From assembly GCA_965225625.1 (NCBI GenBank), contig CBDDBH010000002.1, forward strand, positions 7,156 to 71,155: a stretch of 64,000 nucleotides of DNA, given 5' to 3'. The notes beneath the pieces were generated by a model. It was not told where the DNA came from. It saw only the letters and a list, made by a program, of their open reading frames with translations, and made no database searches. The position numbers and the translations under genes are program-made. Source of the DNA: Gammaproteobacteria bacterium. GTDB lineage: Bacteria; Pseudomonadota; Gammaproteobacteria; JADZEE01. Position 1 is the first letter of the stretch. The number at the start of each line of letters is the position of its first letter. Below, piece by piece: positions 1 to 64,000 of this stretch.

Positions 1-918
1 ATGACGACCCTCATCGCGACGTCGGTGATCAGGGGTAGCCACCAAGGCGAAAGCCACGGCGGTGTGTATTTGATCGATCTGGACAAAAAGTTGGTCGTGC
101 AGCCGCTCGACTGGAATACCACCGATATTGATTGGCAAGGACGCGGCTGGGATCGCGGACTGCGGGGTATCGCATTCGATCGGGATCGGGTTTATATCGC
201 TGCCAGCGATGAGTTATTCGTCTATACGCCGGATTTCGAGAAGATCAGCTCGCACCGCAATCCCTTCTTGAAACATTGCCACGAAATATTTTGTTACCAG
301 CGGCGTTTGTTCCTCACCTCAACCGGATTTGATTCCGTTCTGGGGTTTGATCTGGACAACGATGTATTTGCATGGGGTCTACATTTAACTAAGACAGGCG
401 AGAGTGTTCGCGGCGCTCCGTTCGATCCCGTCGGACTGGACGGACCACCGCCCAGTAACGATCTGCATCTGAACAATATTCACTGTACCGACACCGGCAT
501 GTATATCAGTGGTCTTAGAACCGGCGGGCTGCTGGCATTCGACGGCCGGCGGATCACGCAGCGCACGACGCTGCCGCAGGGCGTGCACAATGCGCGCCCT
601 TACCGCGATGGCGTATTATTCAACGACACACAGGCAGACGTGGTGCGTTTTGCCTCACCCAACGCCGAGCAGTCCTTCGCGATACCGCGTTATCCGCCAG
701 ACAAATTGACCCATGCCGAACTGGACGACTCGCGGATCGCGCGGCAGGCTTTTGGACGTGGACTCTGCACGGTGGACGAAAACGTCATTGCCTCAGGTTC
801 ATCGCCGTCGACAATCACCTTGCATGATTTGGCTAATAATAAATCGACCACGCAGGTCACACTTACATTCGATATCCGCAACGCGATCCATAGCCTCGAG
901 GTCTGGCCGTATTCGTAG
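1..918 (+). CDS. Conserved hypothetical protein, possibly beta-propeller
   Basis: 305-aa ORF with repeated short beta-strand-like segments (GRGLC, RGLRGIAF, HCHEI, HLNNI); starts at base 1, so the 5' end cannot be verified. Confidence 0.6.
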   Translation: MTTLIATSVIRGSHQGESHGGVYLIDLDKKLVVQPLDWNTTDIDWQGRGWDRGLRGIAFDRDRVYIAASDELFVYTPDFEKISSHRNPFLKHCHEIFCYQRRLFLTSTGFDSVLGFDLDNDVFAWGLHLTKTGESVRGAPFDPVGLDGPPPSNDLHLNNIHCTDTGMYISGLRTGGLLAFDGRRITQRTTLPQGVHNARPYRDGVLFNDTQADVVRFASPNAEQSFAIPRYPPDKLTHAELDDSRIARQAFGRGLCTVDENVIASGSSPSTITLHDLANNKSTTQVTLTFDIRNAIHSLEVWPYS

Positions 919-955
919 CGCCGGGAATAACAAACTGCTGCAGCAGCAGTAATTC

Positions 956-2956
956 TTACAACCGATATTTGGCGTAGCGCGGAAGGATCGGTTCCAATAC
1001 TTCCAACAACTCTTCGAGATGCGGTTCATAGTTCTTGGCAAAATTCACTGCGCTGTTGTAGATAGGCTGGCGCACTTGTTCCGAACTAGCAGTACGCACG
1101 GGTCGCTGCGTTTCGTGAAAGCGAGTGCACTGCTCTTCAAACGGAAGCTCGCAGTATTCGAGCAATCGGCGCACTTCGCTGTCGAGGTTAGCGACAACGT
1201 CTTCGTACTGAACGGTGAGCACCCAGCCGGGCAGTACTTCGTGCCAATGATCCATAATGCGTTGATACTGCAAGTAGTATTCACCAATGTCGGTGAGGTC
1301 ATAGGTGAAGCTCTGTCCTCGCGCAAACAATTGCCGATAGCAACTCAAACAACCGTCCAGCGGATGACGGCGTGCGTCGATAATCTTGGCGTTAGGCAGG
1401 ATCAGGTGCGCAAAGCCAATCGTGGGAAAGTTATTCGGCATCTTGTCAATAAAGCGTGGCTTGCCTTCAACCCGATGCATCTGCGCAGCTTGCAGGTAGT
1501 CCGCGCCTAGCGACTTGAAGTGCTCCTCCCCGAGTTCACGCACGGCTTCCGGGTAGTTGATGCCGTCGGCGCGATTTCTGCTGAGTGAGGTTGCCACGCG
1601 GCCGAGATAATGTAGCTCGGAGGTGCCCTCGACCTGACTATGGCTGGCGAGGATTTGCTCGAGCAAGGTAGATCCCGAACGTGGCAGGCCGAGTATAAAA
1701 ATGGGAGCGTTATCCGAATTGCCCAGGCCATCGTTTGCCCGCAAGAACTCACTGGTGAAAACCTCAATGAGAGCATCGTGGATCACCTCGGTTTGCACCG
1801 GGTCATAGTGCTCCAGCATGCGCTGCTGCGAATTGCCTCGCTCATAGTATTGCCAGGCAGTTTCAAAATCTTTGCGATCCTCGTAGGCCTTCGCGAGCGA
1901 AAAGAGCAAGTTGACCTCGGATTGCTCGCCAATATCGTCCGTCTCAAGCGCTGCCAGCATTGCTGTAACATCGTCGTCGCTCAGCGTATACAGTTTGAGA
2001 TTAGCGAGACTCCAATATGTCTCCCCACTGTTCGGCTTGAACGCGATGCAGCGGCGATAGGCTTCGACTGCCTCCTCTTGACGCCCGACTGTTTTCAATA
2101 CGTGGCCAAGTCCAAGCCATGCTCCGGCATGGCGCGGCCGCAATGCCACGGTGCGCCGGTACGCATCGACAGCCTCGTAGGTCCGGGCTGCCGGAGCCAA
2201 CGCTGCGGCGAGCAGGAAGTGTGCCTGCGGTCGTTCAGGATCGATGCTGACTGCTTTTTGAAAGCAGTCGATGGCTTGCTCCAATTCATGCTGCTCCTGT
2301 AGCAGTTTTCCCAGGTCGATTACGGCGTCGATGAAATCCGGTGCAAGCGATATAACGCGTCGCAGCAGGTTTGCTGCTTTGTCCGGATGGCCTGCCTGGG
2401 TCGCAATAACCGACAGTAAGCGTAACGCATCAACATTATTGGGGGCATTGCCCAACACCTGTCGGCACAGGCGTTCAGCTTGTTCCGGTCGCTTCTGCTT
2501 AAGGTGCTCAACAGCCAGGGCAAGTGACTTGCGGTCTGGATTAAATTGAAACGATTTCTCGAACGCCGCGTCTGCTTCCTTGCCCCTGCCAAGTGCAGCC
2601 AACGCTTTGCCGAGGTTGAAATGCGCTGACTCCAATTGCGGATCCAAACGTGTGGCTGTCTGCAGCACGTTGACGGCCTCCTTAGCGCGCCCGTCCAGTA
2701 CCAGCAGATGACCCAGGTCCTCATACGGTTTAGCGAAACTCGGCGCAAGTTTGATCGCCAGGCGCAGTTGTTGTTCCGCTTTCTTATAGCGCCTGAGTTT
2801 CATCAGGATGGCACCTAGCAGTGCCACCATGTTCACATCCTTTGAATTTTGCTGAAGTGCCTGCTGGCAAATCGAAACGGCTTTTTCCGGATCACCTGAG
2901 TTGAGCAGTTCAATGGCTTCATCGAACGTTGCTCTGGGTGCAAATGATTGAGCCAT
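956..2956 (-). CDS. TPR-repeat sulfotransferase family protein
   Basis: N-terminal TPR-like helical repeats; PAPS-binding loop GLPRSGSTLLEQIL; FIDKMPNNF; C-terminal VRTASSEQVRQPIY. Confidence 0.9.
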   Translation of the reverse strand: MAQSFAPRATFDEAIELLNSGDPEKAVSICQQALQQNSKDVNMVALLGAILMKLRRYKKAEQQLRLAIKLAPSFAKPYEDLGHLLVLDGRAKEAVNVLQTATRLDPQLESAHFNLGKALAALGRGKEADAAFEKSFQFNPDRKSLALAVEHLKQKRPEQAERLCRQVLGNAPNNVDALRLLSVIATQAGHPDKAANLLRRVISLAPDFIDAVIDLGKLLQEQHELEQAIDCFQKAVSIDPERPQAHFLLAAALAPAARTYEAVDAYRRTVALRPRHAGAWLGLGHVLKTVGRQEEAVEAYRRCIAFKPNSGETYWSLANLKLYTLSDDDVTAMLAALETDDIGEQSEVNLLFSLAKAYEDRKDFETAWQYYERGNSQQRMLEHYDPVQTEVIHDALIEVFTSEFLRANDGLGNSDNAPIFILGLPRSGSTLLEQILASHSQVEGTSELHYLGRVATSLSRNRADGINYPEAVRELGEEHFKSLGADYLQAAQMHRVEGKPRFIDKMPNNFPTIGFAHLILPNAKIIDARRHPLDGCLSCYRQLFARGQSFTYDLTDIGEYYLQYQRIMDHWHEVLPGWVLTVQYEDVVANLDSEVRRLLEYCELPFEEQCTRFHETQRPVRTASSEQVRQPIYNSAVNFAKNYEPHLEELLEVLEPILPRYAKYRL

Positions 2957-3030
2957 AATTTTAAAAAGTCGGGATTCGCAAATGTAAATCCGTGTCGGAC
3001 TATATTACGGCAAAACCCGATGTTCATTAC

Positions 3031-4227
3031 CTAAGCGGAATCGGCAGCCGCGGGATCGAGCGCCCGTAAACGCGCATGCACGTAACAATAGGCAAGAAAC
3101 GCGAACAGCGTACTGGCGGCACCGAGATACATGATGATTGCATAACCGAAACCCTTGCCGAGCAGCAAGCCTGCGGCACTCGGCGCGATCGTCATGGCAA
3201 GTCCCTGCGCTGCAGGCGTCAGTGCGCAGTAGCGGCCGGTGTGATCGAGCTTGGCCAAGGTGCCGAGCTGGTATATGTCGATAAAATTCCAGAACAAGAA
3301 CACCACACCGGTGCTGATAAAATACATAACCGGACTGACATTAGTTCCGAACAGCGCCATCGTCACGGCGACGATCCCCAGCGACCAGATCAGCGGCCGG
3401 GACAGACCCGCCCGTTGGCTCAACCAATACGCAACCCCGCAGCCGGTTAGGCTCAAGATAGTGCAGTAAGCCAGAAATTCGCCGACGAATGCGGTTGTGA
3501 AGCCGAGATGGACGCCGATACGTTCGAGATAGGACCAGTACGCGCCCACCATGAAATAAAACCCGAACACCGCACTGAGTCCGATCCACGCAAGCACAGC
3601 AGGCAACACAATCGGCTGCGCCGCGCTCTGGGCATCGTTCGCCACAGCATCCGCATCGAAGAATGGTGGCAACAGATGGACCAGGCCCAGGCCACAGGCG
3701 ACGATACCGGCCAGTGTCAGGAACAATCCATTTGGACCCCATTGCAACGCAATATACGGGAATGAATACAACATCAGCGCGTTAACGACGGCGATGCAGA
3801 AAATGAGATAAGTAAAGTTGCGCGCCGTTTGCGTGGAACCGGCGACAATAGCCACGACAACGGCGTAGACCGCACCACCGCCTGCCCCGGCTAAGAAGCG
3901 CAGCACCATAAGCGTGCTGATCGCATGTGGTAGACAGGACATCAGGTTAGCCACGATCGCCAGGACTAGTCCGAGCGCAACGGTATGACGTCTGTTGTAG
4001 TGCGCAACTGCAAACGAGGCGACGACAGAAGCCACGAACAGACCGCCGAGATCGGCTGATGCGAGGTATCCCACCTGCTCTACCGTATACCCGGCCTGGT
4101 CGACCAGAGTCCCAACCAGGATCGGCATACCCAGGAAATCGACGTAACCCAGAATCGACAGCGCCACGCACGCCGCAATGCTTGCAGGATAATCAGGACC
4201 GATCTTCGCGATGGCTTGTGCCGTCAT
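3031..4227 (-). CDS. MFS transporter
   Basis: 398 aa with about 12 hydrophobic segments; LRFLAGAGGG motif. Confidence 0.85.
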   Translation of the reverse strand: MTAQAIAKIGPDYPASIAACVALSILGYVDFLGMPILVGTLVDQAGYTVEQVGYLASADLGGLFVASVVASFAVAHYNRRHTVALGLVLAIVANLMSCLPHAISTLMVLRFLAGAGGGAVYAVVVAIVAGSTQTARNFTYLIFCIAVVNALMLYSFPYIALQWGPNGLFLTLAGIVACGLGLVHLLPPFFDADAVANDAQSAAQPIVLPAVLAWIGLSAVFGFYFMVGAYWSYLERIGVHLGFTTAFVGEFLAYCTILSLTGCGVAYWLSQRAGLSRPLIWSLGIVAVTMALFGTNVSPVMYFISTGVVFLFWNFIDIYQLGTLAKLDHTGRYCALTPAAQGLAMTIAPSAAGLLLGKGFGYAIIMYLGAASTLFAFLAYCYVHARLRALDPAAADSA

Positions 4228-4291
4228 CGTATGCTCCCGTTCGGATGCTATTATCGACTGCGACGGCGCCGACTCCTAGGCACAGAATCCA

Positions 4292-4699
4292 ATGAACATC
4301 TCGGGAAGTTGTTTGTGCGGCAAAGTAACCTACGAAGTCGCTGGCCCGCTAGGCGATGTCGCCAATTGCCACTGTTCCATGTGCCGTAAAGCACATGGCG
4401 CTGCATTCGGAACTTACGCAAACGTGAATTCCGAGGACTTCCGGTGGACCTCTGGCGAAGAATGCGTTTGTGAATACGCCGCGAGTTTGCAAGGTCGCCG
4501 ATGCTTCTGCAGAAACTGCGGATCACTCGTAGCGGCGCGCTATGCTGGTAAGATTTTTCAGATAACGCTAGGTACCGTGGACGGTGATCCGTGCGTCAGG
4601 CCGGGAATGCATATTTTTGTTGGGTCTAAAGCGGCGTGGTATGAACTCACCGATAACATATCCGCGTTTGAAGACTGGGCCCCTGAGATGCAACCGTAA
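4292..4699 (+). CDS. GFA/CENP-V family Zn-binding protein
   Basis: GSCLCG...CHCSMCRKAHG...FCRNCGS pattern. Confidence 0.9.
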   Translation: MNISGSCLCGKVTYEVAGPLGDVANCHCSMCRKAHGAAFGTYANVNSEDFRWTSGEECVCEYAASLQGRRCFCRNCGSLVAARYAGKIFQITLGTVDGDPCVRPGMHIFVGSKAAWYELTDNISAFEDWAPEMQP

Positions 4700-4704
4700 C
4701 TTAT

Positions 4705-4721
4705 TTACCTCTCATCCGACC
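4705..4721. repeat. Half copy of the TTACCCCTCATCCGACC repeat family
   Basis: ttacctctcatccgacc between two convergent stop codons; one mismatch to the left arm of the 46987 palindrome. Confidence 0.6.
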
Positions 4722-4723
4722 AA

Positions 4724-6202
4724 CTACGCCACGGCAGTTTTCCCCGGCGCCTCCGGCACATCGTAGCTCGACATCAGTTCGTCCACGTACCCATCGAACA
4801 TCGCCCAAGGTGCTTCGCGAAAACTGTGGTTGCGTATGATGAATGACGCACCGGCGTAAAACTTCTCATACTGTTGATGGCGGCCGGCGAACTCGCTGCC
4901 GACAATATCCCACACCAGTTTAAACAGCTTGATACGCTCCAACGCCGGTAACTGTGGCGTTTGCCAGTATTGTTCGAACTTCTCGCGCAAGGCGTCGTCG
5001 TGCATGACGCTGACGCTCGCGGGCATTTGAAACACGCCGCCGCCGGACAGTTCGCGTAAGGTATCAATAAGTTCAGAGTGCGTTTGCGTACACCAATGCA
5101 GGGCCGCATACATCATGCGGCGGTTGAAGGTCTTGAAACCCTGCGGCCAGTCCTCGGCGGCTTCGATCTGACCGCAAACCATACCGGCAAGCCCAGCTTC
5201 CAACGCCGCTAGCTTTCCCAGTGTTTCTCTAACCGCGGGAACTTTGTCGGCGCCGGTCGACTTCACAACCTTGCTCGCCAAACCGATGATCAACTTGAGC
5301 TTCGACAGGAAACGGACGTTGGATTGATGATTGCCGTAGCAATGCGATGGTGTCTGGATATAAATGTTACGGGACAAATCAGGATCGTCCATTACAAACA
5401 CCCGTTCCCACGGCACTTTGACGTTATCGCACATGACCATGCTGTCGGTCTCGTCGAAACGCCAACTCAGCGGACTATCGAATTCGTTGGCAGCGTTCAG
5501 TTCCAACGGTTGCCGCGACCACAACGTGAGTCCCGGGGTATTGACGGGTACCGCACAGGTCACCGCCTGCTTGGTCTGGCTGGATGCGAGCGGAATCAGA
5601 TTACCTATCCAGATCTCATTGGCGAGCACGCCGCCGGTTGCGAGCATTTTCATGCCGGAGACAACGATACCGTCGTCCTCTTCGTTCACCACCTGCAGAG
5701 ATGGAATAGGCAGATTCTGGCGTTCGTAATACTCGGGGTCACGCGCCGCCTGCGGCGGCAGAACGGCATACACCGGATAGACATCGTTCTTTTTCAAATG
5801 CGCGTAGTAGCTCAGCAGGTTGTCACTGAAATTCCGGTTGTCCGTGTTTAGTATTTCAGGCGCCATCGCCATGCCGGTGACGAAGCTTGCAACATGGTCA
5901 GGCGAGCGACCAAACATGCCGTAACTTACGTCGGCTATAACCTGATGAACCCGCATGCGTTTGCGCAGATCCTCGCGCGAACGCGCCTGCAGAAAGTACG
6001 CTGAATAGCGCTCGCCATCTTCCTCGAAGGTCAAGTCGTCACGGTGTTCAGGTGCTGCTTTTACGTCATACATGGAAGCGACGGTACGCGCCGCTTTCGC
6101 AAAGGCCGGATGCGTGGTTACGTCGTCGACCTTCTCATTACCGATATAAACAACCCGGCCGTCGCGCAATTGTTCCAAATGTTCACTGCCTGTTTTCAAC
6201 AT
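4724..6202 (-). CDS. 4-hydroxyphenylacetate 3-hydroxylase (HpaB/TftD/PvcC) family flavin-dependent monooxygenase, oxygenase component
   Basis: LRDGRVVYIGNEKVDDVTTHPAF, GRSPDHV, RFDETDS, GSEFAGRHQQYEKFYAG motifs; 492 aa. Confidence 0.9.
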   Translation of the reverse strand: MLKTGSEHLEQLRDGRVVYIGNEKVDDVTTHPAFAKAARTVASMYDVKAAPEHRDDLTFEEDGERYSAYFLQARSREDLRKRMRVHQVIADVSYGMFGRSPDHVASFVTGMAMAPEILNTDNRNFSDNLLSYYAHLKKNDVYPVYAVLPPQAARDPEYYERQNLPIPSLQVVNEEDDGIVVSGMKMLATGGVLANEIWIGNLIPLASSQTKQAVTCAVPVNTPGLTLWSRQPLELNAANEFDSPLSWRFDETDSMVMCDNVKVPWERVFVMDDPDLSRNIYIQTPSHCYGNHQSNVRFLSKLKLIIGLASKVVKSTGADKVPAVRETLGKLAALEAGLAGMVCGQIEAAEDWPQGFKTFNRRMMYAALHWCTQTHSELIDTLRELSGGGVFQMPASVSVMHDDALREKFEQYWQTPQLPALERIKLFKLVWDIVGSEFAGRHQQYEKFYAGASFIIRNHSFREAPWAMFDGYVDELMSSYDVPEAPGKTAVA

Positions 6203-6217
6203 GCCTATGACTCCCGC

Positions 6218-6787
6218 TTAATTTGCTTCCTGCTCACGTTGATGTTCATGGAGCGAAATCTCGAGTTTCGCGCGCGCCGTCGAGCCGATAAAGCGCTCAA
6301 GCAGACGGGCCAGCAGCGTGAACTCTTCCCGCGTGAATTCGTCGAACAAAATATTGTTGATGCGCTGTCTAAACGGCGCCAGCTTCTCCAGCGCCGCCAT
6401 CCCTGCGCGCGTTAGCGTCACCAATACGCCACGGGCGTCAGCTGGGTTCGGCTGCTTAATCAACAAACCCTTGTCAATTAATTTGTTCGCTTCAACCGTC
6501 ACGTGCGATGAGGCGACGTGCAGGTACTGCGCCAATGTTTTGATCCCCACACCGCCAGCCTCCTGGTAGTGAGCTGTGGCGATCAGGATGAAGTACTGCG
6601 GTCCAGTGGTACCGATTTCCCGCCCAAATGCTTCACGCACCTCTTGAAAGCGCGTCGCGGTGACAAACAGCTCGTAAATTACTTCGCGGAAACGATCATC
6701 GCGTTTGTTACTAAGCAACTGAGAGCGTGTGACACTCAGTGGCGGTCGGTAGTCTACGTGTGCTTTTCTGCCGGCGCTTGTAACCAT
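6218..6787 (-). CDS. MarR family transcriptional regulator
   Basis: wHTH with LIDKGLLIKQPNPADARGVLVTLT; divergent from 6924. Confidence 0.85.
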   Translation of the reverse strand: MVTSAGRKAHVDYRPPLSVTRSQLLSNKRDDRFREVIYELFVTATRFQEVREAFGREIGTTGPQYFILIATAHYQEAGGVGIKTLAQYLHVASSHVTVEANKLIDKGLLIKQPNPADARGVLVTLTRAGMAALEKLAPFRQRINNILFDEFTREEFTLLARLLERFIGSTARAKLEISLHEHQREQEAN

Positions 6788-6803
6788 AGTTGAGATATTT
6801 AGT

Positions 6804-6836
6804 TATGTAACATACATATTTAACCTATACATATAT
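6804..6836. promoter_or_regulatory. Candidate MarR operator/divergent promoter
   Basis: AT-rich tract with the pseudo-palindrome TATGT-A-ACATA and repeated ATACATAT between divergent genes. Confidence 0.35.
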
Positions 6837-6923
6837 ACTTGTCAATCATCGGCTGCCAACGTCGACGCGGTGCGACAGAACAGGTAGCATTTAGCAATCA
6901 GCTGCCAAGTTCAGGAGTAGGTC

Positions 6924-7556
6924 ATGCCCGATTTTCCCGTCGTTCGCGAAAAGATTGCGTTGCTCAACGTTGATATGCAGAACTGTTTCGTCGAAAACTC
7001 GCCGGTAGCCGCACCCGGTGGTCTCGAGGTGCTTGAGAAGATCAACAAATTGATCGGCGCGTGTCGTGAAGCTGGCATACAAATCATTCACGCCGAGCAT
7101 GTACTCAGGCCAGACGGCAGCAACATGGGCGTGCTGGGCGAAGTCGTACCGGTGACACGTGAGGGTTTGATAAATAAAGACAGAGATACCGCACAACTGC
7201 ATCCGGATCTGGCCGTCGCCGATGACGATATTATCCTCGATAAACCGCGTTTCGGTGCGTTTCATGGAACTGATCTCGAACTCATTCTGCGCAACAAAGG
7301 CATCGATACCATCATCGTGACCGGCATTGCCACCAACGTCTGCTGCGACACGACGGCGCGTCAGGCGAATATGGCCGATTTCCGTGTGTTTTTCCTGAGC
7401 GACGGTAATGCGACATTCCCAATCGGGGACGTTACAGCCGAAGAGATCCAGCGGGTGACGTGTGCAACCATGGGTGCATTGTTTGGTCAGGTGATCACTG
7501 TCGATGAAATGATCGACAAGATCCGCTCGGCAAGCGCGACCTCCAACGCAGCGTAG
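6924..7556 (+). CDS. Isochorismatase/cysteine hydrolase family amidohydrolase
   Basis: VDMQNCF, KPRFGAFHGTDL, GIATNVCCDTTAR catalytic Asp-Lys-Cys pattern. Confidence 0.9.
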   Translation: MPDFPVVREKIALLNVDMQNCFVENSPVAAPGGLEVLEKINKLIGACREAGIQIIHAEHVLRPDGSNMGVLGEVVPVTREGLINKDRDTAQLHPDLAVADDDIILDKPRFGAFHGTDLELILRNKGIDTIIVTGIATNVCCDTTARQANMADFRVFFLSDGNATFPIGDVTAEEIQRVTCATMGALFGQVITVDEMIDKIRSASATSNAA

Positions 7557-7578
7557 TTAATCCGCGTAGCTACAGCGG

Positions 7579-8340
7579 CTAGCCCGCGAGGAGCTTCCCG
7601 AATCCCGGGATCGCGTCACCGGCACCTACGCTCTGCAGGCTATGCCAAGCCACTGACGAGTTACTGGTAATGACCGGCTTGCCGAGTTCTGCCTCTAGCG
7701 GTTCGATCACATCGGTCGCGCGAATAGCAGCGCAACTGATGAAATAGGCATCGCCATCCTCGCGCCTGTTCGCGACGACGTAGCGCCGCCAATCTTCTGG
7801 TGACGGATCAAACATGCCGACACCACTGTTTATGCCCATCCCCGATTCATGCACTACCCGAAACCCAGCCCTTTCGAGGAATTCAACCTCACGCTGATTG
7901 ATGTGTGGCGGATACGGCGTCAGTAGCACGACACTGCTAGCGCCCAGCATCTTTAGCGCCGCGACGACCGCTTTGGAGGTGGTGGTCGCAGGCAGTCCGG
8001 TCGCCGCGCGGATCCGCTCGACAATTTCGTCGTCGGCCCCCTCATAGTATGTAGTTGCCGCAGTGCAATGAAACACAATCAAATCCACATTGGCTTGCGC
8101 CAATAGTGCTGCCCCCTCCTCTGCCCGATCAGCCATGCCGAGCACATCCGCCTCGTCGGAGCTGAGCAATTCAAGGCGGGTCGTGTGGAAGGTCACCCCT
8201 GGTGGGGCGATAGCATGGAACTGCGGTTCACTTGTCGTGTTCGTTGACGGGAGCAAAATGCCGATCTTTGCGCGGGTGCCGTATTGAATGGTCATTTGTG
8301 AGTTTGGATCCTTTTGGCGGGGAATCTCCACACTTTTCAT
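7579..8340 (-). CDS. Maleate cis-trans isomerase/Asp-Glu racemase family protein
   Basis: KIGILLPSTN, FHCTAAT, LLTPYP, ISCAAIR (two catalytic Cys), VITSNS; the start may instead be ATG at 8295. Confidence 0.85.
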   Translation of the reverse strand: MKSVEIPRQKDPNSQMTIQYGTRAKIGILLPSTNTTSEPQFHAIAPPGVTFHTTRLELLSSDEADVLGMADRAEEGAALLAQANVDLIVFHCTAATTYYEGADDEIVERIRAATGLPATTTSKAVVAALKMLGASSVVLLTPYPPHINQREVEFLERAGFRVVHESGMGINSGVGMFDPSPEDWRRYVVANRREDGDAYFISCAAIRATDVIEPLEAELGKPVITSNSSVAWHSLQSVGAGDAIPGFGKLLAG

Positions 8341-8356
8341 GGCGGAGCACCTATTT

Positions 8357-8592
8357 TATTACCCCTCATCCTGACCTGTTCTAGAACTCGGCTACGCCTC
8401 GTTAAGAACCCCCGGCCCTTGCGGGAGAGGGGTTGGCAGGTAATTGCTCCTCGACTTTGGCCTCCTGCGTCGTTCTACCTCGTCCATCCGTGGACTCGTC
8501 GGCTCTGGCTCCTGATTCGCTCTACCTCGTCCATCCCTGGACTCGTGCATTACCTGCATTTCCGCCATCCCTGGCGGTCGGGTGAGGGGTTT
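8357..8592. repeat. Composite cluster of REP-like hairpin repeats
   Basis: 26-bp near-identical direct repeats at 8474-8499 and 8521-8546; cccctcatcc...gggagagggg element; gccatccctggcggtcgggtgagggg arm matching the 46987 and 59237 palindromes. Confidence 0.75.
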
Positions 8593-8641
8593 TGAAATTC
8601 AGTAATCCCTCCGTAGTTTTACCGCGGATCTTTGCTTTACG

Positions 8642-10300
8642 TTACACAGCCGCCTTGTTCTGCGCTTCCATCGCTTCGGGGAACCACGGAGGAATGAAGT
8701 CGAACATTTTGTCGCCTAACCACGCCGGTGCAATATTTCGGCCCCAGTTGAGAATGATCTCGCGCACGCACTCGTCGGTAAAATCGATATTCGCCGCCGG
8801 GCCGCCCCAACCGTAAACCGTATGCGGTAACCAATCGGCCTTTTGTACCAGTTCGCACACGCGCGCCGCTCCCTCCTGCGCTGTCATCTCGCCACGCTCA
8901 ACGGCCGCTTGTGCATCTTCCAGTGTCACCAAAACTTCTTCTACCTTCTCCGTGTAGGGTGCGGATATATCGGCGCGCACTGACTCATCAATACGATCGA
9001 AAAAAGACGAATCGCCCATCTTGGTCTTGATAACGCCGCGCATGAAGTAGAGATCGCCCAACAATTTGCTGCCCAGCCACAAATTGAACCAGGCATTCCA
9101 CATGCTGAAGTCGCCCATGGAGTTATACGCGGACGCGACCATGCGGTCAGTAGCGTTAATCTGCTCGTGCTGCATCTCGTTGAGATGTTCGAAACGCGAC
9201 AGCGAGTAATCGTTGTCCTTCACTGCGTCTTCGATAGCTCGGGCGAGGTAATACAACGATTCGAACGAGTTGATCATGCCGCGCGACAACAGCGCGTCTA
9301 CAAAGCCATAGGCGTGGCTCATCATGACATAGCCAGGTCCGGCGCTCTGGCTCGATGAATATTGCAACTGCCCGGTACCTATCCACGGGCGCACAGGTTC
9401 GATGTTCTCGAAGTGATCCTTGACCGACGGGAACTTGGCTACGAAGTGCCAGAATTCTTCCTCCGCGGTCATGTCATCCGGTTTTGGATATTTCTTAATA
9501 TCCAGCGACAGGCCGATGCTTGCCAACTCGCTTTCGGACACTGCGGTATTGGTAAACGGAATTACCCACCACCAGCCGCCGTCAAAAACGTGGTGCAAGG
9601 TGCCATCGTTATAACCGTAGCGCTCGCTCGGGCGCACAACACCCTCGAGTTCGTCGTAGCTTTTCAAACCTTTGACATGCGCAAAAATGGTACGGCTGTG
9701 GGCGCGCATTTTTGTGGGATCGGTGCGCAAGCCCAACTTGTCCGCTACCGGGGAGCGAAACCCCGAGCCGTCAATGAGCAGCTTGGCTTTGAAGGTATCG
9801 CCGGATGCCGTGCTCAGCGTGACATTATTTTCCTGTAAATCGAAGTCGACGATATCGGTCTCGTCCATATAGTCCGCGCCGCATGACTGCGCCACCTTGA
9901 CCATATGATGGTCGACCTCGGAACGCATGAAATGGCTTTCGGAGCTGAACGGTACCTCGGGAGCAATTACTTGATGCGACTCGCTTTGATCCTGGCGTTG
10001 TCCTTCGCGGTGATACGCAAAGCTGATTGTGCGCTTTTGCCCGCAAACTTTGGACACCCGTTCATTGACTCGATCGACCGAGGTAATGTCGTTTATCTCT
10101 GGCAAATTGAAACGTTCGCCTAGCAGCAACATCCACATGGTCGATTGCGGCAACATGGCTTCGCCAATGGCAAATCGCGGGTGCTTGCCTTTTTCGATTA
10201 CCAGTATCCTCGCGCCCATGCGGGCAATGATGCCGGCGAGGATGGCGCCGGGTAACCCGGAACCCAGCATGACGATGTCAAATTCTTTCTGTGTTGCCAT
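8642..10300 (-). CDS. PrnC-like flavin-dependent halogenase
   Basis: GSGLPG FAD motif, HPRFAIGE, conserved Lys in GQKRT (K89), GTLHHVFDGGWWWVIPF (WxWxIP), GFVDALLSRG; colinear with PrnC as I recall it; GGAG RBS before ATG 10300. Confidence 0.85.
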   Translation of the reverse strand: MATQKEFDIVMLGSGLPGAILAGIIARMGARILVIEKGKHPRFAIGEAMLPQSTMWMLLLGERFNLPEINDITSVDRVNERVSKVCGQKRTISFAYHREGQRQDQSESHQVIAPEVPFSSESHFMRSEVDHHMVKVAQSCGADYMDETDIVDFDLQENNVTLSTASGDTFKAKLLIDGSGFRSPVADKLGLRTDPTKMRAHSRTIFAHVKGLKSYDELEGVVRPSERYGYNDGTLHHVFDGGWWWVIPFTNTAVSESELASIGLSLDIKKYPKPDDMTAEEEFWHFVAKFPSVKDHFENIEPVRPWIGTGQLQYSSSQSAGPGYVMMSHAYGFVDALLSRGMINSFESLYYLARAIEDAVKDNDYSLSRFEHLNEMQHEQINATDRMVASAYNSMGDFSMWNAWFNLWLGSKLLGDLYFMRGVIKTKMGDSSFFDRIDESVRADISAPYTEKVEEVLVTLEDAQAAVERGEMTAQEGAARVCELVQKADWLPHTVYGWGGPAANIDFTDECVREIILNWGRNIAPAWLGDKMFDFIPPWFPEAMEAQNKAAV

Positions 10301-10315
10301 TGCTGATACTCCCAC

Positions 10316-10924
10316 TTATAGGTCGACGTAACCCGTGTTCTCGAGCAAATGCGCCTCGATCGGGATCTTCAGGCTATCGTGAATAGTGTTGTACATCTTC
10401 CAAAAGCCGACAACGCCGGCGAGTTCGACGATCTGGGGCGGGCTTAAATGCTCGGCCAGTCGCTCACGGATCTCATCGGGTACGTTGGACGGATCCATCG
10501 ACGCTGCACCGACAAAATCGAAACACACGCGTTCGAACTCGTCTTCCGGCGGCGCCTCGCCGGTCAACATGGCGCTCAGATCCTCGTCCGCCATACCCCA
10601 ACCCTCGGCGCCCGGGCCTTGCGGCGCTTTCAGGATGCCGCAGTGGTGCGCGGTACAGTAGGTACAGCCGTTGATTTTGCTCGCAACCGCACCGAGCCGC
10701 CGTTTTAGGTTTTGATCCAGCGTCGAGCTTTTGTCTCGCATTATCCGGCTGTTGAGAGCGAATAAGGTCTCAGCGATTTCGGGCCGATGCATATAAAACT
10801 TCAAAGCATTGGGCAAAAAACCCATGCGTTCCTTATACGGCCCGACGATGGGTTCCAGCGATTCGGGAACGTCCTCCACATAGGGAATGAACGGTTGGTC
10901 TTCAACGGCGGCTGTTTCTGTCAT
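10316..10924 (-). CDS. AhpD/carboxymuconolactone decarboxylase family protein (Bmp8-like motif set)
   Basis: SKINGCTYCTAHH (C87, C90, H93) and C-terminal FWKMYN (N179). Confidence 0.8.
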   Translation of the reverse strand: MTETAAVEDQPFIPYVEDVPESLEPIVGPYKERMGFLPNALKFYMHRPEIAETLFALNSRIMRDKSSTLDQNLKRRLGAVASKINGCTYCTAHHCGILKAPQGPGAEGWGMADEDLSAMLTGEAPPEDEFERVCFDFVGAASMDPSNVPDEIRERLAEHLSPPQIVELAGVVGFWKMYNTIHDSLKIPIEAHLLENTGYVDL

Positions 10925-10939
10925 TGTTTTAACCTCGGC

Positions 10940-12346
10940 TTACAAATAATCCGCTAAGTTAACTTTGCCCCAATTCTTGGGCCAGGCACGTTTAAAATCC
11001 TTGGCGTCATACCGGCCTTTTATGGTCGCATCGATCCCGACTTTGGCGACGGTGCGCCACGGCGCGTGGCCCTCGACTGGTTGCGCCGACGGATCGTAGA
11101 GAGAACCGCGGGTATTGTTGACGACGATCATGTCACGCCCCGGATCGCAACGCGTGGCGATAGCATGATAGACGTCGGCGGGATCATCAATATCAGTATC
11201 GGGACTTATCGCGACCACCATCTTGGTATTGATCCAGGGTGCGCCCATGGTCTGCATGAGCGCGTCGTTGACGAACCCATCTCGCGGCGCCTCGACCTGG
11301 ATAATGCACGACAGCGCGGCGCCCCAGGGAGGAAAGCGAACGTCCGTGACCTTCAGTCCGATCTCGCTGATCCGGTTGTACAGTACAGCTTCATGACAAA
11401 GCCGGGGAAGTACAACGTGATCCGTGTTCGCGGTGGTCTGATGCCGCCGGTACACCGGCTTGCCGCTGCGCAGGGTCATCGCCGTGACGTGGACCTCTGG
11501 CAACCGTTGGGCCGGCGGCATCCAGTAAGTCGATGGGCCGACCGACGGGCCGTAATCGAACAAATCTTTCAGATTAACGATGCCCTCGACAACGATCTCG
11601 GCATGCGCAGGGACCGTGAGATCGATGGTCTCACAGCGCACCATTTCGATATCCATGTCCATGATGGTGCCAACCATTTCCATCTCGCCCCACAGATCCA
11701 TGTGTAGCCCGGAGAACTGCGCCATGATCTCGTAAGCCGGCGGCACGCCGAAGATCAGCGCCACCGGCATTTCAGTCTCGCCCATGTCGCGATACTTGCG
11801 CATGACCACGTGACTGTGGGGCGTGACGAAACTGATTAATCCTCGACGTGGTCCCGTGGGTGTCGTGCCGGCATTGCAGGAGTTGTAAAAACCAGTCTCC
11901 GGATCGCGAATGATGTTCATCGGCGACATATAGGTATCGGGTTCCAGATCGGAGTGAATGGACGCGGGTAATTTAGTCCAGTCCACCTCATCACCAATTA
12001 ACACGACATCTTTAACCGGCCCGGTATCCACGTCTACAAATCCGCGTGGGGCTTTACGCAGGCGTTGCGCCAGCGTTGGCAGGTAATCTTCCTCGCTGAC
12101 CCCAAGCGCGCGACACTGCGAGCGTCGATCTCTGACCATGATGTCGCAGACGCTGAAATCCGGGAACTCTTTGATATTGTCGAACACGATCGGCCCCGGG
12201 CTCTGCGATACGAGCGCGCCGATATCGTCGATATTTACCGGTTTGGTGATACGCGTGACAATGTCAGCGTTGGTTTCGAGATAGCCGCGCAGATCCGGAT
12301 CCAGCGTCGGTTTCCCCGATTCGATGTGTGCTTGTGCCGTTGCCAT
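10940..12346 (-). CDS. UbiD-family protein with degenerate active site
   Basis: DPETGFYN, PVALIFG, CETIDLTVPAHAEIVVEG, IDATIK; lacks the canonical Arg and the EGPFGE motif. Confidence 0.85.
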   Translation of the reverse strand: MATAQAHIESGKPTLDPDLRGYLETNADIVTRITKPVNIDDIGALVSQSPGPIVFDNIKEFPDFSVCDIMVRDRRSQCRALGVSEEDYLPTLAQRLRKAPRGFVDVDTGPVKDVVLIGDEVDWTKLPASIHSDLEPDTYMSPMNIIRDPETGFYNSCNAGTTPTGPRRGLISFVTPHSHVVMRKYRDMGETEMPVALIFGVPPAYEIMAQFSGLHMDLWGEMEMVGTIMDMDIEMVRCETIDLTVPAHAEIVVEGIVNLKDLFDYGPSVGPSTYWMPPAQRLPEVHVTAMTLRSGKPVYRRHQTTANTDHVVLPRLCHEAVLYNRISEIGLKVTDVRFPPWGAALSCIIQVEAPRDGFVNDALMQTMGAPWINTKMVVAISPDTDIDDPADVYHAIATRCDPGRDMIVVNNTRGSLYDPSAQPVEGHAPWRTVAKVGIDATIKGRYDAKDFKRAWPKNWGKVNLADYL

Positions 12347-12385
12347 GTTGGCCTCCAGATTTTTTTGGTTTGACTGAGTTCGCGC

Positions 12386-12694
12386 TTACGCTTCGATCGC
12401 TACCTGCACATCGTCACCTTCGATGCGCACTTTGTGGACCGGCACCGGCGCACCCATCGTCGTGGTGCCGGTCTCCAGAGAGAACTCCCAGCCGTGCAGG
12501 GGACAGATCACCTGGCCGTTATTGACCCATCCATCGGCCAGTGGCCCTCCCTGGTGCGGACACAGATTGTCGATGGCGCGCACCGCATCGCCGACGCGAA
12601 ACAACGCGACCTGCCGGCCATCGACCATTACACACTTGCCTTCGTCTTCCTCCAAATCACTGAGTGACGCCACAGTTTGGAATTCCATACTCAT
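12386..12694 (-). CDS. Rieske [2Fe-2S] ferredoxin
   Basis: CPHQGGPL...CPLHGWEF; ATGA overlap with the upstream UbiD stop. Confidence 0.9.
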   Translation of the reverse strand: MSMEFQTVASLSDLEEDEGKCVMVDGRQVALFRVGDAVRAIDNLCPHQGGPLADGWVNNGQVICPLHGWEFSLETGTTTMGAPVPVHKVRIEGDDVQVAIEA

Positions 12695-14208
12695 TCCTCC
12701 AACGCACCGCCACCCACCGTTGGTTTTTTGCCGGGTTTAGAAATGATCCCCTCCTCATGACTGACAATGCGCTCCATGGGTAGCTCCGCACCGTCGAGGT
12801 TATCGACAAAATCGCTCAATTCGACCTTGCCCTGGCCCATCGGCCAGGTGCGATGCAGTTCCCACCAATCCGTATCGTCTTTAGGCGGCAGCACGCTCGC
12901 ATCGATGATGGCCTTGCCATTTACACGGAACATACCTCCAGGCACGCGCTCCGCGCTGGGCATCAATGGTGATGCGCGTAACTCGGGAATAATCGTCGTA
13001 TCCGCGCCCCAGTTGGCGCGGATAGTCATCGCCCAAACTACATCGCGCGCATCATAGATGTTGACGTCGCGGTTTACCGCGACCGCCACCTGGCTCATGA
13101 ATCCGAGCGTGGTATTTTCCATGGTCAGCATTTTCATCAGCGCGTCACGTGCGTCGCCGCGTGCCCGTGGCGTCATCTGTACGATCCCGAATGCACAACC
13201 GCCCCAGGATGGAAAGTAGACATCGTGCACTTCAATCCCCATCTCGGTTAGCGCGGTGAACAAGCTGCCTTCGTTCGGCAGCATGGCCAAACGCTGGTGT
13301 TCGGTCCATACCGTCGATTGCACGTGCCGGTAAATCGGGTTCTTACGCATGGTGATCCGATCGACCCGGTATACCAGCGCCTTTTGTATTCCATCCCTGG
13401 ACATCGGCCCCGCGCAATAGGTACCCAGGTAATTACCAAAGGGTCCTTCGTTCTGCATCACCCCGGGCATGACAACGCCTTCCACAATGATTTCCGATGA
13501 CGCGGGCACGTCGATGTCGATGGTGTCGCACTTGACCAGTTCGGCTGGCTCGCCGAGGAAATTACCGGCGTAGTCGAGTTCTCCGCAATATGGGTGATGC
13601 ACGCTCAGTGAAGCAGTGACCTCCCAGGCGGGATGGGAACCGATAGACAGGGCCATGGGCATCGGCTCGCCGCGCGCGGCATATTTGCCGGCGATGCGTC
13701 CCACGTGCGGCGAAAAGATAAGAAATGGACAGTTCTTGCCATCGGTAATCTGGCTGCGCGGCCAGGTGGTGTTGTGCATCCCGGTATCCGGATCGACGAC
13801 GATACCCAGCGCGCTGCCCAGATAACGGCCACCGTCGAGTTCGGAATGATGCACGATCGGCAATCGTGACAGGTTGGCGTCATCGCCCTCCCATACAACT
13901 TCTTTTGCCGGCGAATCTTTGACGACGTTATGCGGCAACGGTCCCTTGTCGATGGCACTGGCAACGGCGCGCACGACATCCTCGCGATTTTCCACACCAA
14001 AGACAATGCGCTCCATATCGCGGTTATTGACCAGATTGGAAACCACGGTCCAATCTTCATAGCCCTTAACGTTCTCGAACAACATCGCCCTGTCGGACTG
14101 ATCGGCAAGCGCGGCCAGATTGGTTGACGGATCGACTTCCTTGGCCACGCGATACAAGCGGCCAGCCGCTTCAGCATCGTCGAGAAAACTGCGAAGACTT
14201 TTGGACAT
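12691..14208 (-). CDS. UbiD-family (prFMN-dependent) decarboxylase-like protein
   Basis: DGGRY, DPDTGMHNTTWPR, VPASSEIIVEG, EGPFGNYLGTY, IIDAS. Confidence 0.88.
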   Translation of the reverse strand: MSKSLRSFLDDAEAAGRLYRVAKEVDPSTNLAALADQSDRAMLFENVKGYEDWTVVSNLVNNRDMERIVFGVENREDVVRAVASAIDKGPLPHNVVKDSPAKEVVWEGDDANLSRLPIVHHSELDGGRYLGSALGIVVDPDTGMHNTTWPRSQITDGKNCPFLIFSPHVGRIAGKYAARGEPMPMALSIGSHPAWEVTASLSVHHPYCGELDYAGNFLGEPAELVKCDTIDIDVPASSEIIVEGVVMPGVMQNEGPFGNYLGTYCAGPMSRDGIQKALVYRVDRITMRKNPIYRHVQSTVWTEHQRLAMLPNEGSLFTALTEMGIEVHDVYFPSWGGCAFGIVQMTPRARGDARDALMKMLTMENTTLGFMSQVAVAVNRDVNIYDARDVVWAMTIRANWGADTTIIPELRASPLMPSAERVPGGMFRVNGKAIIDASVLPPKDDTDWWELHRTWPMGQGKVELSDFVDNLDGAELPMERIVSHEEGIISKPGKKPTVGGGALEE

Positions 14209-14276
14209 GCAACTACCCTCCTCGGACGTACGTTTTAATACCAGCGTTACTCATTCAGTAATTTAGATTGCGATTT

Positions 14277-14948
14277 TTAGATTGCCCGTCCAATCGAACG
14301 GCCGAATGATGCGATATGCGAGCGGATCGCAGCCGATGCTTTGTCGCTGTCATGGGCGGCAATCGCTTCGAACACTGCACGGTGCTCACGTTGAACTCGC
14401 TGTAATTGTTTAATATCGCTGAGCGAAACAAACCAGAAACGCAGAGCACGGTCGTGCAGACGCGAAAGCAGATCGGCCAGCACACGATTGCGCGCGGCGG
14501 CCGCGATCGCCTGATGAAACTCGCGATCCAAATCCATTAAGCCCTCGTGATCCCGCTGCTCGGTCAGCGGTACTGCGCGCTCCAGGATCTCGCGCATGCC
14601 CTCTATATCCTGAGCTGTCGCGCGTTCAGCCGCGAGCGCTGCACACAAGCCCTCATTGGGCGCCCGCACCTCGATCAAATCTTTCACTTCGTCCAGGGTT
14701 ATCGGGTTGACGACAACCCCCTTGCGCGGCAACACCTGAACCATCCCTTCCATATCCAGACGTTTCAGCGCCTGGTGCACCGGCATACGGCCCAATCCTA
14801 ACTCGAGACAGATCGAGGACTCATTCAGGTACGCGCCCGGGTGATACTTGAGCGTTATGATGCGCCGCTTTATCGCTTCGTAGGCGCGCTCCTGCAAGGA
14901 CTCGACCACGGCCCCATTAGCGCGTGCCAGTTGCCTGTTTTCGCGCAC
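14277..14948 (-). CDS. GntR/FCD family transcriptional regulator
   Basis: LQERAYEAIKRRII...LGLGRMPVHQALKRL HTH; FCD domain DREFHQAI; GTG start at 14948 chosen to avoid overlap with the cupin gene. Confidence 0.88.
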   Translation of the reverse strand: MRENRQLARANGAVVESLQERAYEAIKRRIITLKYHPGAYLNESSICLELGLGRMPVHQALKRLDMEGMVQVLPRKGVVVNPITLDEVKDLIEVRAPNEGLCAALAAERATAQDIEGMREILERAVPLTEQRDHEGLMDLDREFHQAIAAAARNRVLADLLSRLHDRALRFWFVSLSDIKQLQRVQREHRAVFEAIAAHDSDKASAAIRSHIASFGRSIGRAI

Positions 14949-14953
14949 GGGTA

Positions 14954-15346
14954 TCAATCGTCGCGCGGATCGTAATAATGCATTTCGAACATTACGCAAC
15001 CGTTTTCTGATTTGAACGGGCCGTGATGAGCGCCCGGCGGACGACAGGCGTAGGTCGGCGCGAAAAACTGCTCGCCGCCCTCGCCGTTCTCATCGTTGCC
15101 GACGATCAAATCCCCTTCGATCAGGTAGACCTCTTCCCAGTGATTGTGCACGAACGGAGCTTTGGAATAGGCACCTGGATCCAATCTCATTAGCCGTGAA
15201 CGGCTGCCGATCTTTCGCTTCTCGTCGATGTCACTGGTGAGGATCTTGTGCTGGAAGCTTGACGGATAACCTGGTGGGGTGACCCAGTCCGTGTCCGGAT
15301 CCAATCTCAGGAATTCCAAGTGCGGTTTACGTTTTTCATCAGCCAT
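14954..15346 (-). CDS. Cupin-domain protein (ChrR-like cupin)
   Basis: HNHWEEVYLIEGDL and YACRPPGAHHGPF cupin motifs. Confidence 0.8.
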   Translation of the reverse strand: MADEKRKPHLEFLRLDPDTDWVTPPGYPSSFQHKILTSDIDEKRKIGSRSRLMRLDPGAYSKAPFVHNHWEEVYLIEGDLIVGNDENGEGGEQFFAPTYACRPPGAHHGPFKSENGCVMFEMHYYDPRDD

Positions 15347-15362
15347 GGAGATCTCCTCTTTT

Positions 15363-16058
15363 TTATTCGGCTACAGGCAGCTCTCGGATCGAATAGTCAT
15401 GAGTCAGTTTGCGTCCCAATATGGGATCTTCGAGTTCCATCGTGAACGCCGCTGCAGGTCGTACCTTACCCTGAACCGCCAGTGTCCCACAGAACATGGC
15501 AGTACCGGGCGCGAGACCGCCATCGGCTTCGTCGTACAGGTTCATGAGTTCACTCGGCAATCGCAAGCCGCTAATCGAACCTTCTTGATAGATCACGCGG
15601 TCACCATCGATTTGTGCATAGGAACGCAGTACCAGATCGTCCCAATGTGCAACGACATCGTCGTACGACCACAGCGTATTGGAAATCGGCTTCGCACAGG
15701 CCTGCTTGGCCACGGTCACACTGTAAGTTTCTGCCTCACGATCGGTATGATCCGACCCCACGGCAACCCACAGTACATCGCCGATCTGCAATAACACTGC
15801 TTCGGCTTCACCACTGGACGCCGCGCCGGCGACGTCAATCGATTGTGCAGTCGTCAGCAGGCTTGCCGCGACCCGGTAAAACGTCGGCGTCGATTTCGGC
15901 CGTGGAATACCGAGCTCCTCGAGTTCGCGGATATGCGCCTCCATCGCCGCGGCGTCACGACCAGTCCAGCCGGCAATGACCAGGTCATCGATCGACGCAG
16001 TCAGCTCCGTTTCCAGCCCCTGGTGGATTGCGCTAAATGCGAGATTGTTGGCTGCCAT
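15363..16058 (-). CDS. DUF2848 family protein
   Basis: IAGWTGRD...HIRELEELG...P.FY, SSGEAE, GSDHTDR, KQACAKP pattern. Confidence 0.8.
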   Translation of the reverse strand: MAANNLAFSAIHQGLETELTASIDDLVIAGWTGRDAAAMEAHIRELEELGIPRPKSTPTFYRVAASLLTTAQSIDVAGAASSGEAEAVLLQIGDVLWVAVGSDHTDREAETYSVTVAKQACAKPISNTLWSYDDVVAHWDDLVLRSYAQIDGDRVIYQEGSISGLRLPSELMNLYDEADGGLAPGTAMFCGTLAVQGKVRPAAAFTMELEDPILGRKLTHDYSIRELPVAE

Positions 16059-16066
16059 CGATAACC

Positions 16067-17215
16067 TCAGAAAATATTCGAACGTTCGTACTGCACCGGC
16101 CAGCGTACATTATCCGCCTTCAAAGCTTTGGCGCTGCGCAAAGGCCACACCGGATCGGCGAGCAGCGTGCGGCCGAGCACGACGAGATCGGCCTGTCCGT
16201 TGGCGATAATCGATTCCGCCAGATCCGGACTGTTGATGAGACCAATGGCGCCTGTCGCCAATCCAGTTTCGGCTTTAATCCGTTGCGCGAACGCTACCTG
16301 ATAACCCGGATGGATTGGGATCTGCTGGCGTGGATCGTTACCGCCGGAGGAACAATCGATCAGATCCACATCGCCGCGTTCACGCAATCGTTGGCACAGC
16401 CAAAGACTATCCTCTAACGACCAGCCGCCTTCGACCCAATCCGTTACCGACAAGCGCAAAAACAGGGGCAGCTCAGCGGGCCACTCGTCGCGGATCGCAT
16501 CCAGCGTTTGCAGCAGCAGCCGTGCGCGATTGTCGATAGAGCCGCCGTACTCGTCAGTACGCTGATTGCTCAGCGGCGAGAGGAATTGGTGGAACAAATA
16601 CCCATGGGCTGCATGGACCTCCAGGATCCGAAATCCAGCTTCGCGCGCACGCCGCACCGCGGCTCGATAATCTTCGATGGACTGCGCAATGACCTCGGCA
16701 TCCATGGCTGTAGGCGTTGGCCAGCCTCGCGCATAGGCGAGCACACTTGGTGCAATCGGCAGCCAACCGCCCGCATCCACGGAAATCGGTTCGGTTCCCT
16801 CCCACGGACGGCCCACGGAAGCCTTGCGGCCGGCGTGGCCGAGTTGGATCGCCGGTACTGCGTTCTGAGTTTCAATGAATCTCACTATGCGGGCCAGCGC
16901 ATCACGTTGTTCGTCGTTCCACAATCCCAGGCAATGTCGGGTAATGCGGCCACGGGGCTCGGTATGCACTGCTTCCGTGGTGACGATGCCGGCGCCGCCG
17001 GCAGCGCGCGCACCCAGGTGCACGAAGTGCCAGTCATTGACTAGACCATCTTCGGCTGAGTATTGGCACATCGGCGACAGCATGATGCGATTCTTAATGA
17101 TCACCGAACGTATCGTCAGCGGGCGGAACAGATGAGGCTCCGGATCGCGACGCAATATCCGCCGGTCGTTCTCACCGGTCGTACGCGAATCGATTTGTAG
17201 CTCCGCGCGCGTCAA
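16067..17215 (-). CDS. NADH:flavin oxidoreductase (old yellow enzyme, YqjM/XenA type)
   Basis: SPMCQYSA, QLGHAGRKAS, HAAHGYLFHQFLSP, NQRTDEYGGS. Confidence 0.92.
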   Translation of the reverse strand: MTRAELQIDSRTTGENDRRILRRDPEPHLFRPLTIRSVIIKNRIMLSPMCQYSAEDGLVNDWHFVHLGARAAGGAGIVTTEAVHTEPRGRITRHCLGLWNDEQRDALARIVRFIETQNAVPAIQLGHAGRKASVGRPWEGTEPISVDAGGWLPIAPSVLAYARGWPTPTAMDAEVIAQSIEDYRAAVRRAREAGFRILEVHAAHGYLFHQFLSPLSNQRTDEYGGSIDNRARLLLQTLDAIRDEWPAELPLFLRLSVTDWVEGGWSLEDSLWLCQRLRERGDVDLIDCSSGGNDPRQQIPIHPGYQVAFAQRIKAETGLATGAIGLINSPDLAESIIANGQADLVVLGRTLLADPVWPLRSAKALKADNVRWPVQYERSNIF

Positions 17216-17544
17216 AAAATAGACTCCTTTTGCATCGCCTGGTGAAACACCTCGCCCGCGAATGCGGGGAAGCGCGCAAAGTCCTCCCGGGCCGCGGCTC
17301 GGGCGGGCGAACGTAGTGCCGCGTCCAGGGCGGTAGAGGATTCAAACTGCATTTGTGCGAGTAGGCACACCCCACCAGGATTAACAGGATAAGGGTCGCT
17401 GCTGTCCTGCGGCGTGTGTAGAGTGAGCGCCTCTATGCCAGGGAATTGCTTGAGAATTGCAGCGTGCTCTTGCCGGTAATAGTCGGTAAAACGTCGGGGA
17501 TTTTCGGCGGCACCCTGATAGCGCACGAAATACGATACTGACAT
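17212..17544 (-). CDS. EthD family protein
   Basis: 110 aa, FTDYYRQEHAAILKQFPG...AREDFARF; 4-bp overlap with the OYE gene. Confidence 0.75.
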   Translation of the reverse strand: MSVSYFVRYQGAAENPRRFTDYYRQEHAAILKQFPGIEALTLHTPQDSSDPYPVNPGGVCLLAQMQFESSTALDAALRSPARAAAREDFARFPAFAGEVFHQAMQKESIF

Positions 17545-17605
17545 TGCTGTTCTCTATCGGCTTGGTTTCGGCGCAAGAATAACAGCAAACCATGTGATGT
17601 GCACG

Positions 17606-17615
17606 TGATATATCA
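17606..17615. promoter_or_regulatory. Candidate GntR operator
   Basis: Perfect palindrome TGATATATCA in the divergent intergenic region upstream of the halogenase operon, which encodes a GntR. Confidence 0.45.
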
Positions 17616-17689
17616 ACTTAATCAGGCCGAAACGAGGCATTGCTGGATTCTGTTATCCTGCGAAAGAATTTACGCAAGGATCCGGGAAA

Positions 17690-19435
17690 ATGCTCAAAAA
17701 AGCCTCCGTCTACTCAGGCGCCGATCTGTTGTTGAATATTCTGCGCAACTACGGTGTCGAATACATCTTCTCTTCGCCCGGGACCGAATGGGCGCCCTTC
17801 TGGGAAGCACTGGCCCGTCAAAAAGGCGAAGGGCTCGATGGCCCGCAATATTTGAACACGCGCCACGAAGACATCGCGACCGGCATGGCGTTGGGCTATG
17901 GCAAAGCGACCAACAACTTCACGGTGTGCGTCATCCACTCCACCGTCGGCACTTTGCATGCGAGCATGGGGATACGCGCGGCCTACCAACAGAAAATTCC
18001 GATGTTGGTACTGTCGGGTGAGTCGGTCACCTTGGGCGAGGCGGGTCAGACCTGGGTGGGAGGACAATGGGAACGTTTTCTCACCGATTACGGCGGACCA
18101 GCGCGCCTGGTCGAACCGTTCGTAAAGTCGTCATTCAGCATCAACAGCGACACGTTATTACCTGGCACTATTCATCGAGCCTGCCGTATGGCCATGACCG
18201 CCCCGGCAGGCCCCGTGTTTCTGTCTGTTCCCTACGAGTACCTGGCGGCTCCGGCCATCGGGCCGGCGCCGGTCGCCTCCTCCATGCCGGTGCAAGCCAC
18301 CGCGGATCCAGCCGCACTGAAGCAGGCTGCTGCGATATTGGCGGGGAGCAAACGTCCGCTGCTCATAACCGAGAATCTCGGCCGCAACCCCGGTGCGGTG
18401 GCGGATCTTGTCGACCTCGCCGAGCTGCTTGGCGCACCGGTGGTCGAGAGCATGCATCCGGAACAGGTCAATTTCCCCAGACAACACGATCTGCACGGTG
18501 GCTTCGGCGTGCAGCCGTTTCTGCAAAAGTCCGACGCGGTACTTCTATTGGGTATGATCGGTTCTCCGTGGTATCCCGATACTGCGCAACGACCCAGTCA
18601 CACCCAGGTGATCGCAATTGGCGACGATCCTCTGCGCGAACGTGTTCCCTATAGCGCCATCGCGCCAGATCTGGTCATTACCGGCCGCAGCGATCAGGCC
18701 TTAGCGGAACTCAGGGATCTGGTGGCTGGCAAAATGCGTGGCAAAAAGAAGGCCGTAGCCGCGCGCCGCAAGACCATTGCGCGCACGAATAACGCGCGCC
18801 GCGCAAAGTGGCACCGCAACGCGCGTGCCCAGGCCAAGAACACGCCTATCGACATGCGCTGGTTTTGCGAGGAGCTCGCTGAGATGTTACCTGCCAACGC
18901 GATTATGGTAGATGAGACCATCGTGTCGCGCTCAACACTGCTCAATACGCTCGACCATCTGCAACCCGGTCACTTTTACGACGCTTTAAGCGGCGGCCTC
19001 GGACTTGGTCTCGGCGTGGGTCTGGGCGTTAAAGTCGCCAACCTGGACAAACCCGTCGTCACGGTCGTGGGTGACGGTACCTTCAACTACAACCCACCGC
19101 TCGCGGCTTTGGGATTCTGCCAGGAATACCGCGTACCCATGCTCATCATAATTGCCAATAACAACCGCTATCGCAGCATGCAAATGGCCGTAGAAAAAGA
19201 ATATCCAGACGGCTGGGCGGCACGCACAAACACCTACTTTGGCGCCCACATCTCACCGCGCGTCAACTATGCGGGAATGGCGGAGCTTGTCGGTGGTTAC
19301 GGTGAAACGGTCGAAGATCCTGCGGCGATCCGACCCGCGATAAACCGCGCATTGAAAGCACTAAAACAGGACCGGCCGGCGATACTCGATGTGATCATCG
19401 ATGATGAGTTGAAATTTCTTTCGAGTATTCATTAA
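17690..19435 (+). CDS. Thiamine diphosphate-dependent enzyme (benzoylformate decarboxylase/ALS-like)
   Basis: SSPGTE, RHEDIA catalytic Glu, GDGTFNY...NN ThDP motif. Confidence 0.88.
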   Translation: MLKKASVYSGADLLLNILRNYGVEYIFSSPGTEWAPFWEALARQKGEGLDGPQYLNTRHEDIATGMALGYGKATNNFTVCVIHSTVGTLHASMGIRAAYQQKIPMLVLSGESVTLGEAGQTWVGGQWERFLTDYGGPARLVEPFVKSSFSINSDTLLPGTIHRACRMAMTAPAGPVFLSVPYEYLAAPAIGPAPVASSMPVQATADPAALKQAAAILAGSKRPLLITENLGRNPGAVADLVDLAELLGAPVVESMHPEQVNFPRQHDLHGGFGVQPFLQKSDAVLLLGMIGSPWYPDTAQRPSHTQVIAIGDDPLRERVPYSAIAPDLVITGRSDQALAELRDLVAGKMRGKKKAVAARRKTIARTNNARRAKWHRNARAQAKNTPIDMRWFCEELAEMLPANAIMVDETIVSRSTLLNTLDHLQPGHFYDALSGGLGLGLGVGLGVKVANLDKPVVTVVGDGTFNYNPPLAALGFCQEYRVPMLIIIANNNRYRSMQMAVEKEYPDGWAARTNTYFGAHISPRVNYAGMAELVGGYGETVEDPAAIRPAINRALKALKQDRPAILDVIIDDELKFLSSIH

Positions 19436-19456
19436 CGCATCGCGGCGGGACCGCGA

Positions 19457-19840
19457 TTAGCCGGCGGCGTCTTTAGCGGTGTCGAGACGAGATGCGCCTG
19501 AACCCTTGACGCCTTCGTGCGTCTTGCGCACGCGCATGTGGTTGCCTTCAACAGTAACCTCGTAGCCACCGATATCTTCACCGGGTGCATTAACGCACTT
19601 TCCCGATTCCATCCGGTACACATAACCGTGGAGATTACATCTGAGCAACGAGCCATTACTCATCGGCATTCCGGTTTTCAACAGGTCCGCACGTCTGTGC
19701 GCGCAGAAGCGACCGACACCGTGGTATTTTTCTCCCGCTTTGTAAATCACTACCCTGTCGTCGCCGGCTTTAGCGGCGACCGGAAATTCTGTTGTCGAGG
19801 GGTCGATACCTTCCAGCTCAATCCAAACGTTGTCTTCCAT
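19457..19840 (-). CDS. Rieske [2Fe-2S] ferredoxin-like protein
   Basis: CAHRRADL...CNLHGYVY. Confidence 0.8.
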   Translation of the reverse strand: MEDNVWIELEGIDPSTTEFPVAAKAGDDRVVIYKAGEKYHGVGRFCAHRRADLLKTGMPMSNGSLLRCNLHGYVYRMESGKCVNAPGEDIGGYEVTVEGNHMRVRKTHEGVKGSGASRLDTAKDAAG

Positions 19841-19903
19841 CGCGTTCGCCGCTCCTCGTGTCTGCTTTGATTCAGGCGCTTCGCTCTTTGGCGAGCCCGG
19901 ATG

Positions 19904-20131
19904 TTAAACCAAGGCTTGGCATTTGCCCAGATGCGGCCACAGTTTAATCACCGACGGCAACAAGATCATGAATGACATCTGAAGCGCGTGCAGCTGCGTC
20001 CTGCCGATCGTCGAGATAAGTAGTCCCAAAGACAAGACTGTGACGATGAACACTGTCGCCAGCGCCTGTTCCGCCTCGGCGAGGTTGGCTCGAGTTGCGG
20101 CGACGTCTTCAATGCGGGTCCCTTCCTGCAA
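19904..20131 (-). pseudogene. Fused remnant of an HlyD-type adaptor and an ABC-2 permease
   Basis: QEGTRIEDVAATRANLAEAEQALA (HlyD coiled-coil-like) joined in frame to FIVTVLSLGLLISTIGRTQLHALQMSFMILLPS (ABC-2 permease-like). Confidence 0.65.
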
Positions 20132-20141
20132 GTGCTACGCC

Positions 20142-21122
20142 TTACTGCGGATGAGCAGCTGCCGTGCGTGCACGCTGGCGGACCAAGGCAAGAACGATAT
20201 CGATTGCCGGTGTCGCCACGGCAACCACCCGCCCCAACTCCTGCACGGCCGCAACCAGCGCTTCGATTTCCATCGGCCGGCCACGCTCCAGATCCTGCAG
20301 CATGGAGGTCTTGTGGGCGCCCACCGCCGCCGCGCCGTCGATGCGTTTGTCCACGTCGACGCCAAAGCGTACACCGAGTCGCTCGCCGATTGCCTGCGCC
20401 TCGACCATCATTGCGCGGGCAACATCGCGCGTGCCTGGTGAATCGGTCGCAATGACATCCAAAGTGGCATGAGTCAGCGCACTGATGGGATTGAAACTTA
20501 GATTGCCCCAGAGCTTTATCCAAATCTCATCGCGAATGCGGCGGATGGGTGACTTGAACCCCGCATCCCTAAGCGCCGCACTGAAAGCCTCAACGCGCTG
20601 CGTTTTCTCACCGCTGGGCTCACCGACTGAAAAACGATTGCCGTCGAGATGTTCGATAACACCGGGTTCTACAACTTCGCATGCAGGATAAACGACACAG
20701 CCAATGGCTCGCTGCGGTCCGATTTCATCCCAGATCCGACCGCCAGGATCGACGCTTTGCACACGTCGGTCCTGCCACTCGCCGGCCAATTTGTAGAAAT
20801 ACCACCACGGCACACCATTGGTCGCAGTGACAACGGCCGTGTCGGCGCTGAGCAAAGGCTTTATGCGTTCAACGATAGCGGGCACCGAGTGGGCTTTGAG
20901 CGTGACAATCACGAAGTCCTGCGGTTGCAGCGTCGCCGGATCGTCGCTGGCCTCAAGCTCAACGCTCCGTTCGTTTCCGTCTATGCGTAGGCGCAAGCCG
21001 TCGGCCTTTATCGCCTGCAGATGCGGGCCACGCGCAATTATCGATACCTGCTGTCCGCTGGTCGCGAGTTGCACTGCCAGGTAACCGCCGATCGCGCCGG
21101 CGCCGTATACGCAGATCCGCAT
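20142..21122 (-). CDS. panE: 2-dehydropantoate 2-reductase family protein (PanE2/oxalyl-CoA reductase-like)
   Basis: GAGAIGG, NGVPWWYF, WIKLWGNLSFNPISALT, KTSMLQDLERGRPMEI. Confidence 0.85.
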   Translation of the reverse strand: MRICVYGAGAIGGYLAVQLATSGQQVSIIARGPHLQAIKADGLRLRIDGNERSVELEASDDPATLQPQDFVIVTLKAHSVPAIVERIKPLLSADTAVVTATNGVPWWYFYKLAGEWQDRRVQSVDPGGRIWDEIGPQRAIGCVVYPACEVVEPGVIEHLDGNRFSVGEPSGEKTQRVEAFSAALRDAGFKSPIRRIRDEIWIKLWGNLSFNPISALTHATLDVIATDSPGTRDVARAMMVEAQAIGERLGVRFGVDVDKRIDGAAAVGAHKTSMLQDLERGRPMEIEALVAAVQELGRVVAVATPAIDIVLALVRQRARTAAAHPQ

Positions 21123-21136
21123 CGCGTTTGCCCGCG

Positions 21137-22654
21137 TCAGGTTAATCCGAGCTTCTCGGCGAGCCCGATGCGCTGCATTTTACCGGTGGGCCCTTTCGGG
21201 ATCTCGTCGAGAAACACAATCTGCCGTGGTACTTTGAAATCCGCGAGCCGCTGTGCGGCAAAATCTCGGATCTCACGCTCGCTTGCCTGCTGGCCCTCGG
21301 CCAATACCACCGCTGCGGCGACATCCTCGCCGAGTTTGTCGTGCGGCTTGCCGAAGGTGACAACCTGTTGCACGGCGGGATGATCCATCAACACATCGTC
21401 GACTTCGCGCGGAGATATTTTTTCACCGCCGCGATTGATGATCTCTTTCAGGCGACCCGTTATACGCAGATAACCCTCCTCATCCATCACTCCCTGATCA
21501 CCCGTGCGGAACCAGCCGTTGGTAAACGCCTCGGCATTTGCCTTGGGATTACTTTCGTAGCCGGCCGTTACATTTGCGCCGCGAATAACAATCTCGCCGA
21601 CCTGGCCGCCCGCCAGTAGTTCGCCGGACGCGTCCATCACGCTGACCTCGGGGCCAGCCGCCACGCCTACAGTACCCGGCTTGCGCTCTCGCGGCGGCAA
21701 CGGATTACTGGTCGTCTGGTGGGCCGCCTCGGTCATTGCATAGGCCTCGATCACTGGGGCACCGAACGCTTGCTCCAGCGCGACCATCACCTGACTCGGG
21801 AGCGACGCCGAACTCGATCGAATAAAACGTAACTGCTTACGTTCGATTACATCGCGGCTGCGCTCCGCGCGGGCGAGGATCGCTTGATGCATCGTTGGTA
21901 CCGCCGTGTACCAGCTCGGCGATGAATCCTCCAGCCAGCCGAAGAACTTCAGCGCGTTGAAACCCGGACAGCAGTAGGTGCTACCCCCGGCTCCCAAGGA
22001 CGCCAGTATGGCCGCTATTAAACCGTGAATGTGGAATAGCGGCATCATGTTCAGACAGCAATCCTCAGCGCTCAGCGCCAGTGTCGTTTGAATATTCTGC
22101 GCGGAGGCCGTTACATTACTATGCATGAGGGGCACGATCTTAGGACGTGAAGTCGTGCCGGACGTGTGTAACACCAAGGCAATGTCATCGGCTTGCGCAA
22201 GACCGGTGCTGACAGGCGTGCCCCCGGTCGTGTTGACGAACTCGAACAGTCCCGCAGGCTGTTGTGGTTGATGCGTAATCTCCAGCACGGGTATATCGAG
22301 CTTCGCTGCCGCGGCGCGCGCCGGTGTTTCATCACCCTGCGCTACGATCAACGCCTTGGCCTTTAGATCAGATATATAAAATTCGAACTCATCCTGCCGG
22401 TAGGCGGGGTTCAAAGGCGCCGTCGTTGCTGCACACGCGATCGCAGTGAAGGCACTCGCCATCTCTGGTCCGTTCGGCAATACAATCGCGACGAGATCGC
22501 CTCGGCCAATACCCAATGCGTTCAGCGCGGTGACCGTTGCGGTGATGTGCGCGCGTAGCCCGGCATGGTCTAGAACGCTGCGTTCGGGCGCTGCCAACGC
22601 GGGCGCGCTTGCTGTAGCCGCACCCATGAGGTCAAAAATAGTGTGTCCAGCCAT
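21137..22654 (-). CDS. Acyl-CoA synthetase, oxalate-CoA ligase type
   Basis: HTSGTTSRPKIVPL, MPLFHIHGL, WYTAVPTMHQ, FIRSSSASL, EAYAMTE, PKGPTGK. Confidence 0.85.
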   Translation of the reverse strand: MAGHTIFDLMGAATASAPALAAPERSVLDHAGLRAHITATVTALNALGIGRGDLVAIVLPNGPEMASAFTAIACAATTAPLNPAYRQDEFEFYISDLKAKALIVAQGDETPARAAAAKLDIPVLEITHQPQQPAGLFEFVNTTGGTPVSTGLAQADDIALVLHTSGTTSRPKIVPLMHSNVTASAQNIQTTLALSAEDCCLNMMPLFHIHGLIAAILASLGAGGSTYCCPGFNALKFFGWLEDSSPSWYTAVPTMHQAILARAERSRDVIERKQLRFIRSSSASLPSQVMVALEQAFGAPVIEAYAMTEAAHQTTSNPLPPRERKPGTVGVAAGPEVSVMDASGELLAGGQVGEIVIRGANVTAGYESNPKANAEAFTNGWFRTGDQGVMDEEGYLRITGRLKEIINRGGEKISPREVDDVLMDHPAVQQVVTFGKPHDKLGEDVAAAVVLAEGQQASEREIRDFAAQRLADFKVPRQIVFLDEIPKGPTGKMQRIGLAEKLGLT

Positions 22655-22734
22655 ACTTAGCGCCTGCGAAAAAACCGGCGGTATAGACTACACGAAGTTG
22701 CTGACAAGGTGCGTGCTGCGCGCGAACCGGTACG

Positions 22735-23151
22735 TCAGGGAAAAGTCGATGCGTATTTGCCGATCCATTCCTGCGCGGCAGCCTCTGCTGAAAGGGCACG
22801 TCCGTCGTTGTCGAACGCATCTTTACGATACTGTTCGATATGACAGATCTGTTCGCACATGCGGGCACGAAAGGCCTCTTTGGCGTCGAGGAACTCGACT
22901 CCGATCTGGTAGGATTCGCCAAGCCGATGGCACCAGACGACGCGACCATCGATTAGTTCGTTCTCGTCGATCATTGGAAAACCAACCTTGACCATGTTTC
23001 CCAGCTCTAACGGATCGACCGACACGCACGCCAGGCCGCCTATACTTACATTGGCCATTGGCCGAAGAGCGCCGCTCTGCGCATCCGTGCTCAACAGGCG
23101 AACAGGAATGTCGCTTGGGTGTCTGATGAAATTTCTATGCTCAACGCCCAT
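22735..23151 (-). CDS. PilZ domain protein
   Basis: RxxxR (HRNFIRHP) and NxSxxG (NVSIGG) motifs; ATG 23151 preferred as start. Confidence 0.85.
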   Translation of the reverse strand: MGVEHRNFIRHPSDIPVRLLSTDAQSGALRPMANVSIGGLACVSVDPLELGNMVKVGFPMIDENELIDGRVVWCHRLGESYQIGVEFLDAKEAFRARMCEQICHIEQYRKDAFDNDGRALSAEAAAQEWIGKYASTFP

Positions 23152-23294
23152 TGGAATTACGTTTACCGATTTTTCTCCTGTAGGCCTATTGACAGCTTGG
23201 CGATAAACCTTTGTGGGGAACTTTTTACACTGAGCCGTTCGCGTCCACAATAGCGGCTCAGTGAATCGCAGTATCGCTCAGCAAGGACTAAATT

Positions 23295-24272
23295 ATGGGT
23301 TCTCTCGTAGATGGTACATGGCAGGAAGGCGACAGTCGCACCGGTGCGGACGGCAAGTACGTTCGCAAAAACACCCAGTTCCGTAACTGGATCACCCACG
23401 ACGGAGCGCCGGGGCCAAGCGGCACAGGCGGATTTCCAGCCGAAGCTGGTCGTTATCATTTGTATATTTCACATGCTTGCCCCTGGGCCCACCGCACCCT
23501 CATATATCGTAAGCTCAAAGGCTTGGAGGACATGATCTCGATCTCTGTCGTCAATCCGTTCATGGGTAGCGGCGGTTGGAGTTTTGAATCCGGTCCCGGG
23601 GTAGTCGCCGATCCAGTCGGCGATGCAGCCCACATGCATCACGTCTACGTCCGTGCCGACCCGCACTACACGGGCCGCGCATCAGTACCTATATTGTGGG
23701 ACCTAGCGGGAGAGACCATTGTCAGCAACGAATCTTCCGAAATCATCCGTATGTTCAACGATTCCTTCGACCAGCTCGGCGCAGAACCGACGGATTATTA
23801 TCCGCCGTCTCTGCGCATTGAGATTGACGCGTTAAACGCCGAAATCTATGCGAACGTGAATAATGGTGTGTATCGAGCCGGTTTTGCGCGCACACAGGAA
23901 ACTTATGAGGCCGCGGTTAACGATGTCTTCACAACACTGGATGCACTCGAACAACGGCTAGGCGCGCAGCGCTACCTGACTGGCAAGCGCCCAACAGAAG
24001 CGGACTGGCGTTTGTTCCCGACCCTGGTTCGTTTCGATCCGGTCTACGCCGGGCATTTCAAATGCAACTGGCGACGCATCCACGACTATCCAAATCTGTG
24101 GAACTATCTATGCGATCTCTACCAGTTGCCGAGTATCGCCGAAACCGTACACCTGGATCACATCAAGCAACACTATTACCAGAGTCACGAATCCGTAAAT
24201 CCCACCCGCATCGTACCGATAGGGCCGGATATCGATTACACCGAGCCACATGATCGGGCACGATTAATGTGA
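23295..24272 (+). CDS. yqjG: Glutathionyl-hydroquinone reductase (omega-like GST, YqjG/ECM4 family)
   Basis: YHLYISHACPWAHR, SVPILWD, NESSEIIR, VNNGVYRAGFA, HIKQHYYQSH. Confidence 0.9.
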   Translation: MGSLVDGTWQEGDSRTGADGKYVRKNTQFRNWITHDGAPGPSGTGGFPAEAGRYHLYISHACPWAHRTLIYRKLKGLEDMISISVVNPFMGSGGWSFESGPGVVADPVGDAAHMHHVYVRADPHYTGRASVPILWDLAGETIVSNESSEIIRMFNDSFDQLGAEPTDYYPPSLRIEIDALNAEIYANVNNGVYRAGFARTQETYEAAVNDVFTTLDALEQRLGAQRYLTGKRPTEADWRLFPTLVRFDPVYAGHFKCNWRRIHDYPNLWNYLCDLYQLPSIAETVHLDHIKQHYYQSHESVNPTRIVPIGPDIDYTEPHDRARLM

Positions 24273-24344
24273 CCGAGGGTAAAGATCTCTCATGCCGAAG
24301 CATCGTCGAGAAACAACACACTGCACCCTTTCTTACCTAAGCGC

Positions 24345-24977
24345 TTAATCCGGCCCGCGCCACACGCTCGCTAGCCACGGCTGCTTCTCGCGTGGCTGAC
24401 CTTCCGGTCGGTAGTAATGTGTGAGTTCGAGGAACCCCGCCGAGGTCACATACTCGCGCCAGCTTTCCAGATCATGAAATGCACCATAGCGGCCACTTTG
24501 CCAGCCCTCGTCGTTGTTGCCGCGCGGATTCGAAGTGAACAGCACGCCACCAGGCTTCAAAGCGGCACACAGTTCCTGCAACACCCGCAATAACTCCTGG
24601 CTGGGGACGTGAAACAACGATGCGTTGGCGAAAACGCCGTCGAAACGCCGCGCGGGCAGCTCGAGTGCTAGAAAATCCTGCTGCAACACCTCGCAGCCCG
24701 TATGCTGTCGCGCCATGTTTACAAATTGCGCCGCGCCGTCCAGCCCAACCGCAACATGGCCCAGTTCCTTGAACACTTCGAGATCCCGTCCCGGTCCGCA
24801 GCCAAAATCAAGTATCGTGAAAGGTGGAGAAACAAGGATGTGCTGCAACAACGCGGCAACATTCTGGCTCACATCGTGATCACGCGTCCCGCGCCAGAAA
24901 TCCTCGGCGCTTGATTCGTAGACTGCCAGCGTTGCCGAGACAACTTCGGCGAGTTCCTTTGCACTCAGTTTCTTCAA
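24345..24977 (-). CDS. Class I SAM-dependent methyltransferase
   Basis: ILDFGCGPGRD motif I; FDGVFANASLFH. Confidence 0.88.
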   Translation of the reverse strand: MKKLSAKELAEVVSATLAVYESSAEDFWRGTRDHDVSQNVAALLQHILVSPPFTILDFGCGPGRDLEVFKELGHVAVGLDGAAQFVNMARQHTGCEVLQQDFLALELPARRFDGVFANASLFHVPSQELLRVLQELCAALKPGGVLFTSNPRGNNDEGWQSGRYGAFHDLESWREYVTSAGFLELTHYYRPEGQPREKQPWLASVWRGPD

Positions 24978-25150
24978 TCTAAGCCCTCAATTTTTACCGC
25001 CTGCTCGCGCATTGTAGCCAAATAGTACGTCCGCCCAGCTTCGGGCAAGCGTCGCGAGCAGCCTCCCCACGATATTCGGTCGCGGTAAAGTGGTGTTTGG
25101 GTTCGACGGGCATCACTCATAGAATGGCCACCTGGTACGGGATAAATTGA

Positions 25151-26578
25151 ATGAGTTCCAGTAAACGACTAAGCGACGCGATGGACGACCACGCGCTGGA
25201 GCGGGTCCCCGATAGCGAACGTAAGACCTGGCTGACCATTGCCTGGAACAGCGTGGGTTTAGTGACGACGCTGGTTATCCTGTTCCTCGGTGCACTCGTG
25301 TGCTTCGTCGCCGGGGTAAAGCTGGCTTTGTATGCCGGCATCACTGTGCTGCTTGTCGGCAGTTCTCTCGCCTGGGCAATTGCCCACATCGCTTACACCA
25401 CAGGCTGCTCCAGCACCGTGCTCACACGCCAGTACGGTCTTGGAATACGCGGCTCCGCGCTTGCATCAACCGTCTTCGGCTGCATGATTATCAGTTTCCT
25501 CGCGATCGAGAATGCGCTGCTGTATCGCGGCTTCATCTTTTTCTTCGAAGCACAGGACACCGTCACCCTACGCATCATCATTTATGGATTGTTCACCGTC
25601 GCCTGGATATCGCTGACGGCATTCGGTTTCCAGCTGGTGGCGCGCGTATCGTCGATCATGGTTATCGGATTCCTGCTGGTGTTGGCCTGGATCGTCGTCG
25701 ACATCGTGCGGCAATCGGATTACGAGCTTGCCCAACTCGTATTGTTTCCGACGCAATTGCCGGACTCAGCGTTAGACGGTATGGGGATAAAATCCGACTT
25801 CGACAAATATGTCTTCAGCCTCAATATCCTGATCGGCCCGGCCGGTGCGATCGCGCTCAACAACGCGGATTTCGGCCGCTATGGACGATCTACCGCGGAT
25901 GCCGGGATCGCCGGGACACTCGCGGTACTGATGCAATCCTGCATCGTTATGGTTATTGGTGGAATTCTCATGTTTGCCGGTGCCAGTACCGTGATGGAGT
26001 ATTTTGTAAACGTGAAAGGTTACTCGCCCGAGGCTGCCGAACGCGCGGTGCTGCAAAGCCCCGATACGATTGCCGCCACCTTCATGGTATTCGGCGGGGC
26101 GCTCGGTTTCGCCTTGATGCTGCTCGCGCAATGCAAAGCGCAAGTGCTCAATACCTACAGCTCCTCGCTGTCTTTCACCAATCTATTCGACGCGCTATTC
26201 GATTGGAGGCCGGGGCGTTTCTTTTTCGTAATCCTCGTGAATATTATTTCGCTGCTCATGTTGTATGGACATATCCTCGAATTCGTCGAAGCTTGGATTA
26301 CATTCCTGGGGGTCTTTCTGACTTGTCTCGCAGGTGTGGTAATCGCGGATTTCTATATTGTCGCTCCACGAATACGGGCTTTCGCGGACACCAGCCAGGA
26401 GGCGATCAATGTCGCCGGGGTCGTAACCGTAATCGGCAGCACATTGCTTGCCCATTACGTCTTCACCGCGTTCATACCGATCGAATTCGTTGCCTCGCTA
26501 GGCGGTGCACTCGTTTTGTATCCACTGCTACGCCTCACTATTCTGCGTCCGCAGGTCGCCACTGGCGCGAGCGCGTAA
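25151..26578 (+). CDS. Purine-cytosine permease (NCS1/CodB-like)
   Basis: DDHALERVP N-terminus, about 12 TM segments, ADFGRY, NTYSSSLS. Confidence 0.85.
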   Translation: MSSSKRLSDAMDDHALERVPDSERKTWLTIAWNSVGLVTTLVILFLGALVCFVAGVKLALYAGITVLLVGSSLAWAIAHIAYTTGCSSTVLTRQYGLGIRGSALASTVFGCMIISFLAIENALLYRGFIFFFEAQDTVTLRIIIYGLFTVAWISLTAFGFQLVARVSSIMVIGFLLVLAWIVVDIVRQSDYELAQLVLFPTQLPDSALDGMGIKSDFDKYVFSLNILIGPAGAIALNNADFGRYGRSTADAGIAGTLAVLMQSCIVMVIGGILMFAGASTVMEYFVNVKGYSPEAAERAVLQSPDTIAATFMVFGGALGFALMLLAQCKAQVLNTYSSSLSFTNLFDALFDWRPGRFFFVILVNIISLLMLYGHILEFVEAWITFLGVFLTCLAGVVIADFYIVAPRIRAFADTSQEAINVAGVVTVIGSTLLAHYVFTAFIPIEFVASLGGALVLYPLLRLTILRPQVATGASA

Positions 26579-26593
26579 CTCAAGGAGTTCAAT

Positions 26594-27739
26594 TTGAATC
26601 CCTCTGCGCCGCAACCGGCCGAATTGCTCGAACAACTTCGTCATTGGGCGCAAACCCCGTTTGCGCAAAGCGTAAGCATTCCGTCGCAGGTATATACCTC
26701 GAAGGCGTTTCTCGACCTGGAGATCGAGCATATTTTTAAACGCCAATGGATCTGTGCAGGCCGGGTGGACGAGGTCTCGAAACCGGGCGATTACTTCAGT
26801 TTCGACATCGCGGAGTATCCCATCATCGTGCTGCGTGATGAAGCCAACGCTATCAGGGCGATGTCTAATGTGTGTCGACACCGTGCCACCCTTCTGGTTT
26901 CCGGTGCAGGTAACTGCCGCGCGTTCACCTGTCCCTACCATGCGTGGACTTACAACTTAGACGGCGGGTTGCGAACGGCACCTTACATGGATAGGACCGC
27001 GAGTTTCGATAAGACGACTCTGGCACTTCCGCAATATCGGGTCGAAGTCTGGCAGGGCTTTATCTACGTGAATTTGGACGAGAATGCGCCACCCTTTGCA
27101 CGCAACGTCGCCGGATTGGATGCGCTTTTCGAACGACACAGTGTCGCCGATCTGCAGTTCGCATTTCGTGGCAGCATGGAAGTCGCCTGCAACTGGAAGG
27201 TTCAGGTCGAAAATTTTTGTGAAAGTTATCATGTGTTCCAGGTTCACCCGCAGACGATCGAACCTGTCATGACCACTGCCTCAGTGAAAGTGCAGTCCGG
27301 CGGAACCGGCTTCAATCATCACACCCAGAGACCACCTGAGGGCTTTGTCGATCCTGGCCCGCAAGTTTATCCGTATCTTCAGGGCGACGACCGCTCAACG
27401 TTTAACCTCATGTGTGTGTACCCGTCGCACGCAGTGGCGCTTGGTGCGGAATTCATCAGTTGGTTATCCGTCCACCCACGCGGAACGGATCGCTGTGTGG
27501 TTCACTACGCTGGCGCACTACCCGGCGAACAACCCGATGGTAAAGTCAACGCCGCCCGGGCCGAAGAGACCCGGGCGTACATGCTTGAATTCATGGCCGA
27601 AGACATACTCAGGATCGAGGCCGTTCAAAGAGGTTTCGTCGCCTACGCCGGCGGCTCACCTTATTGCGAAATGGAAAAGACCAACTGGGAATTCGGCCGC
27701 TACATCGTTAATCAAGTTTGTGCCGACCGTGCCATTTGA
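26594..27739 (+). CDS. Rieske non-heme iron oxygenase alpha subunit (choline/carnitine monooxygenase-like)
   Basis: CRHR...CPYHAW Rieske site; NWKVQVENFCESYHVFQVH; EDILRIEAVQRG. Confidence 0.88.
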   Translation: MNPSAPQPAELLEQLRHWAQTPFAQSVSIPSQVYTSKAFLDLEIEHIFKRQWICAGRVDEVSKPGDYFSFDIAEYPIIVLRDEANAIRAMSNVCRHRATLLVSGAGNCRAFTCPYHAWTYNLDGGLRTAPYMDRTASFDKTTLALPQYRVEVWQGFIYVNLDENAPPFARNVAGLDALFERHSVADLQFAFRGSMEVACNWKVQVENFCESYHVFQVHPQTIEPVMTTASVKVQSGGTGFNHHTQRPPEGFVDPGPQVYPYLQGDDRSTFNLMCVYPSHAVALGAEFISWLSVHPRGTDRCVVHYAGALPGEQPDGKVNAARAEETRAYMLEFMAEDILRIEAVQRGFVAYAGGSPYCEMEKTNWEFGRYIVNQVCADRAI

Positions 27740-27952
27740 CCTCGCTCTTGAACTGGCTATCGAGATTGCTCGTGCGATGTCATCTTTATCGAGCAAGCAA
27801 TTCTGGCGGGTGGGGAGACAGCACTGGCGCCTACGTAGCCCTCAGGTAGTCACGAGTTGATCTACGTAGTACTCTCGGAAAGTGCGATTCCTCCGATGTC
27901 CTCTCGCTGTTAGATTCGGTCCTGGTGCACCAGACTACAACGAAAAGACGAC

Positions 27953-28954
27953 GTGAAAGCAATAAGACTCGATGAACTTGGCCCACCTGAGAACCTGAAA
28001 CTCGTCGACATCCCGGTTCCGGAGATCGGCGACGACGATTTACTCATCCGCGTCAGCCTTGCCAGTTTACTGTATGCCGATACTGAACAGCGTCGCGGAA
28101 CCTATTACTTCGAGACCAAACTTCCGCACTACCCGGGCAGGGAAGTCGCAGGAACCATCGAAAAAGTCGGCGCAGATGTCAAAGACTACGAGGTAGGACA
28201 GCGCATTGCCGCGCTCATGTATGCCGGCCACTGCTATGCGGATTATGTAGTTGCGCGTACGCAGCCCTATACCCTGCCAGGTGGGATTGAGGTGCCGAGC
28301 GCCGACATTCAAATACTGCCCGATAACGTATCGTTCGAGCAGAGCCTGGTTTACGTCACGAACTTTCGCCTGGCGTACCTATTGCACCACATCTATATCG
28401 GCATACCGCCAGACGCTACCGTCTTAATCCATGGTGCCGCCGGTGGTGTCGGATCCGTGTGTACGCAAGTTGCGCTGGATCATGGAAACCGGGTGATTGC
28501 CGTATGCCGGACACCGGCACAAGTGGAATTCTGCAAGCAACTCGGAGCCGAATTCATCATCGATGTTGAGACGACTGACTACGTCGCTGCGGTTCTCGAA
28601 ATAACGGCGGACGTGGGCGTCGACTATTCCATCAACGGCGTGGGCGGCACGACGCTCGACAGCGATCCCGGAGCGCTCAAGACCTTTGGCGAAATGATTT
28701 GCTACGGTTATGCGGCCGGCAAATCCAAGATGGATATATTCTCATGTCACAAATGTGTCACCGTCAAGAACTTTGTGCCCGACAACTTCATGGGTGGCGA
28801 CGCATTTGAACGCGTTAATGCGGCTATGTACGAATGGTTTGCGTCGAAACCTCTACTGGAAGTCACGAAGATATTCCCGCTCAAAGATGCAGCAGTGGCT
28901 CATCGCTGGCTTGAGGAAGGAAGGTCGATCGGCAAAATCGCCTTACAGCCTTAA
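27953..28954 (+). CDS. MDR family NADPH:quinone oxidoreductase-like protein
   Basis: PGREVAG, HGAAGGVGS, GRSIGKIAL; no Zn-binding Cys cluster; GTG start. Confidence 0.85.
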   Translation: MKAIRLDELGPPENLKLVDIPVPEIGDDDLLIRVSLASLLYADTEQRRGTYYFETKLPHYPGREVAGTIEKVGADVKDYEVGQRIAALMYAGHCYADYVVARTQPYTLPGGIEVPSADIQILPDNVSFEQSLVYVTNFRLAYLLHHIYIGIPPDATVLIHGAAGGVGSVCTQVALDHGNRVIAVCRTPAQVEFCKQLGAEFIIDVETTDYVAAVLEITADVGVDYSINGVGGTTLDSDPGALKTFGEMICYGYAAGKSKMDIFSCHKCVTVKNFVPDNFMGGDAFERVNAAMYEWFASKPLLEVTKIFPLKDAAVAHRWLEEGRSIGKIALQP

Positions 28955-28968
28955 GCATTAGTTGCCGC

Positions 28969-30186
28969 TTGGCGATTCACGGGAGAAATTCCACAGACAT
29001 GGCTTCGGCTTCGCCAGCTACGCACAAAGATTATTCGAAGCGCGAATTAGCTGCCGTGATCGCCGCTGTATGCGTCGGCGAAGGCGGCCTCATTACCATG
29101 CCTTACATTCTCGGCGGTGTAGCCGATCGGTTTTCCGTCTCCGCCGGCGTATCCGGCCTTGTCTCCACAGCGCAATTCGCTTCCATGGCGATCGTTTCAC
29201 TGATCCTTGCGCTTTCCATCCACAAAGTCGATCGTCGCAAGCTCGTCCTCGGCGCGGTTCCCATCGCGCTTATCGGCCATATCATGGCCGTCATCTTTTC
29301 ATCTTGGTCTCTGATTATCGTCAGCAGGATAATGGTCGGCATCGGCGAGGCGATACTATTGACCGCTGGCACTGCCGCGGCCGCTGCGACGCCACGACCG
29401 CAACGCACTTTTTCTATTATTACCTTTGCCTTCGTCGCGTTGGGTGGGGCTATCTACCTCATCATGCCTTCATTGACCGAGCGCGTCGGGCATATGGCGG
29501 TATTCTATGTGTTGGTAGTCGTGGTTCTACTAGGTCTGCCATTCCTGTTCGCCATGCCCCGCTTGCGAGACGCCGATGTGCGGCATGACTCAGCACCGGC
29601 AAACGTTTGGCGGCCATTCCCGTGGGTCTTAGTTGGTATTGCCTGTCTGTACATGGGTGGCAACAGCCTTTGGGCATTTTCTGAACGCATCGGCGTTGCA
29701 ATGGGCCTGGAGGCCAGAGCGATTGGCATCGCATTCCTGGCTGGCGTGCTGTTGACAAGTCTCGGGCCGATTGCGGCGAACTTTGCACAGCAGCGCTGGG
29801 GCTACCGCAAATCTATCGTCGTGGGAATCGCCGTCAATTGTGTGGCCTGTGTCGCGCTTGGCGGCGCTTTTCACTACGCCGTGTTTTTCCTTGGTTTCGT
29901 GTTTATGAATGTCTCCGCCTTCTACCTGCTCCCCATGTACCGGGCTTTGACCGCGCATATCGATCCGGCGGGAAGAGTCGCGCCTGCGTCGATCGTCGTG
30001 CAAGCTGGAGCAACGGCCATTGGTCCTTTTCTCGCCAGTGTTGCGCTGCTGGCCGGTGGCAGTTATCCAGGCGTCGGTTTGTATGCCGGTGGTTTGAGCA
30101 TTCTCTCTCTTATCTTTGTGATCCGTACCGCTCGTCGCGGCGATAGTGACGCTCGAAAGTCGTTGCACTCTCGGGGATCGAGTTGA
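28969..30186 (+). CDS. MFS transporter
   Basis: About 12 hydrophobic segments; SRIMVGIGEA. Confidence 0.85.
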   Translation: MAIHGRNSTDMASASPATHKDYSKRELAAVIAAVCVGEGGLITMPYILGGVADRFSVSAGVSGLVSTAQFASMAIVSLILALSIHKVDRRKLVLGAVPIALIGHIMAVIFSSWSLIIVSRIMVGIGEAILLTAGTAAAAATPRPQRTFSIITFAFVALGGAIYLIMPSLTERVGHMAVFYVLVVVVLLGLPFLFAMPRLRDADVRHDSAPANVWRPFPWVLVGIACLYMGGNSLWAFSERIGVAMGLEARAIGIAFLAGVLLTSLGPIAANFAQQRWGYRKSIVVGIAVNCVACVALGGAFHYAVFFLGFVFMNVSAFYLLPMYRALTAHIDPAGRVAPASIVVQAGATAIGPFLASVALLAGGSYPGVGLYAGGLSILSLIFVIRTARRGDSDARKSLHSRGSS

Positions 30187-31817
30187 ACACCAGCACGGTC
30201 GCCAGCCAATTAATCGGGGCTCTGCGGGAAGTCGGTGTGAAGCATGTGTTCGGTGTCCCTAGCGGCGGATGGGTCGACTACCTGGAAGTGATCCGCAATA
30301 CGCCTGGAATGGATTTCGTGTTGACCAGTCACGAGACCGGCGCCGGCTTTATGGCAGATGTCTGCGCGCGACTGACGGGGGTTCCGGGCGTATGTTTCGG
30401 CACATTGGGTCCCGGTGCTACTAATCTCAGTACCGGGGTTGGCTGCGCGCTGCTGGATCGCTCGCCTGTTATTGCACTTACCGATGAAATCGCCGCGCCC
30501 TTGCGTGGGCGAACGACGCAGATGGGTATCGACCAGCAGGCTTTGTTCCGCCCGATCACAAAGGCAACCCTGAGGCTCCAGGCAGACCGCGTCAGAACCA
30601 CAGTGTTCGAAGCTGCGGCGTTAGCGCTCACAGAACGTCCGGGACCGGTGCATATCGGCTTGCCGGTTGGAATGTCTGCCGAATCAGCGCGTGTGGACGA
30701 AAGCGTTTTTCACGGACCGATTCGGCCCGGGCTGCCGGAACGGGACTCACTCGTGCGTTTGCAGGAATCGTTTGCACGAGCCCGAAAACCATTACTGGTT
30801 GCTGGTCTGGGCGCGGTGCGGGCGAAACTTGATGCGCAACTCACAACGCTCGCAGAAAAACATCAGCTTCCCGTCGTTCTCACACCGATGGCCAAGGGCC
30901 TCGTAGCGGAAAATCATCCCGCTTACGCCGGTGTTCTGTTTCACGCTTTGAGTGATGTGGTTGGTGAAACACACCAGCAGGCGGATCTGATCATAGCCGT
31001 GGGCTACGACCCCGTGGAGTTCAACTACGAGGCCTGGACCCCGCCGGTGCCGCTGATCATTATCGATAGCATTGCGGTGGAAGGAGAGCGGCCCCTTGAT
31101 GAACCTGGATGTGACGTCGTCGGAGACATCGGTTATGCGCTCGAGCATCTTGTCTCGCTTAAAGTGGACGGAAACGATTGGGATTTCGATGCCTTGGCCG
31201 CAAGGCGCAAGAGCATGTTCGCGCGACTGTCTCCGCTAGCGCAAGGATTCGGACCCTGTGCAGTACTCGACATACTGCGCAACGTTCTGCCCGACGAGGG
31301 CATCATGACCTGCGACGTGGGTGCCCACACCCACCTGATTGGACAACAGTGGCGGACTCCTAAAGCGGGTCTGCAGTTAATGACCAACGGCTGGTCGTCA
31401 ATGGGTTTTGGGATCCCCGCGGCCATTGCTGCAAAGTTGTGCCGCAGGCAGATACCTGTATGCGCCGTGATTGGCGACGGCGGACTGCTGATGAGTGCAG
31501 GAGAACTCGCAACAGCCGCACGCGAGAACCTGCACATAGTTTTCGTTCTGTTGAACGACAATGATCTCGCGCTCATACGGATCAAACAACAGAGAAAGAC
31601 CAACCCGATTTATGGCACCGCACTCGACCCGCGTGTGACATTTGCTGAGCCCAGTCTCTTTGGTGTCCCGATCCTCTCCGCGGCAAGCCCGGATCAGTTT
31701 CACACAGCGCTGGAGCAGGCCTGGTCGATGGGCGGGCCGGTCATTGTCGAGGCGATAATCGACAGCCACGAATATGATAGTTTGGTGCTGCGCAACGACC
31801 GAGGGCAATCCGAATAG
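30183..31817 (+). CDS. ThDP-dependent enzyme (acetolactate synthase large-subunit-like)
   Basis: SHETGAGFMA, TLGPGATN, GDGGLLM...NDN. Confidence 0.88.
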   Translation: MNTSTVASQLIGALREVGVKHVFGVPSGGWVDYLEVIRNTPGMDFVLTSHETGAGFMADVCARLTGVPGVCFGTLGPGATNLSTGVGCALLDRSPVIALTDEIAAPLRGRTTQMGIDQQALFRPITKATLRLQADRVRTTVFEAAALALTERPGPVHIGLPVGMSAESARVDESVFHGPIRPGLPERDSLVRLQESFARARKPLLVAGLGAVRAKLDAQLTTLAEKHQLPVVLTPMAKGLVAENHPAYAGVLFHALSDVVGETHQQADLIIAVGYDPVEFNYEAWTPPVPLIIIDSIAVEGERPLDEPGCDVVGDIGYALEHLVSLKVDGNDWDFDALAARRKSMFARLSPLAQGFGPCAVLDILRNVLPDEGIMTCDVGAHTHLIGQQWRTPKAGLQLMTNGWSSMGFGIPAAIAAKLCRRQIPVCAVIGDGGLLMSAGELATAARENLHIVFVLLNDNDLALIRIKQQRKTNPIYGTALDPRVTFAEPSLFGVPILSAASPDQFHTALEQAWSMGGPVIVEAIIDSHEYDSLVLRNDRGQSE

Positions 31818-31826
31818 GACTGGGCA

Positions 31827-32657
31827 ATGGAATTCGAAAGCAAATTTGTCGATATCGAGGGTGTGCGCACGCACTATCTGCAAGCCGGCAGCGGTCCGGT
31901 ACTCGTGCTGGTGCATGGCGGCGGCGCCGGTGCCGACGCACGCGGTAACTGGGGAAGTTGTATTGCACAATACGCGCGTGATTTTAGAGTGACCGCGCTC
32001 GACATGGTTGGATTCGGCGAAACCGCGAAACCAGATCCCGCCACCTACAACTACGGTCGCGACAGCCGTAACCAGCACCTCGCTGCGTTCATCGAAAGCT
32101 TGGGGGCGGGCGCGGTACATGTGATCGGTAATTCTATGGGTGGTGCAACGGCGCTCGGGGTCGCGATCAACCGGCCAGAATTGCTGAACAAGATGGTTTT
32201 GATGGGCAGCGCTGGCATTGCGGTCAACAACCCGGACCGCGGCGTCATGAAGGCGCTGTCCGAGTACGACTTCACGGTCGAGGGCATGCGCCGGCTGATG
32301 CAGACGCTAACCGGCACGGATTATAAAATCGACGACGCGCTGGTTCACTACCGCTATGAATTGACAATCACACCGCAAGCGCGCGCCGCACTTGCCGCGA
32401 TGCGCGAGGCCACCAAGCGAGAAGGATTGTCCTACCCCGACGAGGACGTAGCGGCGGTTCGCACGCCGACCTTGGTAGTCGGTGGCAAGGAAGATAAGAT
32501 CGCAATCCTCGCCCGTACTTATCGATTCCTGGAACTGCTCGAAAATTCCTGGGGATTCATCCTCCCGCACTGTGGTCACTGGGTCATGATCGAACGGCCG
32601 GAGGAATTCGTCACCGTGACCACGGCCTTCCTGCAGAAGCAGGGCTTTGGATTGTGA
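31827..32657 (+). CDS. Meta-cleavage product hydrolase (BphD/CarC-like alpha/beta hydrolase)
   Basis: HGGGAG, GNSMGG nucleophile, GHWVMIE. Confidence 0.85.
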   Translation: MEFESKFVDIEGVRTHYLQAGSGPVLVLVHGGGAGADARGNWGSCIAQYARDFRVTALDMVGFGETAKPDPATYNYGRDSRNQHLAAFIESLGAGAVHVIGNSMGGATALGVAINRPELLNKMVLMGSAGIAVNNPDRGVMKALSEYDFTVEGMRRLMQTLTGTDYKIDDALVHYRYELTITPQARAALAAMREATKREGLSYPDEDVAAVRTPTLVVGGKEDKIAILARTYRFLELLENSWGFILPHCGHWVMIERPEEFVTVTTAFLQKQGFGL

Positions 32658-32660
32658 TGA

Positions 32661-32909
32661 AGCGGGCAGGGCAGAGTCAATGCCGAATTCGATCGCACGA
32701 TCATGGATACCATCGTTGCTGGTAAAGCACAGGAACTGACGGGTCTGGATCAGGATACTATTGTCGAACAGGGTGGCAACGGAGCACTCGAGATCATCGC
32801 CTGGATCCTAATGGCCGGCTGCCTGCCGGGCGTGCGCGGTGAACACATCTACTATGAGCCTATCTCCGAATGGATTACCGACCTCGGTGGGCTCGCGCTG
32901 CAGCCGTAA
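32661..32909 (+). pseudogene. C-terminal remnant of a LigB/CarBb-type extradiol dioxygenase
   Basis: GRVNAEFDRTIMD...GGNGALEIIAWILMAG...YYEPISEWIT; begins directly after TGA TGA with no N-terminal two-thirds. Confidence 0.75.
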
Positions 32910-32951
32910 TGGCAACGGTCAGATCCTGCGCTAAGGTAAGAAACCGCACCC

Positions 32952-33761
32952 ATGAAATCCGTTAACATCGGAATTGTCGGCTTCGGAGCCATCGGCAGTG
33001 AGGTGGCTCGCGCGCTCGACGTGGGCGTGGACGGCTTGCGCCTGGCAGGTGTCACTACCCGTACGCCGGAAAAGGCAATCGAGACAATGCAATCATTTGC
33101 GCATCCGGTTCCGGTGCTGCCGATTGAAGAACTCGTGCGAAGCGTTGACACCGTCGTCGATTGTGCGCCCGCGGCTGCATTTGAAGACATCGCGGTGGCA
33201 ACACTGTCGGCCGGACGCCAGCTCGTTACAGTGAGTGGTGCTGCGTTACTGCAACATCTTGAGCTAGTCGATTTGGCCACTGAACATGGTGGTCGTCTCA
33301 TTCTCGCCACCGGAGCGATCCTCGGATTGGACGCGCTGTGCGCCGCCGCCGAGGGCACTATTCATTCGGTACGCATGGTGACGCGAAAACCACCGCGTGC
33401 TTTACGCGGCTCGCCGTACCTGAGCGAGCACGGAATCGATATCGATGATCTTAGCGAACCCGTTAAGGTCTTTTCCGGCAATGCCACGGACGGGGCACGC
33501 GGCTTCCCGTCAAACGTCAATGTTGCGGCAGCGATCGGTATGGCCGGGATCGGAGCCGACGCGACTGAATTGGAGATCTGGGCCGATCCGAACGCATCGC
33601 GAAACAGCCATCGGATTGTGGTCGATGCGGACAGTGCAAGTTTCGAGATGCAAATCGAAAACGTGCCCAGTGACGCCAATCCTGCCACAGGCAGGATCAC
33701 CGCGCTCAGCGTGATAGCCACGCTACGCGGGTTGTACGGCACTTTTAAGATCGGCACCTAA
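32952..33761 (+). CDS. nadX: L-aspartate dehydrogenase family protein
   Basis: GFGAIG, SGAAL, TRKPP, FPSNVNVAAA, NRHRI-like SRNSHRI, NPATGRITALS. Confidence 0.85.
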   Translation: MKSVNIGIVGFGAIGSEVARALDVGVDGLRLAGVTTRTPEKAIETMQSFAHPVPVLPIEELVRSVDTVVDCAPAAAFEDIAVATLSAGRQLVTVSGAALLQHLELVDLATEHGGRLILATGAILGLDALCAAAEGTIHSVRMVTRKPPRALRGSPYLSEHGIDIDDLSEPVKVFSGNATDGARGFPSNVNVAAAIGMAGIGADATELEIWADPNASRNSHRIVVDADSASFEMQIENVPSDANPATGRITALSVIATLRGLYGTFKIGT

Positions 33762-33802
33762 CCCGCAGTACTGGATGACCGGGGGTGGATGCCTGACCGA
33801 AA

Positions 33803-34570
33803 TCAGTCGATGCTGTTGAGAAAATTAACGACCGCCGCATTGAACTCCGCGGGTTTTTCAAAATAAGCGGAGTGGCCTGCTTGCGGGATCTCCACATACG
33901 CGGAACCAGTAACCCGCTGCTGGAAAGCCCGAATCGCTTCTGGCGGGAACAAAATGTCGTCCGAGCCGGCGATGAAGAGGCAGGGGCTACCGGTGGCGGC
34001 GAGTTGTTCGGCTGCGCAAGTGTCGGGGAGTCTGCCCGGCAGAGTCTTCAGTGCATACTTGTTAAACGACGCGATCTGCTGATATAGCAAAGCCTCGTTC
34101 GGATGTTCGGCGCGAAAGCGCGCTCCGAGCACGCGTTCAAGCTGACTCAAGTTATCGGTCTTAGCGCGGACACTCGTCATCAATTCGCTGATCTCAGCGG
34201 GCTGTTGCATGCCAACCAGGGTATCCGCTAAGACCAAGGCTCGCACCCGTTGAGGACAACGGCTGGCAAAACCTGAGCATGTGCCGCCACCCATGGACTG
34301 AGCAATCAAAATCACCTGTTCAATCTCTAAATGGTCAAGCAAGGAGATCAAATCATCGACGAACCGGCTGCGCGCCGCGCCGCTGGGATCTGTGGAATTC
34401 CCGAAACCTCGATGGTCGATCGCGATAACCTGATAATTCGCCGATAACACGGGTACCTGTTGGTACCAGGAGGCGTGATTGCCGCCGACGCCATGCGCGA
34501 GCAAAACCGGTGGACCTTGTCCATGGATCTCGTAATACAGGTTTGCATCGTTAGTCTCGAGCGTCGCCAT
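33803..34570 (-). CDS. Alpha/beta hydrolase
   Basis: HGVGG, DHRGFG, QSMGG, GHSAYFE; ATG 34570 with GAGG RBS. Confidence 0.85.
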   Translation of the reverse strand: MATLETNDANLYYEIHGQGPPVLLAHGVGGNHASWYQQVPVLSANYQVIAIDHRGFGNSTDPSGAARSRFVDDLISLLDHLEIEQVILIAQSMGGGTCSGFASRCPQRVRALVLADTLVGMQQPAEISELMTSVRAKTDNLSQLERVLGARFRAEHPNEALLYQQIASFNKYALKTLPGRLPDTCAAEQLAATGSPCLFIAGSDDILFPPEAIRAFQQRVTGSAYVEIPQAGHSAYFEKPAEFNAAVVNFLNSID

Positions 34571-34741
34571 TGATGGTTCCTCTAAGAACATTGCCGTAGC
34601 GCATGGCACGTTGAAAGTATGGTGTATACAGCAGAATGCTATACTCAGCGCAGGCAATATCCAATGCTGCAGATTTTTGGCAGCTTGCTACGCCTTATCA
34701 TCTGATCCCGCTTCCGTTCAACGAAAACGGAGTGAGTACCA

Positions 34742-35959
34742 ATGTCCGATCCGTGGGATGACAACCAGATTGAGCTAGACGGCTCGCGCGTCATCAATCG
34801 GCGTATCTACGTAGAGCCTGCCGTGTTCGAGGCGGAAAGAGCGTCGATCTTCGCAAGCACCTGGCAGTGGGTCGCCCACGAAAGCGAAATGCCGGCGCCC
34901 GGGGATTATGTTAGCTGCACAATTGCGGGTCGCAACATCGTCGTCGCACGGGACAACGCCGGCGGCACAAACGCTTTCTACAACACCTGTACACATCGCG
35001 GCGCCTGCTTGACCGAGCGCCCCAAAGGCAATTGCGGCGGCAAATTCGTGTGCATGTATCACGGCTGGAGTTTTGATACCGCCGGCAAGCTGGCAGGCGT
35101 TACTTGGGCTGAGGCATATGGGGAGGAATTCGATCGCCGGCTGTACGATATTCCCGCTATTCGCGTAGAGATCTTTGCCGGGCACATATTCGTCGCGCTC
35201 GGTGAAGTGCCGCAGACGCTGGTAGAGTACCTGGGCGAGACCGCGGATTACATCGAACAGTTTACCGGTCAGCATGAGGCACTCGGCCGGGTGCGTTGGC
35301 TTATCGAGGGCAACTGGAAGCTCTGGCACGAAAACTTCCGTGACAATTACCACCCTGAGTTCACGCACCGCGTCGTCGGTGCCGGTTATCGGGGTATTGA
35401 CGTTAAAGGGATCAATATGGAACTTGAGCCCGCCCATAGTCTGCTCAAGTTTCCGCCGCAACGCGATGCCCGTCAGATCGAAGGCCTGCTACGCGAAGTC
35501 AGCGGGCACGAGATTGATATAAAGCAAACGCTTTATCGCCGTCCGCCGTTCGACGTGGACATAAACGGCGACCTGCACATTCTCGCCGTGTTTCCCAATC
35601 TGGACTTTCAGAGCTATCTCGACGGTGCGGGCGGAACTTTTCTACAGGTCGTGCGACCCATCGCTGTCGATAAGACGATGGTGGAATTGGTGGCCTTCGG
35701 CGTCGCCGGCGAACCGGCGCAGGCACGCTCGTGGCGGCTCAAGCGGGAAATGGATATTCAGACATCTGCAGGGAAGGTCAGCGGTGACGACGTCGAAGTC
35801 GCACGGCGCTGCACGACGGGGTTCAGCGCGGTCAAAGAAGTCCCCTGGTCGACCATAGACCGTGGCCACGCACCCGGTACAGCCGGCGACAAAAACGACG
35901 AGTACGCAATGCGCAAGTTCTACCAGGCCTACAAGGAATACATGGGCGAGGCATTGTAA
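34742..35959 (+). CDS. Aromatic ring-hydroxylating Rieske dioxygenase alpha subunit
   Basis: CTHRG...CMYHGW; NWKLWHENFRDNYHPEFTH; GDDVEV. Confidence 0.9.
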   Translation: MSDPWDDNQIELDGSRVINRRIYVEPAVFEAERASIFASTWQWVAHESEMPAPGDYVSCTIAGRNIVVARDNAGGTNAFYNTCTHRGACLTERPKGNCGGKFVCMYHGWSFDTAGKLAGVTWAEAYGEEFDRRLYDIPAIRVEIFAGHIFVALGEVPQTLVEYLGETADYIEQFTGQHEALGRVRWLIEGNWKLWHENFRDNYHPEFTHRVVGAGYRGIDVKGINMELEPAHSLLKFPPQRDARQIEGLLREVSGHEIDIKQTLYRRPPFDVDINGDLHILAVFPNLDFQSYLDGAGGTFLQVVRPIAVDKTMVELVAFGVAGEPAQARSWRLKREMDIQTSAGKVSGDDVEVARRCTTGFSAVKEVPWSTIDRGHAPGTAGDKNDEYAMRKFYQAYKEYMGEAL

Positions 35960-35961
35960 TT

Positions 35962-36492
35962 ATGAACGCAGAAAACGAGGTCGAAGCTCCGGCGAAACGA
36001 GCGACACGAGCGAGACCAAGCGACGCCGAGCTTTGGATCGAACGGGAAATTCGGTCACTGATCCTGGATGTGGCGCGGTTGTCCGATGAGCAGCGCTATC
36101 GCGACTGGAGCGACCTGTTCGTCGACAATGCAGTCTATGCTGCGATTACCTACGAGAACCTGAATGACAAAGGACTCTACCTATTCTGCGATGAGGGCAT
36201 CCACTCGATCCGCGAGCGGTCAGCCTACCTGGAGGGCGTCTGGCAGGTGCCCAGAGGCAAGACACTTCACACCGTAAGCAACATAGAAGTGACGGATATT
36301 TCCCACGATACTGCTAAAGCACGCAGCTACTTCGTCATCTATCGCACCGGGGACATGGAACACTCAAAGTTGCATGCCTGCGGCGAATACCGCGATAGCT
36401 TCGTGCGACAAGACGACCACTGGCTGTTCGGGGAACGCCTGGTGATCGTCGATACCAATCTGCTTCCCCCGGAATTTACGGAGCTACTCTGA
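35962..36492 (+). CDS. Ring-hydroxylating dioxygenase beta subunit
   Basis: SnoaL-like small subunit, HTVSNIEV, GEYRD...RLVIVDT; adjacent to the alpha subunit. Confidence 0.88.
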   Translation: MNAENEVEAPAKRATRARPSDAELWIEREIRSLILDVARLSDEQRYRDWSDLFVDNAVYAAITYENLNDKGLYLFCDEGIHSIRERSAYLEGVWQVPRGKTLHTVSNIEVTDISHDTAKARSYFVIYRTGDMEHSKLHACGEYRDSFVRQDDHWLFGERLVIVDTNLLPPEFTELL

Positions 36493-37481
36493 TGGGTAAT
36501 GTCGTTGCAGGAATAGGTACCTCCCACAGTCCGGCGCTCAACATGACGCCGCCGGCTTGGCGTGTCAGGGCAGAAGTCCTCGACAAAACCAAAGTGCCGT
36601 TGTTCGATCCCCTCGGCAAGCGCGTGACCTACGAGGAAGCCCTCGCAAACGCGGACCCTGCAATCGCAAACGAGATAACCGACGAAGTTCTGGACAGGCG
36701 CCATGCTTCGAATCAGCGCGCCATCGCCGCAATCACGCAGATATTGCACGACTGCAAGCCCGATGTGATGGTCATCATCGGCGACGATCACCACGAGGTG
36801 TTCAAAGAAGACAACCTGCCGTCGCTGGCCATCTGCTGCGGTGAATCAGTGCCCTTTCTGCCGACCGGGATTTTAAAATGGCCTTATCAGCCAGAACTCA
36901 AAACCGATCTCTGGTATCCGGAACAACGTGTGGAGTATCCGGTCGCTACGGATCTGGCCAGCCACATCGTTGGCTCGCTGACCGAGAACAACTTTGATGT
37001 TGCTTGCTCGCGCTATCATGCGGACGGCGTGGGAATGAGTCACGCCTTCGCATTCCCGTATTGGCGGTTGATGCAGGAGCGCATAATTCCGACGATTCCC
37101 GTGTACTTGAACACCTACTTCCCGCCCAACCAGATGTCGCCCCAGCGCTGTTATAACGTAGGTCGCGGCATCAAGGAGGCGGTCGAGAGTTGGGATGCAG
37201 ACACACGCGTGGCTGTTGTCGCCACCGGTGGGCTGAGCCATTTTCTTATTGACGAGGAGTTGGATCAGGAGTTCATCACTGCGCTCCAGAGCCGCGGCCA
37301 GGAGAGCATCACGGGATTACCGGTCGAGAAGTTGAACGGCGGCACCTCTGAGCTGAGAAACTGGATTGCGCTCGCCGGCGCCGTCGAACATCTCGACACA
37401 ATGAAACTCGTCGATTACGTGCCCTGTTACCGGTCGCTCGCCGGCACGGGTTGTGCGATGACCTTCGCGCACTGGCACTAG
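36492..37481 (+). CDS. LigB-family extradiol dioxygenase (DesZ/gallate-type)
   Basis: GIGTSHSP, GDDHHEVF, SHAF, TGGLSHF, GTSELRNWI, YVPCYRSLAGTG. Confidence 0.88.
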   Translation: MGNVVAGIGTSHSPALNMTPPAWRVRAEVLDKTKVPLFDPLGKRVTYEEALANADPAIANEITDEVLDRRHASNQRAIAAITQILHDCKPDVMVIIGDDHHEVFKEDNLPSLAICCGESVPFLPTGILKWPYQPELKTDLWYPEQRVEYPVATDLASHIVGSLTENNFDVACSRYHADGVGMSHAFAFPYWRLMQERIIPTIPVYLNTYFPPNQMSPQRCYNVGRGIKEAVESWDADTRVAVVATGGLSHFLIDEELDQEFITALQSRGQESITGLPVEKLNGGTSELRNWIALAGAVEHLDTMKLVDYVPCYRSLAGTGCAMTFAHWH

Positions 37482-37625
37482 CAGGCTGTTAAAAAAGTCT
37501 CAGGCGAGTGCAAGACAAGGCGAAATCGGACCAAATTGCGCAGTGTACACGCCAGTACACGAGCATTTTTCGTCCGATTTCAACGCAGTATTGTGCCGGC
37601 TGAGGGTTTTTCAACAGCCTGCTAG
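37478..37625. mobile_element. MITE-like non-autonomous element (148 bp)
   Basis: Terminal inverted repeats CTAGCAGGCTGTT(A/G)AAAAA, 19 bp with 1 mismatch and CTAG at both ends; internal IRs aaatcggac/gtccgattt and gtgtac/gtacac; no ORF. Confidence 0.8.
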
Positions 37626-37646
37626 GGAGCGCACCGGAGGACGACC

Positions 37647-38924
37647 ATGTTTACAGCCCAAGACAACGATTTGCTGATGCGCGTCGGCCCCGGGACGCCA
37701 ATGGGCGATCTGTTCCGGCGATTCTGGGTACCGTTCATGATTGATGAGGAGCTTGCCGAACCGGATGCGACGCCCAAGCCCGTCACACTGCTCGGAGAGG
37801 AGTTGCTCGCATTTCGAGATTCGGACCGAAGGATCGGCCTGGTGCAGCGTTATTGTGCGCACCGGCGCGTCGATTTGTACTACGGCCGTAACGAGGAGTG
37901 CGGGTTGCGCTGTGCCTACCACGGCTGGAAATACGACGTTGAAGGCCGCTGTGTCGACATGCCGTCGGAACCCGCGGATTCGACGTTCAAGGACGAGGTG
38001 CGACTGACGGCCTATCCGACACGCGAATGGGGTGGCGTGATCTGGGCCTACATGGGCCCGGCGGAACTTCAATCGGAGCCACCCCAGTTTGAATGGGGTC
38101 GGGTACCGGCGGAACAACGCTACGTCGGCAAGCGTTTGCAGGAGACCAACTATGCCGCCGGCGTGGAAGGCGGGATCGATTCGAGTCACGTTTCAATCCT
38201 GCACAGTCTGCTGGATCCTGATAAACCCGATCTTCCGTATAGCGAACGCCAGAAGGCACTCGTTTCAACTCTGCCATACCTCGCCGCCGACACGCGACCG
38301 AAATTCTTTGTAAATCCCACTGATTACGGTTTCCTGGTGGCAGCCAGGCGAGCGGCGGACGCAGAGCATTATTATTGGCGCATTTCGCAGTTTCTGATGC
38401 CCTTCTACACCATCGTGCCGCGCTCCAGCCAAGATGCACCGATGTTCTGGCATTCGTGGACCCCCATCGATGATGAACGTTGCTGGGTATTCACCATCAC
38501 CTGGTCACCGGATAAACCACTGACACTGGAAACAAGGGATGCCCGCGGCGTACATGCAGAAGTGCTGAATGACGGATCCTATCGACCAACACACAGCCGG
38601 CAGAACGAATACCTGATTGATAGAGAAGTGCAACGCACTCGTTCAACTTCGGGCATCGAGGGCATTGGCAATCAGGACTCCGCAATCCAGGAAAGTATGG
38701 GTGCGACCGTCGATCGATCGAAAGAGATGCTGGGTTCCAGCGACACCGCCATCGTCGCTTTTCGCAAACTGCTGTTGAAGTCGGCGCAGGCACTGCAGGA
38801 AGGAAAAGCGCCGAAAGCTCCGCTTCATCCTGAGTGGTACCGCGTACGTTCCGGCGGCGTCGTCGTTCCTAAGAACGACGATTTCAAGGAAGCGGCGCGC
38901 GATATGCTGATCGCAGAAGTTTAA
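37647..38924 (+). CDS. Rieske oxygenase, phthalate 4,5-dioxygenase/LigXa-like alpha subunit
   Basis: RVGPGTPMGDLFRRFW, CAHRR...CAYHGWKYD, EGGIDSSHVSILH, QDSAIQESMG. Confidence 0.9.
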   Translation: MFTAQDNDLLMRVGPGTPMGDLFRRFWVPFMIDEELAEPDATPKPVTLLGEELLAFRDSDRRIGLVQRYCAHRRVDLYYGRNEECGLRCAYHGWKYDVEGRCVDMPSEPADSTFKDEVRLTAYPTREWGGVIWAYMGPAELQSEPPQFEWGRVPAEQRYVGKRLQETNYAAGVEGGIDSSHVSILHSLLDPDKPDLPYSERQKALVSTLPYLAADTRPKFFVNPTDYGFLVAARRAADAEHYYWRISQFLMPFYTIVPRSSQDAPMFWHSWTPIDDERCWVFTITWSPDKPLTLETRDARGVHAEVLNDGSYRPTHSRQNEYLIDREVQRTRSTSGIEGIGNQDSAIQESMGATVDRSKEMLGSSDTAIVAFRKLLLKSAQALQEGKAPKAPLHPEWYRVRSGGVVVPKNDDFKEAARDMLIAEV

Positions 38925-38939
38925 TTCGGTTGGGCGTTC

Positions 38940-39010
38940 GCTTAACGACTAGGCTCAGGGTATCCACTAAACCGTAGCAACTATCGCGTCGGCCCTGCGC
39001 CTGGCTAGGT
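38940..39010 (-). mobile_element. attC site of cassette 2 (71 bp)
   Basis: Minus strand ACCTAGC (degenerate R'') ... GCAGGG/CCCTG and AGGC/GCCT paired arms ... GTTAAGC (R', GTTRRRY), just after the cassette stop codon. Confidence 0.65.
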
Positions 39011-39019
39011 GTTGCGGAT

Positions 39020-39460
39020 TCAATTCTCCTTTTTGCAGAGGCTCGGACGAAACTCTTGGTCCATGGTTCCCTCGGTGCATTTCCATTCAAGTTTGTATGA
39101 ACCTTCAATGATCTTGCCGGAAAATACGATTGTCTTGTTGTGGATTTCCTCAAACACGATTGTGCTTCCTTTTACATATTCGACCGTAATTCTTCCGCGC
39201 GAGTAACTAATATTCTCCACGAACTGAGAGGCCGTTAGTTCGTCGTCTAAGTGTAGGTCTTCCAGGTTCGTTGGCCAGTTTTTATGTTCTGAAACGTGTC
39301 GACTAACTGCTGCTCTAATGTGCGCCACCGCGGAAATGCCTTCCCGGACGGCGTGCCGCGGCGTGTAATCGTCGCCAGTGCCCAAGAAGGCGGGCATAGA
39401 GGCGAACAGGACCAGGAATACGGTAATTAGGACGAGCGATAGCGTAAAAGTTTTGCTCAT
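39020..39460 (-). CDS. Integron cassette gene: pilin-domain membrane protein
   Basis: N-terminal TM helix, AVREGISAV...WP, C-terminal WKC...RPSLC disulfide loop typical of type IVa pilin globular domains; ATG 39460 follows GTTAGGT. Confidence 0.7.
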   Translation of the reverse strand: MSKTFTLSLVLITVFLVLFASMPAFLGTGDDYTPRHAVREGISAVAHIRAAVSRHVSEHKNWPTNLEDLHLDDELTASQFVENISYSRGRITVEYVKGSTIVFEEIHNKTIVFSGKIIEGSYKLEWKCTEGTMDQEFRPSLCKKEN

Positions 39461-39472
39461 TCGACGTTGGCC

Positions 39473-39642
39473 ACCTAACGAGGCTGTAGAAAAAGTCCCG
39501 TGAATCGAAAAAAGGTCCAATCCAGGGATGCTAAAACCATTACACCACTCCGGATCACCATTCTCAACGCCATGGTCAGAGACGGCAACGATTGGAGTGA
39601 AAAATATGTCTCGACGTTGCAAATCACAGTCGCTGGTTAGGC
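39473..39642 (-). mobile_element. Atypical long attC-like site of cassette 1 (170 bp)
   Basis: Minus strand GCCTAAC at 39642-39636 and GTTAGGT at 39479-39473; complementary R boxes; weak CTGTGA/TCTACAG inner pairing. Confidence 0.6.
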
Positions 39643-39657
39643 GACAGTTCGCTCAGA

Positions 39658-39969
39658 TTACGCCGCTGTATTTTGAAGATGTTCCCAAAATGACTCGCCA
39701 TCGATGTCACCGAATTCATCCACGAGTTCCGTTGAGACGTTCGTGAGGTACTTATCGTAAACCGTTTCTCGTTCGTGTTTTAGCGGAGACGCGCAGTAAC
39801 AGCTTTCATACCACTCGATCGTGTTTGGACTGGTAACTTTTGCTTCTTTCATCGCCGACACAATCGCAGTGCCATCAGGTCTCTGTTTCTGGACGGTACC
39901 GTCGGTCAGCACTTTGTAAAAGGCTGCGACCTTATTCGGGATCAGATCGGCTTTCACTTTGTATTTCAC
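39658..39969 (-). CDS. Integron cassette gene: hypothetical protein
   Basis: 103 aa, GTG start with AGGAG RBS right after GTTAGGC; WYESCYCASPLKHER motif. Confidence 0.75.
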   Translation of the reverse strand: MKYKVKADLIPNKVAAFYKVLTDGTVQKQRPDGTAIVSAMKEAKVTSPNTIEWYESCYCASPLKHERETVYDKYLTNVSTELVDEFGDIDGESFWEHLQNTAA

Positions 39970-39985
39970 TATTACTCCTGTTGCC

Positions 39986-40012
39986 GCCTAACTATAAGTA
40001 GGGGACCTAAAA
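39986..40012 (-). mobile_element. attI recombination site
   Basis: GTTAGGC (GTTRRRY) at 39992-39986 between the intI 5' end and the first cassette. Confidence 0.7.
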
Positions 40013-40128
40013 TCCGAAGTTTTAATCATACGTTGGGCCGAAATAATTCAATTGACTCCTTAAAAGCAACGATTTAGGGTTCAATAGTACGGACACTTTT
40101 AGTAAGGCATAGAGCAAGGAGGCTCGCC

Positions 40129-41301
40129 ATGGAAAATCCCCGCCTGTTGAATCAGGTCCGCGACGCATTACGGCTTCGGCACTACAGTATTCGCACCGAG
40201 CAGACTTACCTGCAGTGGATTAAGCGCTTCATTCTGTTCCACCACAAACGTCACCCGTCGGAAATGGGCGAAGCCGAGGTGTCCGCGTTCCTGACCGACC
40301 TCGCCAGAGAGCGAAACGTCGCCGCCTCCACTCAGAATCAAGCCCTTTCGGCGATTTTGTTTCTGTACAAGCATGTTCTCGAACGCGACTTGCCGTGGCT
40401 CAGCGACGTTGTACGGGCAAGGCAGCCGGAGAAACTGCCGTTTATTATCGCCCGACAGGATGTGGAGCGGGTGCTGAACCTGATGCACGGGCGGCAGCAA
40501 CTTATCGCGCGCCTTATCTACGGGACCGGCATGCGAGTGATGGAAGCGTTACGTCTGCGGGTGCATGACGTCGACTTTGAATATCGGCAGACCATCGTCC
40601 GCTCCGGCAAGGGCGGCAAGGACCGTGTCACCGTCTTGCCTGACACGATAATTGCAGACCTGGAGCGCCATCTTGCTCGCGTCAAGGGTTTGCACACTTC
40701 GGACTTGGCGGCGAGTTATGGCAAGGTGTATCTACCATTTGCGCTTGCGAGAAAGTACCCGAATGCCGCGCGCGAGTGGGAATGGCAGTATGTTTTCCCG
40801 GCCGAGAAACTCTCTACCGATCCCCGCTCTGGCGCGATACATCGGCACCACGTCTCCGATTCCGCTGTTCAGCGTGCCTTACGCCAGGCCGGCAGCAGGG
40901 CGAGACTGGCCAAACGATTGACCCCGCATACCTTGCGGCACTGTTTTGCCACACATTTGCTGGAAGCAGGCTATGACATACGCACCGTGCAGGAGCTGCT
41001 CGGTCACCGCGACGTAAAGACCGCAATGATCTACACGCACGTCATGAAAAAGGGAGCCAGGGGTGTTCGCAGTCCGCTCGACCGCCTTTGCACTAGCTGT
41101 CAGCCCGAATCTTGTGTTCATGTCGAGTTTTTGAAAGCACACCGAAGCCCCGTTCTTTTCATGAAAAAATTCATGCTAGCCAGGTGCGCCGATCGCACTA
41201 CTGTTACTCGCAGCGGCTTGGGGGGAGACCGGCTGCAGTGGGATGGAGCCGGCGGATTCGGTGTTATTAAACGACCGGATCTACACTGTCGATGCCGCTA
41301 A
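40129..41301 (+). CDS. intI: Integron integrase with C-terminal read-through extension
   Basis: [30 protein letters not shown], integron-specific [45 protein letters not shown] at residue 318; ORF runs on to 390 aa. Confidence 0.93.
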
Positions 41302-41466
41302 ACCGTGGGCCGACGCGCTGGCAGTTCGTGGTGATCGGTTCGTCTTCGTGGGGAGTTCGGCTAAGGCGCGGGACTCAATCGGTGAATCAACCGCGGTAAC
41401 CGACCTGCAGGCCAGGATGGTCATGCCGGGTATTCAGGATGCCCACACCCATTTCAAACTAGCTAA
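41161..41466 (+). pseudogene. Frameshifted, truncated secreted amidohydrolase (amidohydrolase 3 family)
   Basis: ATG 41161 MKKFMLAR, frameshift near 41185 into [11 protein letters not shown]...GCSG signal, then RIYTVD...ALAVRGDRFVFVG...VMPGIQDAHTH; homology stops near 41455. Confidence 0.7.
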
Positions 41467-41790
41467 TCATTTCCGGTCAATCTCGAGCACATTGCCTAAC
41501 TGTTCCATCTTGCCGACGCCCGCTTTTACCCTCTCCAATAGATGGGGGGAGACATTCCATTTTTGGCCGTCCTCTGTCACAACGGTTACGGTCTTGCGAT
41601 TGTATTTGACGAGTGTCCCGAGCAACGGCTGACGTCCAGAAGCACGGAAACTAACTTTTTCGCCGACGCTGAACTCCAACATGTCGGCGTGGGCCCTCAT
41701 CGACTCCAGGAACTTAAGTCGCTCAACGATCCGATGATTCAGGTCGATCAATTCAGATTCCGTAAGTTTGTCGATATCGATCTTCATCAT
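41467..41790 (-). CDS. Conserved hypothetical protein (possible SH3/KOW-like fold)
   Basis: 107 aa, IDIDKLTESELIDLNHRIVERLK...VKYNRKTVTV...WNVSP. Confidence 0.75.
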   Translation of the reverse strand: MMKIDIDKLTESELIDLNHRIVERLKFLESMRAHADMLEFSVGEKVSFRASGRQPLLGTLVKYNRKTVTVVTEDGQKWNVSPHLLERVKAGVGKMEQLGNVLEIDRK

Positions 41791-41836
41791 CGTATTGCTC
41801 GATTAGTTCGCGTACCACAGCCTCGCAGTCAATTTG

Positions 41837-42196
41837 TTAACCGCTTGACGGTTCGTTTTTGCCCAATAGACGACCAACTCTGAACGAGTCGACAATACCA
41901 AAAACCCAAGAAATAAGAAAAACCAGCGCAGCAATGTTGATGAGGGGGGCTTGGCTTCCAGATAATTGCATTGCGACTAATTCTTTAATTGTTTCGATAT
42001 CTAGCGGTACTTCACCACGTTGGATTTTCTCAACTATTTGTAGAGTTCTCTCTACCGCTTCAACAATCACTATAGTGAGAGCCGCAAAAGCAACACTAGC
42101 CAATAAGATGCCGACAATACGCTTCTTTAAGAAATAGTGGCCGGCACCAGGAAACACCAGGGCTGATAAAAGCGCGGCTGTCAGTGGCTGTCCCAT
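41837..42196 (-). CDS. Small membrane protein
   Basis: AALLSALVFPGAGHYFLK motif with 2-3 TM segments; AT-rich; ATG 42196 preferred as start. Confidence 0.75.
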   Translation of the reverse strand: MGQPLTAALLSALVFPGAGHYFLKKRIVGILLASVAFAALTIVIVEAVERTLQIVEKIQRGEVPLDIETIKELVAMQLSGSQAPLINIAALVFLISWVFGIVDSFRVGRLLGKNEPSSG

Positions 42197-42264
42197 CACA
42201 TATGACAACGTTCGATATTATGCGGCCTGAAAATATACATATCGACAACACTCAGTGACGGCAG

Positions 42265-43485
42265 CTAGGCGATGATTTCCTGTTTGCGCCAAGCGTTAAC
42301 CTGCTCAGCGCCGTAACCCAGATCCGTAAGTATTTCCTGCGTGTGTTCTCCCAGAGTCGGCGCGCGCTGCTGGATGCGACCCGGTGTTTCACTCATGTGT
42401 ACGGGGATCCCGGCGATCTGTACTGGCTTTTGTGTGTGGGGGTGATCAATGTCGACTAGCATGCCGCGCTCGGTGAAGTGAGGGTCGGTGGTGATGTCAC
42501 TGATATCGTACACCGGACCAAACGGGATCCTGCCACCGAGCAGTGCACCCAATTCCTGCTTTGTACGCTCGCGGGTGAAGTCCTCAATGGTTTCGTAAAC
42601 CAAATCCTGATTTTCGATGCGTGCGGGTAATGTCGTGAAACGCGGATTTTCAATCCACTCCGGGCGTTGTATGACTTCGCACAGGATTTGCCACTCTTTG
42701 GGTGCGCGCGCGCAGATGGCGACCCAACCGTCTTTGGCCCGGACGATGCCGTATGGGCAGACCAGCGGGTGACGGTTGCCTTCGGGCGCGGGCACTGTGC
42801 CGGCAAAAGAATGTTGATGTACCACGCGCTCACAGACGGCGAGCACACCGTCCACCATGGCAATATCCACAAATTGACCGTGCCCGGTTCGTTCGGCATG
42901 AAACAGCGCGGCGACTACGCCGAATGCCAACATGGAACCGGGGATCATATCGCCTACACCGGGGCCAATTTTCGTGGGTGTGACGGCATCGGGACCGGTG
43001 ATGGCCATGATGCCGCCCATCGCCTGCGCGACAATGTCGAAGGCGGGCCAATCGGCATATGGACTGGCTCCGGAACGGGAATCGCCGAAACCGCGTACCG
43101 TCGCATAGACTAACTTGGGATTGCGCTGCCGCAGCTTTTCATAGGAAAGATCCCAGTTATCCATGACCTCGTTGCGAAAATTCTCGACCAAAGCGTCTGC
43201 ATCCTCGATCAAGCGCAACAGGATCTCGCGCGCTGCGGGCTGTTTAAGATCCAGCACGATGCTGCGTTTGTTGCGGTTGATGCTGGAGAAATAGCCGCCG
43301 TGGTCGTGCACCTCGTCGTCACTACGAAATGGGCCGAGTTGGCGGGTCATGTCGCCCATTGGCGGCTCAACTTTTATAACTTCAGCGCCGTGATCGGCGA
43401 GCATCTGGGTACAGAAAGGTCCGGCCAGCATACGGGTGAGATCGATCACTTTGACGCCGTGCAGTGCGCCAGTGCTGCTGCTCAT
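42265..43485 (-). CDS. CaiB/BaiF (family III) CoA-transferase
   Basis: VIDLTRMLAGPF, EVIKVEPP, NRNKRSIVLDLK, ENFR, FDIVAQAMGG; ATGA overlap with the MaoC stop. Confidence 0.92.
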   Translation of the reverse strand: MSSSTGALHGVKVIDLTRMLAGPFCTQMLADHGAEVIKVEPPMGDMTRQLGPFRSDDEVHDHGGYFSSINRNKRSIVLDLKQPAAREILLRLIEDADALVENFRNEVMDNWDLSYEKLRQRNPKLVYATVRGFGDSRSGASPYADWPAFDIVAQAMGGIMAITGPDAVTPTKIGPGVGDMIPGSMLAFGVVAALFHAERTGHGQFVDIAMVDGVLAVCERVVHQHSFAGTVPAPEGNRHPLVCPYGIVRAKDGWVAICARAPKEWQILCEVIQRPEWIENPRFTTLPARIENQDLVYETIEDFTRERTKQELGALLGGRIPFGPVYDISDITTDPHFTERGMLVDIDHPHTQKPVQIAGIPVHMSETPGRIQQRAPTLGEHTQEILTDLGYGAEQVNAWRKQEIIA

Positions 43486-43961
43486 CGTTCGCTCCAATGA
43501 CTGCGGCGTTTGACCAACACCCGGCGTTCAGCCTCCATCACCGTCTTATCATCCTGGTTAACACCCCAATGACGGAATCTGACGATGCCGGCATCGGCTT
43601 GGTCGGCATCACTTAGCTGCAGGACTTCGGTATACGCGTACAGGGTGTCGCCGTGATGTACGGCTGCGGTTAGTTTCAATTTGTCGACGCCGAGTTCCGC
43701 CAATGCATTTTCAGCGGTGTCCTGGCTGGCGAGGCCAATAACCAACGCGGTGGTGATACCGCCGAACACAATGCGGCGTTTGAAGGGTAACTGCTGCGCC
43801 GCATGCTCATTGAAGTGCGCTTGCGCAGTATTCATCACCAAGTTGGTCAGCAGCACGTTTTCAAGCGCTTCGACGGTCTTGCCGCGCGAGTGCCGAATTA
43901 CATCGCCGACGACGAAGTCTTCGAAATAGTTATCATTGCCGGTCAGCGCGGAAAGGCTCAA
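43482..43961 (-). CDS. MaoC family dehydratase
   Basis: YFEDFVVGDVIRH, NTAQAHFN, RRIVFGG, VHHGDTL. Confidence 0.88.
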   Translation of the reverse strand: MSLSALTGNDNYFEDFVVGDVIRHSRGKTVEALENVLLTNLVMNTAQAHFNEHAAQQLPFKRRIVFGGITTALVIGLASQDTAENALAELGVDKLKLTAAVHHGDTLYAYTEVLQLSDADQADAGIVRFRHWGVNQDDKTVMEAERRVLVKRRSHWSER

Positions 43962-43962
43962 T

Positions 43963-45129
43963 TCAGCGGCTCCGTCCCAACAGGCGATCGGAGATGATAC
44001 GAAGCTGGATCTCGGACGTGCCTTCGAAGATCTTGGTCAACCTAGCGTCGCGCCAATAACGCTCTGCCGCAACCAACTTCGTGTAGCCGGCACCGCCGTG
44101 GATTTGCATGCCTTCGCTGGTGACGCGTTCCGCCATTTCACTTGCGACATACTTGGCCATTGCCGCTTCCAGATCACAGCGTTCGCCTTGGTCGATCTTG
44201 TCGCACACGGAGTACATGAGTTGGCGGCTGGCTTCTATCTGGGCCGCCATATCGGCAATCTTGAAACGGATGGCCTGAAACTCCCCGATAGGACGGCCGA
44301 ATTGCTGACGCTCCAATGCGTAAGCACTCGCATCTTCCAATGCACCACGTGCCACGCCGACCGCGCGGGCAGCAGTATGGGCGCGGCCGATTTCCAGACC
44401 CGCGGTGGCAATGTAGAACCCCCTGCCTTCTTCACCGATCAGGTTCTCACCCGGGACACGGACGTTATCGAACGCGAGCTCAAAGGTCTTCCAGCCGAAA
44501 TAACCAATCTTCGGAATAGCTGTCGCATGTATGTTGTCGGGAAACGTTCCGCGTGGCTTGTCGACCAGCAACGCGCTGATACCGCGGTGCCGACGCTCGG
44601 GATCTATCTCGGGATCGGTACGCACCATGACGATGATGAAGTCGGCTCGATCGGCCATGGTGCACCAATACTTATTGCCATTGATAACCCACGAGTCACC
44701 ATCGCGGCGTGCCCGGCAACTGATATTGGCAGCATCCGAGCCGGCGTTCGGTTCAGACAATGAAAAAGCACCCCGATAGGCGCCGCTCGCCAAACGCGGC
44801 GCTATGCGTTCAAGCTGCTCTTGCGTCAACACCGACAGCGGCACCAACGTGTTGAAGGTACAACTGCGAATAATACTGCCAACGCTCATCCAGGCGCGCG
44901 CAAGTTCCTCGGTGATGAGACAGTACTCAAAGCAGCCTAGCCCCAGACCGCCATATTTCTCGGGAATAACAATGCCGAGGAAACCCATATCGGCGAGTTG
45001 CTCGAGCAGGCTTTCCGGAATATCGCCCTGTTCGGGATCGAGTTTGTTCGCAAGCGGCAGCACTTCGCGCATGGCGAACTCGCGCGCCGCTTGCTGCAGC
45101 ATCCGCCGTTCTTCGGTCATGTAGGTCAA
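43963..45129 (-). CDS. Acyl-CoA dehydrogenase
   Basis: LSEPNAGSD, NGNKYWCT, GEEGRGF, QFGRPIGEFQ, IHGGAGY, KIFEGTSEIQ. Confidence 0.92.
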   Translation of the reverse strand: MTYMTEERRMLQQAAREFAMREVLPLANKLDPEQGDIPESLLEQLADMGFLGIVIPEKYGGLGLGCFEYCLITEELARAWMSVGSIIRSCTFNTLVPLSVLTQEQLERIAPRLASGAYRGAFSLSEPNAGSDAANISCRARRDGDSWVINGNKYWCTMADRADFIIVMVRTDPEIDPERRHRGISALLVDKPRGTFPDNIHATAIPKIGYFGWKTFELAFDNVRVPGENLIGEEGRGFYIATAGLEIGRAHTAARAVGVARGALEDASAYALERQQFGRPIGEFQAIRFKIADMAAQIEASRQLMYSVCDKIDQGERCDLEAAMAKYVASEMAERVTSEGMQIHGGAGYTKLVAAERYWRDARLTKIFEGTSEIQLRIISDRLLGRSR

Positions 45130-45133
45130 CGCA

Positions 45134-45625
45134 TCACCTCGTGTTCATGAGATTGGAGCGGCGAAAGTCGATAACCCGATCGTCTCGCTGATTAAAGCCC
45201 TCGCAGTGCCAGGTGACTATGCCGTTTTCCGGATTACTGGCGGACTCGCGCCTGCCAACAACGGTGCTGCGCGCGGTTAAGGTTTCTCCCGGATAGACCG
45301 GCAGATGAAAAGTCATGTCGTCGATGCCAAGCATGGCGCCGCGCTCGCTACCTTCGGTCAGATCTTCGACACACAGTCCAAATACGGTGTTAAACACCAG
45401 AAACGGGTTGATGACAACATTCGGATGGGCATGTGCTTTTGCGAATTCAACGTTGAAATACAGTGGATTGAAATGCAGCGTCAACGTAGTGAACAGCGAG
45501 TTGTCGCCTTCATTGAGCGTGCGGCCCCAGTGGTGCTCGAACACGCGGCCAATCTCGAATTCAGCGAACGTGTAGCCCTTTTTGCGTAGCTGCGCGCGCG
45601 AGAGGATATCGGTGGGTTCAGACAT
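45134..45625 (-). CDS. MaoC family dehydratase
   Basis: FEIGRVFEHHWGRTLNEGDN, NPLYFN, PVYPGETL. Confidence 0.88.
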   Translation of the reverse strand: MSEPTDILSRAQLRKKGYTFAEFEIGRVFEHHWGRTLNEGDNSLFTTLTLHFNPLYFNVEFAKAHAHPNVVINPFLVFNTVFGLCVEDLTEGSERGAMLGIDDMTFHLPVYPGETLTARSTVVGRRESASNPENGIVTWHCEGFNQRDDRVIDFRRSNLMNTR

Positions 45626-45830
45626 GGAATTCGGCCATTACGGCCGACAACACACGCCAGCGGCCCGCGCGTAGTGTAGATCCCGCCAAGCGGCAACAAA
45701 AGCCCCACTGGAAATCGGTTACTAATCAGCGTCAGGGATGGCGCGTTTAAGCTGGACTCCTTGGTATGTTATAAGTCTTCGGCCGCACGGTCCTGGTTCA
45801 ATCGCTCAAACGTTAGAGGTATTTTCAGCC

Positions 45831-46988
45831 ATGTCGAAAATAACGGAAATCGAGTTAATCGATCGGGTTCGCTCTGTTGCGCCGGGAATTGCCGGGCGCG
45901 CGGCACAAAGTGAGGAACAACGCTCACCCCACGACGATTCGATCAAGGAGTTGGTCGACACAGGGATCTTTGCGACGCTGACCCCAAAACGCTTTGGTGG
46001 GCATGAGTTCTCCCTGGATACTCACGTCAAAATAATCGAGATCATCAGCAGTTCGTGTACGTCGACCGCGTGGGTCTCTGCCTTTTATATAGGGCACAAC
46101 TTGATGGCGGCGAAATTCAGCGAACAGTTACAGTCAGAGATCTGGGCCGAGCGGCCGTTTGCATTAATCCCGATTTCTACCGCACCGCCGATTGCAGCGA
46201 AAACGGTCAGCGGCGGCTGGGAAATCTCGGGTCGCTCGTCATGGAGCACGGGGATCATGCACGGTGAATGGGTGGGCATAACCGGCGCCGTCGACGCACG
46301 AGAGCTACGCGTGTTCATGATGCCGCGCGCGGATGTGCAGATGCACGACGTGTGGCAGATGTCGGGTATGTCGGGTACGGGCAGCAACGATGTCGAGGTT
46401 CAGGAGGTGTTCGTGCCAGCGCACCGCAGCGTTGCGCTGGATGATTTCTTCTCCGGCAAAACACAGGGCAGCATGATCCACAGAAATCCGCTCTACCAGA
46501 TCCCACTGCTGCCGTTCATTTACAACGAATGCATGTGTGTATTCAGTGGCGGCCTGCGCGGCGCAACCAACGCCTATGAACAAGGTGTGCTGGCGCGTGT
46601 CACGTCCCATGCACAATCGGTTATTAAGGAAAAGCAATACACCCACGTGTTGCTTGGGCAGGCACATGCCAACGCGATTGCAGCGGAAGCATTAACGCGC
46701 GATCTGTGTAATCAGACGCTCGAGTGCATGAGGAACGAGAACTGGTCGGTATCTGAACGGCTGCGGCTTAAAACCCTGGCTGCATTCATCACCCAACATT
46801 GCCGGCGCGCCGTCTCGGACATGATCGCGCATTCGGGCACGAGTAATTTCCACAAAGATCGCCCGTTGCAGAGATTCTTTCGAGACATCAACACGCTTGC
46901 CACGCACGCGTTCTGGGATTCCGACGCGACGATGGAGTTATATGGGAGAGATCGGCTGGGGCTGGAGCCGAATCATCCTTTGATTTAA
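45831..46988 (+). CDS. Acyl-CoA dehydrogenase-fold flavin-dependent monooxygenase (HsaA/C2-like)
   Basis: PKRFGG, SSWSTG, WQMSGMSGTGSNDV, LQRFFRD...TH; ATG 45831 after GAGG. Confidence 0.85.
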   Translation: MSKITEIELIDRVRSVAPGIAGRAAQSEEQRSPHDDSIKELVDTGIFATLTPKRFGGHEFSLDTHVKIIEIISSSCTSTAWVSAFYIGHNLMAAKFSEQLQSEIWAERPFALIPISTAPPIAAKTVSGGWEISGRSSWSTGIMHGEWVGITGAVDARELRVFMMPRADVQMHDVWQMSGMSGTGSNDVEVQEVFVPAHRSVALDDFFSGKTQGSMIHRNPLYQIPLLPFIYNECMCVFSGGLRGATNAYEQGVLARVTSHAQSVIKEKQYTHVLLGQAHANAIAAEALTRDLCNQTLECMRNENWSVSERLRLKTLAAFITQHCRRAVSDMIAHSGTSNFHKDRPLQRFFRDINTLATHAFWDSDATMELYGRDRLGLEPNHPLI

Positions 46989-47036
46989 TTACCCCTCATC
47001 CGACCGCCATGGATGGCGGTCGGATGAGGGGTAATT
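46987..47036. repeat. Perfect 24-bp palindrome (REP-like/bidirectional terminator)
   Basis: AATTACCCCTCATCCGACCGCCAT-GG-ATGGCGGTCGGATGAGGGGTAATT between convergent genes. Confidence 0.85.
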
Positions 47037-47039
47037 GCG

Positions 47040-48478
47040 TCAAACCAACGCCTTTACAACATCCCGCCCGATCCGTTGGCCGCTTTCGATCGCACCGTCG
47101 ATGAAGCCGCGCCAGCCGTTCGCCACGTCGCCGCCACAGAAGTGGACCTTGCCTTCGGAGCTTTGTAGAGCCGCGAGGTACTTAGTGGTATGGCCGGGGC
47201 GAAGTGTGCACCAGGTTCCGCGCGAAAATGGGTCTACCGTCCACTGATAACCCTTCGCGTCCAGGACTTCGGCTTGCGGGAAAAACAGCGACACCGCGCG
47301 CTGCACGTCGTCACGATCGTTGATGTCGAGCATATCGGGGCTGGGGCCAAACCCGACCATCACGGTGCCATCTTGCCCATGGTAGTCGGTGAACATAAAA
47401 GTCAGGGGATCGGTATCGGGGGCGACACAGTAGACACTGCCCAGGTCCTGCTTGATGTGCATGTAGAGCTTGGTGCCGGAACCGGCGTGCTGCGCGTTTG
47501 ATACGATCAGCTTCGCCTCCGACAGCGCCGGTGAAAACTCGACATCCTTCAGCGTGTTTAAGGGCATTGCGACAATAACCGTCTTTGCCGACAAGGTCTG
47601 ATCGTCTTCGGTCGTGACAACAACACCCTCTGCGTTTTGTGCGATCTTCATCACCGGCGTCGACATCACCACTTCCGGCTTGGCGTCCTCAATTATCGCG
47701 TTGATTAGGGAAATCGTACCTGTCTTGATTTTGTAGCGGGCTATCGAATCGTTGAGCCGGGCGAAGTTGTGACCGGCCAGCGCATACCAGCGAACCATTT
47801 CGATGTAACCGCCCTCGGTATTCCTGTTATGCGAACCCGTCGACCAGAAGCCGCTCATGATGTCGCGCATTTCGCTGGACATTTTTGTTTTCGCCAGCGC
47901 GTCCTGGATCGACATTGAGTCATACTTCTCAACGACGTCCATCGCGTAGTAGGGGTCGAACGGCCGCGGGAACATCTCCAATGCGGGCTTGCAGAACTCA
48001 GCGCAGGCGCGCTCCATACCCTCTATCATGTCATTTGGATCGACGGTGACGGGCTTACCGTTGGTCCGGTAGACCATCGATTCTGGCGCCGCAGTGCCTG
48101 GCTCCTCGACTAACTCCAGGCGATAGTGATTGACCTCCGACCAGACGTGCGGCTGCGTCCAATAAACCCAGGTTCCACCGAGTTCCACCGCGTGTCCGGC
48201 GAAGCTGGAAGTGAATGTCCGTCCACCCAATCGATTACGCGCCTCCAGCAACACGGTCTTCAGTCCGGCATTTGCGGTTCCACGCGCCGCGGTTACACCG
48301 GCGAAACCAGCGCCGATGACGATGACATCGTAATCAGCACCACGCCCGTGTGGTGAGCAGCAGCGGCGCTTTGAATGGCCAGCGGCGCAGCCGACGCTGC
48401 CACCGCGGCGGCACCCGCCGTCTTGACGAAATTACGCCGCGTGACGCTATTGGAAGAATTCTTGGTTTTGTCCGTCAT
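47040..48478 (-). pseudogene. Tat-exported flavin amine oxidoreductase (NicA2/Pnao-like), frameshifted
   Basis: TRRNFVK Tat leader in one frame; DYDVIVIGAGFAG...LLEARNRLGGRTFT...GWRGFIDGAIESG in another; one base apparently missing near 48355. Confidence 0.8.
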
Positions 48479-48494
48479 CGTTGTTCTCCAGGTC

Positions 48495-49562
48495 TTACTG
48501 AGACATAGCCATCCGTGCTGCGCCGAGTTCGGCGCATCGACGGGTCATTTTGCCGTACTCCGTTGCGCGTTTGTCGGCTGCGTTGCCTTGTAATCCGCGC
48601 GCGTATACACCCTGCACGATTGCTGCAAAACGAAAGAAAGAAAATGCCACGTAGTAGTCCCAGTTGGAAATACCCTCGCGCCCTGTGCGTCGGCAGTACG
48701 CTGCAACATACTCGGATTCGGTGGGCACCCCAATTGCCGCCAAATCTAGACCGGCGAGGCCATAGGCGCGCTCCTGTGCACTATCCATCGAATAACCCAT
48801 GCAGTTGTACGCGAGGTCGCTTAGGGGGTGTCCGAGCGTTCCGAGTTCCCAATCGAGCACGCCGATGATCTTCGGTTCACTCGGGTGGAACAGCATATTG
48901 CCCAGACGAAAATCTCCATGTACCACCGTCGTCGTATCGTCTTCGGGCAGATGCGCAAGCAACCAGTCGCGCAGCCGATCCATCTCCGCAATGTCGTCAG
49001 TCTTGGACGCTTCGTATTGTTTCGACCAACGTCGGGTGTGCCGTTCGATATAGCCACCCTGTCGGCCGAAGTCGTCCAAACCCAGCGTGGCCCAGTCGAC
49101 CAAGTGTAATTTGGCGAGCGTGTCGTTCATGGAATCGTACATTTGCGCCCGTTCTTCGGCTGGGCAATCGGGCAGCAGCGGGTCGGCGAAAACCCGTCCT
49201 TCGAGGTAATCCATGACGTAAAACGTCGTGCCGAGAATGCTTTCGTCCTCACACAACAGCCGCATCCTGGGCACCGGCACGTCGGTGGCGGCCAGGGTCG
49301 ACATGACGCGGTATTCGCGATCGACCTGGTGCGCGGAAGGTAGGAGTTTGCCGGGCGGTTTCTTGCGCAGCACGTAGCGAGCGTCGCCGGCGCTGAGCAG
49401 GTAGGTCGGGTTGGATTGGCCACCCTGGAACTGCTTGACGCCAAGGCTGCCGTTAACGCCCGGCAGCAGATCACTCAGATAATTACACAGTGCGTCTTCA
49501 TCGAAAATGTGGCCGCTCAATACTGGCACTAGTGTGGGCGCGCCCGTCACCGCTGTTGTCAT
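48495..49562 (-). CDS. Phosphotransferase family protein (APH/ACAD10-N-like)
   Basis: QFQGGQSNPTY, LRKKPPGKLLPSAH, HGDFRLGN, LDWELGTLGHP; ATG 49562 with GAGG. Confidence 0.88.
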   Translation of the reverse strand: MTTAVTGAPTLVPVLSGHIFDEDALCNYLSDLLPGVNGSLGVKQFQGGQSNPTYLLSAGDARYVLRKKPPGKLLPSAHQVDREYRVMSTLAATDVPVPRMRLLCEDESILGTTFYVMDYLEGRVFADPLLPDCPAEERAQMYDSMNDTLAKLHLVDWATLGLDDFGRQGGYIERHTRRWSKQYEASKTDDIAEMDRLRDWLLAHLPEDDTTTVVHGDFRLGNMLFHPSEPKIIGVLDWELGTLGHPLSDLAYNCMGYSMDSAQERAYGLAGLDLAAIGVPTESEYVAAYCRRTGREGISNWDYYVAFSFFRFAAIVQGVYARGLQGNAADKRATEYGKMTRRCAELGAARMAMSQ

Positions 49563-49569
49563 CCTCGGG

Positions 49570-51420
49570 CTAGACAGACAGACGCTGCAGCGTGTCCTCC
49601 GTGGGTACGCCGTCGCTAGACCAGCCGCGCAATTGATAATATTGCGGCAGCATCTCGTGTAAGTTGGCAACTTTGCCGGTAGCGGGCCCGGTTTTAGCGG
49701 CTTCCTTGAGCAACCTGTCAGGTAACGTATCCTGCTCGCCGGTAACACCGGCGGCCATATTGAATTGGCGTTCCAGATTCCAGATCCGCTCACCGGTCTC
49801 GACCAGCCGATCGACGGTCCAATCGCCCTCGCATGCCGCATCGATTTGCGGCGCGATGTCTTCCAGCGTCCAGGCGAAGGTGGAGAATACACACAGTCCC
49901 GAGGAGTCAACCGCGGCGGTCGCGTCTTGAGAGCCTTTTACCAATTCAGCCTTGCCTTCGGTGACCAGGGGATCGACTTTTTTCGGGATACCGAAAATCT
50001 CCGCGGAGACGGTGTAGCCGCGCAGGTGGCACGCGCCCCGGTTGGAGGTCGCGTATGCCAGCCCCATACCTTGCACGGCACGCGGATCATAAGCGGGAAA
50101 CTCCTGGCCTTTGACCGTCATCGACAACTCGGGGTGTCCGTACTTCTCGCACAGACGTTTGGAGCCCAGACCCAATTCTTTGCCGAAACCTTCGCCACGC
50201 GCTGTTAATTCGACGGCAGTGGTCAACGCTTCGGCAGAGCCGAACGTAAGTTCAAGACCGCCGGTCTGCTCTTTAGTCAGTGCACCAATGTCGTAAAGGT
50301 CCATTGCGGCGGCCAGCGTGGAGCCAAAGGAAATCGGATCGATGGCGTCCTCGTTGCAAATGAAATTCGCGTACGTCAGCGCGTCGAGATCATCAACGCC
50401 AACAGCCGGACCGAGTGCCCAAGCCGCTTCGTATTCCAGCCCACCGGAGGCGCCCATGTATTCGGGCTTATTAACGATGGTGTAGTGCTGCGGATCAATC
50501 GTCGAGATGCGGCCACACGCTATGGTGCAGCCGAAGCAGGCAGCATTGGTGACGAGGTTGGGCTTGCCGTCGCTGGCCCTGGGTTTAGCCATCGCCTCGG
50601 CGCCGACTTTGTCCGCGCCTTCGAACTGCACGTCGCGCATGTTGCGCGTCGGCATGGCGCCGGATTCGTTGATTACGCTCATCACCGCCTGGGTACCATG
50701 CTGTGGCAGACCCGTACCGGTAAAAGCGCCGTCGGCAAGCACTTTCTTACCTGCCGCAACTGCCTGCATGAAACGAATGGGATCTTTGATATTACCGACA
50801 CCTCGGCTGCCCCGCACGGTCACGGCTTTCAAATTCTTGGATGCCATTACGGTGCCAACCCCTGAGCGCCCGGCGGCACGGTGTAAATCATTTACGACGG
50901 CGGAATACAAACAACCCTGCTCAGCAGCGCGGCCGACGCAGGCAATCCTGAGCAGCGGGTCTTGATGCTTACGATGCAATTCTTCATCGGTCTTCCAGGC
51001 CGACAGGCCCCACAAATCCTCCGCTGGAATGAGTTCCGCGGTTTCGTTTTCGACATACAGATAGACGGGCTTGGGAGATTTGCCTTCAAAGATAAACATG
51101 TCCCAACCGGCCATCTTCATCTCCGCCCCAATGAAGCCTCCGGAATTCGAACACGCCACACAGTTCGTCAGGGGGCTCTTGGTGACAACCGAGTAACGCC
51201 CGGCAGTGGACGCGGTCGTGCCAGTGAGCGGCCCGGTGGTCATAATAAATTTGTTGTCCGGGCCGAGTGCATCACATTGAGGATCGACTTCTTCGCTCAA
51301 GTATTTGGTCGCGAGACCGCGCTGGCCGAGGAATTTCACCGCCCAGTCCATGTTCAGCGGCTCCTCGGTACAGGTGCCCGCGGCTAAATTGATACGCAGT
51401 AATTTCCGTGCCCAGGCCAT
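49570..51420 (-). CDS. Tungsten-type aldehyde:ferredoxin oxidoreductase catalytic subunit
   Basis: GPLTG, KSPLT, SNSGG, RAAGRSGVGTVMASKNLKAV, CFGCTIAC, EYEAAW, DPIS, RGACH; ATG 51420. Confidence 0.9.
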   Translation of the reverse strand: MAWARKLLRINLAAGTCTEEPLNMDWAVKFLGQRGLATKYLSEEVDPQCDALGPDNKFIMTTGPLTGTTASTAGRYSVVTKSPLTNCVACSNSGGFIGAEMKMAGWDMFIFEGKSPKPVYLYVENETAELIPAEDLWGLSAWKTDEELHRKHQDPLLRIACVGRAAEQGCLYSAVVNDLHRAAGRSGVGTVMASKNLKAVTVRGSRGVGNIKDPIRFMQAVAAGKKVLADGAFTGTGLPQHGTQAVMSVINESGAMPTRNMRDVQFEGADKVGAEAMAKPRASDGKPNLVTNAACFGCTIACGRISTIDPQHYTIVNKPEYMGASGGLEYEAAWALGPAVGVDDLDALTYANFICNEDAIDPISFGSTLAAAMDLYDIGALTKEQTGGLELTFGSAEALTTAVELTARGEGFGKELGLGSKRLCEKYGHPELSMTVKGQEFPAYDPRAVQGMGLAYATSNRGACHLRGYTVSAEIFGIPKKVDPLVTEGKAELVKGSQDATAAVDSSGLCVFSTFAWTLEDIAPQIDAACEGDWTVDRLVETGERIWNLERQFNMAAGVTGEQDTLPDRLLKEAAKTGPATGKVANLHEMLPQYYQLRGWSSDGVPTEDTLQRLSV

Positions 51421-51564
51421 GTGCTCTCTCCCAGATTTCCGCTTGCGCCGATCGCCCCCGGGCAATCGAGACGCCAAGGCTTGCACCGGCGTCACCGGGA
51501 GTCAAGTAACCTGGACTACGACGAATCACGGCGCGGCGTTTGGCACGCTATAATCTTGGCCGTT

Positions 51565-52752
51565 ATGACCGGTCCCATGCATGGTGTGCGAATTATCGAT
51601 CTCACCTCGATGATCTCAGGGCCGCTGGCGACCATGCTGCTGGCCGACCAGGGGGCGGACGTAATCAAGGTCGAAAACCCGGAGCGCGGAGACCACGTCC
51701 GCTCAGCTGCCAATCGGCGCGGCAATATGTCCGCCGCGTTCCTCAACAACAATCGCAACAAACGCTCGATCGCGATAAACCTCAAAGACGAGCGCGGCAA
51801 AGCTATATTGAAACGATTGTGCGCGGACGCCGACGTCTTCGTGCAAAATTTCCGGCCAGGTGTCGCCGAGCGCATGGGCATTGGCGAAGATGCCATCTGC
51901 GAAGTCGCGCCATCGATCATCTATGTATCGATCAGCGGCTTCGGGGAACGCGGGCCCTATTCAGGCAAACCGGTATACGACCCGATCATCCAGGCGCTGT
52001 CGGGGCTTGCCTCTATCCAAGGGGGCTCCGATCAGCAACGTCCAAGGCTGGTGCGCACCATCGTGCCCGACAAACTGACCGGCGTGACCGGCGCGCAAGC
52101 TATCGCCGCCGCATTGTTTGCGCGTGAACGCACCGGCCAGGGTCAGCATGTGCGTTTGTCCATGTTGGAAACCGTGGTCGCTTTCCTTTGGAGCTCGGAC
52201 ATGGGCAGTCAAACGTTGGTCGGTGAATCCATCCCGCAGCAAGACGCTGCGAGTTACATCGACCTTATTTACGAAACGCAGGACGGTTACGTTAGTGTGG
52301 CAGTCATGTCAGATCGCGAATGGCAGGCCCTGACGCGGGCGTTGGAACGTCCGCAGTGGCTGGAGGATCCGCGGTTCAAAACACCCGCGCTGCGTGACGC
52401 CAATCTCAACGCACGATTGGAACTCATTCAGGAAGTACTACGCACTAACACATCACAGTATTGGCTCACTCGCCTGGAAGAGCACGGAGTCCCCTGCGTG
52501 CCGGTGCTCACGCGCAATGACATGATTCAACACCCGCAAGTACACGCCAATGACATTATTGTCGAAAGCGAACATCCACAAGCGGGCACTCTGCGCCAGG
52601 CTCGCGCTGCCGCGCGCTTCTCACATACAGCAACAGCGATCCGTTACGGCGCACCCGGCCTGGGCCAACATACGGACGAGCTATTGGGCGAACTTGGATT
52701 GACGAGTGAAGAAGTCAGCGAATTACGGGCTGCGGCGGTTATATCGGGATGA
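51565..52752 (+). CDS. CaiB/BaiF CoA-transferase
   Basis: IDLTSMISGPLA, NRNKRSIAINLK, QNFRPG, YDPIIQALSG. Confidence 0.9.
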   Translation: MTGPMHGVRIIDLTSMISGPLATMLLADQGADVIKVENPERGDHVRSAANRRGNMSAAFLNNNRNKRSIAINLKDERGKAILKRLCADADVFVQNFRPGVAERMGIGEDAICEVAPSIIYVSISGFGERGPYSGKPVYDPIIQALSGLASIQGGSDQQRPRLVRTIVPDKLTGVTGAQAIAAALFARERTGQGQHVRLSMLETVVAFLWSSDMGSQTLVGESIPQQDAASYIDLIYETQDGYVSVAVMSDREWQALTRALERPQWLEDPRFKTPALRDANLNARLELIQEVLRTNTSQYWLTRLEEHGVPCVPVLTRNDMIQHPQVHANDIIVESEHPQAGTLRQARAAARFSHTATAIRYGAPGLGQHTDELLGELGLTSEEVSELRAAAVISG

Positions 52753-53717
52753 GGCTGACGGTGGCAACGCAGCCAGAGGTCGTACAGCTCGGCGCTCACA
52801 TTGGCGCTGAAATCCGCAACGTCAATCTGGCACAGCCGCTCGAGCAAACGGCAATCGACACAATCCACGATGCGCTGATGGAACACGAGACGCTGGTGTT
52901 TCGAGATCAGGCCATCACCAGCGAGCAGCATCTCGCCTTCGGTTCGCGTTTCGGCGAACTGAGTATTCACCCATTCTCGCCCAACCAGCCTGAGATGCCG
53001 GAGATGATCGTGCTCGATAACGATGGTCAGAATCTGCCACTGTCAACCGATGTCTGGCACAGCGATGAGATGTTTCGCGAGGATCCGCCGATGGGCACCA
53101 TTCTGCGCGCGGATATCGTGCCGCCGCTGGGCGGCGACACTTTGTTTTCCAGCATGACCGCTGCCTACGCCGGCTTGAGCGACCATATGCAGCAGTTGAT
53201 CTCGGATCTGGAAGCGGTAAACGATTTTCTGCCCTGGCGGCGTTTGTTCAAGAACACGCCCGAAAACCGCCAACAGCTACACGACATGGAAACGCGATTT
53301 CCAAACCCGAACCATCCAGTTGTGCGAATTCATCCGGTGACCGGCCGTAAGGCACTTTTTGTCAGCCCCCAGTTTACGCTGCGTATCAACGGTATGAGCG
53401 ACACGGAAAGCCGGCATGTCCTCAACATTCTTTTTGATCAGGCGAAGGTTCCCGAGTATCAACTGCGGGTGAAATGGCGGCCGAATAGCATGGTCTTCTG
53501 GGACAACCGCTCAGTTCAGCACTATGCGACCCACGACTATCTGCCGCATCGACGACGTATGGAACGGATCACTATCAAAGGTGATCAACCATTCGGCATT
53601 GCCGACACTCCGCCTGCGCTCAAGCAAACGCGCTTCGGTCCCAAGCGCACGATGAGCGACATAGCCAGCTCAGCAGGCGCCGCCGAACCGGTGGAGCGTC
53701 AGTTCGAACGTGGCTAA
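52749..53717 (+). CDS. TauD/TfdA family Fe(II)/2-oxoglutarate dioxygenase
   Basis: WHSD, GGDTLF, HPVVRIHPVTGRKALFV, WDNRSVQHYA, R; ATGA overlap with the CoA-transferase. Confidence 0.92.
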   Translation: MRLTVATQPEVVQLGAHIGAEIRNVNLAQPLEQTAIDTIHDALMEHETLVFRDQAITSEQHLAFGSRFGELSIHPFSPNQPEMPEMIVLDNDGQNLPLSTDVWHSDEMFREDPPMGTILRADIVPPLGGDTLFSSMTAAYAGLSDHMQQLISDLEAVNDFLPWRRLFKNTPENRQQLHDMETRFPNPNHPVVRIHPVTGRKALFVSPQFTLRINGMSDTESRHVLNILFDQAKVPEYQLRVKWRPNSMVFWDNRSVQHYATHDYLPHRRRMERITIKGDQPFGIADTPPALKQTRFGPKRTMSDIASSAGAAEPVERQFERG

Positions 53718-53737
53718 CAAATATCGGCGCGTTATTT

Positions 53738-53756
53738 TACCCCTCACCCCAACCCC
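53738..53756. repeat. Half copy of the CCCCTCA repeat family
   Basis: tacccctcaccccaacccc between convergent stop codons. Confidence 0.5.
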
Positions 53757-53760
53757 GCGC

Positions 53761-55229
53761 CTACCTAATCTGTTTAGGCGCAGTCTGGCCTTCCGGGATC
53801 AACGTCAGCCAGGGTGCATCACCTCGGGTTGCCTTGAAGTCTGCCTTCACAGCCGCGAGCAGCTTTGGATCTGTGTACAAATCGATCGCCGTACCCGCCA
53901 GACCTTTGGCCGCCACAACCAGGGCTTTGGTTCCGATGGACGTGCCGGTTGCCGCAACCACGGGCCAGGAATGCAGCGGTAAGCCATAGCCATAGGACGC
54001 GACCCGCAACCCACCGGTTGGTACAAACCAGGAGATCTCGGCGGTATCCGTTGATGCCAGTGCCGCGTCCGGTTGTGCCGGCACCGGCTGTACACCGACC
54101 GACAATGCAATCTCCGAGGAGCGTCCAAACTCGGTTTGTGTGGTGCGTGCGAACTTGAGCTCATCGGCGCTCCATGCAGGCGCACCCACCGCTTTCAGGT
54201 TACGGTGTACCGCCGCGGCCAGTGTGCGCAGCGGGATCATCTGGTGCATTTCCGATTGCACTGTAATTTTTTCTAACCGCGTACGGCTCATTTTCGCGGC
54301 ACCCTCGGCGATATCTTTGATCCAGTTGAAATAGGTGTGTACGTCTGCAACGTGTTGGCACGGACGTAATACCAAACTTCGGCTGAGGCCGGCACAACAT
54401 TAGGTTGACCGCCACCGTCGGTGATGACGTAGTGAATGCGAGCATCTGTCTTAACGTGCTCACGCATGAAGTTGACGCCGATGTTGAGTAACTCGACAGC
54501 GTCCAAGGCACTGTGTCCGTCGTAAGGATAAGCGGATGCGTGCGCGGCGGTGCCGCTAAAACGGAACTTAACGTTTGCTAATGTTTTCGTGTCGCTGTAC
54601 GTGGCTTCGGTACGCTCGTAGGCATGCCAGTTCAGGATCACATCGTCGTCTTTGAAGTAACCGTCCCTGAGCATGTAGACCTTGCCGATACCCGTTTCCT
54701 CGGCCGGAGTACCGTATAGCTTGATAGTGCCTTTGATCGCGCCGGATTCAATAATTTGTTTAACCGCCAATGCCGCAGCGGTAGAGCCAACGCCGAAGAT
54801 TGAATGACCGCAAGCGTGTCCGGCCGCCGGGTTCGGCCCGGGTTTAGGGTTGGGCACCGCGGCCTGTGAAAGACCGGGCAGTGCATCGAACTCAGCCAGT
54901 ATGCCGATTACCGGCTTGCCGCTGCCGTAACTTGCGACGAATGCCGTGGGCATGCCGGCGACACCGACGGCGACGGAAAATCCGTAACTGCTGAGCAGAT
55001 TCTGGAGCTCCAAGGAGGAGCGGGTCTCCGTGAGGCCCGTTTCGGCAAAAGACCAGATGTGTTGATTGGCTTGCTGAAATTGCTCGGTGTGAGCGTCGAT
55101 CCACTTCCAGGCTTTCTCCTTCGTTGGTTCAGCCGCGACTCCATGGCGGCAGAGCATCAACACTAGCAGTAAACCCAGTACACGGACGGGGGCTCGCGAG
55201 ATTCGCAACGCGGCGTGCACGGTATTCAT
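53761..55229 (-). pseudogene. M20/AbgB-like secreted amidohydrolase, frameshifted
   Basis: Signal peptide, AEFDALPGL, GHACGH, GTPAEE, TDGGGQPNVVP in one frame; IAEGAAKM...ASTDTAEISW...HSW in the next; shift near 54355. Confidence 0.8.
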
Positions 55230-55741
55230 CAAAGCGCCTCCTCCAACGCCGCGCGCACCTGTCCATCCCACAACTGCGCAACGGACTTCCCGGGCGGCAG
55301 ATCCGTGGATGTACGCCGCCAAAGCACTTTCCCTTTTGCGTCGATAATCATTAAACCGGGAATAAAGCGCACGTTGTAGCTGGCAGCAATATCGTCCCCC
55401 TCGACAATCGTGCGGAAACCGTAACCGTTGCTTGCCATATATTCTCGCGGATCGCCGGCACCGCGTTCTTTGGCGTTAACCGCAACGACCTGCACACCAC
55501 GCTCAGCGTAGTCACGTTCGATAGCGGCAAGGTTCGGCATAAACGCCTGGCAGTAGGGACACCAGGTCGCCCAAAAGACGAGAATTGTCGTCTTTGCCTC
55601 GTCCGACTCGGGGAATTGGTAGGCTTTACCGGCGGTGTCAGTGGCGGTCCATTGCGGTGCTTGATCTCCGGCTTTGACCGCCATGGCCACCGTGGAAACC
55701 AGACTCAGTATTACAAACAACACGCCTGCAATTCGTTTCAT
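55229..55741 (-). CDS. TlpA/redoxin family thiol-disulfide oxidoreductase
   Basis: Signal peptide, FWATWCPYC, IPGLMIID. Confidence 0.88.
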   Translation of the reverse strand: MKRIAGVLFVILSLVSTVAMAVKAGDQAPQWTATDTAGKAYQFPESDEAKTTILVFWATWCPYCQAFMPNLAAIERDYAERGVQVVAVNAKERGAGDPREYMASNGYGFRTIVEGDDIAASYNVRFIPGLMIIDAKGKVLWRRTSTDLPPGKSVAQLWDGQVRAALEEAL

Positions 55742-55860
55742 AGCTCCGTCCCTCGGCAATATTTAAACTTCCGCGTCAGCATCTACTGTTGCTTGAACCG
55801 TGCGCCGCAACTTCGGTTTCCCGTGCCTTTTTCCGACAGGATTGTGTAAGGTCCCAATGT

Positions 55861-55873
55861 TGTCAATCTGACA
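55861..55873. promoter_or_regulatory. Candidate operator TGTCA-N3-TGACA
   Basis: Inverted repeat in the divergent region upstream of the fdhD-mob-moe operon. Confidence 0.3.
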
Positions 55874-55935
55874 TTAAACTCCGGATTTCACCCATGATGC
55901 TAATATATCCTGCTTAATAGCCGGTGCTGCTCGCC

Positions 55936-56802
55936 ATGCCCCAGAAACCAACCCCTTATCGTCCCGAAATGACGCGCGCCGGCCTCGAGCCGACGCACAC
56001 CGTGACGGCAATCGACGCCTACGGACAGCCCCAGGAAAAACAGATCGCTGGAGAGCGTCCCCTGACTATTTATGTGGACACTCGCGAGATCGTCACGCTC
56101 ATGACGCTCGGCACCTACCCGGAGGCACTGACGCTCGGCTACCTCAAAAACCAGGGGCTAGCGGAGTCCATCGAAGACATTGTATCGCTGCATGTGGATT
56201 GGGAAGTCGCCGCCGTTGCTGTGAAAACGCGCTCGGGTATCGAACATCTGGAGGAGAAACTCGCCAAACGCACGGTAACCACTGGCTGCGGGCAAGGCAC
56301 GGTCTTCGGCAACATCATGGAAGATCTCGACGAACTCGAATTACCGCAGCTACCGCTATCTCAGGCGCGCATCTACGCCTTGCTGCGCAACCTTTCGCAA
56401 GGCAACGAGATCTACAAAAACGCCGGAGCCGTGCATGGATGTGCGTTGTGCCAGGATACCGATCTACTGATCTTCATCGAAGATGTGGGCCGTCACAATG
56501 CTGTGGACGCCATCGCCGGGCTCATGTGGTTGGATGGGATAACGGGCGAGGACAAAATTTTTTATACAACCGGTCGGCTGACATCCGAGATGGCGATAAA
56601 AGTTGCGCAGATGGGGATACCGGTGTTGTTGTCGCGCTCGGGCATCACCCAAATGGGTCTGGATATTGCCCGCCAGGTCGGCGTGACCATGATCGCGCGC
56701 GCCAAGGGCCGGCACTTCCTGGTGTTCAACGGCGCCGAGAATATCGTGTTCGACGAGAAACCTGAGCCAACACCACGGGCCGCCGCCATAGCGGCAGACT
56801 AA
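55936..56802 (+). CDS. fdhD: Formate dehydrogenase accessory sulfurtransferase
   Basis: ERPLTIY, TTGCGQG, GAVHGCAL, EDVGRHNAVD, TGRLTSEM. Confidence 0.92.
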   Translation: MPQKPTPYRPEMTRAGLEPTHTVTAIDAYGQPQEKQIAGERPLTIYVDTREIVTLMTLGTYPEALTLGYLKNQGLAESIEDIVSLHVDWEVAAVAVKTRSGIEHLEEKLAKRTVTTGCGQGTVFGNIMEDLDELELPQLPLSQARIYALLRNLSQGNEIYKNAGAVHGCALCQDTDLLIFIEDVGRHNAVDAIAGLMWLDGITGEDKIFYTTGRLTSEMAIKVAQMGIPVLLSRSGITQMGLDIARQVGVTMIARAKGRHFLVFNGAENIVFDEKPEPTPRAAAIAAD

Positions 56803-56808
56803 ACGCGC

Positions 56809-57423
56809 ATGACCGATCTTACGCCAGCAAAGCAACTCGTAACCGCAGTGATACTCGCAGGCGGTCGGGCAACACGTATGGGTGGAGAAGACAAAGGATT
56901 GATCGCCATTAGCGGTCGCCAAATGATCAGCTACGTCGTCGCTGCACTGGCTCCCCAAGTTTCGGACGTGATCATAAATGCGAATCGCAATACCGAGCGC
57001 TACGCCGCACTGGGCTATCGAGTGGTCGGCGATACGGTTGCGGGTTATTTCGGACCGCTGGCGGGCATGGCGAGCGCGATGCAGGTGGCCGAAACGCCCT
57101 TCATCGTGACTGCACCTTGCGATTCCCCGTTCGTGCCGACGGATTTGACACAACGCTTGTACGACGGACTGCTGGCGGACGACGCGCAAATCAGTGTTGC
57201 CCACGATGGCGATCGCATGCAACCGGTCTTCACGCTTTTACGCACTGATTTACTGGATTCCATGCTCGCTTATCTGGACGCCGGCGATCGCAAGATCGAT
57301 CGATGGTTCGCGCAACATCGTTGTGTGACCGTCGACTTTTCGGATCAACCCGCGACCTTCTTGAACGTGAACACCCCGGAGGACATCACGGCGGCCGAAG
57401 TGCGCTTGAGGGCTACGCGATGA
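56809..57423 (+). CDS. mobA: Molybdenum cofactor guanylyltransferase
   Basis: ILAGGRATRMGGEDKGL, GPLAG, PCDSP, FLNVNTPED. Confidence 0.93.
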   Translation: MTDLTPAKQLVTAVILAGGRATRMGGEDKGLIAISGRQMISYVVAALAPQVSDVIINANRNTERYAALGYRVVGDTVAGYFGPLAGMASAMQVAETPFIVTAPCDSPFVPTDLTQRLYDGLLADDAQISVAHDGDRMQPVFTLLRTDLLDSMLAYLDAGDRKIDRWFAQHRCVTVDFSDQPATFLNVNTPEDITAAEVRLRATR

Positions 57424-57956
57424 GGGTTCCGGTGGTCGGCATGGCCGCGTACAGCGGCACCGGTAAGACAACGTTGCTAAAGCAGGTGCTGCCGATCCTG
57501 AAAGCGCGCGGTCTGCGCGTGGGCGTGGTCAAACATGCACATCACGGCTTCGACATTGATCAGCCGGGTAAAGACAGCTACGAACTTCGCCGTGCTGGAG
57601 CCACACAAATGCTGGTCGGCTCGCGTCAACGTTGGGCGCTGATGGTGGAGACCGATCTGCCGGATGAACCGCGGCTCGCCGAACTCCTGAGCCATTTGCT
57701 GCCCGATGAGTTGGATCTGATCCTGGTCGAGGGCTTCAAGCCGGAGCAGATCCCTAAAATCGAAATCCATCGGCCCAGTCGCGGCAAACCGCTGCTTGCC
57801 ACAAACGACACCTCAATCGTCGCCATAGCGACCGATGCGCAGCCAGCGGAGGCGACAGATCTGCCGATACTCGATCTCAACGCCCCGGCCAGCGTGGCCA
57901 ATTTCATCGTCGAGAATTTTGTCGTGGACCAGGCAGCTATAACTAAAGCACTATGA
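57420..57956 (+). CDS. mobB: Molybdopterin-guanine dinucleotide biosynthesis protein B
   Basis: AYSGTGKTTL, KHAHHGFDIDQPGKDS, LVEGFK. Confidence 0.93.
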   Translation: MRVPVVGMAAYSGTGKTTLLKQVLPILKARGLRVGVVKHAHHGFDIDQPGKDSYELRRAGATQMLVGSRQRWALMVETDLPDEPRLAELLSHLLPDELDLILVEGFKPEQIPKIEIHRPSRGKPLLATNDTSIVAIATDAQPAEATDLPILDLNAPASVANFIVENFVVDQAAITKAL

Positions 57957-59230
57957 AGCTTCCCGAGGAGATCCCGGTTGCCACGCAGATAAGCTGCGCG
58001 GATCCGTTCGACCCTGAGTCGCTGCAGGCTGATGAAGCGCGCCGTCGCGTCCTCGAGGCTGTACATCCGGTTAGCGGTGTAGAACGCCTCGCACTGCGAA
58101 CCGCACTCGGTCGTGTGCTGGCAGTAGACGTGCATTCGCGCATCAATGTTCCCACGCACACGAATTCGGCCATGGACGGCTATGCCGTACGCGGCGATGA
58201 CGTCGAGACCGACGGCATCAAGACATTGCGAGTCGCGGGCTCGTCGTTCGCAGGCCGACCGTACCAGGGCAACATTGCGGCAGGCGAATGTGTACGCATT
58301 ATGACGGGCGCGGCGATGCCCGATGGGACGGATACCATCGTTATTCAAGAGCAAGTCGAAGCGCACGACGGGCAGATCCGTTTGGATGGCGGTGTGCGTC
58401 GCGGCGACAACGTGCGCAACGCCGGGGAAGACATCGGCATTGGCGATACCGTACTGCCGGCCGGTCATCGGATATCGCCTGCGGATTTAGGACTTCTCGG
58501 CTCGCTTGGATTTCCCGAAGTTTCGGTTTACCGCAAACTACGCGTAGCATTTTTCTCAACCGGCGACGAGCTACGTTCCGTGGGTGAACCACTGGGCAAG
58601 GGCGAGATTTACGATAGCAACCGCTACACCTTGTTTGGCATGCTCACTCGCCTGGGTGTCGATATTATCGACCTGGGCGTCGTACGCGACGTTCCAGACG
58701 ACGTCCGCCGTGCTTTCAAAGAAGCTGCCGCCTGCGCCGACGCCATCATTTCCTCAGGTGGCGTGTCCGTCGGTGAAGCGGATTACATCAAAGAAATATT
58801 GCGCGAGGTCGGCCAGATACAATTTTGGAAAGTTGCAATGAAACCCGGGCGGCCGCTGGCCTTCGGTCATGTACACGATGCGTGCTTCTTCGGCCTGCCG
58901 GGTAATCCCGTCGCCGTGATGGTGACCTTCTACCAATTCGTACAGCCAGCGCTACGCCGCATGGCCGGTGATCTCGCCGAACAAGAACCGTATATGCGCG
59001 CGGTGTGCCAATCGAAACTAAAGAAAAGACCAGGACGCATAGAGTATCAACGCGGCATCGTCGAACGCGACGCCGATGGAGTTCTCGTCGTTCACAAGAC
59101 CGGCGCGCAGGGCTCGGGCATTCTCCGATCCATGTCCACCGCCAACTGCTTCATCATCCTGCCGGATGAGTCGGAGACGATAGAACCCGGGATGGAAGTA
59201 GACGTTCAGCCGTTTTTTGGGCTGGTTTAA
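57953..59230 (+). CDS. moeA: Molybdopterin molybdotransferase
   Basis: NSAMDGYA, RIMTGA, STGDEL, YDSNR, SSGGVSVG, MKPGRP, GLPGNP. Confidence 0.93.
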   Translation: MKLPEEIPVATQISCADPFDPESLQADEARRRVLEAVHPVSGVERLALRTALGRVLAVDVHSRINVPTHTNSAMDGYAVRGDDVETDGIKTLRVAGSSFAGRPYQGNIAAGECVRIMTGAAMPDGTDTIVIQEQVEAHDGQIRLDGGVRRGDNVRNAGEDIGIGDTVLPAGHRISPADLGLLGSLGFPEVSVYRKLRVAFFSTGDELRSVGEPLGKGEIYDSNRYTLFGMLTRLGVDIIDLGVVRDVPDDVRRAFKEAAACADAIISSGGVSVGEADYIKEILREVGQIQFWKVAMKPGRPLAFGHVHDACFFGLPGNPVAVMVTFYQFVQPALRRMAGDLAEQEPYMRAVCQSKLKKRPGRIEYQRGIVERDADGVLVVHKTGAQGSGILRSMSTANCFIILPDESETIEPGMEVDVQPFFGLV

Positions 59231-59236
59231 TTACTA

Positions 59237-59276
59237 CCCCTCATCCGAACGCCAGGGATGGCGGTCGGATGAGGGG
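59237..59276. repeat. Palindrome of the CCCCTCATCCG family (REP-like/terminator)
   Basis: CCCCTCATCCGAACGCCA-GGGA-TGGCGGTCGGATGAGGGG, 18-bp arms with 1 mismatch, between convergent genes. Confidence 0.8.
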
Positions 59277-59281
59277 AAAAG

Positions 59282-59668
59282 CTAATCAGCACCCAATACG
59301 TGACACACAACCGCAGCGCGGTCTTCGTCTTTCTTTAGCCCCGCAAATGCCATGCGGTTGCGTTTGATATACCCGGGCGGATCCAGAAGAAACGCATCCA
59401 AAGTCTCGACGTTCCACGTGACTCCGGATTCGCGTAGCCATTTGGAAGATTTGAATCCCTTGTTGTCGCCGGCCTTGCGGCCGCCAAGGTCGTAGAGGTT
59501 GGGACCGACCATGTGGTTACCGCTGTCGTCGAAGGTGTGGCAGGTAATGCATTTATTGAAAACACGCTTACCGCGCTCGACATCACAACTCATGTCGTCT
59601 GCAAACGCACCGTTAGCGCATAACAGCGCAACGACCAGCGCCAGCGCTTCTCGACGAATCCCGTGCAT
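59282..59668 (-). CDS. Class I cytochrome c (c2-like)
   Basis: Signal peptide, CITCH, GPNL, P..YIKRNRMAFAGL. Confidence 0.9.
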   Translation of the reverse strand: MHGIRREALALVVALLCANGAFADDMSCDVERGKRVFNKCITCHTFDDSGNHMVGPNLYDLGGRKAGDNKGFKSSKWLRESGVTWNVETLDAFLLDPPGYIKRNRMAFAGLKKDEDRAAVVCHVLGAD

Positions 59669-59718
59669 TTCGAATGTCCTCGGCTTACCAGATGAGCTGC
59701 AATTCTGGCACAGCGTTA

Positions 59719-61140
59719 CTAGCCGCGCACCAGAAAGTTAGTGAATTGCCAGGGATCCGCCGTATCCATATGGGGCTCGTCGAAGAGCGGTAACCGATCC
59801 GTGAGTGGCGTCCAATCCGTTGCTGCGCTGACCATGGGACCCAGATATGGTCGTGCAAGTGCGAGAATTTCTTCATGCGGCAACGCTTCCGGTTCACAAA
59901 ATCCTCGATGCGGATTCTCCATCGCCCAAACTGCCGCAGCAAGGGCACCAGCGGCGACCTGAATCGCGGTTGGATTATGCCCGGGCACTAGTTTGCGGCC
60001 TTCGTGGATATCGAGCTGCGATCCGTACCACCAGCCACCGCGACCATGGCCAAGCAGTAGCACGCCGAGTTCATCCCTGCCTTCCGTGATATCGGCGTTC
60101 ATGACGCGCTCGCGCTGCGGCTCCCTCCATTCATTCATCATCGATTCGTGCAGACTGGCGAGCGCGGCGTCGCAGGGCAGGTAAACGAAGACCACCGTTG
60201 GCCGGTAGCTCACCTGCTCCCCGGCGTAGACGGTGAGGTAATCGGTTAGGGTAATGGTTTCACTGTGCGGCAATGCGAAGCCTGCGATCGAGCCTCCCAG
60301 CGGTACCCACGAACGTAGCAGCAGTTGTGCACCTGATTGCAGTAAGTAGACGGTGTGCTTGAGCCCGACCGGGTGCTGGCGGGCATTGGGCGGCAGTGTC
60401 TTTTCATGCGTCCCCCAACCGATCTCCACTGGCATGGTCGCCTCCTCGATAAATCCGGGAATGCTCCAAGTGTTGACGAATTCGCCGACACGTTTCGGTT
60501 CGGTCGACACCTGCGTGTCCCGTTCGCTGACATGTATGACCTGGGTTCCGGTGCGCTGTGCCAGCGCAGCCCATTGTTCTCGCGTAGTGGGTGTGTCGAC
60601 CTCCAGGTCCATGGCGGCGGCAACGTCCAGTAACGCCGCTTTGACGAAGTGATTGACCAGGCCGGGATTGGCGCCGTGGGTATACACCACGGTCGCGCCG
60701 TCCGCACGCCACTGCGCAGCCGCAAGTTCTCGAGCCTGCTGGTGATGCAGGTACTCGGTACGTTGGTGTGGCGGCAAATTGATGCCCCAGTTCGTCTCCT
60801 CCCATGGTTCGATAGCCGTATCGACGTAGACTACATCTTGATGGTGGCACCAATCAGCGAGCGCGATGGAGCTTACGCCCACTGACAGATTGATAAACAA
60901 ATCCCCAGCGCTGAGCAACGCTTCCAGTGTCGCAGCGAGGTTATCCGCATAAATCCGATGGATCTGGTAGTCGATGTTGCGCTCGCGGAACGGAGCAATT
61001 GCGGCGTTGTGTTCGTCGCCATCGATTACCAGATAACGCTCGCCGGGCAGGGACAGCGTGTCGAGCAGCATCGGCAAAATACACTGACCGATCGTGCCAA
61101 AGCCCAGAATGACTACGCGGCCACCGAATTGTTCCGCCAG
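59719..61140 (-). CDS. hss: Homospermidine synthase
   Basis: ILGFGTIGQC, GANPGLVNHF, IHVSERD, NTWSIPGF, YLPCDAA, GRDELGVLL, NPTAIQVAAG; proposed CTG start at 61140 with GGAG 8 nt upstream. Confidence 0.85.
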   Translation of the reverse strand: MAEQFGGRVVILGFGTIGQCILPMLLDTLSLPGERYLVIDGDEHNAAIAPFRERNIDYQIHRIYADNLAATLEALLSAGDLFINLSVGVSSIALADWCHHQDVVYVDTAIEPWEETNWGINLPPHQRTEYLHHQQARELAAAQWRADGATVVYTHGANPGLVNHFVKAALLDVAAAMDLEVDTPTTREQWAALAQRTGTQVIHVSERDTQVSTEPKRVGEFVNTWSIPGFIEEATMPVEIGWGTHEKTLPPNARQHPVGLKHTVYLLQSGAQLLLRSWVPLGGSIAGFALPHSETITLTDYLTVYAGEQVSYRPTVVFVYLPCDAALASLHESMMNEWREPQRERVMNADITEGRDELGVLLLGHGRGGWWYGSQLDIHEGRKLVPGHNPTAIQVAAGALAAAVWAMENPHRGFCEPEALPHEEILALARPYLGPMVSAATDWTPLTDRLPLFDEPHMDTADPWQFTNFLVRG

Positions 61141-61223
61141 CGCGGATTCTCCGATAGCGCCCTGTTGCTACCGTGCCGCCGCAACAGTAACTTGCGCAAT
61201 ACGGTCGATAACTATAAGGAACA

Positions 61224-62651
61224 ATGATGGCATCCGATCTCTGCTACCTTTCCGCAACCGAAGCAATAGCGCTGTTCAAATCAAAACAGCTGTCGCCCGT
61301 TGAGTTATTGCATGCGCTGATCGAGCGTGCCGGCGAAATCGAACCAACAATAAACGCATTCAGTTTCGAGTATTTTGATGAAGCATTGCTTGCCGCACGC
61401 GCGGCCGAGCAAGCCTACCACAACGGCGAGCCGCGCACGCTCGAAGGCATCCCGGTGGCGATCAAGGACGAAGCCTATATCGCAGGCAAACCCACCACCA
61501 ACGGATCGCTGCTACTCAAGGAGTATGTCGCCGATTACACCAGCGCTACCGTGCAGCGTCTGCTGGATGCGGGAGCCATCGTCCACGCGCGTACGGCAAC
61601 GCCGGAATTCTCGCTTCATTTCTGCACCTTCTCTAGACTCTGGGGCATCACCCGCAACCCCTGGAACCCTGAATACAGCGTCGGCGGTTCCTCTGGTGGC
61701 TCCGGCGCCGCGCTGGCCGCGGGCACGGCAACCCTGGCAAGCGGTTCGGATCTGGCAGGATCGGTGCGCGTGCCGGCGTCCCAAAACGGCGTCATCGGTT
61801 ACAAGCCCCCTTACGGCCGAGTTCCGCAAGATCCGCCTTGGAACTTCGACACTTATTGTCACGAAGGTCCACTGGCGCGCACGGTTGCGGACTGCATCGC
61901 CTACCAGAACGTCATTGCCGGCCCGCATCCCGCGGACATCACGACGTTACGACCCAAGCTCGAGCTCCCCACAGAATTCGAGAACATAAAAGACATGCGC
62001 ATCGCCTACAGTTTCGATTTTGGGTTTGCCGAGGTCGCGGCCGACATCCGCCGCAATACCGCGGCGGCGCTGGCCACGCTGGAGCAGCTCGGCGCGAGGG
62101 TCGAGGAAGTCGATCTTGGCTGGAGCGAGCGTTGTGCACGCACGGCGCTGGCGCATTATCAGTTCTATGGCGGGGCAATGATACGCAGGGACTTCGGCGA
62201 TCCGGCACAGCACGAATATCTAACCGACTACATCCGCAGTTTCATCGCCCACAGCTACGAAGCGTCACTGGACGATGTTCTGGATGGCCTGGATTACACG
62301 AATTTTATGTACGATCGGCTCGCCGAGATATTTACCCGTTACGACGCGCTTATATGCCCGACAATGGCGATCGCCAGCGTTAAAGCAGACTTCGATTACA
62401 GCAAAGACAAACTGCTCATTGATGGTACTCAGGTCGATCCCATGCTCGGCATGGTGCTTACCTATCCGTTCAACATTCTCAGCCGCTGCCCGGTGTTGAG
62501 CGTACCGGCTGGACAGGACTCGAACGGGGTACCGACCGGCATCCAGATCGTCGCACCCACTTACGACGACGTCACGGCATTTCGTGTCGCGGCCGCCTAT
62601 GAGTCCGCGGTTGGTCCATTTTTCGAAGCGGGAACTCGCCCAGCAATATAA
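61224..62651 (+). CDS. Amidase signature family amidase
   Basis: GIPVAIKD, GGSSGGSGAA, GSDLAGSVRVPAS. Confidence 0.92.
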   Translation: MMASDLCYLSATEAIALFKSKQLSPVELLHALIERAGEIEPTINAFSFEYFDEALLAARAAEQAYHNGEPRTLEGIPVAIKDEAYIAGKPTTNGSLLLKEYVADYTSATVQRLLDAGAIVHARTATPEFSLHFCTFSRLWGITRNPWNPEYSVGGSSGGSGAALAAGTATLASGSDLAGSVRVPASQNGVIGYKPPYGRVPQDPPWNFDTYCHEGPLARTVADCIAYQNVIAGPHPADITTLRPKLELPTEFENIKDMRIAYSFDFGFAEVAADIRRNTAAALATLEQLGARVEEVDLGWSERCARTALAHYQFYGGAMIRRDFGDPAQHEYLTDYIRSFIAHSYEASLDDVLDGLDYTNFMYDRLAEIFTRYDALICPTMAIASVKADFDYSKDKLLIDGTQVDPMLGMVLTYPFNILSRCPVLSVPAGQDSNGVPTGIQIVAPTYDDVTAFRVAAAYESAVGPFFEAGTRPAI

Positions 62652-62668
62652 ATAGTGGTGAACGGCAA

Positions 62669-62986
62669 CTACGTGTCGCGCCCGCGCTGTTTGCGAGCGT
62701 AGATGTCCACCTTGGTCATCACGTGTTCCAGCGTGCCATTGCCAATCGATTGCCCGTTATCGTCCGACGCGAAAAATTCGTCCCGTTCGCCGTCGCGACC
62801 GATTTTCGTCAGTATATTTTCACGTTCGGGATCATCGAAGATCACCAGCACATCGAGTTGCCCATCCGCCTTCTCCCAATGCCATCCATTGGCGATGCCA
62901 TTGGCGACCAGATGTGTACAAAAGCTTTCAAGTCGACGTTGATCAACATGCCCGATGTGGTTGAGCGGCAGCTTGGAGATACTCAC
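62669..62986 (-). CDS. Hypothetical protein
   Basis: 105-aa ORF between the amidase and a terminator; no motif recognised. Confidence 0.55.
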   Translation of the reverse strand: MSISKLPLNHIGHVDQRRLESFCTHLVANGIANGWHWEKADGQLDVLVIFDDPERENILTKIGRDGERDEFFASDDNGQSIGNGTLEHVMTKVDIYARKQRGRDT

Positions 62987-63029
62987 AGCTGCAGTTTACG
63001 CGAACAGTCTTGACATGCACTACAAGGAC

Positions 63030-63056
63030 AAAAAAAGGGCGCCCGCAGGCGCCCTT
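63030..63056 (-). terminator. Rho-independent terminator
   Basis: Minus strand AAGGGCGCC-TGCG-GGCGCCCTT stem followed by a T7 run, just after the TBDR remnant stop. Confidence 0.8.
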
Positions 63057-63079
63057 CAGCGACGTTGCTTCGCCGGCGG

Positions 63080-63220
63080 CTAGTTGCCCCAGGTATAACG
63101 TACCGAACCACCGAACCAGAACGGCTTGCCGGGAACATCGATGGTGTTGCCGGTAAAAGTTGCAAGATCGAACACCGTCGGGAAATACTCTTCGTCAGTG
63201 AAGTTCTTGATCCACAACGC
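63080..63220 (-). pseudogene. 3' remnant of a TonB-dependent receptor
   Basis: ALWIKNFTDEEY...G.PFWFGGSVRYTWGN* resembles the last beta-strands of TBDRs. Confidence 0.7.
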
Positions 63221-63883
63221 CGTTATTTTGCGGAGCACGGTTACAACGTGCTGGCCGTCGATTTGCCCGGGCATGGACGTAGCTCGGTCGCGGCGCTGAC
63301 CAGTGTCGAAATGCTCGCCGCGTGGTTACTGCGTGTCCTGGAAACAGTCGAAACCCATCACATAAGCTTGATTGGCCACAGCCTCGGTGCGCTTGTCACG
63401 CTGCAAGCCGCCGCCGACTCTACAGCGATCAAAAATCTGGTATTAATGGGCTGCGTAGTACCGATGGCGGTTAGCGAACCGCTGCTGGATGCGGCGCGCC
63501 GCAACGATCATGCGGCGATCGAGATGCTCAGCCATTTCGGTCACGCCTTTGCCGCACGTCTGGGTTGCAATCCGGTTGCGGGCGTTTCCTGCTTCAACAC
63601 ATTCGTACGGCTGATGGAAACTGCGGCTGAGGACGTGCTATTTACCGACTTGAATGCATGCAACACCTATCAGGGCGGTCTCGCTGCGGCCGCCCGTATT
63701 GACTGCCCGGTCACGATTATCGTCGGCAAGGAGGATCGATTAACTCCGCCCAAAGCGATCGCAGCACTGCTGAACGCTATCGGCCACGCCACCCTCGTAC
63801 ACATCGAAAATAGCGGACACATCATGTTCGCCGAACAGCCCGAGGCGACCCATCATGCTTTGGTTCGGGCAATGGAGTTGTGA
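63215..63883 (+). pseudogene. 5'-truncated alpha/beta hydrolase
   Basis: QRRYFAEHGYNVLAVDLPGHGRS, GHSLG, GHIMFAE present; the N-terminal HG oxyanion segment is replaced by antisense TBDR sequence. Confidence 0.7.
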
Positions 63884-63999
63884 AAGCGCGTTGAAAAATT
63901 AAAAACATCGTCATTGCAGACGTCGATACACGCACCGCAGTTGGTGCAATCACTACCGGTGATCACCGGTCCTAATCCGTTCTCGTGGCCTTTCAGTGC
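63853..63999 (-). CDS. napH: 3' end of a NapH-like quinol dehydrogenase ferredoxin subunit (partial, runs off window)
   Basis: Manual translation ALKGHENGLGPVITGSDCTNCGACIDVCNDDVFNFSTRF...*; CxxCxxCxxxC; not in the ORF track. Confidence 0.7.
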   Translation of the reverse strand, partial: ALKGHENGLGPVITGSDCTNCGACIDVCNDDVFNFSTRFHNSIARTKA

Positions 64000-64000
64000 C

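Follow-up and report, generated by a model that had tools for sequence, protein, structure and literature searches.

Described systems

Halogenases are distinguished from monooxygenases by a lysine and a WxWxIP motif. PltM makes chlorophloroglucinol signals, and we know of no established catabolic role for flavin halogenases. In the UbiD family, an E(D)-R-E triad is found family-wide (PMC8988006); in Fdc1, the E282Q exchange abolishes activity, and oxidative cofactor maturation depends on R173 (PMC5818171). Some UbiD enzymes have a small metal-binding partner, e.g. VdcD (PMC8379154), and the two-component enzymes of group D (HpaB type) include the pyrrole-2-carboxylate monooxygenase (PMC6165268). 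The operon analysed here combines relatives of these enzymes and points to an undescribed processing route for nitrogen-containing aromatic acids.

Operon structure and regulation

The window, i.e. the whole stretch of 64,000 nt that was analysed, contains ten tightly spaced minus-strand ORFs. Their coordinates, families and spacing, as given in the preliminary description, were borne out by the ORF coordinates of the window and by Pfam and NCBIfam assignments. The features are:

17606..17615, no strand, palindrome TGATATATCA, candidate GntR operator, 62 nt upstream of the EthD start
17212..17544, minus, EthD-family protein, 110 aa (PF07110, 28.6 bits; TIGR02118, 46 bits)
16067..17215, minus, old-yellow-enzyme-type FMN oxidoreductase (OYE), Oxidored_FMN, 382 aa (PF00724, 7e-66)
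15363..16058, minus, DUF2848 protein, FAH-fold putative metal enzyme, 231 aa (PF11010, 2e-77)
14954..15346, minus, small Cupin_7 protein, 130 aa, putative metal site H67/E71/E72/H108
14277..14948, minus, GntR/FCD (FadR-subfamily) regulator within the operon (PF00392 and PF07729), likely start GTG 14948, longest ORF from 14999
12691..14208, minus, UbiD-A, 505 aa, UbiD family by Pfam/NCBIfam
12386..12694, minus, small NirD-like Rieske [2Fe-2S] protein, 102 aa, ligands C45, H47, C64 and H67, 4-nt overlap with UbiD-A
10940..12346, minus, UbiD-B, UbiD family, 468 aa, cofactor ligands N155, H177 and E221 kept
10316..10924, minus, AhpD/CMD-fold 'peroxidase-related' protein, 202 aa, C87-x-x-C90 and H93/H94
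8642..10300, minus, flavin-dependent halogenase of the PrnC/PltM/CtcP clade, Trp_halogenase family, 552 aa from ATG 10300 (longest ORF 8642-10315, 557 aa)
6924..7556, plus, isochorismatase-family hydrolase, probable accessory gene
6218..6787, minus, MarR, probable accessory gene
4724..6202, minus, HpaB-family oxygenase, probable accessory gene, 2.44 kb from the halogenase stop

Assuming the likelier starts, i.e. GTG 14948 for GntR (chosen by start comparison) and ATG 10300 for the halogenase, the gaps are -4 nt (EthD-OYE), 8 nt (OYE-DUF2848), 16 nt (DUF2848-cupin), about 5 nt (cupin-GntR), 68 nt (GntR-UbiD-A), -4 nt (UbiD-A-Rieske), 39 nt (Rieske-UbiD-B), 15 nt (UbiD-B-AhpD) and 15 nt (AhpD-halogenase). 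With the longest ORFs, the cupin-GntR gap becomes -46 nt and the AhpD-halogenase gap 0 nt.

The palindrome reported upstream of the operon is present and occurs as a single exact copy in the window. When one mismatch is tolerated, three matches are found versus 1.25 expected, hence the palindrome by itself does not reach significance. The related locus L017, which carries a GntR orthologue (71% identity) in the same position, has the same 10-mer in the corresponding spot, some 45 nt upstream of EthD, where it is the core of a perfect 44-bp palindrome. TGATATATCA is a candidate operator that GntR may bind. Among RNA sequencing runs, none was found that contains the region. As the best explanation of the whole, we consider with moderate confidence that the ten genes form one GntR-controlled operon, which would be the local version of a conserved, undescribed, modular gene cluster of catabolic type.

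Conservation in other genomes

The gene set is conserved as a unit. In MAGs from three lineages of uncultured bacteria (Gammaproteobacteria, Alphaproteobacteria and Binatia), at least seven independent loci combine orthologues of all nine enzymes (44-81% identity). The synteny for which the preliminary description proposed a search is thus conserved. All nine are clustered in L017, L003, L009, L008 (= L013) and L030, whereby L017 has the gene order of the window with HpaB appended. Partial sets occur in L005, L011, L019 and L020, and UbiD-A with its Rieske partner is found without any halogenase in L011 (within 21 kb) and L018. The neighbouring genes bear a catabolic signature, encoding XylR-type sigma-54 or GntR/MarR/AraC regulators, TonB, MFS or MMPL-BNR-DUF1329 uptake systems, amidases, VanA-type oxygenases and Rieske oxygenases. 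PKS, NRPS and carrier proteins are absent from the cluster neighbourhoods, save beside one unlinked halogenase. Genes for a flavin reductase, UbiX, a ferredoxin reductase or a signature amidase are absent from the window. A literature search gave no characterised pathway of such composition, in agreement with the preliminary description.

Halogenase

The halogenase matches CtcP (E 5e-108), PltM (E 1e-78) and PrnC (33% identity, E 5e-120), and shares with them a long C-terminal helical region. GSGLPG, K94 and WWWVIP (numbering of the 557-aa ORF) are invariant across the clade. The initial assignment as PrnC-like is therefore upheld, and the protein is, as judged from its intact motifs, in all probability a genuine free-substrate flavin halogenase. 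Halogenases of this clade were found in six independent lineages; those linked to the cluster, including that of the window, form a monophyletic subclade (support 100/100). The two nearest relatives (71-73% identity) lie outside the cluster, one of them after a UbiD-like gene fragment, and one close, unlinked relative adjoins a PKS and a sulfotransferase. In L019 and L030, the slot in the cluster is taken by an unrelated halogenase clade (20% identity) with its own WxWxIP and FxDPxxSxG motifs, whose best PDB matches are CmlS, PltA and 3nix. Because this second clade replaces the first in two loci, halogenation looks integral to the cluster.

UbiD paralogues and Rieske protein

UbiD-A retains the prFMN/metal ligands N146, H168 and E210 as well as R151 and E254, but has Asn259 (EGPFGNY) where the catalytic acid/base Glu belongs; Asn occupies this position in 44 of 45 clade members. 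In UbiD-B, the whole E(D)-R-E triad is lost (G160, Y265, G270), a pattern present in 121/121 sequences (the window protein and 120 homologues of at least 64% identity). The best solved relative of both is HmfF (6h6v; 207 bits for UbiD-A, 148 bits for UbiD-B), while HudA/PA0254 scores lower (99 and 58 bits). The two proteins had been taken for HudA-like decarboxylases; since the family catalytic triad is intact in neither, two decarboxylases are unlikely as stated.

UbiD-A and the Rieske gene are always coupled, either overlapping (window and several relatives) or a few bases apart. UbiD-A and the Rieske protein probably act together, because the genes overlap or lie so close, seven natural UbiD-A-Rieske fusions exist and the Fe-S ligands are conserved in 12/12 Rieske partners, fused domains included. 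A ferredoxin reductase adjoins the pair in L011, UbiD-A in L014 and the halogenase in L005, and lies within 9 kb in L030. Genes for prFMN supply occur in relatives as well (UbiX in L003, L009, L011 and L030; LpdD in L003). UbiD-B is far more common than UbiD-A (>1000 homologues versus 73 matches), hence the two UbiDs are not obligate partners, and each is also found apart from the other in other loci.

Further enzymes of the operon

EthD orthologues (51-64% identity) are present in L003, L008, L009, L017 and L030, and the OYE orthologues are 66-79% identical. The 4-nt overlap suggests that EthD and OYE are translationally coupled. The best NCBIfam matches of OYE, the OYE half of salicylyl-CoA 5-hydroxylase and NamA, are both below cut-off. 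The AhpD assignment is weak (CMD 22.1 bits, cut-off 23; TIGR01926 62 bits, cut-off 81.8), but the CxxC motif is kept in seven orthologues. Bmp8 is the second-best PDB match (E 3e-8, about 20% identity), the uncharacterised 2pfx being closer. The AhpD gene tracks EthD-OYE; in L011, whose 21 kb show no halogenase, a partial copy adjoins EthD-OYE. Of the suggested Bmp8-like dehalogenase, the 'peroxidase-related' subfamily and the aligned CxxC hold; a dedicated editing pair of halogenase and dehalogenase is not supported, given this tracking, L011 and the closer 2pfx.

The AF2 model of the DUF2848 protein (pLDDT 96, pTM 0.92) retrieved FAH-family structures in Foldseek (probability 1.0, TM 0.6-0.65); among 56 homologues, E86 and D103 never vary and E84 hardly does. 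In the cupin (AF2 pLDDT 90), which resembles the small metal cupins TM1459, Dke1, KdgF and DddK, all four putative metal ligands are invariant. It is 57-59% identical to cupins of operons in cultured Thioclava and Caballeronia, which comprise flavin reductase, HpaB, cupin, amidase and DUF2848, with a homologous MarR in Caballeronia. Cupin and DUF2848 are part of this wider HpaB-cupin-amidase-DUF2848 operon. The HpaB-family gene noticed 2.4 kb from the window operon proved a true associate, since HpaB directly follows the halogenase in L017; in L015, the trio of HpaB, MarR and isochorismatase-family hydrolase follows the halogenase as in the window.

Proposed pathway and alternatives

From what was observed, namely which genes are present and conserved, the protein motifs and folds and the natural fusions, we infer, at roughly even confidence, an inducible catabolic pathway, which would degrade or funnel an electron-rich N-containing (hetero)aromatic carboxylate by non-canonical prFMN/Fe-S chemistry. 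Our single best guess for the substrate is a pyrrole-2-carboxylate-like or hydroxypyridine-like acid; a pyrrole-type substrate is possible. Ring breakdown would fall to a core of small metal cupin and FAH-fold DUF2848, joined by an amidase in many relatives and presumably run by the two-component HpaB-type monooxygenase in Thioclava and Caballeronia. The coupled EthD-OYE and the AhpD-like CxxC protein would likely handle an activated C=C or quinoid intermediate and catalyse a thiol-dependent step. The strongly conserved UbiD-B should still bind prFMN despite its missing triad. UbiD-A should bind and mature prFMN, though without the acid/base Glu, and its Rieske [2Fe-2S] partner would be fed by ferredoxin reductase in several relatives. 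In this reading, the free-substrate flavin-dependent halogenase would halogenate the free ring as a genuine step of the pathway, after which UbiD-A/Rieske would carry out prFMN chemistry coupled to electron transfer at the carbon that bears the carboxyl group or the halogen, and not a plain decarboxylation. Several findings weigh against the proposed pathway: the genes missing from the window (flavin reductase, UbiX, ferredoxin reductase, signature amidase), the halogenase-free loci L011 and L018, the position of the two nearest halogenase relatives outside the cluster, the excess of UbiD-B over UbiD-A homologues, and the fact that no catabolic role is established for flavin halogenases.

The preliminary description had instead proposed an operon for making, editing or degrading halogenated pyrrole-2-carboxylates, e.g. 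fragments of marine bromopyrrole alkaloids, using a PrnC-like halogenase/Bmp8-like debrominase pair, HudA-like UbiDs and an HpaB-type monooxygenase leading to ring opening. In favour of this, the halogenase shares a clade with PrnC, which acts on a free pyrrole, Bmp8 ranks second among the PDB matches of the AhpD protein with the CxxC aligned, HpaB, the type of the pyrrole-2-carboxylate monooxygenase (PMC6165268), lies inside the L017 operon, and opening of a lactam towards 2-oxoglutarate would fit the HpaB-cupin-amidase-FAH core. This proposal is nevertheless unlikely in view of the distance to Bmp8, the co-variation of AhpD with EthD-OYE, and the UbiDs, which are much closer to HmfF and lack an intact triad. 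One locus stems from MAG RHO3_bin_19, which, to judge from its record names, may belong to a sponge microbiome study; however, an alphaproteobacterial MAG from a different project and a Binatia MAG carry the cluster too, and nothing links it to marine bromopyrroles in particular.

Less likely still is an ordinary halogen-free aromatic-acid pathway, in which the 'halogenase' acts as a hydroxylase in vivo or is a role-less neighbour, the UbiDs form a heteromeric decarboxylase (cf. the two-UbiD phenylphosphate carboxylase and VdcCD) and the Rieske protein is structural only. The two halogenase-free loci with UbiD-A and Rieske, the HpaB-run cupin/DUF2848 core that exists without halogenase, and small metal-binding UbiD partners such as VdcD (PMC8379154) are consistent with it. 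Yet the halogenase-type Lys and WxWxIP are invariant across the clade, the cluster has taken up halogenases from two unrelated clades, the Rieske ligands are fully conserved with ferredoxin reductases adjacent, and UbiD-A has lost the acid/base Glu clade-wide. Least probable is a small biosynthetic cluster that, comparably to PltM, would convert a primary aromatic acid into a signal or defence compound, namely a halogenated phenol or pyrrole-type molecule. Every characterised halogenase relative is biosynthetic, one close relative adjoins the PKS and sulfotransferase, and UbiD enzymes occur in some biosynthetic clusters (the NCBIfam BagN/FevL matches being weak), but scaffold-forming enzymes, carrier proteins and biosynthesis-type exporters are absent, the regulators (XylR, GntR-FCD, MarR) belong to the catabolic type that senses substrates, and the neighbourhoods consist mainly of genes for uptake systems, amidases, FAH-fold enzymes and cupins.

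Comparison with known systems

With PrnC, PltM and CtcP, the halogenase shares full-length homology, GxGxxG, the catalytic Lys, WxWxIP and the C-terminal helical region. It differs in forming its own well-supported subclade and in its setting, an operon of catabolic type that has no prnABD, plt or ctc genes, and the window has no flavin reductase gene. Bmp8 has a similar length, and its CMYC aligns with the CxxC of the AhpD protein, but the match is distant, 2pfx is closer, and across loci the AhpD gene goes with EthD-OYE, not with the halogenase. Both UbiDs have the three-domain architecture and the N/H/E cofactor and metal ligands of HmfF and other prFMN decarboxylases, in contrast to which UbiD-A has Asn for the acid/base Glu and an obligate Rieske partner or fusion, and UbiD-B lacks the Arg and both acidic residues; no Rieske partner or fusion of any UbiD was found in the literature searched. 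Two UbiD paralogues per operon recall phenylphosphate carboxylase alpha/beta, and a small metal-binding protein adjoining UbiD recalls VdcCD. However, the window UbiDs score far below the NCBIfam cut-offs for Ppc alpha and beta and also occur separately, and in place of a Zn-ribbon the partner is a Rieske [2Fe-2S] protein, near which relatives encode ferredoxin reductases. HpaB and MarR near the operon, and HpaB inside it in L017, resemble HpaB-type two-component pathways such as those of pyrrole-2-carboxylate and chlorophenol monooxygenases. The Thioclava and Caballeronia HpaB operons, themselves uncharacterised, lack UbiD, Rieske, halogenase, EthD, OYE and AhpD, but their cupin and DUF2848 proteins are 53-59% identical to those of the window.

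Gene organization of the operon

ORF calling on the window gave ten ORFs at 8642-17544, all on the minus strand, and the encoded families were assigned using Pfam and NCBIfam. Both the ten-gene arrangement and the family assignments of the preliminary description were confirmed in this way.

Genes of the operon, in order of transcription
17212-17544, minus strand, EthD
16067-17215, minus strand, OYE
15363-16058, minus strand, DUF2848
14954-15346, minus strand, cupin (Cupin_7)
14277-14948, minus strand, GntR/FCD regulator
12691-14208, minus strand, UbiD-A
12386-12694, minus strand, Rieske protein
10940-12346, minus strand, UbiD-B
10316-10924, minus strand, AhpD/CMD-like protein
8642-10300, minus strand, Trp_halogenase-family flavoprotein (halogenase)

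Using the likelier start codons (GTG at 14948 for GntR and ATG at 10300 for the halogenase), every junction is either a 4-nt overlap or a gap of 5-68 nt. The G+C content is even over the cluster. In a consensus scan, neither a sigma-70 promoter nor a terminator could be convincingly assigned to the operon.

The sequence TGATATATCA is found at 17606-17615, inside a 145-nt divergent intergenic region, and is statistically unremarkable as a lone 10-mer. In L017, a metagenome locus and the only other one with GntR inside the operon as in the window, the same core is part of a 44-bp perfect palindrome about 45 nt upstream of EthD. GntR has both the wHTH and the FCD domain. Since the core is kept within the palindrome of L017, an operator role is plausible, and TGATATATCA is considered a candidate operator.

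The upstream genes for a TPP enzyme, a second Rieske protein, ApbA and a CoA ligase (17690-22654) were considered as further members and dropped, as they are not conserved beside the cluster. On the other side, the regions 7579-8340 and ~8340-8640 form an apparent strain-variable junction. The assembled contigs of three of the four DNA runs begin near 8561 and that of the fourth run ends there; an Asp/Glu-racemase-family gene (7579-8340) is missing in L015, a 94%-identical relative. ORFs are also present in the window at 38940-41301, including 40129-41301.

Conservation of the gene cluster

Starting with the halogenase and UbiD-A, loci were traced through public assemblies. The gene set recurs there, so the lack of conserved synteny that would have refuted the preliminary description is clearly not the case. 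The cluster is firmly regarded as real and conserved over three lineages, namely Gammaproteobacteria, Alphaproteobacteria and Binatia.

Comparison loci and their gene content
L017, JGI metagenome: EthD-OYE-DUF2848-cupin-GntR-UbiDA-Rieske-UbiDB-AhpD-halogenase, exactly the order of the window at 54-81% identity; HpaB right after the halogenase
L003 and L009, metagenomes: UbiDA-Rieske-cupin-amidase-DUF2848-UbiDB-UbiX-tautomerase-EthD-OYE-AhpD-(LpdD)-flavin reductase-halogenase; a XylR-type sigma-54 activator adjoins
L008 (= L013), gammaproteobacterial MAG RHO3_bin_19: genes of L003/L009, halogenase moved upstream
L030, 994-kb metagenome contig: full set plus UbiX, CTP-dependent riboflavin kinase and DUF2390
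L005, metagenome: ferredoxin reductase-halogenase, XylR and UbiDA-Rieske only
L020, Binatia MAG: AhpD, amidases, DUF2848, cupin, DUF3179, UbiDA::Rieske fusion, UbiDB, EthD, then contig end
L011, alphaproteobacterial MAG: AhpD-EthD-OYE-cupin, DUF2848, ferredoxin reductase-UbiDA-Rieske, UbiX; no halogenase or UbiDB within 21 kb
L018, ENA/NCBI assembly (778-kb contig): UbiDA-Rieske alone

Membrane-anchored DUF3179 proteins recur directly beside ferredoxin reductase, halogenase or UbiD-A genes; none is encoded in the window.

Sites of DUF3179 genes
L005, 7455-8666
L013, 6621-9915
L014, 5354-8637
L019, 5442-6695
L020, 8776-10011
L030, 5804-7051

In L014, an iodothyronine-deiodinase (T4_deiodinase, 53 bits) / AhpC-TSA domain protein is encoded at 3759-4463 with a flavin reductase adjoining, just upstream of DUF3179-DUF3179-ferredoxin reductase-UbiD-A; this protein is possibly a second halogen link. 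The UbiX, DUF2390 and CTP-dependent riboflavin kinase genes of L030 (18060-19672) follow the cluster, and DUF2390 is fused to DUF2848 in other proteins (P0128, P0135).

Active sites of the two UbiD proteins

An E(D)-R-E network is conserved among members of the UbiD family (PMC8988006). Fdc1 requires an acidic residue at positions 277 and 282, its E282Q variant has no activity, and oxidative prFMN maturation depends on R173 (PMC5818171). The domains PF20695, PF01977 and PF20696 (N, Rift-related and C domain) were found in both UbiD proteins of the operon, the N domain of UbiD-B being below the cut-off. The cofactor phosphate/metal ligands (N146, H168 and E210 in UbiD-A; N155, H177 and E221 in UbiD-B) are 100% conserved in both clades. 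For either protein, the best solved relative is HmfF (6h6v) with 206.8 bits for UbiD-A and 148.2 bits for UbiD-B, compared to 98.6 and 57.8 bits, respectively, for HudA/PA0254 (4ip2). The HudA-like decarboxylases of the preliminary description were discarded on this ranking, and the E(D)-R-E network is intact in neither protein. An HmfF-like FDCA decarboxylase was rejected because the catalytic Glu is missing.

In UbiD-A, the network positions are E254-R151-N259, and the motif is EGPFGNY versus EGPFGE in HmfF, BsdC and Fdc1 (EGPFGEY in HmfF). Within the clade (database proteins of at least 53% identity) this Glu position is occupied by Asn in 44 of 45 sequences and by Asp in one; relatives at 36-40% identity mostly have Glu, one has Asn. 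The UbiD-A clade is the one paired with a small Rieske gene, which overlaps the UbiD-A gene or is separated from it by a few bases; in seven members, the two proteins form one UbiD::Rieske polypeptide. All 12 UbiD-A partners, fused domains included, have the CxH...CxxH ligands of the Rieske protein (C45, H47, C64 and H67). In L005, L011 and L014, a ferredoxin-NAD reductase gene adjoins either the halogenase or the UbiD-A/Rieske pair; in L030, one is found within ~9 kb.

UbiD-B has Y265-G160-G270 at the network positions, that is, Gly for Arg and non-acidic residues at both Glu positions, and reads YGPSVGP where HmfF has EGPFGEY. No triad residue is present in any of 121 sequences, comprising UbiD-B of the window and 120 homologues (P0371-P0490) of at least 64% identity taken from more than 1000 hits at E ≤ 1e-30. 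UbiD-B is, hence, under strong selection. UbiD-B is much commoner than UbiD-A and must, therefore, often occur in other contexts; each is also found without the other. Some UbiD-B sequence clusters hold hundreds of members, and one lists Tara among its sources. Among 72,556 plasmids, relatives of neither UbiD-B nor the AhpD-like protein were found.

Relatives encode UbiX and LpdD, which shows that prFMN is in play. Judged by their conserved residues, we firmly hold that neither UbiD can be filed as a canonical decarboxylase and that the active sites of both clades exclude the textbook mechanism, one clade being wired to an Fe-S protein.

Halogenase and AhpD-like protein

The halogenase assignment was upheld. 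The protein matches CtcP (E = 5e-108) and PltM (E = 1e-78) over the full length and is 33% identical to PrnC of the Burkholderia pyrrocinia prnABCD operon. The FAD-binding motif GxGxxG is present as GSGLPG at residues 18-23 of the 557-AA ORF (G18, S19 and G20 invariant in 13 sequences). The motif WxWxIP, which separates halogenases from monooxygenases, reads WWWVIP at 248-253, with W248, W250, I252 and P253 invariant in a clade-spanning alignment. The catalytic lysine, also invariant, is K94 (GQKRT); the aligned stretches are GQKSN in CtcP and GIKRN in PrnC. A Pro-to-Ala change in the FxxPxxSxG-like motif is common across the halogenase clade, including Streptomyces members, and is not special to this protein. 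An intact gene is seen in the window and in four DNA runs (low-depth metagenomes, depth 3-4); no RNA run covering the region was found. For a close relative, two pieces of 156 AA and 355 AA (P0352, P0358) are recorded in place of one halogenase on a 4.59-Mb contig; the copy may be frameshifted, or the long-read assembly may contain an error.

In a maximum-likelihood tree, the cluster-linked halogenases and two close relatives form one clade with a support of 100/100, apart from PrnC and from actinobacterial, cyanobacterial, acidobacterial and haloarchaeal groups. Both close relatives lie outside the cluster. One adjoins a PKS and a sulfotransferase, and its MAG has UbiDA-Rieske on another contig; the other lies at the start of a contig, behind a fragment of a UbiD-like gene. 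A Sulfotransfer_4 gene is found near the unlinked halogenase relative in L001, and the window encodes a 666-AA protein with TPR repeats and a sulfotransferase domain at 956-2956. Most tellingly, the clusters of L019 and L030 contain a different flavin halogenase, only 20% identical to that of the window, which has its own WxWxIP and FxDPxxSxG motifs and the best solved relatives 3nix, CmlS and PltA. A halogenase of either clade is present in 8 of the 10 loci with enough visible DNA. That halogenases were recruited twice, independently, speaks for halogenation as part of the cluster function and against a chance neighbor.

C87 and C90 of the AhpD-like protein align with the CxxC of Bmp8, and the AhpD/CMD fold was recognized with Pfam and NCBIfam scores slightly under the curated cut-offs. 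The likeness to Bmp8 proposed previously holds for fold and CxxC; the closest solved relative is the uncharacterized 2pfx (E = 2e-10), Bmp8 being second (E = 3e-8). A Bmp8-type editing pair with the halogenase was also proposed. The two genes adjoin in the window, L015 and L017. Elsewhere the AhpD-like gene keeps to EthD-OYE or UbiD-B: in L011, where 21 kb contain no halogenase, EthD-OYE is flanked by a partial homologue, and in L020 the gene is at the far end of the cluster, no halogenase appearing before the contig end. Such an editing pair is, hence, unproven.

Core module and neighboring genes

The AF2 model of DUF2848 (pLDDT 96) has an FAH fold and matches 40 FAH-family structures at E ≤ 1e-5 with a TM score of ~0.6. 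Invariant residues are E86 and D103, with E84 almost invariant; by their conservation, these three are putative metal ligands. The cupin is a small metal cupin (H67/E71/E72/H108). Close homologues of the cupin (57-59%) and of DUF2848 (53-58%) were found in Thioclava and Caballeronia sp. NK8, within uncharacterized operons with ABC transporters; the Caballeronia operon also has a MarR gene homologous to that of the window.

Operons with DUF2848 in cultured bacteria
L046, 5145-9684, Thioclava plasmid p2: flavin reductase-HpaB-cupin-amidase-DUF2848
L047, 3860-9645, Caballeronia sp. NK8 pNK83: flavin reductase-HpaB-cupin-amidase-DUF2848
L048, 8209-11032, Pantoea dispersa: GntR, DUF2848-amidase

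In the window, a group of three genes lies 1-2.4 kb from the halogenase.

Genes near the halogenase
4724-6202, minus strand, HpaB
6218-6787, minus strand, MarR
6924-7556, plus strand, isochorismatase-family hydrolase

This group is kept in L015, and in L017 HpaB has become part of the operon, so that the three genes probably belong to the same system. A nicotinate-type lower pathway, in which the isochorismatase would correspond to NicF and the Asp/Glu-racemase-family protein to NicE, was rejected: NCBIfam gave only sub-threshold matches (BiuH/RutB and EutA/arylmalonate decarboxylase), the racemase gene is absent in L015 and neither gene is conserved elsewhere.

UbiX, ferredoxin reductase, LpdD and XylR are not encoded in the 64-kb window, nor is a partner flavin reductase (no Flavin_Reduct homologue); in L003 and L009, the gene for the latter immediately precedes that of the halogenase. 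The functions missing from the window must sit elsewhere in the genome or be dispensable.

Interpretation and comparison with known systems

The regulators, uptake genes, amidases and hydrolase/cupin core, together with the lack of scaffold-building enzymes, point to inducible catabolism rather than biosynthesis. The halogenase needs an electron-rich ring. Along with the amidases and the HmfF-like ancestry of the UbiD proteins, this favors an N-containing (hetero)aromatic acid as substrate. A pyrrole-2-carboxylate-type compound fits many weak pointers, none of which is specific to such a substrate; the known pyrrole-2-carboxylate monooxygenase is an HpaB-type enzyme (PMC6165268).

For UbiD-A and its Rieske partner, we infer electron-transfer-coupled prFMN catalysis, possibly on a halogenated intermediate. 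In a bolder reading, the [2Fe-2S] cluster, fed via a ferredoxin reductase, would exchange single electrons with the prenylated flavin, and with Asn in place of the proton-shuttling Glu, redox chemistry would replace proton-coupled decarboxylation. For example, a halogen freshly installed by the co-encoded halogenase could be reductively removed or swapped for CO2, which would amount to 'cryptic halogenation' as C-H activation within a catabolic pathway. The triad-less UbiD-B might act as a cofactor or radical carrier or be a different catalyst. This bolder reading, in which UbiD-A and the Rieske protein constitute a new prFMN enzyme class with redox chemistry and UbiD-B a second new prFMN protein, is rather unlikely. 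The cluster is built from known families; the chance that its enzymology is truly new is sizeable.

In the literature searched, no description was found of DUF2848, of a UbiD with a Rieske protein or of a halogenase and a UbiD in one pathway, and the novelty previously ascribed to the cluster stands within this scope. DUF2848 gains an FAH fold and, in culturable bacteria in which genetics is possible, the genomic context HpaB-cupin-amidase; the Thioclava, Caballeronia and Pantoea operons make the search for the core module's substrate tractable. To our knowledge, flavin halogenases are known from biosynthesis only; if catabolic, a conserved, regulator-controlled cluster into which two unrelated halogenase clades were recruited would represent a new physiological role for these enzymes. 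UbiD enzymes are studied as reversible (de)carboxylases for CO2 fixation and biocatalysis, and two well-populated UbiD clades which keep the cofactor site and drop the catalytic triad provide testable leads to new prFMN chemistry.

Follow-up and report, generated by a model that had tools for sequence, protein, structure and literature searches.

A flavin-dependent halogenase homologue of the free-substrate class in a rare, conserved UbiD–Rieske operon

The 64,000-nucleotide stretch of gammaproteobacterial DNA analysed here (the window) encodes an intact flavin-dependent halogenase homologue (8642..10300, minus strand). What is new is its setting, as the gene is conserved within a rare operon of redox and (de)carboxylase genes. 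To our knowledge, almost all described flavin-dependent halogenases tailor natural products; since this one closes a rare conserved operon, it may point to halogenation within an unexpected and possibly degradative pathway. We give about an even chance to the reading that the protein is a true FADH2-dependent two-component halogenase whose substrate is a free small aromatic compound, and which serves a catabolic-looking UbiD/Rieske pathway as an accessory module.

The open reading frame is real. It encodes 552 residues from an ATG at 10300, with GGGAG positioned 8 nt upstream and the stop codon of the preceding gene 15 nt away. The four motifs that an earlier note on this DNA had reported all lie in this frame: the dinucleotide-binding motif GxGxxG (GSGLPG, residues 13–18), Lys89 within GQKR, the WxWxIP motif (residues 243–248, within GGWWWVIPF at 241) and the tunnel motif FVDALLSRG (residues 333–341). 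Lys89 aligns with the catalytic lysines of CtcP (Lys98) and PltM (Lys87) (PMC12400496). Across a family alignment of 73 sequences, K89, W243, W245, I247, P248 and G341 are invariant, and the window halogenase keeps all 33 of the 33 family-invariant columns, K89 and WxWxIP among them. The gene is under purifying selection (dN 0.032, dS 1.13, dN/dS 0.03 against a 94% relative). It is the sole PF04820 gene in its genome, and a search of relatives found the halogenase in none of six same-family genomes.

A phmmer search of the PDB matched the protein to CtcP (6e-108) and PltM (1e-78). The AlphaFold (AF2) model has a pLDDT of 94.7 and a pTM of 0.93, and in Foldseek it aligned with CtcP at a TM-score of 0.91–0.95 over ∼547 columns, the full length including the C-terminal lid. 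Scores against PltM were 0.82–0.92, and those against all other halogenases 0.5–0.67. CtcP, PltM and PrnC form a free-substrate subclass of about 500–570 residues with a helical C-terminal domain, a region missing from PltA-type and tryptophan halogenases; the model contains this fold, C-terminal helical region included. On these data, the window protein can be placed in the free-substrate PrnC/CtcP/PltM structural class as a halogenase-type flavoprotein that retains its complete catalytic set.

The label ‘PrnC-type’ given in the earlier note holds for the structural class, but not for PrnC proper. Identity to CtcP, PltM and PrnC is 32–34%, and the phylogeny with characterised flavin-dependent halogenases that the note had suggested (here an unrooted tree from a quick method) places these three in a group of 34 rows and the window protein in a group of 88, separated by a split with 99% SH-aLRT support. 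Strict PrnC membership was rejected, the protein being as distant from PrnC (33%) as from CtcP and PltM and lying across that split. No member on the window's side of the tree has a known activity.

The tunnel motif had been described as a variant halide site, from which an altered halide preference was proposed. Ala336 does replace the proline of the Fx.Px.Sx.G motif (F333-V-D-A336-L-L-S339-R-G341), but the substitution is ordinary: among 121 sequences (the 120 closest homologues and the window protein), 55 have alanine, 56 proline and one glycine. Given this roughly even polymorphism across the clade, we rejected the change as a special halide-site variant, and the altered preference is unsupported, which clears away a false lead. 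We know of no alanine-bearing member of the clade that has been assayed. In the substrate pocket, alignment pairs CtcP residues I59, Q61, K98, F101, R349, S421 and W456 (PMC12400496) with L50, Q52, K89, I92, R340, K412 and S446. K412 is typical of the subfamily, occurring in seven of eight members versus 8 of 65 others, and together with R340 it makes an aromatic acid or phenol a possible substrate, as judged from the alignment.

The fold could also serve a chemistry in which no halogenation occurs in vivo, with the protein being a hydroxylase, another flavin-peroxide oxidant, or an oxidative dehalogenase parallel to the HpaB-type oxygenase encoded nearby. Hydroxylating halogenase-like flavoproteins exist, the genomic context looks catabolic, and the window's side of the tree is without a characterised enzyme. 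The QhpG and LodB models do match the protein, but weakly and far under the cut-off (42 vs 240 bits). What makes this account improbable is that K89 and the WxWxIP block, which bars substrate from the flavin, are invariant in the 73 sequences and under strong purifying selection, and that the tunnel motif is retained except for the common Pro/Ala polymorphism.

The halogenase was first described as ‘stand-alone’; it is instead the last of ten genes on the minus strand, whose neighbours overlap or lie within 68 bp of each other, in an arrangement conserved elsewhere. The array begins with an EthD-domain protein (17212..17544), followed by an old-yellow-enzyme (OYE) ene-reductase of the YqjM/XenA class (16067..17215), a DUF2848 protein (15363..16058) that co-occurs with the halogenase in full clusters and for which we found no PDB relative and no paper, a Cupin_7 protein (14954..15346), and a GntR/FCD regulator (14277..14999) that holds the same position in two other loci (L104 and L107). 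Next are a UbiD-family (de)carboxylase (12691..14208), a small Rieske [2Fe-2S] ferredoxin (12386..12694) whose gene overlaps that of UbiD by 4 bp, a UbiD-like paralogue without the UbiD_N domain (10940..12346) that is present in every full cluster with a halogenase, and a CMD/AhpD-like ‘peroxidase-related’ protein with a CxxC motif (10316..10924), 15 bp upstream of the halogenase. The UbiD is of a rare type that always has the Rieske gene after it: one of 400 genomes of the class carries it, the window's own, and it comprises 45 protein clusters at E≤1e-100. A metagenome scan from the UbiD alignment returned five short loci only, useless for co-occurrence. Past the halogenase, the spacer at 8341..8641 holds a genome-wide repeat (78 BLAST matches in the genome) in two 38-nt copies and delimits the operon on its 3′ side; a terminator and promoter scan of this spacer found nothing, as did Rfam over the whole window.

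Other metagenomic loci carry nearly the same array, gene by gene, with halogenases 49–73% identical to that of the window. Gene order is identical in L104 (73%), the same gene set is found in L005, L007, L008 and L108 (58–59%), and UbiD, Rieske, ferredoxin reductase and halogenase are kept in L011 (49%). With L015 included, the operon neighbours recur at 49–94% halogenase identity, while they occur in none of 78 more distant, wider-clade halogenase loci. Linkage to UbiD, Rieske, CMD, OYE and other genes is retained in three halogenase sub-lineages. Three further UbiD–Rieske loci (L105, L106 and L107) have no halogenase, so the pathway does not depend on one; independent lineages are few, effectively three with the halogenase and three without.

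This recurrence, together with the one-strand array and the 15 bp to the upstream gene, leaves it very improbable that the gene is an orphan with a new free substrate and unrelated neighbours. Such an orphan would fit the lack of prn, NRPS and PKS genes in the window, and the cluster is missing around two homologues of 71–73% identity, one beside a PUFA-type PKS (L001, 71%) and one without a cluster (L004). On the first point the earlier note was right. No PrnB- or PrnD-like gene is found among the annotated neighbours, in contrast to the true prn cluster of L016, and with only one PF04820 gene in the genome, prnA is lacking too. The largest open reading frame in the window is 666 residues, so an NRPS/PKS megasynthase is absent. 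As for the claimed lack of carrier and adenylation domains, an AMP-binding, acyl-CoA-ligase-like gene does lie 11 kb from the halogenase (21137-22654), and Pfam scans (with models other than PP-binding) matched none of the open reading frames beside it to a carrier-protein family.

The window's contig contains no PF01613 flavin reductase, as the absence of a nearby reductase in the earlier note implied, and its expectation of a need for external FADH2 is supported, with the reduced flavin coming from outside the window. The genome does, however, encode a cognate-type enzyme: an unlinked gene on contig C33 (C33:266743-267714) encodes an unusual Flavin_Reduct+MarR fusion with the same architecture as, and 48% identity over the full length to, the halogenase-adjacent reductase of L005. 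Reductases adjoin the halogenase in L005, L008, L108 and L018, and the C33 protein is their orthologue. The gene divergent from it is 46% identical to the halogenase-adjacent ferredoxin reductase of L011. Reduced flavin for the halogenase most likely comes from the C33 fusion, a pairing we infer from this orthology, and the same reductase could also serve the HpaB-type oxygenase.

This oxygenase, an FADH2-dependent aromatic enzyme of the HpaB family (4724..6202, minus strand), lies 2.4 kb from the halogenase; in L104 its gene immediately follows that of the halogenase, and in L015 the two are close together. Upstream of it is a MarR regulator (6218..6787, minus strand), then an isochorismatase-family cysteine amidohydrolase (6924..7556, plus strand), both conserved in L015, and an arylmalonate-decarboxylase/maleate-isomerase-like protein (7579..8340, minus strand) that is missing from this position in the 94% relative. 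For the OYE, isochorismatase and arylmalonate-decarboxylase-like proteins, the matches in the PDB were too generic to name a substrate.

Regulatory and uptake genes of the relatives bear on the direction of the pathway. In L011, the halogenase and UbiD operons are both preceded by sigma-54 −24/−12 boxes (three found against about 0.17 expected), as is the DUF1329–halogenase–reductase operon in L108; with a strict pattern, the window and loci L104, L005 and L008 gave none. The relatives also carry XylR/V4R sigma-54 activators, which are of the phenol/toluene type, and DUF1302, DUF1329, MMPL and BNR genes for the uptake of hydrophobic compounds. Because enzymes that build a scaffold are missing and the relatives combine XylR/sigma-54 control with hydrophobic-substrate uptake, a catabolic or transforming pathway looks likelier than a biosynthetic one. 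The role of a halogenase in a degradative pathway is not obvious. We found no literature precedent for a halogenase associated with UbiD/Rieske or with a catabolic context, or for one in haloarchaea.

The operon might alternatively make a small halogenated aromatic compound (a signal, an antibiotic or a quinone-like cofactor), with the halogenase as an optional tailoring enzyme. The presence of the halogenase in some versions of the cluster and not in others is the classic pattern for such an enzyme, and one 71% homologue lies next to a PUFA-type PKS. Every characterised relative is biosynthetic (PMC8407142), and PltM-like enzymes can turn phloroglucinol into small halogenated signals (PMC12400496). 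We nevertheless consider biosynthesis unlikely, as a scaffold-forming enzyme occurs in no version of the cluster, the relatives have the activators, −24/−12 boxes and uptake genes described above, and amidohydrolase, maleate-isomerase-like, HpaB-like and ring-hydroxylating oxygenase genes flank the operon in the window.

Under our preferred reading of an accessory halogenase in a catabolic-looking pathway, the catalytic steps would be those of the family. Free FADH2 would bind and react with O2 to give the C4a-hydroperoxide, which would be attacked by halide to yield HOX; this would then pass through a tunnel formed by W243, W245, I247, P248 and F333–G341 to reach K89. The halogenase would be accessory to a rare pathway that centres on UbiD/Rieske and handles a small (hetero)aromatic compound. 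Of this account, the fold, the motifs, purifying selection, conserved synteny and the presence of a partner gene are established here; actual halogenation, the class of substrate and the pathway's direction are inferred. A more speculative and rather improbable elaboration is ‘cryptic halogenation’, in which a transient, activating halogen is placed on a recalcitrant small (hetero)aromatic ring within a degradative regulon and later removed. Chlorophenol monooxygenases remove halogen oxidatively, and the HpaB-type oxygenase might do likewise; alternatively, removal could be reductive, by thiol proteins such as the Bmp8-like CMD protein or the T4-deiodinase-like protein in L018. The overall effect would be hydroxylation or ring activation, coupled to UbiD–Rieske and under GntR or XylR/sigma-54 control.

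If halogenation does occur in this UbiD/Rieske setting, the physiological roles of enzymatic halogenation would be widened, and it would offer a way into the chemistry of the neighbouring Rieske-partnered UbiD enzyme. The earlier proposal of use as a biocatalyst becomes directly testable, since the analysis names both a likely cognate reductase and, as plausible substrates, the class of small aromatic acids or phenols.

Among known systems, CtcP of the tetracycline/chlortetracycline pathway (PDB IDs: 7XGB and 7V0B) is the best match in both sequence and structure. It shares with the window halogenase the catalytic lysine, WxWxIP and the SRG of the tunnel motif, with Q52 and R340 identical, but it has proline in that motif, is 34% identical, lies beyond the 99%-supported split, and is encoded in a type II PKS cluster that also supplies its reductase, CtcQ. 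Even CtcP was without robust in vitro activity (PMC12400496). PltM, the phloroglucinol halogenase of Pseudomonas protegens (PDB ID: 6BZA), has the fold in common over the first ∼500 residues; it accepts a small free phenol, uses Cl, Br or I and needs an external reductase, so that it offers a good functional parallel where the substrate is small, free and aromatic, though it is 32% identical, has no C-terminal lid and belongs to the pyoluteorin cluster. The monodechloroaminopyrrolnitrin halogenase PrnC is a free-substrate pyrrole halogenase of similar length, and the Burkholderia pyrrocinia enzyme, recognised from its prnA-B-C-D context, is 33% identical over 545 residues; it differs in its tunnel-motif proline, its place on the opposite side of the tree split, and a prnA/B/D context that is missing here.

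The last comparison is with Bmp2/Bmp8 of the marine bmp cluster. The CMD/AhpD-fold CxxC protein encoded immediately upstream of the halogenase matches the debrominase Bmp8 (PDB ID: 6ohi, 3e-8), second-best after 2pfx (2e-10) and over near full length. The CxxC motif is common to AhpD-like proteins in general. CMD orthologues (54–94% identity) occur in L005, L008, L015, L104, L106, L107 and L108, and the gene adjoins the halogenase in the window, L015, L104, L005 and L008. The idea of the two as an obligate editing pair is weakened: they do not co-vary, as a halogenase is lacking in L106 and L107, which carry CMD, while L011 shows the reverse. Bmp2 itself differs from the window halogenase in being carrier-protein-dependent and in another clade (TM-score 0.54).

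The halogenase gene lies in an open frame of 557 aa (8642–10315, minus strand, in the ORF listing of the window). Its likely start codon is the ATG at 10300, giving a protein of 552 aa, because a GGGAG sequence is found 8 nt upstream, the ATG follows the stop codon of the preceding gene by 15 nt, and homologues start at the same residue; the coordinates in an earlier note on this DNA (8642–10300) match this 552-aa reading exactly. The sequence motifs recorded there are likewise all present, comprising the FAD motif (GSGLPG, residues 13–18), Lys89 within GQKR, the WxWxIP motif (GGWWWVIPF at 241) and FVDALLSRG at 333. Pfam returned Trp_halogenase (4e-14) and FAD_binding_3, while no NCBIfam equivalog was reached. 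Comparison with a 94%-identical relative (locus L015) gave a dN of 0.032 against a dS of 1.13, indicative of strong purifying selection.

The halogenase had been described as stand-alone, a description that does not hold. It is the last gene of a ten-gene array on the minus strand, in which neighbouring genes overlap or are at most 68 bp apart, and which recurs in other loci. The array begins with EthD (17544–17212), followed by an OYE (17215–16067), DUF2848 (16058–15363), Cupin_7 (15346–14954), GntR (14999–14277), UbiD (14208–12691), a Rieske ferredoxin (12694–12386), a UbiD-like paralogue (12346–10940), a CMD/AhpD-like protein (10924–10316) and the halogenase (10300–8642). The 301 bp spacer downstream (8341–8641) carries two direct copies of a 38-nt repeat, 47 nt apart, which is consistent with an operon end. 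This repeat unit gave 78 BLAST hits genome-wide, often in tandem arrays with a period of ∼48 nt (e.g. contig C32:386048–386490), and is a REP-like intergenic repeat family.

Among the halogenase relatives, L015 retains CMD and halogenase, followed by isochorismatase, MarR, HpaB and MFS genes, with the contig ending upstream in a 178-aa partial gene. The arylmalonate-decarboxylase/maleate-isomerase-like gene at 7579–8340 of the window is missing from the equivalent site in L015, where, unlike in the window, the isochorismatase gene directly follows the halogenase; this difference is a recent insertion or deletion beside the repeat-bearing spacer. L104 (halogenase 73%), retrieved via its UbiD, repeats all ten genes in the same order, GntR among them, and HpaB follows directly 3′ of the halogenase. 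L005 and L008 (58%) share this gene set and add UbiX, tautomerase and amidase; in both, a flavin reductase gene directly precedes that of the halogenase, and a XylR-type activator is encoded. L007 and L108 (58–59%) run from XylR through DUF1329–halogenase (followed by a flavin reductase, seen in L108) and DUF3179 to UbiD–Rieske–cupin–DUF2848–UbiD-like–EthD–OYE–CMD, and L011 (49%) holds DUF3179–ferredoxin reductase–halogenase, XylR and UbiD–Rieske–BNR–MMPL–DUF1302. The L004 halogenase (73%) is without the cluster, and tblastn with all window cluster proteins found none of the cluster genes in the 78 wider-clade halogenase loci (≤46% identity).

The cluster was also approached from the UbiD side. 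The operon's UbiD type is rare: a single genome among 400 of the class has it, and a set of 5.8 billion proteins contains 45 clusters of it. Five further contexts were examined (L104–L108), of which L104 and L108 carry the halogenase. L105 has UbiD–Rieske alone, L106 has CMD, EthD, OYE, cupin, ferredoxin reductase, UbiD and Rieske, and L107 has EthD, UbiD, Rieske, CMD, OYE, cupin and GntR. These last three are without a halogenase. UbiD and Rieske are therefore the pathway core, to which CMD, OYE, EthD and cupin are added in most versions, with the halogenase as an accessory module. In this small sample (three lineages with the halogenase and three without), halogenase, UbiD-like paralogue and DUF2848 occur together in five full clusters and are jointly absent or decayed in L105, L106 and L107; where present, the halogenase is accompanied by a flavin reductase or else by an HpaB-type oxygenase. 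Two more UbiD paralogues of the window's genome (C30:302191–303600 and C33:464681–466090; 34–35% identical to the operon's UbiD) were each interrupted by a single in-frame stop codon when the genome was searched, and are possible pseudogenes or assembly errors. The halogenase gene is accessory in its distribution too, as none of six same-family genomes carries it. A search of 185,579 species genomes found homologues above 50% identity in just two MAGs, each labelled Gammaproteobacteria, and only seven protein clusters reach ≥49% among 5.8 billion proteins.

The earlier note saw no flavin reductase nearby, and indeed neither of the genome's two PF01613 genes is on the window's contig; a candidate partner is, however, encoded unlinked on C33. 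This 323-aa protein (C33:266743–267714) fuses Flavin_Reduct to a MarR-type wHTH, an architecture shared with L005 and L108; fusion of a flavin reductase to a DNA-binding domain is unusual in itself. The C33 protein shares 48% identity, from end to end, with the L005 reductase adjoining the halogenase, and 46–53% with those of L008, L108 and L018. Its divergent neighbour is a ferredoxin–NAD reductase, 46% identical to the one adjoining the L011 halogenase. Within C33:264874–267714, the ferredoxin–NAD reductase gene is divergent from a TetR gene, which overlaps the Flavin_Reduct–MarR gene. Both redox partners that relatives keep in-cluster are thus encoded together at one unlinked site, from where, we infer, they serve the halogenase operon.

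The pathway looks catabolic or transforming. A scaffold-building enzyme is absent from every version of the cluster, uptake-type genes (DUF1302, DUF1329, MMPL and BNR) are interspersed with it in relatives, and HpaB-like, amidohydrolase, maleate-isomerase-like and ring-hydroxylating oxygenase genes surround the window operon. Relatives' loci also encode XylR_N/V4R sigma-54 activators, with canonical −24/−12 boxes before halogenase and UbiD operons. In L011, boxes lie 60–250 bp 5′ of the DUF3179–reductase–halogenase operon, the UbiD operon and the DUF1329 gene (three observed against ∼0.17 expected), and in L108 one lies 60–250 bp 5′ of DUF1329–halogenase–reductase (TGGCA-N7-TTGC; L011:7042, 7388 and 14448; L108:2118). 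The L011 boxes around one XylR-type activator define a regulon joining the halogenase to the UbiD–Rieske genes. A biosynthetic pathway would accord with the presence/absence pattern of the halogenase, which is typical for tailoring enzymes, and with all characterised halogenase relatives being biosynthetic. The L001/L017 locus (1–11677; halogenase 71%), from another Gammaproteobacteria MAG, represents a separate and possibly biosynthetic use of the subfamily: the halogenase adjoins a PfaA/PfaD-like PUFA-synthase-type PKS, with GST, Sulfotransfer_4 and a 208-aa protein without a Pfam match.

For the degradative-looking cluster, there are hints, none of them decisive, that aryl halides are handled. 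The HpaB-like protein matches chlorophenol monooxygenases at 1e-54 to 1e-48, albeit nearer true HpaB (2e-66), the CMD protein is Bmp8-like, and a T4-deiodinase-family Cys protein (L018:9319–10023) directly follows the flavin reductase in another halogenase locus. The L018 protein, from a Gammaproteobacteria MAG, has Cys in its catalytic GSxTC motif; a 35% homologue in the window's genome (C3:22010–22915) adjoins a Rieske oxygenase, 8 kb from the second flavin reductase. Flanking genes suggest an N-heterocyclic substrate, namely a NicX-like gene (L104:2573–3880; 2,5-dihydroxypyridine dioxygenase-like, a faint match) and a three-subunit xanthine-dehydrogenase-type molybdenum hydroxylase with MoxR/VWA genes (L107:8752–12466). 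Elsewhere in the window, a 475-aa ORF without a Pfam match (25151–26578) lies directly 5′ of a Rieske ring-hydroxylating oxygenase alpha subunit (26594–27739), and a 666-aa protein (956–2956) has many TPR repeats and, at its C-terminus, a sulfotransferase domain.

Aligning the pocket residues named for CtcP (PMC12400496) gives Leu50, Gln52, Lys89, Ile92, Arg340, Lys412 and Ser446 in the window protein, identical throughout the subfamily save its most distant member. Lys412 is present in 7/8 subfamily members versus 8/65 others, and with Arg340 weakly suggests that the substrate is small and anionic; an aromatic acid, for instance, would be in keeping with a UbiD-linked pathway. Residues of the Fx.Px.Sx.G-type motif line the tunnel that leads from the flavin to the site of halogenation (PMC8407142). 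Here, Ala336 replaces the Pro of CtcP, PltM and PrnC, and had been read as a variant motif with possibly altered halide preference. The Ala is real, but not unusual: across 121 sequences (window counted) this position is Ala in 55, Pro in 56 and Gly in 1, and the non-subfamily rows of a 73-sequence alignment have 39 Pro and 26 Ala. We therefore reject this common clade polymorphism as a basis for predicting halide preference.

Among PDB sequences, CtcP (6e-108) and PltM (1e-78) match best, followed by PltA (1e-23). An AlphaFold2 model from the 73-sequence alignment (pLDDT 94.7, pTM 0.93) matched CtcP in Foldseek with a TM of 0.91–0.95 over ∼547 columns, including the C-terminal helical hairpin, described as a lid for CtcP (PMC12400496), and PltM with 0.82/0.90; remaining halogenases gave ≤0.67. 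PrnC was taken from a replicon of Burkholderia pyrrocinia, where the gene order prnA–prnB–prnC–prnD identifies it, and BLASTP identities were 33.4% to PrnC, 34.2% to CtcP and 32.1% to PltM. A tree of 122 sequences groups the window protein with seven relatives at 100% support, and a 99% branch divides the 88-row group containing them (Acidobacteria, cyanobacteria, haloarchaea, Chloroflexi and others) from a 34-row, mostly actinobacterial group holding CtcP, PltM and PrnC. No characterised enzyme is known to us from the 88-row group. ‘PrnC-type’ is thus correct for the structural class and nothing beyond. The earlier interpretation was half right: the protein is a bona fide free-substrate halogenase, probably active and dependent on external FADH2, but neither an orphan nor a special Ala variant, and its conserved membership in a rare, degradative-looking UbiD/Rieske operon is the more interesting fact. 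The CMD protein (10316–10924) matches the debrominase Bmp8 (6OHI) at 3e-8, but CMD and halogenase do not co-vary across loci, weakening the idea of a Bmp2/Bmp8-style ‘editing pair’. The literature searched gave no precedent for a flavin-dependent halogenase in a UbiD/Rieske, degradative-looking context, and it is this operon setting that is new.

Follow-up and report, generated by a model that had tools for sequence, protein, structure and literature searches.

To our knowledge, every characterised UbiD enzyme is a redox-neutral (de)carboxylase with an invariant Glu-Arg-Glu/Asp network. The locus analyzed here encodes two UbiD-family proteins, which we call UbiD-L and UbiD-S. The best sequence and fold match for both is the 2,5-furandicarboxylate decarboxylase HmfF (6H6V/6H6X; TM 0.78-0.88), with which both share the three-domain architecture, the Mn/K-phosphate ligands and the C-terminal ...GK..L.DYL ending. 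HmfF has the complete E-R-E network and a UbiX-type partner, HmfG, whereas UbiD-L has E-R-N, an insertion, a tail of ~50 aa and a Rieske ferredoxin, and UbiD-S is without all three residues and has an AhpD-like partner. The UbiD fold is also shared with Fdc1 (A. niger/S. cerevisiae), whose residues N168, R173, H191, E233, E277 and E282 map onto both proteins. The acid at position 282 of Fdc1 is required (PMC5818171), but this position is Asn throughout the UbiD-L clade and either Gly or variable in UbiD-S.

Phenylphosphate carboxylase (alpha/beta) likewise has two divergent UbiD paralogues encoded at one locus. In contrast to that system, our locus has no gamma/delta subunit genes and does have an Fe-S ferredoxin, and UbiD-L and UbiD-S are not consistently adjacent, each occurring without the other; the NCBIfam phenyl_P_alpha/beta models gave weak matches, far below cut-off. 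The three-component Rieske oxygenase chains (BphA4/BphA3, NDO, TodAB, CarAd/Ac) use a ferredoxin of the same type and a reductase with the same Pyr_redox_2+Reductase_C architecture as the one found by UbiD-L in some related loci (L005/L018, L009, L019), but the terminal component here is a UbiD-fold protein and not a Rieske/mononuclear-iron oxygenase. The maturase PhdC and the chaperone LpdD, both encoded beside a UbiD, take care of the redox state of prFMN or of its delivery (PMC13040415, PMC10865409). PhdC adopts the fold of HpaC-like flavin reductases and LpdD is a small protein; neither of the two belongs to the Fe-S proteins, and the two abstracts mention no Fe-S protein fused to a UbiD. 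Our literature search found no functional link between UbiD and a Rieske protein, no report joining UbiD and AhpD and no mention of DUF2848, and the work it returned on heteromeric or inactive UbiDs concerned canonical systems only. The xanthine-8-carboxylate decarboxylase of Cupriavidus, a homo-hexamer of the canonical UbiD/UbiX kind, is not related.

Organization of the locus

The whole stretch of DNA analyzed, referred to as the window, is 64 kb long. Translations and Pfam/NCBIfam scans agree with the preliminary description of the region in placing an intact Rieske gene between two UbiD-family genes, whose products both pass the Pfam cut-offs (Table 1). Other loci are cited by their L numbers.

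Table 1. Position, strand and assignment of the genes around the two UbiD genes
Gene product	Position	Strand	Characteristics
Arylmalonate decarboxylase/maleate-isomerase-like (Asp/Glu racemase superfamily)	7579..8340	(-)	Pfam Amdase E 3e-29
Flavin-dependent halogenase homologue, CtcP/PltM type	8642..10315	(-)	PDB matches; abuts AhpD-like gene
AhpD/CMD-like protein, CxxCxxH	10316..10924	(-)	202 aa; NCBIfam peroxidase-related
UbiD-S (P0001)	10940..12346	(-)	468 aa, UbiD fold; Pfam UbiD/UbiD_C
Rieske [2Fe-2S] ferredoxin, dioxygenase-ferredoxin type	12386..12694	(-)	102 aa; Pfam Rieske/Rieske_2
UbiD-L (P0003)	12691..14208	(-)	505 aa, HmfF-like UbiD fold; Pfam UbiD_N/UbiD/UbiD_C
GntR/FCD regulator	14277..14999	(-)	Within operon; Pfam GntR+FCD
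Cupin_7 (ChrR-like cupin)	14954..15346	(-)	Pfam; recurs in cluster
DUF2848 protein	15363..16058	(-)	Pfam E 2e-77; recurs in cluster
Old Yellow Enzyme-family (OYE) FMN oxidoreductase	16067..17215	(-)	Pfam Oxidored_FMN E 7e-66
EthD-domain protein	17212..17544	(-)	Pfam EthD; co-directional block starts with it

The stop codon of UbiD-L and the ATG of the Rieske gene overlap as ATGA, with GGAGGA inside the 3' end of UbiD-L. The spacer between the Rieske gene and UbiD-S is 39 nt long and has its own GGAGG, so the translational coupling proposed earlier holds strictly only at the UbiD-L/Rieske junction. A promoter and terminator scan of the region gave no notable internal terminator and nothing above chance. 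The called TTG start of the GntR/FCD gene runs into the cupin gene and the true start is therefore probably further downstream. The Amdase gene lies 301 nt downstream of the halogenase gene and has no counterpart in the related UbiD loci compared; its membership in the cluster is uncertain.

The window contains no ferredoxin reductase and, as already noted in the preliminary description, no ubiX (best E 2.9 in a tblastn search with a genuine UbiX, that of L017). The missing ubiX says little; one related lineage (L005/L018) has ubiX within the UbiD-L operon. A relative with the canonical motif, P0054, has UbiX as its next gene with a 4-bp overlap.

UbiD-L and its Rieske ferredoxin

UbiD-L contains the motifs DGGRY (125-129), NTTWPR (146-151) and EGPFGN (254-259). 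Its alignment to HmfF 6H6V (E 4.5e-60) is at residue level, and in HMMER alignments to HmfF and ShVdcC (7AE4) N259 coincides with the second Glu of EGPFGE. The eye-made reading that DGGRY and N-x4-R are kept while EGPFGN stands in place of EGPFG(E/D) is thus correct at the level of residue equivalence: Arg151 and Glu254 are retained, the acid Glu is replaced by Asn259, and the network reads E254-R151-N259 where Fdc1 has E277-R173-E282. Asn occupies the acid position in 44 of 45 members of the UbiD-L clade, and the Mn2+/K+ flavin-phosphate ligands N146/H168/E210 (Fdc1 N168, H191 and E233) are clade-invariant. The clade is further distinguished by an HHPxCGELD motif, an insertion after the acid motif (residues 262-271) and the C-terminal tail of ~50 aa. 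The AF2 model (pLDDT 82) superimposes on 6H6V with Foldseek TM values of 0.78/0.88; the insertion has low pLDDT. The clade alignment contains no invariant candidate for a replacement acid within the insertion, which could nevertheless supply a substitute acid invisible to alignment.

With Asn in place of the protonating Glu in nearly all members of the clade, UbiD-L is unlikely to be a simple acid-base decarboxylase. Fdc1 stays active only when Glu is replaced by Asp, and R173A is the one substitution that severely impairs its maturation (PMC5818171). By analogy with these mutant data, an E-R-N site could mature prFMN and yet not run the standard cycle.

The UbiD-L clade is scarce, with 2 full-length representatives in 1.84 billion clusters, and in the best 150 of 1.84e9 representatives only this clade and a 44%-identical sister have Asn at the acid position. 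The sister clade (L010, P0048, P0210) has neither a Rieske neighbour nor the C-terminal tail, which rules out that the Asn always goes with a Rieske protein; the association between the two is not a strict one. The tree groups UbiD-S with UbiD-L as sisters, nested among canonical E-R-E relatives. The WP..GKV.L.D(Y/F) tail that the two had been said to share is real, but it does not mark the UbiD pair, since HmfF has it too.

The Rieske protein carries the cluster ligands C45-P-H47 and C64-P-L-H67 in the boxes CPHQGG and CPLHGW, and all 13 copies compared, free or fused, keep CPH...CP.H. Among proteins of solved structure, the Rieske protein is closest to the ferredoxins of naphthalene, carbazole, biphenyl and toluene oxygenases, and it has none of the additional disulfide-forming cysteines seen in high-potential bc1/b6f Rieske proteins. 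Judged from these relatives, it is probably of the low-potential oxygenase-ferredoxin type. The Rieske domain adjoins or is fused to UbiD-L in all nine distinct loci with readable downstream sequence (9/9), there are seven natural UbiD-L::Rieske fusions with the Rieske domain at the UbiD-L C-terminus, and the adjacency is conserved over Alpha- and Gammaproteobacteria and Binatia. Because the Rieske protein is tied specifically to UbiD-L, the earlier suggestion of prFMN chemistry involving redox via the ferredoxin is a reasonable reading. Three lineages carry an NAD(P)H:ferredoxin reductase: its gene immediately precedes UbiD-L in L005/L018 and L009, and in L019, where it is close by, a divergent regulator stands between the two and the reductase could serve other enzymes.

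UbiD-S, the AhpD-like protein and the recurrent cluster

The corresponding motifs of UbiD-S are EPDTY, NSCNAG (Arg replaced by Gly160) and DYGPSVGP. Alignments to HmfF and to T. atroviride Fdc confirm the absence of the Arg, of DGGRY and of both Glu, whose positions are occupied by Tyr264 and Gly269, so that the network positions read Y264-G160-G269 instead of Glu-Arg-Glu/Asp. The protein is nonetheless HmfF-like (E 3e-42; AF2 pLDDT 82; TM 0.81/0.85 to 6H6V). Its family comprises 1194 hits; across 30 aligned members the R/E/E residues are absent and N155, H177 and E221, the Mn/K-phosphate ligands equivalent to Fdc1 N168/H191/E233, are invariant. Since the non-canonical residues are conserved across both the UbiD-L and UbiD-S clades, local decay of the motifs is rejected; they are family traits.

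The usual next gene of UbiD-S encodes the AhpD-like protein, with orthologues 46-59% identical in L003, L007, L013, L014, L015 and L021, and in L011-L015 UbiD-S occurs without UbiD-L and is followed by this gene. The AhpD-like protein matches PDB 2PFX (2e-10) and the Bmp8 debrominase (3e-8); the window copy has CxxC, whereas in L013 and L014 the first Cys is replaced by Ser. The UbiD-S/AhpD-like pair is abundant in environmental genomes.

Several neighbours recur with the UbiD genes. The halogenase matches the tetracycline 7-halogenase (PDB 7XGB/7V0B, E 5e-108) and PltM (1e-78), has orthologues 49-60% identical in L003, L007 and L019 and a Pfam Trp_halogenase counterpart in L020; a CtcP/PltM-type halogenase is present in 5/10 UbiD-L loci. 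Orthologues of both Cupin_7 and the DUF2848 protein, the latter with no solved relative by sequence, occur in L002, L003, L005/L018, L007 and L020, and GntR/FCD genes flank the cluster in L020 as well. OYE orthologues (63-75% identical), each adjoined by an EthD orthologue, are found in L003, L005/L018, L007 and L014.

Both UbiDs lie in one cluster in five of the ten distinct UbiD-L loci, two of the ten being too short or cut to judge, and they are neighbours only in the window and in L002.

Two UbiD modules and alternative readings

The most plausible interpretation of the stretch is that two non-canonical UbiD modules share one recurrent cluster (Cupin_7, DUF2848, OYE, EthD, halogenase) rather than forming an obligate heteromer. 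We hold with moderate confidence that the modules are separate, UbiD-L being a redox-coupled prFMN enzyme with its Rieske protein and UbiD-S with the AhpD-like protein being autonomous. The residues and their conservation, the synteny, the fusions and the fold are observed; prFMN binding is deduced from the ligands kept in both clades and from the UbiX of one lineage, and the direction and purpose of the electron flow and the substrate are also inferred. The module of UbiD-L and the dioxygenase-type Rieske ferredoxin would be an obligate pair, joined by the reductase in some lineages and by UbiX in one. Electrons would pass singly from the reductase through the Rieske protein to prFMN bound in UbiD-L, and either turnover or a constant re-setting of the cofactor, in which a dead-end prFMN radical is reduced, would depend on the ferredoxin. 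The other module, UbiD-S with the AhpD-like Cys/His protein, would be a widespread autonomous pair that has lost Arg-Glu-Glu family-wide and kept the flavin-phosphate/metal site; most likely it acts in the same pathway as the UbiD-L module rather than as a silent structural subunit of UbiD-L.

The preliminary description had favored a heteromer, with UbiD-S as structural subunit and the Rieske protein as bridge. An obligate hetero-oligomer like phenylphosphate carboxylase alpha/beta, in which UbiD-S is a scaffold and the Rieske protein a bridging third subunit, would account for the contiguous UbiD-L, Rieske and UbiD-S genes of the window, for the fused UbiD-L::Rieske gene of L002 that overlaps UbiD-S by 4 bp, for the shared cluster in half of the UbiD-L loci and for two sister clades of which one is without all three catalytic residues. 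The tight spacing in the window and the overlap in L002 fit a complex and count against the two-module view. We nevertheless consider the hetero-oligomer unlikely. In L001 and L019, UbiD-L and its Rieske protein have no UbiD-S gene within 8-10 kb, the two UbiDs are in separate operons 10 kb apart in L021, and Cupin_7 and DUF2848 lie between them in L003 and L007, so that bridging of the pair by the Rieske protein is not supported. The structural-subunit reading is also the weaker one because UbiD-S belongs to a larger family that is mostly found without UbiD-L and with its own AhpD-like partner: relatives 67-70% identical stand alone or have the AhpD-like gene only, and in the tree those found alongside UbiD-L are interspersed with stand-alone ones. 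The 73% mean column identity of the UbiD-S family, with many invariant His, Arg and Asp, likewise points to an enzyme-like constraint of its own.

It is doubtful, if somewhat less so, that UbiD-L is an ordinary reversible (de)carboxylase with the role of the acid taken over by a residue elsewhere, such as one in the inserted loop or the His/Cys of HHPxCGELD, and with the Rieske protein serving only maturation or repair in the manner of PhdC and LpdD. Maturation factors for prFMN do exist, and ferricyanide, a one-electron oxidant, can convert the radical to the iminium form (PMC13040415); UbiD-L also keeps Arg151, whose Fdc1 counterpart matters most for maturation, and has its clade-specific insertion beside the motif. 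That insertion, however, holds no invariant candidate acid, and 1:1 covalent fusion throughout a subclade is unusual for a helper of maturation only. Going by known Rieske potentials, a low-potential donor ferredoxin paired with NAD(P)H reductases would also be a poor oxidant for the radical-to-iminium step. A shared ferredoxin for the three Rieske oxygenases of the window (26594-27739, 34742-36492 and 37647-38924), which have no dedicated ferredoxin in view, or a NirD-like protein, would make the position between the UbiDs incidental. This is very improbable given that the UbiD-L adjacency spans three bacterial groups and includes the fusions. The Rieske protein does pass the NCBIfam NirD cut-off (TIGR02378; 79.2 vs 74.65 bits), but NirD identity is ruled out by the UbiD neighbours in every locus and the intact cluster ligands, and no NirB-like gene is among the annotated neighbours.

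The UbiD-L clade, with no acid, a ferredoxin and sometimes a reductase and UbiX, is an experimental handle on whether prFMN can be used or reset by single electrons and on the chemistry possible once the protonation step is removed. A bolder and tentative extension, in our estimate rather unlikely, is that UbiD-L, Rieske protein and reductase form a new three-component, NAD(P)H-driven class of prFMN enzyme that consumes electrons in each cycle. Such an enzyme might carry out, for example, oxygen-activating or reductive decarboxylation, or the adduct might be resolved by an electrophile such as hypohalite from the neighbouring halogenase in place of a proton; if true, prFMN chemistry would extend beyond redox-neutral (de)carboxylation. 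Taken together, the two unusual UbiD types suggest undescribed, possibly redox-driven uses of prFMN. The CtcP/PltM-type halogenase, present in half of the UbiD-L loci, possibly links the UbiD-L cluster to halogenation, and the recurrence of UbiD-S and the AhpD-like protein with a phenol/pyrrole-type halogenase hints at a pathway for electron-rich, possibly halogenated, aromatic acids.

Two UbiD proteins with altered catalytic networks

The tight co-directional gene block on the minus strand (17544 to 8642 of the window; listed in the table) contains the two UbiD-family proteins UbiD-L and UbiD-S and, between them, a small [2Fe-2S] Rieske ferredoxin. The stop codon of UbiD-L overlaps the Rieske start as ATGA with GGAGGA a little upstream, the 39-nt spacer between the Rieske gene and UbiD-S contains a separate GGAGG, and a terminator scan inside the block gave nothing convincing. 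A TTG was called as the GntR start, giving a 46-nt overlap with the end of the Cupin_7 gene (14954-14999), and the true start probably lies downstream of it.

Coordinates of the features in the window
Feature	Coordinates	Strand	Location
EthD	17544-17212	-	gene block
Old Yellow Enzyme (OYE)	17215-16067	-	gene block
DUF2848	16058-15363	-	gene block
Cupin_7	15346-14954	-	gene block
GntR/FCD regulator	14999-14277	-	gene block
UbiD-L	14208-12691	-	gene block
Rieske protein	12694-12386	-	gene block
UbiD-S	12346-10940	-	gene block
AhpD/CMD-like protein	10924-10316	-	gene block
Flavin-dependent halogenase homologue	10315-8642	-	gene block
MarR	6218-6787		far side of isochorismatase gene
HpaB-type monooxygenase	4724-6202		far side of isochorismatase gene
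MFS transporter	3031-4227		far side of isochorismatase gene
666-aa TPR-repeat protein, C-terminal sulfotransferase domain	956-2956
Rieske oxygenase	26594-27739		aromatic-catabolism region
Rieske oxygenase alpha and beta	34742-36492		aromatic-catabolism region
LigB-type extradiol dioxygenase	36492-37481		aromatic-catabolism region
LigXa-like Rieske oxygenase	37647-38924		aromatic-catabolism region

Every motif residue named for the two UbiDs in the preliminary description was recovered by translation and by alignment to HmfF, the vanillate decarboxylase ShVdcC and T. atroviride Fdc. UbiD-L carries DGGRY at 125-129, NTTWPR at 146-151 and EGPFGN at 254-259, and HMMER alignments to HmfF and ShVdcC pair N259 with the latter Glu of EGPFGE, the residues on either side being identical. 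The UbiD-S motifs read EPDTY, NSCNAG and DYGPSVGP, with Gly160 at the Arg position and Tyr264 and Gly269 at the two Glu positions of HmfF and T. atroviride Fdc. Both proteins retain equivalents of the Fdc1 metal and phosphate ligands N168, H191 and E233, and AF2 gives each a confident model of the UbiD fold (pLDDT 82, pTM 0.81-0.84), closest in structure to HmfF (6H6V, TM 0.78-0.88). The C-terminal tail described as common to the pair is genuine, but HmfF shares it. An inserted loop after the UbiD-L motif, which is poorly modelled, might provide a replacement acid.

EGPFGN is found in 44 of the 45 UbiD-L clade proteins (53-82% identity), the one exception having Asp, and common to all 45 are NTT[WF]PR, HHPxCGELD, the post-motif insertion and the C-terminal tail of ~50 aa. 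All 30 aligned UbiD-S members have Gly in place of the Arg, neither Glu position has a conserved acid, and N155, H177, E221 and many further His, Arg and Asp residues are invariant. Local decay of the catalytic motifs is ruled out, since the substitutions are family-wide traits in both proteins.

The UbiD-S family is large (1194 matches, the best 120 all ≥64% identical). When 1.84 billion representatives (50% identity) were searched exhaustively, the UbiD-L clade came down to two that are full-length, one free and one Rieske-fused, and 185,579 species genomes gave only 7 loci, all in MAGs (Alpha- and Gammaproteobacteria, Binatia, Tectomicrobia), one of them a duplicate of L001 and one belonging to a sister clade. 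Of the 150 top representatives, only those of the UbiD-L clade and of this 44%-identical sister have Asn at the acid position; the sister has no Rieske neighbour. In a maximum-likelihood tree, UbiD-S branches (support 97/95) next to a group of three clades, namely UbiD-L, its sister with Asn only, and one missing the motif (P0059/P0060); all of these are nested within canonical E-R-E relatives that are themselves next to HmfF-like proteins; in one canonical-network relative, P0054, UbiX follows with a 4-bp overlap. More non-canonical clades lie nearby (P0059/P0060, from locus L016, and P0216/P0227/P0243); one is missing the Arg and the entire EGPFGE loop and has 12 inserted residues around DGG, while another reads R...DGPSPS, with Asp/Ser where Glu/Glu are expected. 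OYE genes and a CMD-like gene are again close by in L016.

The UbiD-L/Rieske unit and its putative redox role

The comparison of UbiD-L loci covered ten distinct ones (that of the window plus L001, L002, L003, L005/L018/L021, L006, L007, L009, L019 and L020). A Rieske gene adjoins or is fused to UbiD-L in all nine with downstream sequence available, seven proteins are natural UbiD-L::Rieske fusions, and the Rieske Cys/His ligands are invariant in 13 of 13 free and fused copies. Among proteins of solved structure, the Rieske protein is most closely related to the ferredoxins that donate electrons to naphthalene, carbazole, biphenyl and toluene oxygenases, and it is predicted to be of the low-potential donor type. 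It also scores just over the NCBIfam NirD cut-off (79.2 vs 74.65 bits), so that automatic annotation would probably call it a nitrite reductase small subunit, an identity contradicted by the gene context.

A Pyr_redox_2+Reductase_C ferredoxin reductase lies immediately upstream of UbiD-L in L005/L018 and L009 and 4.6 kb upstream in L019; the window has no ferredoxin reductase. It also has no ubiX, as first described (best tblastn E 2.9 with the real UbiX of L017). The L005/L018 operon runs reductase, UbiD-L, Rieske, two unknowns and UbiX; the two unknowns (L018 11914-14035, L005 11905-14033) encode a ~305-aa protein without Pfam match and a DUF2390 protein, neither with a counterpart in the window. 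Cupin_7 with DUF2848 occurs in 6 of the 10 loci, DUF3179 likewise in 6, and a CtcP/PltM-type halogenase in 5.

Of the changes at Glu277 and Glu282 of Fdc1, only those to Asp leave an active enzyme, and R173A alone badly affects cofactor maturation (PMC5818171). By analogy, the E-R-N site should still bind and mature prFMN and would be unable to perform the normal protonation step. Because the ferredoxin is constant, of donor type, sometimes fused 1:1 and sometimes preceded by an NAD(P)H reductase, electrons of NAD(P)H would reach the UbiD-L flavin by way of reductase and ferredoxin. Each turnover could consume them, or they could serve solely in rescuing the inactive prFMN radical, a known UbiD problem that the accessory proteins PhdC and LpdD counter (PMC13040415). 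The fusions together with the lost acid tilt us towards a catalytic or constantly needed role. What we say of function, as distinct from residues, synteny and fold, is inferred. We found no UbiD/Rieske system of this sort in the literature, and the module offers a real chance of new chemistry within the UbiD family.

Relation of UbiD-S to UbiD-L

UbiD-S shares a cluster with UbiD-L in the window, L002, L003, L007 and L018/L021, and directly adjoins UbiD-L/Rieske in just two of the ten loci, those of the window and L002. L021 has a separate operon 10 kb upstream that begins with UbiD-S, followed by AhpD-like, EthD, OYE and Cupin_7 genes, and in L001 and L019 no UbiD-S was found within 8-10 kb of UbiD-L. 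UbiD-S relatives (67-70% identity) occur in L011-L015 without any UbiD-L or Rieske gene, directly followed in L013, L014 and L015 by an AhpD-like protein (46-51% identical). UbiD-S with the AhpD-like protein (module A), often accompanied by EthD, OYE and Cupin_7 and confirmed as a pair in the loci named here, is widespread and able to stand alone; UbiD-L with its Rieske ferredoxin (module B) is a tight unit, rare and not described before.

The repeated co-location of the two modules suggests a single pathway. The preliminary description proposed a ferredoxin-bridged heteromer with one structural subunit, whose prFMN adduct may be resolved by redox or an electrophilic halogen. The redox link to the ferredoxin stands; the bridged heteromer is probably wrong, as the two UbiDs also occur apart from each other and in varying gene order, which argues against an obligate partnership. 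The redox motif of the AhpD-like protein is variable within its family, being CxxC in the window (NGCTYCTAHH) and having Ser for the first Cys in stand-alone UbiD-S loci (N[RQ]SAYCVAHN; L013 11425-12009, L014 11416-12015).

Halogenase, possible substrates and other regions

The halogenase homologue, of CtcP/PltM type, strongly matches tetracycline 7-halogenase (E 5e-108) and PltM (1e-78), and the second-best solved relative of the AhpD-like protein is the Bmp8 debrominase (E 3e-8); both suggest an electron-rich phenolic or pyrrolic substrate. Decarboxylative halogenation, an idea of the preliminary description, is a possibility. The halogenase gene abuts the AhpD-like gene, with neither NRPS/PKS context nor a flavin reductase in the window; L003 and L009 carry a flavin reductase.

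Besides its three Rieske oxygenases and the extradiol dioxygenase, a separate aromatic-catabolism region (26594-38924) encodes a TPP enzyme as well as an MFS transporter, with no ferredoxin or reductase seen among its scanned genes. An isochorismatase-family gene on the plus strand adjoins an arylmalonate-decarboxylase/maleate-isomerase-like gene (6924-8340), similar to the maleamate amidase and maleate isomerase pair of N-heterocycle pathways. Homologues of the nearby MarR and HpaB proteins are also present in L014.
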